Shown: in pieces, positions 1-21,042 of the stretch
Position numbering within the stretch: position 1 is the first letter of the stretch
Layout: every line of letters starts with the position of its first letter
Assembly: GCA_048885535.1 (NCBI GenBank)
Contig: JBHLLO010000053.1
Location: forward strand, 1 to 21,042
From: Candidatus Hermodarchaeota archaeon
Lineage (GTDB): Archaea; Asgardarchaeota; Lokiarchaeia; Sigyniarchaeales; SOKP01
Length of the DNA: 21,042 nt
Direction: 5' to 3'
Translations under genes and position numbers: made by a program
The notes under the pieces: generated by a model
Database searches by the model: none
The model's input: only the letters and a program-made list of their open reading frames with translations
Told to the model about the DNA's origin: nothing

Positions 1-72
1 GTGGCAAGAATAGGTAAAAAAGAGGTTTCTACAATTTTTAAACCAAAAATTCTTAAACAAAAGGAATTATGA
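1..72 (+). CDS. smc: 3' end of a probable SMC-family ATPase (partial)
   Basis: Frame 1 reads VARIGKKEVSTIFKPKILKQKEL*, resembling the last strands of the SMC head (GV...g.S.v..v.l). Its TGA (70-72) overlaps the ATG (69-71) of the scpA-like gene. Only 23 codons are visible, so the call relies heavily on context. Confidence 0.55.
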   Translation: MARIGKKEVSTIFKPKILKQKEL

Positions 73-719
73 TTAATTATACAGATTATTCCAAGGAAAT
101 ACGTAAAAAAATCGAAATCGTAAAAGAAGAAGTCTTATCAGGAAAGCTTAATTTATTAAACCTGGAATTAGACCCCATATTCCAAGATTTAAAGAATACA
201 CTGAATAAATTTAATATTGATATATATTCCTCATTATATAAAGAAGCTTGCCTACTTTTAAAAAATAAATTTGAAGAATTAAAGGCATTCCTTAGACTTC
301 TAGAAAGCGACAAGCTCTTCTTTAAATTCTTAAACTATAATCCAAATGATGATGAAATTGCATCTATGTTCCAGAGTTGTTGGAGAATAGTTTTTAATAT
401 TGAAACAATCTCTATTGACTTTTTGGCAGAAAGTGATAAGAAATATTCTAAACAAAGAAATGATATATTTCAGTTAACACATCTAAAGCAAAAAAAGGTA
501 GATTCTGAATTTTTGTTGGAAATAGCTCAACATAATTTTACAGAAAAGATGTTTCTTTATCTTGAAAGAATCAAAGAAAAATTACCGTGCAAATTTGAGA
601 ATATTTTCGAAGGTGAGAAAGATCAAACAGAAATATTTGAAAATTTCGTATATTTATTGCATCTTCTTCAATTAGGTAGAATTAAATATCAGAAAGAAAC
701 GAAAAGTTTATACATATGA
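69..719 (+). CDS. scpA: ScpA-like kleisin (segregation/condensation protein A family)
   Basis: N-terminal GKLNLLNLELDPIF resembles ScpA g.idpwdidi, and EACLLLKNKFEEL resembles aa.Ll..Ks..L. C-terminal winged helix FENFVYLLHLLQLGRIKYQKE resembles Fl.lL.L...g.v...Q. Confidence 0.75.
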   Translation: MINYTDYSKEIRKKIEIVKEEVLSGKLNLLNLELDPIFQDLKNTLNKFNIDIYSSLYKEACLLLKNKFEELKAFLRLLESDKLFFKFLNYNPNDDEIASMFQSCWRIVFNIETISIDFLAESDKKYSKQRNDIFQLTHLKQKKVDSEFLLEIAQHNFTEKMFLYLERIKEKLPCKFENIFEGEKDQTEIFENFVYLLHLLQLGRIKYQKETKSLYI

Positions 720-731
720 GGAGAATAAAAT

Positions 732-1262
732 ATGAATGAAATATCAATATTAATGCATCTGTTAAGTAGAAGGGATGACTTATATCATATTGGAGCGACT
801 GAAGATCAATTATTAGAAGCATTAAATATAACTTATAAGAACAGAACATTGCATTTTCAAAGTCTAATTACCGAACTATCAAAAATTATTGAACCAATAG
901 GACTTCAAATTAGATTCAACCCATTAAATTCTCATTGGTATATCACATTTGAGCAGGATATCTCAAATATTATTAATTCAAATCCATTTGGAAATCATCC
1001 TAGTTTGGCAGCAACCTTATTTTGTGTATTAGCATGTTGTTTGAAGAATTCAGGATTTTCAACTATTCGGGAAATTCAAAAATTTAGAAGAAAGAAAACA
1101 ATCTTGGAAGATATTAAAAGTTTACAACATAAAGGTTATATTAATTACGATAAAAAGCAAAATCAAGTTTGCCTTACACCTTTAATAGGATATCAGTTAG
1201 ATCTCGAGAAGTTGTTTATAAAATTATCTCTTAAGTTAAAAGAAAAAGAAGAGAAAAAGTAG
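732..1262 (+). CDS. Kite protein (ScpB/Nse1-like tandem winged helix)
   Basis: 176 aa, directly after scpA with a GAGGAG RBS (718-723). WH-A segment LITELSKIIEPIGLQIRF...WYI; WH-B segment LAATLFCVL...STIREIQKFR...DIKSLQHKGYI...VCLTP. Confidence 0.65.
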   Translation: MNEISILMHLLSRRDDLYHIGATEDQLLEALNITYKNRTLHFQSLITELSKIIEPIGLQIRFNPLNSHWYITFEQDISNIINSNPFGNHPSLAATLFCVLACCLKNSGFSTIREIQKFRRKKTILEDIKSLQHKGYINYDKKQNQVCLTPLIGYQLDLEKLFIKLSLKLKEKEEKK

Positions 1263-1266
1263 TTTT

Positions 1267-1902
1267 TTAATGAGATGTAGTTATTATAAGTATCATTTCA
1301 GCGACTCGATTATTATACTTCTCAACTTCATCAAAATTATCTACTGTCTCACCACAAGTAATAAAAATATCCTGTACAATTATTTTTCTTTTGTTAAAAA
1401 AATCGTTAATTTTCTTTTTTAGCTTCTCAATTTCTTTCTCTTTATCTCCTTCTAATAGATCAATCTTGTTTATGCATACATAAATTTTTTCTGGAAAAAA
1501 CCGAACATCATTAAAAAACTCAAATTGACTATCTAAGTCTCTGTCCAAAGAAAAGACAGCTATAATTTGAGTAGCTATACGAGAAATGGTTATAATGCCC
1601 ATTTTAACGACTGCCCTTGACCGATCTCCCCCAGGAGCAAAGATTGTATGTGCTTTACCAGAGGCATCTTCCCTAAACACCACACGATTAGGATGGATAG
1701 TTTTGGTTTCCTTTTCGTCAAGCGTATCAGCCTTATTTCCCCTAGGCACCGTTGCTTCTCCAGAGAAGTCTGTCTTAACTACAGTGGCTTTTAATCCACC
1801 CTCAACTTTTTCGATATCCCCTCGATTTAGGTATCGTACAAATAAACGTAGAATTGAAGTTTTACCAACACTGACATCTCCTAATAATCCAATATTGACC
1901 AT
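1267..1902 (-). CDS. Small GTPase, Ras superfamily (MglA-like, atypical G3)
   Basis: G1 GDVSVGKTS, G2-like KTIHP, G3 position FAPGG, G4 NKID, G5 position TCG. RBS GGAGGGTGA; start overlaps the upstream stop (TAATG). Confidence 0.85.
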   Translation of the reverse strand: MVNIGLLGDVSVGKTSILRLFVRYLNRGDIEKVEGGLKATVVKTDFSGEATVPRGNKADTLDEKETKTIHPNRVVFREDASGKAHTIFAPGGDRSRAVVKMGIITISRIATQIIAVFSLDRDLDSQFEFFNDVRFFPEKIYVCINKIDLLEGDKEKEIEKLKKKINDFFNKRKIIVQDIFITCGETVDNFDEVEKYNNRVAEMILIITTSH

Positions 1903-2714
1903 TATACTTCACCCTCCAATAATTTATTCAATAATAGTTCATAATCAGGAATTAAAAATTGTTCTAAATATGCATTGTTATGTGCTTGAATTAATGCTAT
2001 TAATACCTCTTTTAAATTCTTAGCAGTTTCAGCGTATTTCAAGAGGTCATCTGGAGATGGTTCATTATTGAAATCTCTTGCTTTCTCTTCAAACCCGAAA
2101 TTAGAACGTTCAGGTAGTGAATCAAAAAATCCAAAAGCAGAGTATCCTTGATATTGAAAAAATACAAAAAATCTTGTTTTGATTGATGAGATTACTTTTG
2201 TCAAATAAGCTGATGGATATATTTCACCTAAAATTAACTCATCATCTTGTTCAATAACAAAATATGGAGAGATAGGAGAAACTTGGTTCCCATACATTTC
2301 TTTAGGTGGTAATGAAATGAAAGGCAATTTCTCGGAAACTATTGTCCAGAGATCCTCACGATGCTTTTCTAGTAAAATATCTTTAATTTCATCATAAGCA
2401 AAATAAAAGTCTGATTGTAAAGCAAGAAGTGAGCTTAAATATACAGACAAAGAAGCAAAAGTAGCTTCTAATAAAGGTCTCCTACCCTCATCTGATGCGG
2501 AAGGTTTAACTGCGCCTTTCCACGCTCTAAGACCAGTATATACAAAACCTTTTATATCAAAAAAACTTCCAGAAAGAAAAATAAATGAAGGTACAAAACC
2601 TTGTTCTTTTGTCAATAAATCCCTTGATCTATTTATTAACGATGATTCTAACTTATCATCGTTGAATTTTGAATGAACAACTGGCATTATAAGCCATTTC
2701 TTTTTTTTTGCCAA
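1902..2714 (-). CDS. Hypothetical protein, possible expanded roadblock/MglB-like GTPase partner
   Basis: 270-aa ORF with TTG start, translationally coupled to the GTPase. Its secondary-structure pattern resembles roadblock (see findings). The ORF itself is solid; the fold is inference. Confidence 0.6.
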   Translation of the reverse strand: MAKKKKWLIMPVVHSKFNDDKLESSLINRSRDLLTKEQGFVPSFIFLSGSFFDIKGFVYTGLRAWKGAVKPSASDEGRRPLLEATFASLSVYLSSLLALQSDFYFAYDEIKDILLEKHREDLWTIVSEKLPFISLPPKEMYGNQVSPISPYFVIEQDDELILGEIYPSAYLTKVISSIKTRFFVFFQYQGYSAFGFFDSLPERSNFGFEEKARDFNNEPSPDDLLKYAETAKNLKEVLIALIQAHNNAYLEQFLIPDYELLLNKLLEGEV

Positions 2715-2884
2715 ACTTACAGCACTTCTCTATTTTTATTAAAAATGATATGATTGCTTAATTATTATTTAAATCTATATTTATTAAACAATATATTATC
2801 ATAATATAATTTTTTGCAAATATCTTATATGGAGAATTAAGTTTTTGAAATCATATAGATTACAGAGTAATTTACTTTTTGAAT

Positions 2885-3607
2885 CTAATAAAGAGGTTTT
2901 TTTAATCTTTTTTTTCTAATGAAATAAAATGCAAAAATTATGACTATTACAATTGCAGCGACTAAGAAGATTTCAAAACCAAAATTCTCAGGAGTTACTT
3001 CTATTGGACAAAAAGAATCTGGTGCACAATCTAAGTATTGAGAATTCCCTTCATAAGATGAAGATAAAGCAAACCAAGTGGTGTTATCATAAACCATAAG
3101 GGCTGCTTTAGGGATTGTCGCTTCAATTGTGTAATCCGAAAAGGATCCGATGTTATCAGCTGAAATATTGGAGGAGGTCCAGCCAATAGTGTTGTTCCAA
3201 AATTCAAAACTATATTCCTCTCCAGAAAGAGTATATTTAACGAATATAACTCTAAATCCTGTGCCACTTATATTAGAATAGTAAACACTATACTCAAATA
3301 TGAGATTGCTAGGATTATAATTTTCGAATAAATAAATACTACATTCCATATCATATCCAGTTATATTCCCTAAAAAAGTTACGTTAGTAAATTGATTATC
3401 AAGATTAAGAGAAATATTGATAATATCTAATTGATTATGATCGCTAACTTTATCTATTCTTTCATTTAAAAAATCTATTCGAAAAACATCATTTTCAGGG
3501 TCAGTAAAACTTTCTGTAAGTCCTTTAGCAATTGGAATGTATTGAAATGATGTTATAAATATCATCAGGTAAACAATAAAAAATAAAGGAATTTTCTTTT
3601 TAACCAT
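2885..3607 (-). CDS. Secreted, C-terminally membrane-anchored surface protein
   Basis: Basic plus hydrophobic signal peptide (MVKKKIPLFFIVYLMIFI...AKG). Beta-rich body starting FTDPENDV, with many N-x-S/T sequons (NIS, NVT, NIT, NNT, NTT). C-terminal TM helix followed by RKKRLKK. Confidence 0.8.
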   Translation of the reverse strand: MVKKKIPLFFIVYLMIFITSFQYIPIAKGLTESFTDPENDVFRIDFLNERIDKVSDHNQLDIINISLNLDNQFTNVTFLGNITGYDMECSIYLFENYNPSNLIFEYSVYYSNISGTGFRVIFVKYTLSGEEYSFEFWNNTIGWTSSNISADNIGSFSDYTIEATIPKAALMVYDNTTWFALSSSYEGNSQYLDCAPDSFCPIEVTPENFGFEIFLVAAIVIVIIFAFYFIRKKRLKKPLY

Positions 3608-3680
3608 TTTAATCTTATATCTTTTTTTATTATATAAAATTTATTCTAAAATAATCATTAATTCAAAAAATATGAAATAA

Positions 3681-4265
3681 TTAATGCTCACTTGCTAATA
3701 AAACTCTAATTTTTTCTGTAATTAAATCATAATCTTCTATTGAATTTAAGTTAGAAATGTGGATATATTCTATTTTATCCGTGTTTTTATAGAAGCTATA
3801 ATTCACGCTTAAATTTGGATATCTTTCTTTAATTTTTATCAAAGCTCCCTTTAAAAAAAGATTGATAAAATCTTCAGATGTCTCTTTAATGTCCCTTATT
3901 TCTGGGTCAATGAACTTGATTTCAAGCCTCTTAAAGTCATAAAAATTGAGTACACAAAGCAGATCTTTTTCATCTGGTGAAAAGATCTTTCTCTTAATAT
4001 TGGTGCCTTTAAACTTTTCTTCCGAAATTCCTTCTTTAAAATACTCTTCGCTTAATAATTTGGCGTATATCTCATCAGCACTAGTGAAAGATTGATTAGA
4101 GATTATTGAATTCAAATTATTAATAATTCCATGTAATTCTTTTATTTCTAACTGTAAATCTTCTAATTGCTCTTGTTTCTTATTATAAATATTTTGAAGC
4201 AATGAAAGTACTTTAATTAATTTCTCTGTCTCCTTCTCATTATCTGTAAAACCCATCGTTTTCAT
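3681..4265 (-). CDS. Hypothetical protein with N-terminal coiled coil
   Basis: 194-aa ORF; heptad-rich LQNIYNKKQEQLEDLQLEIKELHGIINNL followed by an alpha/beta domain. Confidence 0.7.
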   Translation of the reverse strand: MKTMGFTDNEKETEKLIKVLSLLQNIYNKKQEQLEDLQLEIKELHGIINNLNSIISNQSFTSADEIYAKLLSEEYFKEGISEEKFKGTNIKRKIFSPDEKDLLCVLNFYDFKRLEIKFIDPEIRDIKETSEDFINLFLKGALIKIKERYPNLSVNYSFYKNTDKIEYIHISNLNSIEDYDLITEKIRVLLASEH

Positions 4266-4274
4266 ATAAATATA

Positions 4275-4308
4275 AACATTAAATAAATTTATTTATTTAT
4301 TTAGTGTT
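4275..4308. promoter_or_regulatory. Imperfect inverted repeat in a divergent promoter region
   Basis: AACATTAAATAAAT-(6 nt)-ATTTATTTAGTGTT, 14-bp arms with one mismatch, between the divergent starts at 4265 (-) and 4345 (+). Confidence 0.35.
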
Positions 4309-4344
4309 AGTTGTATTAATTAATTTTTGTTAAAAGGAATTAAA

Positions 4345-5214
4345 ATGTATTCAATGATTATTACACCTAGTCCCCTAGATCCGGAAGTCCAAATTCTTTC
4401 AGAAGAATTCAAAAAGATAGGGTATGATATCCAATATTTTATCCCATCAAAGTTTATAGCTAAAATTAGTATTAGTAGTTTCGAATCTCAATTTAAAAAT
4501 CTTGAGCCAAGAGCGGCATTAGTGAGAGGTTTTGGAGCGGCTCAAACTCAAAAGATATTTTTTAGGTTAGATTTATTAAGTGCTATTGAAGAATATAATA
4601 TTAAACTGATTAATTCTAGAGAATCACTAGAGATTGCAAGTGATAAGTTCCTAACGTCTCTCTTTTTGGAAAAAAACAATGTATCGACACCGAAAACAAT
4701 AGTCTGTGAAGATCCTAGTGATGCCTTATCTTCTTTTGAGGAATTGGGAGGAGATATTGTCCTAAAGCCTCTTTATGGTTCTCGTGGAGTTGGCATAACA
4801 AGATTAAACGATAGGGGATTTGCTGAAAATGTTATCAATACTTTAGGTCAATTGAATGAGATTTTCTATTTACAAGAATTTATCGAACATTATAATCGAG
4901 ATATTCGAATTTTGGTTTTAGGAGAAAAAGTAATTGCAGGTATGTATAGGGTGAGTAATAATTGGAAAACCAACATTCATGCGGGAGCTAGAATGGAACC
5001 TATAGAACTAACATCTGAAATGAAGAAATTAGCAATTAAAGCTGCTAAAGTTACTAAAACAGAAATAGCAGGAGTAGATATAGTAGAAAGTGAAAGAGGG
5101 CTGTTAGTTTTAGAAGTTAATTCGATACCTGGATTTACTGCTTTACAAAAAGTCACAGATATTAATCTTGCGGAAGAAATTGTAAAATTTTTTCTAAAAA
5201 AGGCATCAAGTTGA
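4345..5214 (+). CDS. RimK-family ATP-grasp alpha-L-glutamate ligase (MptN/CofF-like)
   Basis: ASDKF, VLKPLYGSRGVGI, YLQEFI, RDIR, WKTNIHAGA, GVDI and LEVNSIPGF motifs. The ATG at 4345 follows AAGGA and is preferred over the ORF-track start at 4327. Confidence 0.92.
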   Translation: MYSMIITPSPLDPEVQILSEEFKKIGYDIQYFIPSKFIAKISISSFESQFKNLEPRAALVRGFGAAQTQKIFFRLDLLSAIEEYNIKLINSRESLEIASDKFLTSLFLEKNNVSTPKTIVCEDPSDALSSFEELGGDIVLKPLYGSRGVGITRLNDRGFAENVINTLGQLNEIFYLQEFIEHYNRDIRILVLGEKVIAGMYRVSNNWKTNIHAGARMEPIELTSEMKKLAIKAAKVTKTEIAGVDIVESERGLLVLEVNSIPGFTALQKVTDINLAEEIVKFFLKKASS

Positions 5215-5221
5215 AATCTTT

Positions 5222-5243
5222 AAATAAAACAAAAAAAAGAAAA
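5222..5243 (-). terminator. Oligo-T tract between convergent genes
   Basis: A-runs on + (T-runs on -) downstream of the 5259 stop. Confidence 0.35.
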
Positions 5244-5258
5244 TTAATGATTTTGGAT

Positions 5259-5606
5259 TTATAACTCTTCGATTAACCCAATTATTGCAGCAATAATTAC
5301 CAATAGACAAGCTATAATTCCTGCCCCAAAAATCGCAAGTAAGACTCCAAAAATAAACAATAGAAGCCAGTGGAAAGGAATCGGATTATTAGGTCTAATT
5401 CCAACTAATAATGTTACTATTACTACTCCTAATCCAATAATTAAAACAACTAATGGGTAAAAAAGGTATGGAATTATTCTATAACCCTCTATAAACCCTA
5501 GATTTGCTAAAGATGCAAAACCAGAAATAATATATACTAAACCGACTAAACCTCCGATAATTACCAAGAATTTCATAATTTTTTCGTTTTTATAATGTTT
5601 CACCAT
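5259..5606 (-). CDS. Small integral membrane protein (about 4 TM)
   Basis: Almost entirely hydrophobic segments. Probable start is the ATG at 5606, behind GTGATGA; the ORF track begins at 5618. Confidence 0.7.
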   Translation of the reverse strand: MVKHYKNEKIMKFLVIIGGLVGLVYIISGFASLANLGFIEGYRIIPYLFYPLVVLIIGLGVVIVTLLVGIRPNNPIPFHWLLLFIFGVLLAIFGAGIIACLLVIIAAIIGLIEEL

Positions 5607-5785
5607 TCGAATCATCACATTTTTTTTATTTAATAAGATAGATTATCTAAAATTTAATAATTTCATTACAGAAATATTATTTTTATAAGTTTCTCTTTTA
5701 ATTTGGCAATAACGTTTTTAGAATTTTTATACATATTTGATGAATAAGATTAACCTTATTTACTTTTAATTATAATCTATTAAAT

Positions 5786-6649
5786 ATGACTTTCTCAATT
5801 GTTGCTTTTGATCCTAAAAAGAAGGAATGGGGTGTTGCTGTTCAATCTAAATTTGTTGCTGTGGGAGTTATTGTTCCATTTGCTAAAGCTAACGTAGGAG
5901 CAATAGCAACGCAAGCCCATGCAAATACTAGTTATGGTCCAAAAGGACTCAATTTACTTGAAAAGGGTTTTACAGCTGAAGAAACAATTAAAGAGTTAGT
6001 AGAAGAGGATGAACTAAAAGAACAAAGACAGCTTGGGATTGTGGATGCAATCGGAAATACTGCAGCTTTTACTGGAAGGAAATGTTTTGATTGGGCAGGC
6101 CATTTAATTGGAAAGAATTATACCTGTCAAGGAAATATTTTAGCTTCAAAAAGTGTTGTAAAAGCTATGGCAGAAGCTTTTGAGAATACAAAAGAAGATC
6201 TAGTTGAGAAACTTTTCGCTGCTTTAGAGGCTGGTCAAAAAGAAGGAGGGGATAAAAGGGGAAGAGAATCTGCAGCAATATTAATAGTAAAAGAGAAAGG
6301 AGCTTACGATGGTGGAACAGATAGATATATTGATATTAGGGTTGATGAGCATCCAACTCCTATTAAAGAATTACGTAAAGTTTTTGAAGTTTATGATATG
6401 TGCATTCTTCTTAGAGATGATCCAAAGGATATAATTAAATTAGAAGGAGAACCCATGAAAATAGTAAAAGAGCGGTTAAAAATCGATGGTTTTTATAAAG
6501 GAGAAATTAATGATTTATATGATAACAGAACAAGAGAAGCTTTAAGCGATTGGTTAGGTACAAACAATTTTGAAGTTAAAGAGAGAGACGATGAATATAT
6601 GTGGGGCTCTGTTTTTAGATATATTCTAAATTTAAGAAATAAAAATTGA
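5786..6649 (+). CDS. DUF1028 family protein (Ntn-hydrolase-like) with C-terminal PG-binding-like helical domain
   Basis: MTFSIVA...WGVAVQSKF, GAIATQA, RQLGIVD, AFTG, QGNIL, GGDKRGRESAA, DIRVDEH..PI.EL. Confidence 0.92.
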   Translation: MTFSIVAFDPKKKEWGVAVQSKFVAVGVIVPFAKANVGAIATQAHANTSYGPKGLNLLEKGFTAEETIKELVEEDELKEQRQLGIVDAIGNTAAFTGRKCFDWAGHLIGKNYTCQGNILASKSVVKAMAEAFENTKEDLVEKLFAALEAGQKEGGDKRGRESAAILIVKEKGAYDGGTDRYIDIRVDEHPTPIKELRKVFEVYDMCILLRDDPKDIIKLEGEPMKIVKERLKIDGFYKGEINDLYDNRTREALSDWLGTNNFEVKERDDEYMWGSVFRYILNLRNKN

Positions 6650-6740
6650 AATTATTTTTTCAGTTTGTTCATTTTAATTTGATCTCTATAATATCTGGAT
6701 ATTTCCCAACTTAAAATATCGACCTTTAAGTTATAATGTT

Positions 6741-6914
6741 GTGATAGAAGAGAAAATTATGAAGTATCGGAATGATTTAGAAGCAGCAAGAAGATTGGCA
6801 AAGAATAGATTTGCAAATCAGGTATATTATGAACAAATGAGTATTAAATTAGAACGATTGCTTAAATTTTATGAAAATCTAAGAATTTGGAATGAGTTCT
6901 CTAATAATAAGTAA
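6741..6914 (+). CDS. Small hypothetical protein (57 aa), absent from the ORF track
   Basis: GTG...TAA reads MIEEKIMKYRNDLEAARRLAKNRFANQVYYEQMSIKLERLLKFYENLRIWNEFSNNK; alternative ATG at 6759. It fills most of the gap between DUF1028 and maf. Confidence 0.6.
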   Translation: MIEEKIMKYRNDLEAARRLAKNRFANQVYYEQMSIKLERLLKFYENLRIWNEFSNNK

Positions 6915-6931
6915 GTCCTAATTTTATTTAA

Positions 6932-7540
6932 TTAGTGTTTATTAAGTAAATTGAAGTTAAAATGTTCTTTTAAAATTGTATAAATTTTAAATAATGGTAA
7001 TCCGATAACATTAGAAAATGAACCATTAATTGATTTTATAAATATATTTGCTTTGTTATTTATTGAATAAGCTCCTGCTCTTCCTTTCCATTCCCCAATC
7101 TTAATATAAGACAGAATCTCTTCATCAGATAATTTCCCAAAATGAACAATTGTTTGTTCAAAGTCAACAATTACTTTTGGAGATAAAGTATCTACAATAG
7201 CTATTCCAGTTAGTAGATTATGTTGTCTATTTTGCAATGATTTTAAAATTTGGAAAGCATTCTCTTCATTTGCTGCTTTTCCAATTATTTGACCATCACA
7301 CTCAACAATTGTATCAGCAGCTATGATAATGGCATTTAAACCTTCCTTTAATATTAACTTTTTAACATATAATGCTTTTGCTTTTGCTAGTTCTGTAATT
7401 AATTTTGTTGGGACATTGATGTTTTTCTTAAACTTATCCTCATCAATATTAGCAACTTTAATCTCAAAAGGAATTTTCGCTCTCTTTAAAATTTCGTGTC
7501 TATCCCTTGATTGAGAAGCTAATATTATTTTTTTTTGCAA
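6932..7540 (-). CDS. maf: Maf family nucleoside triphosphate pyrophosphatase
   Basis: IILASQS.DR, LAKAKA, IIAADTIV...IIGK, H..LTG, GEWKGRAGAY, I.GS..NVIGLP. Confidence 0.93.
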   Translation of the reverse strand: MQKKIILASQSRDRHEILKRAKIPFEIKVANIDEDKFKKNINVPTKLITELAKAKALYVKKLILKEGLNAIIIAADTIVECDGQIIGKAANEENAFQILKSLQNRQHNLLTGIAIVDTLSPKVIVDFEQTIVHFGKLSDEEILSYIKIGEWKGRAGAYSINNKANIFIKSINGSFSNVIGLPLFKIYTILKEHFNFNLLNKH

Positions 7541-7676
7541 AATTGAATTGATTTTTCTAAAGTTTTGTATATATTTTAATTAATAAATAATGCTATTTGA
7601 AGATATTAAAGATTTAAATTATTAATCAAATAAATTAATTTAATATAGCTATGAAATTAATAAGATAGATATATTT

Positions 7677-8774
7677 ATGATTGAGTTCTCTATATGGTTC
7701 ATATTTTTAACTTTTTCTTATGTTTTAGTTTTATATTTATTTTTGCATTTTTCAAACAAAAAAGAAAAGGTAAATAACTTAATTGGATTTGGAGCATTAT
7801 GTGTTGTTTTTATTCATTTATTAGTTATTTTTATCCTTATGTTTCAAGATACTTCTCTTCATTTAGATCTGATTCCACTATGGTTTTTTTCATTAGGATT
7901 GCCAATATTAATTTTATTTACAGTAGTGCTTATTTCTTCTTCATTAGAACTTATAATTAATCATTTATTCAGGTCTGGATGGCTAAAGCATTTCTATGTA
8001 AAAATAGAAGAGAAATTAAGAATGAGAAGCAAAGCGAAAAATGATTTCTATCGTAAGGTTCCTCATGTTTTGATGTTTATTGGTATCTTCATTTTATGGT
8101 TGTTGGGAGTCTATATTATTTATTCCGCAGTTGGAACTACTGAAGGGATGATTCCATACGAAAATAATATGCTTTATCTTTACCTACAAATTCTAACTAT
8201 GCCAAACATAATTCGTGATGTATTATTTGCTTTAGGCTGGTTTTATTATCTACTCTTCTTCTTTTTCTATATATTTGCATTAATTATGCTAACCAATGAA
8301 TTTACTCGAAAATCTCGATATGTAAGTTTCCCCAGTAACTTTCTCTCTACTATACTTCTCAATAAAGATGAGAAGCAAGGTTATGGTACATATCTTTATT
8401 TTGCTGTCGGTCATATGTTTGCAGCTTTAATTTGCCCTCCAATGGTTTTTCTTTCAATTTTAGGGATTAGTACTATAGCTGATCTAATCACCAGTCAAAT
8501 TGGGATAAGATATGGGAAATATCATATAAAATTTAACAAAGAAAAAACTTGGGAAGGAACAATTGCTGGTTCAGTGGCAGCTTTTTTAGTGAGCTTTCCT
8601 TTTATAGGTCATATATGGGCTTTAATATTTGCTTTTTTATTCTTATTTCTTGATGTCTTAACAGAGAAGCCAGTTAAAGTATCGGATAATTTAGTCTTTC
8701 CGATAGCCTTATCAATTATTTATTTTGTTATAAGATTTGTATTAAATTTAAACTATTACACTCTTATTGGCTAA
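7677..8774 (+). CDS. Dolichol/phytol kinase-like CTP-dependent membrane kinase (paralog 1)
   Basis: RKVPH, ADLITSQIGIRYGK, KTWEG and DNLVFP motifs; multiple TM helices. Confidence 0.8.
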   Translation: MIEFSIWFIFLTFSYVLVLYLFLHFSNKKEKVNNLIGFGALCVVFIHLLVIFILMFQDTSLHLDLIPLWFFSLGLPILILFTVVLISSSLELIINHLFRSGWLKHFYVKIEEKLRMRSKAKNDFYRKVPHVLMFIGIFILWLLGVYIIYSAVGTTEGMIPYENNMLYLYLQILTMPNIIRDVLFALGWFYYLLFFFFYIFALIMLTNEFTRKSRYVSFPSNFLSTILLNKDEKQGYGTYLYFAVGHMFAALICPPMVFLSILGISTIADLITSQIGIRYGKYHIKFNKEKTWEGTIAGSVAAFLVSFPFIGHIWALIFAFLFLFLDVLTEKPVKVSDNLVFPIALSIIYFVIRFVLNLNYYTLIG

Positions 8775-8777
8775 AAA

Positions 8778-9809
8778 ATGTTGTATTTAACGACTAGTAT
8801 TATTTTAATTGGATACTCATTAACAACATTAATTTATGTTATATCAAATTGGAGGGATAAAGTTAAAAAAGGGTTAGTTGCTAATGAATTAGCTATTGTA
8901 TTATTATTTCTTTTAGCAGGGATATTATTTCCTTATATGTACCAATATCATTCAGCATCATTGCCCTTAGAGACTTTATCTTTATTATGGTTAATTACAT
9001 CGATTATTTTTTTGATTGAGATGGGTTGCTTATTTATTATTTTGATTTATAATACAATAATTTCAAAGAAGAATCCCCATCTCATGGCAGAGAGGAATTA
9101 TAGTAAATATTGCGCTGAGTTTAATCAAAAGTGGAATGATGATTTAAAAAGTGAACGCGGAAGGAAATTATTACATCTATTTACAAGTTCTATTATTTTC
9201 ATTTTCTGGGGTTTAGGAACTATATTAGATATTTTTGGTATATTAGATAAAATTTATCTTGATAATTATAGTTTCTCATACATGCTTATTGTTGTAACGG
9301 GATTTGCCTTTATCTTTATGTTTCAGATTGCAGATTTGGCACGTTTAAATAAATTTTATATGTTACCAAATTGGGCTAGAAAATGGTATTTATCTATGAG
9401 ACAAGAGGAGCAAGAAACATTCTTAGCCTCCACCCCATTAGTATTATCCTTTGTTCCTTTCATTTTTGCTCCTTTCCCTATATTTGCTGCTGTGGCTTTA
9501 ATTGCTACGGGTGCAGATGCCATGGCATGTATTATTGGAAAAAAATATGGAAAACATTCACTTAGAAAAAATTCAAAAAAAACTATTGAAGGATTTTTAG
9601 CGGGTGGAATAAGTACATTCTTAATAGTTATTGTTATATTTAATCTTTACCATGCATGGATGCCAATTGACCAAATAAAGATAATTTTAATGGCATTAAT
9701 AGCTACAATTATGTTTTTATTTGTTGATATGTTTGCAAAATATATATCTGATAATATTTTGAATCCGGTTTTAACGGGATTAGGAATGTGGTTAATCTAT
9801 TTAGTTTAA
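8778..9809 (+). CDS. Dolichol/phytol kinase-like CTP-dependent membrane kinase (paralog 2)
   Basis: RKLLHL, DLARL, ADAMACIIGKKYGKH, KKTIEG and DNILNP motifs; multiple TM helices. Confidence 0.85.
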   Translation: MLYLTTSIILIGYSLTTLIYVISNWRDKVKKGLVANELAIVLLFLLAGILFPYMYQYHSASLPLETLSLLWLITSIIFLIEMGCLFIILIYNTIISKKNPHLMAERNYSKYCAEFNQKWNDDLKSERGRKLLHLFTSSIIFIFWGLGTILDIFGILDKIYLDNYSFSYMLIVVTGFAFIFMFQIADLARLNKFYMLPNWARKWYLSMRQEEQETFLASTPLVLSFVPFIFAPFPIFAAVALIATGADAMACIIGKKYGKHSLRKNSKKTIEGFLAGGISTFLIVIVIFNLYHAWMPIDQIKIILMALIATIMFLFVDMFAKYISDNILNPVLTGLGMWLIYLV

Positions 9810-9820
9810 GAGATGAGAAC

Positions 9821-10114
9821 TTAGCCACCAAAGTAAAGATATAAAAAAGCTATGTCATCACCATCTTTTAATATAGTTTCTAGAAATTTATCATCACGAT
9901 AACTTATCCCATTAACAATTATTGACAAAAAAGAGCTAAATTGTACTGGGTTTTTTTTATCCCATAATAGTTCTTTGAATTTTTCCCCATATTTTTCATA
10001 GAAATATTCTAATAAAGCTTGTAAGGTGATTTCTTTTTCAAGCTTAACAATCTCAGTAGTTTTTTTGGTAACCTCATTGAATGGTGGTTCATATCGAAGT
10101 TTTAAAGAGATCAT
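9821..10114 (-). CDS. MoaD/ThiS/SAMP family ubiquitin-like protein
   Basis: Beta-grasp pattern ITLQALLE, IIVNG, LKDGDDIAF, and a C-terminal GG. Confidence 0.9.
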   Translation of the reverse strand: MISLKLRYEPPFNEVTKKTTEIVKLEKEITLQALLEYFYEKYGEKFKELLWDKKNPVQFSSFLSIIVNGISYRDDKFLETILKDGDDIAFLYLYFGG

Positions 10115-10288
10115 CTATATTACCTCTGATAAATTAATAAGAATAGTACTTAGGATTCATAAATCATCAAAAATATAAATTTATTTTGGAAATAAAAAAT
10201 AAAAGTGAGATTTTTATTAAAAAATTAATAAGTAGGTTATAAAACTAAATAAGATAATTGCTTAAATGTATTTAGTGAGGTATTGAAG

Positions 10289-11305
10289 ATGGCTCAAATC
10301 CTTTTTATTTCAGAAAGAACCATACGAGATGCTTGGCTCTCTGCTTTAGCTCAAGTTCTATTTAATGGAGATGATATCAAAACGGAATATGATAAAATAG
10401 GGGATCTTCCCTCTAGAGATGCAACAGCAATGATAGAAGTCAAAGAACCAATGAGAGATCCTATTATGAGAAAAGATAAGGTAATGAAAATTACTTCTAA
10501 ATATGGAAACTCATATGAAGTATATGGGTGTGTGGCTGATACTTACCTAGTTGGATCTATTCAAAGTGGATATATAGAGGAAATCTTACAAGGTGTAAAC
10601 GATCATTATATTTGGGATTCAGATGTAAGTTTTCCTTATTCATATCATGATAGAATCTTTAATTATTCCCCCTTTTCTCTTGAAGATACGATTCATGTTG
10701 ATTATGATTTAGAAATTGTAGAAGCAAAATTTGTAAAAGAACATAAAAAGTTAATCAAGGCAAATAAAATTGTAAAAACTGAAGAGGGTTTAATATGGAA
10801 ACTAAAAAATCTTGTAGATTTTAGTCTTGAGAAAAAGATTTCTAATCAAATTGGCGTAGATAAAATCCCTATTGGAGTTTTAACTTTTCCAAGAATTAAT
10901 CAAATAGAATATATAATCCAAAAGTTAAAAGAAAAACCACATTCTCGGAGGGCTCAAGCTATAACCTGGAGACCTTTAGTAGATCCTTTTCACGTAGATC
11001 CTCCCTGTCTTCAAAGAATCTACATGCGAGTTAAAGATGGAAAACTTTTAATGCAAACTACTTGGAGGAGTAGAGATTTATTCAGAGCATGGGAAGCTAA
11101 TGTAAATGGAATGATCAGAATCCAAAAACTAGTAGCTGATGAGTTAGGAGTTGAATTAGGCCATTATTTAGATTTCAGTAACTCATTACATATTTATGGA
11201 AATACTATTTCAGAAGTTACCGATATGTTTAATCGTATGAGAAATAGAGGTGAAAAATTTCCTTCTGAAGTTGAGACGCTTCTGGAAAAGTATATGAGGA
11301 ATTAG
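10289..11305 (+). CDS. thyA: Archaeal-type thymidylate synthase (ThyA fold) with insertions
   Basis: YSYHDRI, NQI.YII.KL, SRRA.A.TW, PPCLQ (catalytic Cys), RSRD...AW.AN, SLHIY. ATG at 10289 behind GTGAGG. Confidence 0.88.
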   Translation: MAQILFISERTIRDAWLSALAQVLFNGDDIKTEYDKIGDLPSRDATAMIEVKEPMRDPIMRKDKVMKITSKYGNSYEVYGCVADTYLVGSIQSGYIEEILQGVNDHYIWDSDVSFPYSYHDRIFNYSPFSLEDTIHVDYDLEIVEAKFVKEHKKLIKANKIVKTEEGLIWKLKNLVDFSLEKKISNQIGVDKIPIGVLTFPRINQIEYIIQKLKEKPHSRRAQAITWRPLVDPFHVDPPCLQRIYMRVKDGKLLMQTTWRSRDLFRAWEANVNGMIRIQKLVADELGVELGHYLDFSNSLHIYGNTISEVTDMFNRMRNRGEKFPSEVETLLEKYMRN

Positions 11306-12078
11306 TTATTAAAAATCTTTGGAAAAACATTTTTTGTATTCTTAAAGATTTGTTCTTCTAACTCATTAATTGGAATATTCTTTAACTTTGAAATGGAATT
11401 TAAAACTTCTTTAATCATGGCAGGAGTTCCCACCTTTCCTGAATATTCGACAGGTCCATCACTTTCTAATAATAAATGTTCTGCATCAACCATTAAAACT
11501 GTTTTTTTCACAGCTGGAGAATAATTAATTGCGGGTGTGATAGAAAAGTAATAACCTGTATCAATACCTAATTTTATAAGATTTTCTGGTCCTGAATACC
11601 AATGAATATTAACATTGGGAATATCATATGATGTTAATGAGTCAAAAACAATTTGTTCTGCCCCCTTACTGTGAATAATTACAGGTAATCTTAACTCTTG
11701 AGCTAGCTTTAGCATACGTAAAAATATTTTTTTCTGTAAAGGATACAGTTCTGAGTCCTTGACAAAGTAATGATCTAGCCCTATTTCCCCAATTGCTACA
11801 ATTTTTTCTTTATTTGAAATTATAAAACTCTCTATTGAATTTAGCTGGTCTTTGATCTTATTATTCATTTTTACTTCCTCAGGATGTATTCCAAGTGCGG
11901 GGTAAATAGCATCAAATTGTTGGGAAATTGCTAAAACTCTTTCCTGACTTATAGCACTCATTGCAACTGCTATAATTTTTTCAACTCCAAGAACAAAAGC
12001 TTCTTTTACAATATCTTCAATTGTTAAATACAGATTTGCATGACAATGCACATCTATTAATATATTTTTCACCCTCAC
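11302..12078 (-). CDS. tatD: TatD family deoxyribonuclease/hydrolase
   Basis: IDVHCH, ALGIHP, AIGEIGLD, LPVIIHS, HWYSG, LLLESDGP. Confidence 0.95.
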   Translation of the reverse strand: MRVKNILIDVHCHANLYLTIEDIVKEAFVLGVEKIIAVAMSAISQERVLAISQQFDAIYPALGIHPEEVKMNNKIKDQLNSIESFIISNKEKIVAIGEIGLDHYFVKDSELYPLQKKIFLRMLKLAQELRLPVIIHSKGAEQIVFDSLTSYDIPNVNIHWYSGPENLIKLGIDTGYYFSITPAINYSPAVKKTVLMVDAEHLLLESDGPVEYSGKVGTPAMIKEVLNSISKLKNIPINELEEQIFKNTKNVFPKIFNN

Positions 12079-12107
12079 AAATTTTGAGATGATTTAACTC
12101 AGACAAC

Positions 12108-12443
12108 TTATAATCGGCTAATTTCCGCTCTTAAATCGACAATTTTTTTTACTAATTGGAATTTTCCTTTAGGATATGATTTTGTATCTAAATATTTCAT
12201 TAAACTTTCTAATTCCTTTATTAAGTAATTTTTTATATCTTCTTTAGTCACATGTCCTAAAAGTTTTGGTAAAGGCTCAATTTTTTCTGCACGTTTGATT
12301 CTCAGATCAGAGATGGCTTTCGCTAGTTGTGCCTGAAATCCTTTAGATTCCGAAATATCTGTACCACCAAGCATGTCTAAAGAAGTCTTTAGACCATCAA
12401 TAAATGCCTCTAAGTCCTTTATCTCAATTTCATCATTAGTCAT
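12108..12443 (-). CDS. Hypothetical helical protein with an internal two-fold repeat
   Basis: 111 aa; KGFQAQLAKAISDLR versus KGKFQLVKKIVDLR. Confidence 0.7.
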   Translation of the reverse strand: MTNDEIEIKDLEAFIDGLKTSLDMLGGTDISESKGFQAQLAKAISDLRIKRAEKIEPLPKLLGHVTKEDIKNYLIKELESLMKYLDTKSYPKGKFQLVKKIVDLRAEISRL

Positions 12444-12533
12444 TTATAAAGAAAACAGTGTGAGTTAATATCTTATATCCTAGAAAGATATTTCATATAT
12501 ATATTTCTTTATATTTCTAATGAGAGGAAGAAT

Positions 12534-13286
12534 TTATGCAAATTCATCAAAAAATAAAGCGGCAAGAGTAGATATAACTTTCTTTCTTAGGTGTTCATTA
12601 TAAATTCGAACTTTGTCTGAAAATTCTATTTGCATGGTTTGACTATTTTCTATATTGTTCGCTCCATATTTTTGAGTGATATAACCTCCTTTGAGAGCAT
12701 ATTCTTTTCTTCTTTGATGCCCTGGAGCAATGGAGATTCCTACATTTATAAATGTTTTAATTATTTTTCCTCGTATATTATGTCCCCATAATCTTTTGGG
12801 TATAGGTGCAGAAAATAGAGTTTCCAAATTATTAGTACCTAATATGATATCTACATCACGATAACCCAAAGGTATATCTTTCTTTTCGAATCCATGTATA
12901 TCAATCATGATAGAGCGATTAAATCGTTTTAAATTATAATGAATTAATTCTTCTATTTTATTGTGATAATTTTGGTAAATTTGGCCAGCTAAAATGGACG
13001 TAACATCGTATGCTTCTGATTCTATTCTATTAAGATCAATTTTACTCCTATGGATTTTAGATAAGATGTAAGATGGTCCTTTTTTGGCTGATCCTTTTGA
13101 TTGGTATATATCTTCAATCGATTTAATTAACTCAAAAGCCATACTTATTGTTTTCTTATCCGCCCCAATAATTCCTTCCGTTCTGGTAGGGATTTCTTCA
13201 ATTTTTATTTTACCCCCATGAGATATTGATAGAATAAGAGGAATGTTTCCCTTATGGTATTCTATAAACTTTCCAAAAAATTCCAT
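12534..13286 (-). CDS. N-formylglutamate amidohydrolase-like protein
   Basis: PLILSISHGG, R.KIDLNR, Y..YH, IDIHG, DIILGT, GGYIT, MQIE. Confidence 0.8.
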   Translation of the reverse strand: MEFFGKFIEYHKGNIPLILSISHGGKIKIEEIPTRTEGIIGADKKTISMAFELIKSIEDIYQSKGSAKKGPSYILSKIHRSKIDLNRIESEAYDVTSILAGQIYQNYHNKIEELIHYNLKRFNRSIMIDIHGFEKKDIPLGYRDVDIILGTNNLETLFSAPIPKRLWGHNIRGKIIKTFINVGISIAPGHQRRKEYALKGGYITQKYGANNIENSQTMQIEFSDKVRIYNEHLRKKVISTLAALFFDEFA

Positions 13287-13348
13287 TATTGAACCAAATT
13301 TTTGAAAATTTGAAATAAATAAAAAAGTTAAGATTTTAGAAAATTTTA

Positions 13349-13798
13349 TTATGTAATTGTTAACATTCTAAGTATCATGAAAACACCTAACCATATTAGA
13401 AATCCACAAATACCAAAAATATAATACGCCCAAATATTCTTCTCTTTTACAAAAATTAAGTAGCAAATTAACCAAGAGCTAAGACCTCCAATAGCTCCCA
13501 TTAGAAGATCAGTAGTTATATTTTCCCAACTATCTACTCTACCTTCAAATTTCCAACCTAGATCAATAAATAGGGTATTTTCAAAGACTTCCCATAATAC
13601 TATTATTACCATAGTGCAAATGAAGACGAATAATAAAGAGAAGATAGGAATTTTACCTTTATTTTTTGGAATTGTATAAAACAAAGAAAAGAATAAAAAA
13701 ACACCAATGCCAAAACATATATGTCCAATCGAATAGAAATCAAACCAAGCTATTCCAACCATATCAGGATCAGTTGCAATTAAATCTACAAACAACAT
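13349..13798 (-). CDS. Membrane protein, DUF2585/VanZ-like
   Basis: About 4 TM helices with conserved-looking polar motifs D.YS.GH..FG, WEVFEN and DS..N...D. Confidence 0.65.
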   Translation of the reverse strand: MLFVDLIATDPDMVGIAWFDFYSIGHICFGIGVFLFFSLFYTIPKNKGKIPIFSLLFVFICTMVIIVLWEVFENTLFIDLGWKFEGRVDSWENITTDLLMGAIGGLSSWLICYLIFVKEKNIWAYYIFGICGFLIWLGVFMILRMLTIT

Positions 13799-13984
13799 AT
13801 TTCTTTCACATTTGATTTTCTATCTAATTCATTTTTATAATTAATATTTTTTTAAAAGAATATTTCTAAAATAATAATACTGTTCATTTAATATAATGTT
13901 ATTTTGAGTTAATTCTTGAAAAAAAGTATTGCATTAGGTGTATTTTATCAAAAAGAATACTTAAAATCAAAAGAATTAGATGAT

Positions 13985-14785
13985 TTATTCTGATATGTAA
14001 TAAGTCTTTCCTTCCTTTTTTATAAATCCCTCATCTTCTAAAGCATGTAGAATGTTCTTTATTTTGTCAGAGTCTTTACTAACTTCTTTAAAAATTTCAG
14101 TTTCCTTTATGCTTTTTTCTTTAAGTATCAATTTTAAAACTTTTCCTCGAATCTCTCTACTAGAACCTTTGAATTTAGTCTGTTTCCTGTAATTAGTACT
14201 TTTTTTATGTAGTTCTGGATATCTTCTCTTAAGCATAACACCATAATCCATTAAAGCATAATACCAATCTCTAGGATTAGAAGTATCCAACGTTTTTTCA
14301 ACTAATTCTAGTATTTCTTTATCAGAGATTAATTTTTTATCCTGAAAGAAGAAGTGTATATATACTCTTCTAATATTAGTTTCGATAAAGACGGTAGGGA
14401 TATTAAACGCAAAGGTTATTATCGATGAGGCTGTATTATGACCAATTTGGGGAAAAGATTTTAGAATATTGATATCTTCAGGTAATTTACTATCGTAATT
14501 GTTAACTACGGTTTCAGCTATATTTTTTAATGCAAGAGCCCTTCTATTGTAGCCTAAACCCTGCCAGATTTTTAAGATATCGTTAATCTGAGCGTTTGCT
14601 AATGCATTAAAGTTCGGATATTTATCGATAAATTCTAAGAACTTCTCGGCAACCCTACTTGTTTGAGTTTGCTGAAGCATTATTTCCGATATTAAAACTT
14701 TATACGGATTTATATCAGTCCTAAAAGGAAAATTTCTTCCCGATCTTTTGTAGTATGAATAAATAATTTTTTGGAATAGTCTCAA
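13985..14785 (-). CDS. mutY: MutY-like A/G-specific adenine glycosylase (HhH-GPD), lacking the 4Fe-4S motif
   Basis: PY.VLISEIMLQQTQ..RV, W.GLGYNRRA, FPQIGHNTA, ETNIRRV, ALMDYG. The reading frame is open to 14845, and the true start may be the ATA at 14842. Confidence 0.9.
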   Translation of the reverse strand: MRLFQKIIYSYYKRSGRNFPFRTDINPYKVLISEIMLQQTQTSRVAEKFLEFIDKYPNFNALANAQINDILKIWQGLGYNRRALALKNIAETVVNNYDSKLPEDINILKSFPQIGHNTASSIITFAFNIPTVFIETNIRRVYIHFFFQDKKLISDKEILELVEKTLDTSNPRDWYYALMDYGVMLKRRYPELHKKSTNYRKQTKFKGSSREIRGKVLKLILKEKSIKETEIFKEVSKDSDKIKNILHALEDEGFIKKEGKTYYISE

Positions 14786-14906
14786 TATATATTTTGTTAA
14801 ACCCTCTCTTTTGTAAATTTTGTGAAAATCGTGGATAAGTATATCTTAACACCTTTATTGATTTGGATTAGAAAGGAAATGGTGAAAAAAGAAATTAACT
14901 ATTTTC

Positions 14907-14928
14907 AAATATAAAGATCTTTATATTT
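14907..14928. promoter_or_regulatory. Perfect 22-bp palindrome containing TATA-like boxes
   Basis: AAATATAAAGATCTTTATATTT is its own reverse complement and lies upstream of mutY. Confidence 0.5.
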
Positions 14929-14939
14929 TTCAAACGAAG

Positions 14940-16850
14940 TTATTTGGTAATATCAAACGCAAATTCTGTAATCCCACCCTCAATTTTTTTTAAGGTTAAA
15001 TTGTATCCAGCAGTGTCGATCAAATGAAGCATCGATTTGTTTTCAAGTAAAATAGTTCCCCCAAACGTTCTATAATTCAATTCTCTTCCAATTTTCACTA
15101 AATAATTTAATAAAAATCGGGTGATTCCCAAATTTCTCCAATCTTTGCGTACAACAAATGCCAATTCTGCAAAAGTTGGTTCTATAGTTTTGAAAAAACC
15201 ACCTAAAGCAATGATTTTAGATTCCTCTTCTTCTTTATACTCTCCAACTAATATCATATCTGTGGTGTAATCAATATTAATCATTGGTTGGATTTTTCTG
15301 TGGCGAAATTCTCGAATTGGTGTGAAAAATCTTAAATATCTATCTTTATCATCAAGTGAATAATGAAGTTCTTGAATCATTCTTTCATCTGTTGGTTTCA
15401 CTGGTCTAATTATAATTCTTTTCTCATTTTTTAAAGTTAATTTTGTTTCATATTTTTCAGGGTAAACAGCAATTCGACCGTCGATAGAAACTGGGAGTTT
15501 TTGATCTGAGTATACATATTTCCACTTCTTGGCATGATCTAATAGTTCTTCTCGGAAGTCCGGATGGGCAATACTTATCATTTCTAATACTCTTTCTCTA
15601 ATACTTTTTCCATAGAGATATGCGATTCCCCATTCAGAAATAATATAATGCACATCTCCACGAGTAACTACAACTCCTGAGCCTTGTTGAAGGTAAGGAA
15701 CGATTCTTGAAACTATTCTGCCATCTGATAAAGTTGCCGTGGAAGGAACCACCATTATTGGTTTTCCTTCCTTTGATCTTCCTGCTCCTCGAACAAAATC
15801 AACTTGACCCCCAATCCCACTATAAAGTTGGGGACCTAAGGAATCAGCGTTAATTTGGCCAGTTAAATCTACAGTCAGTGCTGCATTAATTGCAACCTGC
15901 TTTCTATTTTGCGAAATAATGAAAGGATCATTAGTATATTCACAAGGATGAAATTCAACCATAGGATTATCATCACAGAAGTCATATAATCTCCTTGTAC
16001 CCATAACGAAAGAGCAAATAATCTTATCTTTATGTATTGTTTTTTTTTTACAAGTAACTACTCCTTTTTCAACGAGATTTACTATCCCATCCGAAAAAAC
16101 TTCACTATGTACACCTAGGTCTTTTTTTCCTTCTAATTCAATGGTAACCGCATTCGGAATGGTCCCGATTCCCATCTGGATTGTAGATTCATCTTCAATT
16201 AACGAGGCTACAAATTCTGCTATCTTCTTTTCAGATTCATTTGGAGTACCATAATCAAATTCAATAATATCATGATCAGATAGTACATATGCGTCGATAT
16301 CATCCATATGTATAAAAGAATCTCCTAAAGTACGAGGCATCTTGGGGTTTATTTCAGCAACAACAAAATCTGCAGCTTCAGCTATAGATTTGACAATATC
16401 CACATTAATTCCATAACTACAGAAACCATATCTATCTGGTGGGCTTACTTGAATTAAAGCAGTGTCCAAATGCATTCTTCCAAGCTTAAATAACCAGGGA
16501 ATTTCAGATAAAAGCATGGGAGTATAATCAGCTTGGCCTGCTTTAACATATTTCCTTAGAGATTTCCCTATAAAAAAGGCATTATGTCTAAATAAATCTT
16601 CAATTCCTCCTGCAGTTTCATAATAATCAAGATCACTCAAACTTAAGAAATGCAATATCTCTACATCTGGTAATTCTGGTCCAAGTTCAATTAATTTCTT
16701 TGTTAATTCTATTGGTTCAGCACATCCAGAATCAATAAATATCCGATCTCCAGGATTTATAAATTTTCGAATTGCCTTATCAATTGAGACTTTTTTTTTG
16801 CTATATTTTTTCAATAAGGTTTGAATATCATCTTTGTTATTAATTCGCAT
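14940..16850 (-). CDS. Acetyl-CoA hydrolase/4-hydroxybutyrate CoA-transferase fused to a C-terminal GNAT domain
   Basis: ALIQVSPPD.YG.CS.G, N..MPRT.GD, Q.GIG.IPNAV, DLGVHSE, VDLTGQ..ADS, SGIGGQVDF.RGA. GNAT part has IRP...D, YLRFF and AELAFVV..DW...G. The ATG at 16850 follows GGATGA; the ORF track starts at 16862. Confidence 0.93.
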   Translation of the reverse strand: MRINNKDDIQTLLKKYSKKKVSIDKAIRKFINPGDRIFIDSGCAEPIELTKKLIELGPELPDVEILHFLSLSDLDYYETAGGIEDLFRHNAFFIGKSLRKYVKAGQADYTPMLLSEIPWLFKLGRMHLDTALIQVSPPDRYGFCSYGINVDIVKSIAEAADFVVAEINPKMPRTLGDSFIHMDDIDAYVLSDHDIIEFDYGTPNESEKKIAEFVASLIEDESTIQMGIGTIPNAVTIELEGKKDLGVHSEVFSDGIVNLVEKGVVTCKKKTIHKDKIICSFVMGTRRLYDFCDDNPMVEFHPCEYTNDPFIISQNRKQVAINAALTVDLTGQINADSLGPQLYSGIGGQVDFVRGAGRSKEGKPIMVVPSTATLSDGRIVSRIVPYLQQGSGVVVTRGDVHYIISEWGIAYLYGKSIRERVLEMISIAHPDFREELLDHAKKWKYVYSDQKLPVSIDGRIAVYPEKYETKLTLKNEKRIIIRPVKPTDERMIQELHYSLDDKDRYLRFFTPIREFRHRKIQPMINIDYTTDMILVGEYKEEEESKIIALGGFFKTIEPTFAELAFVVRKDWRNLGITRFLLNYLVKIGRELNYRTFGGTILLENKSMLHLIDTAGYNLTLKKIEGGITEFAFDITK

Positions 16851-16922
16851 ACAATCATCCATATAAAATAGGATTTTAATTGTTTTAAATCCGATCGTAA
16901 TGAGAAATTAAATAATTTAAAG

Positions 16923-17357
16923 TTAGGATAGAATTAATTTCACAATTCGATTAATATGTTTTCCTTTTTGAATTTTACAAGTACGAGCTACTTTTTTAAA
17001 GTTAAATGATTCAGCTAAAGCGTCTAAATAAGAAATATTATATAATATGGAGAGACTTTCATTATTTCGCATAAAGAGTTTATCTAATTCCACCTTCGCT
17101 TGAGTTTCATTTAATTTTTTAGATCTAAGTTTGATTCTTTCAATAATTTCTTTTAAAGAGAGGTTAAAATGAAGATCTCTTATGCTTGAAATTAAAGAGC
17201 TTAAAACAATAGTGTAGAGAAGAATAATATCATATTTTGTATCTTGTAAAGCAGTTAATCTGATCTGAATATCTTGATATATTTCTTGTAAATAGTTCTC
17301 ATCTAATCCCTTAATTTTTTTAAACGGATTAAAAAATTTCATATAGTTACCTTCCAA
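16923..17357 (-). CDS. Hypothetical helical protein (probably longer, to about 17537)
   Basis: 144-aa ORF whose frame stays open 64 more codons upstream with no ATG/GTG/TTG; candidate ATC start at 17537. Confidence 0.7.
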   Translation of the reverse strand: MEGNYMKFFNPFKKIKGLDENYLQEIYQDIQIRLTALQDTKYDIILLYTIVLSSLISSIRDLHFNLSLKEIIERIKLRSKKLNETQAKVELDKLFMRNNESLSILYNISYLDALAESFNFKKVARTCKIQKGKHINRIVKLILS

Positions 17358-17780
17358 AAATAAATAGAGATTTTTTTTAAATAATTCTTTGAATTTGTTT
17401 ACAATTAAACCAGATTTTCTAATCTTTATTGATACATCAGGTGTTCTGCCAATTATAGTATCACTCCCATCTAAATAGAATTGTTGCTCGATGAGGTTAT
17501 CTGTAGCCTGATATAGCTGTTTTACTTTTGTATCGATTTTTAGAACACCTTAAGACTAATATTCATTTTTTTTGGAGGAAAAATACTACAATAATTATCA
17601 AAATTCAATGATTTAATTTTTTTGATCTTTGTCAGAAATAATTATTATTGGTTATAATTTGCTACAATAATATTAATTAGAAAATGTTACATGTATATCA
17701 TTAACAATTGTTTAAAAAAAACAAAAACTTATCCAAGTTCAATTTTAAAATAAAAAATAATTAAAATTAAGTGAAATAAA

Positions 17781-19508
17781 ATGGGATTGAAATTAGCGTC
17801 CACAATGGCAATACTTTTCTTGTTTGGGCTTATTTATGCTGTTGTATTCGTAATAGGGGTTTGGTTTTTGCCAAACTCTTGGTGGAGTCTCTTATTTATG
17901 GTTGGAATTACTATCTTAATAATATTGTTCCAGTATGGTATAAGCCCTTTGATAGTAGGATGGCTATATCGAATAACTTGGATTCCTTATGAGCAGTATA
18001 TTGCTCAATACCCGCATTTAGGAGATGCCATAAATAAAGTTGTAGCTATACAAAAAATAAAACCTCCACAACTCGGAATCATATTTAACGAATTTAATCC
18101 AAATGCTTTTACTTATGGTTGGACTAAAAATTCTGCAAGGTTGGTAATTACGGAAGGGATTTTAGAATATTTAGATGAGCAAGAGCAAACAGCAGTAGTT
18201 GCACATGAATTAGGACATATTGTACATAATGATTTTATATTGATGACAGTTGTTTTCGCGATTCCTTTAATTTTGTTAACAATAGCACGATGGTCATATT
18301 ATGCTGTTCGTTTTTCAGGTGTAAGATCTGGTAGTAGAGATAAAGCAAATTATCTGCCTTTGATATTAATAGTAGTTGCAGTAGTATCCTATCTTTCTTA
18401 TTATATAGGATATTTGGTCTCACTAGTAGTGAGTAGGATCAGAGAATACTATGCCGATCAACATTCTGCAGAAGTTACTGAAGATCCAAATGCCTTATCC
18501 ACTGCTTTAGTACGGATCGCTTATGGATTTTTGACTTATGAGAGCGAGGCTGAAATTAAAGAGAGAAGTAAATCTAGAGTTAGAGCACTTAGAGGATTAG
18601 GCATTTTTGATCCGAAAAAAGCACATCATTTTGCTGTACAGGGGATTGGGGCTTCCGGTGAATATTCAAAAGAGAATGCTGAAGCTGCTGCAGGATGGGA
18701 TTTGTTTAACCCATGGGCTAAATATTACCAACTCTTCAGCACTCATCCCTTACCTGCTAAAAGAATTCAACGTTTAAATGAACAATGCGAAATGTATGGA
18801 AAATCTGTTGAAATAGATTTTTCTCAAGCTCGAAAAATTAAAGAGGCACAAGTAGGTAAGTCTATGATAGGTGAATTTCTTACAGATGTATTTATTAAAT
18901 CCTTACCTTCCATAGTCTTTTTTGTTTTATTTGTTTTAAGCGCAATATGGTTATTTGCAGCAATAGGATGGTTAAATATAGGACCCCTTGCGACTTTTAG
19001 TAATTTAGTCCTCATGTGGGCTACTGGCTTTTTTGTCATGGGAATTGCTGTGATTATGAGAACTTCATATATGTATAGGAAGGGATTTAAGCTTGCAACA
19101 GTACTTGAATTAGTCACCCAAATAAATGTCTCACCAGTTCGTCCTATCCCTGCTATTTTGAAGGGTACAATAATTGGAAAGGGCATTCCGGGTTATGTTT
19201 TCAGTGACGACTTATACTTTCAAGATGACAATGGAAACGCAATGCGTATTGATTATAGGTTTGGGTTAAGCATTGTTGATTTTTTTTGGGCACTAACAAA
19301 AGTTAATAGATTAATAGGACAACGTGTACAGATTAAAGGATGGTACCGTAGAGGTCCTGGCCCATATTTACAAGTTGATACTTTAGAAACTGAAACAGGA
19401 AGACGTTTTCGAAATTATTCTAAGCACATGACTTATATATTAGCAGTTGTATTCTTTGTTATTAGCGCTTTAATCTTTTATTTCTGGTTTGCCACCTATA
19501 TCTTTTAA
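17781..19508 (+). CDS. htpX: HtpX/M48 family zinc metalloprotease with C-terminal TM + OB-like extension
   Basis: PNAFTYG, LVITEG, AVVAHELGH (HEXXH), SRIREYYAD, STHP...RI; N-terminal TM helices. Confidence 0.93.
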   Translation: MGLKLASTMAILFLFGLIYAVVFVIGVWFLPNSWWSLLFMVGITILIILFQYGISPLIVGWLYRITWIPYEQYIAQYPHLGDAINKVVAIQKIKPPQLGIIFNEFNPNAFTYGWTKNSARLVITEGILEYLDEQEQTAVVAHELGHIVHNDFILMTVVFAIPLILLTIARWSYYAVRFSGVRSGSRDKANYLPLILIVVAVVSYLSYYIGYLVSLVVSRIREYYADQHSAEVTEDPNALSTALVRIAYGFLTYESEAEIKERSKSRVRALRGLGIFDPKKAHHFAVQGIGASGEYSKENAEAAAGWDLFNPWAKYYQLFSTHPLPAKRIQRLNEQCEMYGKSVEIDFSQARKIKEAQVGKSMIGEFLTDVFIKSLPSIVFFVLFVLSAIWLFAAIGWLNIGPLATFSNLVLMWATGFFVMGIAVIMRTSYMYRKGFKLATVLELVTQINVSPVRPIPAILKGTIIGKGIPGYVFSDDLYFQDDNGNAMRIDYRFGLSIVDFFWALTKVNRLIGQRVQIKGWYRRGPGPYLQVDTLETETGRRFRNYSKHMTYILAVVFFVISALIFYFWFATYIF

Positions 19509-19513
19509 GAAGT

Positions 19514-19542
19514 AATTTTATTTTTTTATTCTATTTTATTTT
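19514..19542 (+). terminator. Oligo-T terminator-like tract after htpX
   Basis: T-runs, including TTTTTTT at 19521-19527, just after the stop at 19508. This fits archaeal intrinsic terminators, but the background is AT-rich. Confidence 0.4.
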
Positions 19543-19594
19543 CATATTGAATTAAAATTCTTAAATTATTAAAATAAACTATTCACCAGTGAAA

Positions 19595-20848
19595 ATGACT
19601 ACTTCTAAAAAAAAGAAAGTCGAATTAATGATACCCTTAAAAAATTTAAAATCGCTAAATGCTGTAATTGGAAATGTTGATGCCGTCTATTTTGGAGTCG
19701 AATCTTTTAACATGAGAATGTTTAGTGATAATTTCAAATTAGAAGAATTAAAGGATATCGTAAAAGTCTGCCATGGGTATAATATTAATGCTTATCTCAC
19801 TACAAACGTAATAATTTATGAAAATGAGGTAAGCTTTTTAGGAACTATATTAGATAGGGCTGTAGAAGCTGAAATTGATGCCGTTATTGTTCATGATATA
19901 GGAGCAATTCAACTTGTTAAGGAAAGAGGTCTTAAATTCCATATATCTACACAAGCGAGTATTTCAAATTCTTATTCTGCTAATTTTTTTGAATCATTGG
20001 GAGCAAACAGGTTAATCTTAGCACGAGAATTGTCTCTAAACCAAATAAAAGAGATTAAAAGTAAACTTAAAAAAGTAGAAATAGAGACTTTCGTACATGG
20101 AGCCCAATGCACTTCGATTTCAGGAAGATGCTATTTCTCAGCGGAATTATGTAATTCTCAAGACTATTCCGCAAATCGAGGTAGATGTGTTCAACCTTGC
20201 CGCGGGAGATGGCGAGTTGTTGATGATCAAAATAATGAACTACTCTATGATGGTGTTTTCTTCATAAACACAAAAGATCTCTGTATGATTGAACACATAC
20301 CCACATTAATCGAAGCTAAAATCGATGCATTTAAAATTGAAGGTCGAATGAGAGATCCTATTTATATTGAAGAAACTGCTAAATGCTATCGTGAAGCAAT
20401 TGATTCATATTATGATAATACTTTCATTCAAGAAAAGGTCGAAAATTGGTTAGAAAGACTATATAAGGTCTATAATAGGGGATTTTCAACTGGATTTTAC
20501 TTTGGATTACCCACTGGGAGTGAAGTTGAGCAAAAGTTTGATGGTAATGTATCACAGTATAAAAAAGTTGAAATCGGCAAAGTTTTAAGTTATTACACTG
20601 AAAAAAAAGCAGCAAAAATCCTCCTTACAGCTGATAAACTAAAATTAGGAGATGAAATTTTCATCATTGGAACTCACACAGATACCTATATTAGACAAAA
20701 AATTAAATCCATTCAAATTAAACAAAAGAAAAATCTACTTGAAACACCTTCCATCTCATCCGCTAATGAACGAATAACTGTTGGAATAACTGTTGATAAA
20801 CCAGTTAAAAAGAATGACAGAATCTTTAAATTGAAACTATCTTATTAG
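19595..20848 (+). CDS. Peptidase U32 family protein (TrhP/RlhA-like RNA hydroxylation family)
   Basis: DAVYFG..FNMR, HISTQ, ILAREL, ETFVHGAQC.SISGRC, NRGRC.QPCR, FKIEGR; C-terminal beta-barrel. GTG at 19589 is an alternative start. Confidence 0.93.
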   Translation: MTTSKKKKVELMIPLKNLKSLNAVIGNVDAVYFGVESFNMRMFSDNFKLEELKDIVKVCHGYNINAYLTTNVIIYENEVSFLGTILDRAVEAEIDAVIVHDIGAIQLVKERGLKFHISTQASISNSYSANFFESLGANRLILARELSLNQIKEIKSKLKKVEIETFVHGAQCTSISGRCYFSAELCNSQDYSANRGRCVQPCRGRWRVVDDQNNELLYDGVFFINTKDLCMIEHIPTLIEAKIDAFKIEGRMRDPIYIEETAKCYREAIDSYYDNTFIQEKVENWLERLYKVYNRGFSTGFYFGLPTGSEVEQKFDGNVSQYKKVEIGKVLSYYTEKKAAKILLTADKLKLGDEIFIIGTHTDTYIRQKIKSIQIKQKKNLLETPSISSANERITVGITVDKPVKKNDRIFKLKLSY

Positions 20849-20949
20849 GAACTTTCCATATTTATTTATGAATTAAATAAAAAAAAGATAATAATATAAA
20901 ATAAAAAGAGTGTTAATTAATTTAATATGGGATCTGATTGAAGTTTGTT

Positions 20950-21042
20950 TTAATCTGCGAGATCCTCAAAAGCTTCGATGGCTAATTCAATAATTTCTTG
21001 AAATGCCATGGCATCTTGAAGGTTACCTTCTACAGTTATGTC
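20950..21042 (-). CDS. C-terminus of a probable SCP2 (sterol carrier protein 2) domain protein (partial)
   Basis: Minus frame reads DITVEGNLQDAMAFQEIIELAIEAFEDLAD*, matching the SCP2 tail G.i.veG.l..am.l..l. Confidence 0.7.
   Translation of the reverse strand, partial: DITVEGNLQDAMAFQEIIELAIEAFEDLAD

Follow-up and report, generated by a model that had tools for sequence, protein, structure and literature searches.

An atypical GTPase and its coupled 270-residue partner form a lineage-specific gene pair in one Lokiarchaeal order

The gene pair, its junction and its distribution

The window analyzed here is a stretch of 21,042 nt from a Candidatus Hermodarchaeota archaeon (assembly GCA_048885535.1, contig JBHLLO010000053.1, positions 1 to 21,042). 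Two consecutive genes, one for a 270-aa protein (hereafter A270) and one for an atypical P-loop GTPase, meet there at a TAATG sequence (Table 1), in which the A270 stop codon (t1904-a1902) and the GTPase start codon (a1902-g1900) share one base. A preliminary description of this DNA had reported two TAATG-overlapping, translationally coupled ORFs, and both minus-strand ORFs and their junction were found as it stated. A purine-rich, Shine-Dalgarno (SD)-like word was present 5-17 bases 5′ of the GTPase start at 46 of 49 loci, a count obtained with a permissive word set and without a shuffle control. The A270 ORF begins with TTG and has an in-frame ATG at codon 10. The AT-rich spacer on its 5′ side contains the word TTTAAATA at 2773..2766 and, judged by its letters, is a possible archaeal promoter of the pair.

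Table 1. Features of the A270/GTPase locus, in positions of the window
Feature	Position	Strand	Evidence
A270 gene (270-aa partner)	1902..2714	-	ORF; homologues; AlphaFold2 model; without known family
211-aa atypical P-loop GTPase gene	1267..1902	-	ORF; alignment A3; weak GTP_EFTU match
TAATG stop/start overlap of the A270 and GTPase genes	1900..1904	-	Sequence reading
SD-like GGAGGGTGA in the last A270 codons, 6-14 bases before the GTPase start	1909..1917	-	Sequence reading
AT-rich 170-base spacer 5′ of the A270 gene	2715..2884	-	Sequence reading
Extra gene between X194 and the A270/GTPase pair	2885..3607		This window
X194 gene (194 aa)	3681..4265	-	Conserved neighbour in divergent loci; matches in families f1 and f3

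At E ≤ 1e-3, we found 219 homologues of A270 and 642 of the GTPase, and every named source was an Asgard archaeon. Because of these numbers, and because A270 matches occurred in 138 of 400 genomes of the phylum, sequence comparison indicates that both ORFs are true genes rather than chance ORFs. The A270 matches were distributed over 138 of the 154 genomes of one Lokiarchaeal order and none of the 246 genomes in the rest of the phylum, so that the pair, expected in the preliminary description to be conserved across Asgard genomes, turned out to belong to one order only. By family, A270 was found in 120/134 (f1), 14/14 (f3) and 3/4 (f4) genomes and in no other family, and GTPase orthologues in 121/134 (f1), 1/1 (f2), 14/14 (f3) and 3/4 (f4) of the same 400 genomes.

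Gene order was examined at 50 loci, comprising the 30 best-scoring and 20 picked for divergence. At 49 of them, the GTPase gene lay directly 3′ of the A270 gene on the same strand, and in 45 of the 49 adjacent pairs, all from other genomes, the intergenic gap was between -4 and +3 bases. The flanking genes of family f1, which encode 216-aa and 176-aa proteins, are missing in families f3 and f4, but the pair is retained. Mean column identity was 80% in the A270 alignment (A1) and 68% in the GTPase alignment (A3). Genomes of family f3 have a second GTPase paralogue, for which neither an A270-like neighbour nor a second A270 copy was found in these genomes. A weak relative of the GTPase occurs in family f16 (193 aa, motif YGTGGHQ), with no partner gene found upstream of it. 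A profile search with A270 in 1.84 billion representatives returned 25 proteins, each a member of its own family or a fragment of one; distant relatives did not appear. The pair is an undescribed lineage-specific G-protein module: no description was found in the openly accessible literature, PMC12962969 included.

A third gene, encoding a 194-aa protein (X194), accompanies the pair. It was located directly 5′ of the A270 gene in 15 of the 20 divergent loci; in one more, that of this window, one gene intervenes, and in another X194 lies downstream of the GTPase. Strong X194 matches were found in 118/134 genomes of family f1 and 13/14 of family f3. The protein combines a coiled-coil-like N-terminal helix with an alpha/beta-looking C-terminal part, and it had no match in Pfam or the PDB; hhalign gave probabilities of 0.3% against roadblocks and 0.2% against A270. 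X194 is probably the third member of the module. In addition, a paralogous G domain is present on a SIR2-TPR protein, where G1 and G4 have been lost and the switch-II segment has been kept, leaving the domain nucleotide-blind. A shorter sister pair, faint at most, may exist in two other Asgard families. A cluster of neighbour proteins of 181-216 aa in f4 and L038 may, to judge by its motif, be a Mut7-C-type nuclease. The X194 neighbour, the possible sister pair and the nucleotide-blind SIR2-TPR G domain are new here.

Predicted fold of A270 and affinities of the GTPase

An AlphaFold2 model of A270 computed from a 32-sequence alignment reached a mean pLDDT of 82.5 and a pTM of 0.82. A first model, made with a shallow alignment (23 sequences of 70-92% identity), had a pLDDT of 54.3 and was set aside. 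In the retained model, a short strand (12-15) precedes helix 1 (20-34), which is followed by a hairpin (44-51 / 57-64), a long helix (81-116), an insert (117-150) made of a helix (120-128) and a low-confidence loop, a second hairpin (151-156 / 160-165), two further strands (182-188 and 191-197) and terminal helices at 221-229, 234-246 and 258-266; the main strands number six. This order agrees with the one that had been read from the sequence in the preliminary description. The roadblock/LC7 fold is defined by the order alpha1-beta1-beta2-alpha2-beta3-beta4-beta5(-alpha3), in which alpha2 and the terminal helices enclose an antiparallel sheet; proteins of the MglB type form homodimers by way of alpha2 and the edge strand beta3. 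The model predicts that approximately residues 14-249 of A270 form an enlarged alpha/beta domain of the roadblock/GAF class, followed by the C-terminal helix 258-266.

Structural comparison pointed to the same class. In two VIA-align runs with the model, the top 50 rows were all of the roadblock/GAF/longin/profilin class, and the matches included chains of Mon1-Ccz1, Ragulator and TRAPP. Roadblock targets were covered over 119/120 and 122/124 residues, and LuxR/GAF targets over 131-133 of 162-233. Foldseek against the PDB gave no match at E ≤ 1e-3, with weak rows that included profilin, PYL, Maf1 and YbjN. Sequence methods were silent on the fold. A270 had no match among Pfam and NCBIfam profiles or in a sequence search of the PDB, and the ESM Atlas offered neither a usable match nor a model. 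The Robl_LC7 profile (PF03259) matched 0 of 32 A270 members at E ≤ 1, and the GAF and Autoind_bind profiles also matched 0 of 32. Canonical Asgard roadblock/LC7 proteins (PF03259; Thor-RB, 7f8m) differ from A270 in being 94-152 aa long and recognized by Pfam; against 13 such proteins of the same genome, the A270 alignment A2 gave an hhalign probability of 0.3%. As had been suspected earlier, standard profiles do not recognize A270.

The GTPase carries the motifs GDVSVGKT (G1) and NKID (G4), and in place of DxxGQ its G3 motif reads FAPGGD, without the Walker-B Asp and without the catalytic Gln of switch II. G1 (GxxSVGKT), G4 (NKxD) and G3 (F-A-P-G-G-D) were invariant in 20 of 20 diverse orthologues (A3). 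The apparently long switch I contains invariant DFSGE and KETKTIHPNR, and a long segment that includes DFSGE separates the latter from G1. GTPases of the MglA type have an extra-long switch I with an added strand and an intrinsic Arg beside the G2 Thr; in the present GTPase the residue before the Thr is Lys rather than Arg, and five residues later comes an invariant Arg.

GTP_EFTU (PF00009) was the top Pfam family for all 20 orthologues, with a best E of 3.6e-7, although the GTPase of the window scored 20.3 bits, below the gathering cut-off of 26.5. A few database homologues of the GTPase have a precomputed PF00009 label. Ras and Arf were missing among the Pfam families at E ≤ 0.1 in the 20 members, and weaker matches were to Roc (9/20, best 0.016) and Gtr1_RagA (8/20, best E 0.009, far below significance). 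PDB sequence searches produced only weak translation-factor and Rab rows, and a profile search of the PDB ranked eEFSec first (E 6e-4). In the ESM Atlas, neighbours of the GTPase outside its own clusters scored only 0.91; they were G-domain clusters labelled PF03029, Ras, Arf or Gtr1_RagA and are leads only. The preliminary description had proposed a candidate MglA/MglB- or Rag/Ragulator-like switch; by sequence the GTPase is neither MglA-like nor Rag-like, and GTP_EFTU fits best. Members of the GTP_EFTU family have a DxPGH G3 motif and beta-barrel domains II and III after the G domain. The present GTPase shares with them the G1/NKxD spacing and the P-G pair in G3, but it consists of one domain of 211 aa, domains II and III being absent, and its G3 (FAPGG) lacks the Asp and the His.

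The predicted complex and known GTPase-regulator systems

When A270 and the GTPase were submitted together to complex prediction, the ipSAE was 0.73 (runs of 0.76, 0.73 and 0.70), compared with 0.00 for the best of three controls. The pass mark used was attained by 116 of 157 solved complexes and by 2 of 215 mismatched pairs, a calibration that is only rough here, with our own alignments and with GTP and Mg included. At least 86% of contacts were common to the runs, and A270 had a pLDDT of 79 or more. Because A270 and the GTPase have no sequence relative in the PDB, it is unlikely that the pass was obtained through sequence memory.

The predicted contacts on the A270 side comprise residues 91-109 of the long helix alpha2, the C-terminal helix 258-266 and two hairpin loops. 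Those on the GTPase side comprise residues 43-53 (an extra switch-I strand), 67-73 (the G2 region), 86-88 (beta3) and 96-111 (the switch-II helix). A270 is therefore predicted by the model to bind the switch face of the GTPase through its alpha2 side. Interface columns of A270 had an entropy of 0.66 versus 1.21 elsewhere, and 1 of 10000 random subsets was equally low. In the GTPase, the values were 0.30 versus 1.16 (0 of 10000 subsets), where switch regions are conserved regardless of the binder. As grounds for abandoning its proposal, the preliminary description had named a fold outside the roadblock/longin/profilin class, the lack of a confident interface and a pair that is not syntenic in relatives; none of the three was observed, the interface being predicted at 0.73 against 0.00 and the gene order being kept at 49 of 50 loci.

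The closest parallel is MglB-MglA, a Roadblock/LC7 regulator and a Ras-like GTPase of Thermus and Myxococcus (structures 3t12, 3t1r, 6hjm and 6izw). According to PMC3199381, MglA uses beta2*, beta2, beta3 and alpha2 to contact the MglB dimer on the side that presents two helices (alpha2), MglB gives no catalytic residue, and MglA has TxxGQ instead of DxxGQ and an extra-long switch I. The pair studied here resembles this system in that the regulator gene comes first and the GTPase second with tight coupling, in the predicted placement of the regulator's alpha2 side on an extra switch-I strand, beta2/beta3 and the switch-II helix, and in a GTPase with no Walker-B Asp and an apparently long switch I. 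In contrast, sequence similarity is absent for both partners, and A270, with 270 aa, is about twice as long as MglB. Where the MglB dimer supplies two alpha2 helices, A270 would, as suggested by the predicted contacts, contribute both alpha2 and its C-terminal helix on a single chain. The GTPase also differs from MglA in its G3 motif (F-A-P-G-G rather than T-x-x-G-Q, with the catalytic Gln replaced by Gly) and in having GTP_EFTU, not Ras or Arf, as its nearest Pfam family.

Other known systems are the Rag/Gtr GTPases with Ragulator/LAMTOR roadblock proteins and the Asgard Rag-like GTPases (structures 8yl2 (LokiRagO), 9m28, 6nzd, 3cpt and 6u62). Rag proteins carry the roadblock domain on the same chain as the G domain, where it serves dimerization rather than switch binding. 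Here, A270 and the GTPase are encoded by separate genes with a predicted contact at the switch face, and a likeness lies in the weak Gtr1_RagA matches mentioned above. The pair also differs, in being an operon, from the GTPase genes of MK-D1, which according to PMC10933270, whose authors classified 74 GTPases of this organism, lie generally outside operons with roadblock/longin genes.

Roles of the pair and their meaning

We favour, by a modest margin of confidence, the view that A270 and the GTPase constitute a stoichiometric G-protein module, in which A270 is a single-chain roadblock-class regulator of the switch face. The two proteins would be co-translated through the stop/start overlap, with a ribosome-binding word within the upstream gene, and A270, as an enlarged single-chain domain, would hold the switch face of its partner. 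Its most likely role would be that of a dedicated regulator which acts away from the catalytic site by fixing the switch conformation, either in a GAP-like manner as in MglB or as a clamp of one nucleotide state. The genes, with their coupling, shared distribution and conservation, are observed; the fold class and the interface are predicted; which way the regulation runs (GAP, GEF or effector) and what process it serves in the cell are inferred.

It is rather unlikely, but deserves weight, that A270 instead serves as an exchange factor or belongs permanently to the structure of the complex. In the latter case, the GTPase may hardly hydrolyse GTP and may work as an assembly factor, either dependent on the nucleotide or constitutive, that is locked with A270 in a heterodimer or possibly, together with X194, in a heterotrimer. 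The invariant F-A-P-G-G of its G3 (20/20 orthologues), the extreme conservation of both proteins (80% in A1 and 68% in A3) and a translational coupling that suits 1:1 stoichiometry are all consistent with this reading, as are X194 as a third conserved neighbour and the use of roadblock/longin proteins as GEFs or scaffolds, of which Mon1-Ccz1, Ragulator and TRAPP were among the fold matches. The SIR2-TPR paralogue, which retains the switch-II segment without G1 and G4, shows moreover that the surface can persist without nucleotide binding. However, the operon GTPase keeps G1, the Thr of the G2 region and NKxD without variation, an argument for the importance of nucleotide binding and probably of cycling, and MglA cycles although it has no Walker-B Asp (PMC3199381). 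The data do not separate GAP, GEF and scaffold.

Two further readings concern what A270 senses or whether it binds at all. A270 could sense small molecules with a domain of the GAF or LuxR type and relay ligand occupancy to the GTPase. This would be compatible with the strand 12-15 before helix 1 and the six main strands of the model, a topology that fits GAF as well as roadblock. We nevertheless regard it as improbable: no A270 member matched the GAF or Autoind_bind profiles, LuxR and GAF targets were covered less completely than roadblock targets, conservation peaks on the helix that is predicted to grip the GTPase rather than in a pocket, and the pair resembles mglB-mglA in the order of its genes and the type of partner. 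Least probable is that the two proteins are operon neighbours without binding and that the interface is an artefact of co-conserved surfaces. Predictors can place chains side by side, and a passing score speaks for binding without demonstrating it; yet the runs gave 0.70-0.76 against 0.00 for three controls, and the stop/start overlap is kept across three families while other neighbours vary.

A broader version of the regulator reading is unlikely as a whole. It proposes a self-contained, Asgard-specific switch, with the pair as its core, in which alpha2 and the C-terminal helix of A270 replace the MglB-dimer platform, opposite a GTPase without Walker-B Asp and catalytic Gln. X194 would be the third subunit, the sister pair would make the module older than the order, and the SIR2-TPR copy would share the partner surface and thereby provide a link to an NAD-consuming effector.

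Because the pair is confined to a single order of Lokiarchaea, and other families show at most a faint sister pair, its distribution argues for a lineage innovation. The preliminary description had seen in it a bearing on the origin of eukaryotic GTPase regulators; given the restriction to one order, that bearing is weak and no link was demonstrated, and the pair is no evidence on how the Rag/Ragulator or longin regulators of eukaryotes arose. Its interest lies within the Asgard archaea, whose genomes encode dozens of small GTPases and of roadblock/longin proteins, among which cognate pairs are hard to assign. The A270/GTPase pair is an exception: as a module it occurs in single copy across the order, its interface is very conserved, and the partner is named by the genome itself. 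It joins a protein whose fold class is visible through structure prediction only to a GTPase with a rewired catalytic loop. It is thus a directly testable case of Asgard G-protein regulation, and it could show a single-chain way to build an MglB-type platform.

Conservation and distribution of the gene pair

The two-ORF arrangement with a TAATG overlap that had been read in the preliminary description was confirmed on the minus strand of the window, which is contig C53 of a 3.09-Mb genome (91.6% complete). The upstream ORF, encoding the 270-aa partner protein (A270), has a TTG start and a Lys-rich N-terminus that is kept at the protein level among relatives; GGAGGGTGA lies at 1917..1909, within its final codons. 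At E ≤ 1e-3 we found 219 homologues of A270 and 642 of the 211-aa GTPase, labelled Promethearchaeota or Lokiarchaeota where they are named in databases, and both genes are genuine.

Linkage was analyzed in 50 loci, namely the 30 best-scoring ones of a phylum search (the window's included) and 20 picked, for their divergence, from f1, f3 and f4, three of the four families (f1–f4) of the pair's Lokiarchaeal order. A270 was followed by the GTPase gene, directly adjacent and on the same strand, in 49/50 loci. For 45 of these pairs the gap was −4 to +3 bases, and for the remaining four it was 17–63 bases. An SD-like word, scored with a permissive word set and without a shuffle control, was located 5–17 bases upstream of the GTPase start in 46 of the 49. 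In the exception (L060; G161:C49, 466-8012), ~6 kb with three plus-strand ORFs (557, 201 and 635 aa), probably an insertion, parts A270 from the GTPase. The convergent 216-aa and 176-aa ORFs, which had no significant Pfam match and which may resemble ScpA/ScpB-type proteins, are kept beside the pair within f1 only; they are missing from f3 and f4, where the pair is retained.

A270 matched 138/400 genomes of the phylum: 120/134 in f1 plus the window's genome, 14/14 in f3 and 3/4 in f4, with none in the single f2 genome (66% complete) and 0/246 in all other families. GTPase orthologues were found in 121/134, 1/1, 14/14 and 3/4 genomes of f1, f2, f3 and f4, respectively, and weak relatives (E 1e-11 to 1e-16) in 18/22 genomes of f16 and three of f32/f33, families outside the order. 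Judging from these family-by-family counts, the pair is near-universal and single-copy in one order and is not a trait of Asgard archaea at large. Conservation of the pair thus stood as adjacency but not across Asgard genomes, and for a pair restricted to one order the suggested bearing on how eukaryotic regulators arose is weak.

In 15 of the 20 divergent loci, the gene immediately preceding A270 encodes X194, a 194-aa protein with no Pfam or PDB match. The X194 gene is one gene away in the window, lies downstream of the GTPase in L038 and was missing from all three f4 loci. Strong matches were obtained in f1 (118/134) and f3 (13/14), and the weak ones elsewhere (E 1e-6 to 1e-12) are tentatively attributed to the coiled coil. 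X194 may be a third subunit, its coupling looking looser than that within the pair because the X194–A270 spacers are ~100–125 bases. The 240-aa ORF between the X194 and A270 genes had no Pfam match; by tblastn, 10 of the 30 best loci (window's included) had matches of 51–100% identity and two more had weak ones (~26%), and the cluster seems to have received this ORF as a lineage-specific insertion. Positions 4327-21042 of the window hold ordinary housekeeping genes.

Features of the window, related loci and elements of the A270 model
Feature	Position	Strand	Description
216-aa ORF	69-719	+	convergent with GTPase gene
176-aa ORF	732-1262	+	convergent with GTPase gene, whose end is 4 bases away
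GTPase ORF	1902..1267	-	211 codons; directly after A270 ORF
A270 ORF	2714..1902	-	270 codons
240-aa ORF	2885-3607	-	hydrophobic N- and C-terminal segments
X194 gene	3681..4265	-	194 aa; coiled-coil N-terminus
Housekeeping genes, part 1	4327-21042		RimK-type ATP-grasp, DUF1028 with PG_binding_2, Maf, thymidylate-synthase-like, TatD
Housekeeping genes, part 2	4327-21042		HhH-GPD glycosylase, acetyl-CoA hydrolase/transferase fused to GNAT, M48 and U32 peptidases
Candidate sister loci	L053 705-1947; L055 736-1926; L082 1501-2746; L085 287-1471; L086 697-1689		
828-aa protein	G000:C106:481-2967 (L079)	-	window's genome; GTPase-like N-terminus
Second f3 GTPase paralogue	L056 3182-3808	-	207-208 aa; FAPGGD kept
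Second f3 GTPase paralogue	L057 3041-3664	+	207-208 aa; FAPGGD kept
A270 model, N-terminal part	residues 12-15, 20-34, 44-51/57-64		strand, helix, hairpin
A270 model, middle	residues 81-116, 120-128		long helix, helix, then low-confidence loop
A270 model, second hairpin part	residues 151-156/160-165, 182-188, 191-197		hairpin, two strands
A270 model, C-terminal part	residues 221-229, 234-246, 252-255, 258-266		helix, helix, strand, helix

An atypical GTPase and a divergent partner

G1 (GxxSVGKT), G4 (NKxD), the DFSGE block and KETKTIHPNR in the long switch I were invariant across 20 diverse GTPase orthologues, as was a G3 motif of F-A-P-G-G-D. Under either alignment of its Gly residues to DxxG, the Walker-B position has no Asp and the catalytic position neither Gln nor His. 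GTP_EFTU was the best Pfam family for 20/20 members (best E 3.6e-7), the window's protein scoring 20.3 bits, below the cut-off of 26.5; DO-GTPase2 (15/20), Roc (9/20) and Gtr1_RagA (8/20) matched more weakly, and Ras and Arf were absent from the Pfam matches of these members. eEFSec came out on top of a PDB profile search (E 6e-4). When the window's genome was searched with the GTPase profile, the sole other strong match was to an 828-aa protein, in its N-terminal domain, and ordinary Rab-like GTPases had E-values of at least 4e-5. Because of these Pfam, PDB-profile and own-genome results, the GTPase is, by sequence, a separate lineage of TRAFAC GTPases and, against the MglA- or Rag-like reading of the preliminary description, a member of neither MglA nor Rag.

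A270 had no Pfam or NCBIfam match and no sequence relative in the PDB, and its profile retrieved 25 proteins from 1.84 billion representatives, every one of the same family or a fragment. Mean column identity was 80% (23 members), falling to 42–58% in the order's two more distant families. In the divergent 297-aa member P0247, a CxxC...CxxC zinc ribbon (Zn_ribbon_8, E 9e-4) extends the N-terminus. A model from a shallow alignment (pLDDT 54) was left unused; after divergent members from other families had been added, a second model reached pLDDT 82.5 and pTM 0.82, with the same order of elements as had been read from the sequence. Foldseek gave no PDB match at E ≤ 1e-3, and among its top 1000 chains, re-examined, roadblock 3kye_A (6.8) and Myxococcus MglB 6hjm_J (6.7, 122/124) lead. 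As had been expected, A270 escapes standard profiles: none of 32 diverse members had a Pfam or NCBIfam match, and hhalign gave a probability of 0.3% against 13 of the 18 PF03259 (roadblock) matches of the same genome. A270 is predicted to be a cryptic, enlarged roadblock-class partner.

Predicted complex and comparison with MglB-MglA

The GTPase (alignment A3) was modelled together with GTP and Mg, and A270 (alignment A2) was scored as its partner; a confident interface was predicted in three runs (ipSAE 0.76, 0.73 and 0.70), versus 0.00 in three controls. The pass mark was reached by 116/157 solved complexes and 2/215 mismatched pairs, counts that are only rough for this pair because the modelling relied on custom alignments and included small molecules. 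The runs shared at least 86% of contacts, with a partner pLDDT of at least 79. Predicted contacts on the GTPase fell in the DFSGE strand (residues 43-53), the G2 block (67-73), beta3 (86 and 88, among them the Phe at the Walker-B position) and the switch-II helix (96-111). Those on A270 fell in a hairpin loop (50-56), the long helix (91-109), the invariant PP.EM loop (136-140), a hairpin (187-192) and the C-terminal helix (258-266). In the residue pairs of lowest error, the switch-II helix lies against both the long and the C-terminal helix of A270, which is predicted to clamp the switch face. Column entropy was 0.66 at the interface vs 1.21 in the remainder of A270 and 0.30 vs 1.16 in the GTPase, values reached by no more than 1 of 10000 random subsets for either protein. 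However, every GTPase conserves its switch regions, and the predictor was fed the same alignments.

According to PMC3199381, MglB is a roadblock dimer whose two-helix (alpha2) side contacts beta2*, beta2, beta3 and alpha2 of MglA and which contributes no catalytic residue; in MglA, TxxGQ replaces DxxGQ, switch I is extra-long and Arg53 is intrinsic. The predicted contact involves these same elements of the GTPase and, on A270, the helix equivalent to that of MglB. The second helix of the platform would be supplied by A270's own C-terminus, which would make the stoichiometry 1:1 rather than 2:1. Unlike MglA, the GTPase has no catalytic Gln, and both proteins failed sequence-based membership tests. 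The switch of GTPase plus roadblock that had been proposed therefore survives as a predicted roadblock-class protein on the switch face but not as membership by sequence on either side; as far as prediction can tell, the pair works like MglB-MglA, and A270 may act as a GAP, a GEF or a clamp.

Related modules and overall reading

A candidate sister pair was found in three f32/f33 genomes and three metagenome contigs, of which five loci were read and L084 was used in the alignment only. In all five, the gene for a partner of 206-223 aa (a 145-aa truncated ORF in L086) immediately precedes that for a 178-187-aa GTPase, which has a G3 of Y/F-G-T-G-G-H and E about 1e-12 to the GTPase family profile. 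hhalign of A2 against six sister partners gave a low probability of 8.5% (E 0.004), yet the alignment is colinear over 157 columns (A270 43-262) and takes in an R-x-W-(K/R)-G word that both have following the first hairpin; the resemblance is suggestive of a sister relationship.

The first 200 residues of the 828-aa protein matched the GTPase profile at 1.2e-52. G1 and NKxD are lost, and KETKTIHP.R and FAPGGD..RAVVKMG.IT.SRIA, the switch-I/II blocks predicted to bind A270 in the GTPase, are retained; SIR2_2 (1.6e-9) and then TPR repeats follow. Of 120 listed homologue clusters, 4 cover the N-terminal domain and the others match the SIR2-TPR part only. Judged from its motifs, this domain is a nucleotide-blind GTPase paralogue. 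A second GTPase paralogue in f3 had no A270-like neighbour at L056 and L057, and adjoins a 250-334-aa protein.

No description of the A270–GTPase pair was found in full-text searches of the literature or in passages of PMC12962969. The part of PMC10933270 that surveys 74 GTPases of cultured strain MK-D1 places their genes generally outside operons with roadblock or longin genes. The pair is an undescribed, order-restricted G-protein module consisting of an atypical GTPase and a predicted switch-face clamp, and it probably includes a third subunit. It belongs with the systems of regulator plus GTPase and can be tested directly in vitro.
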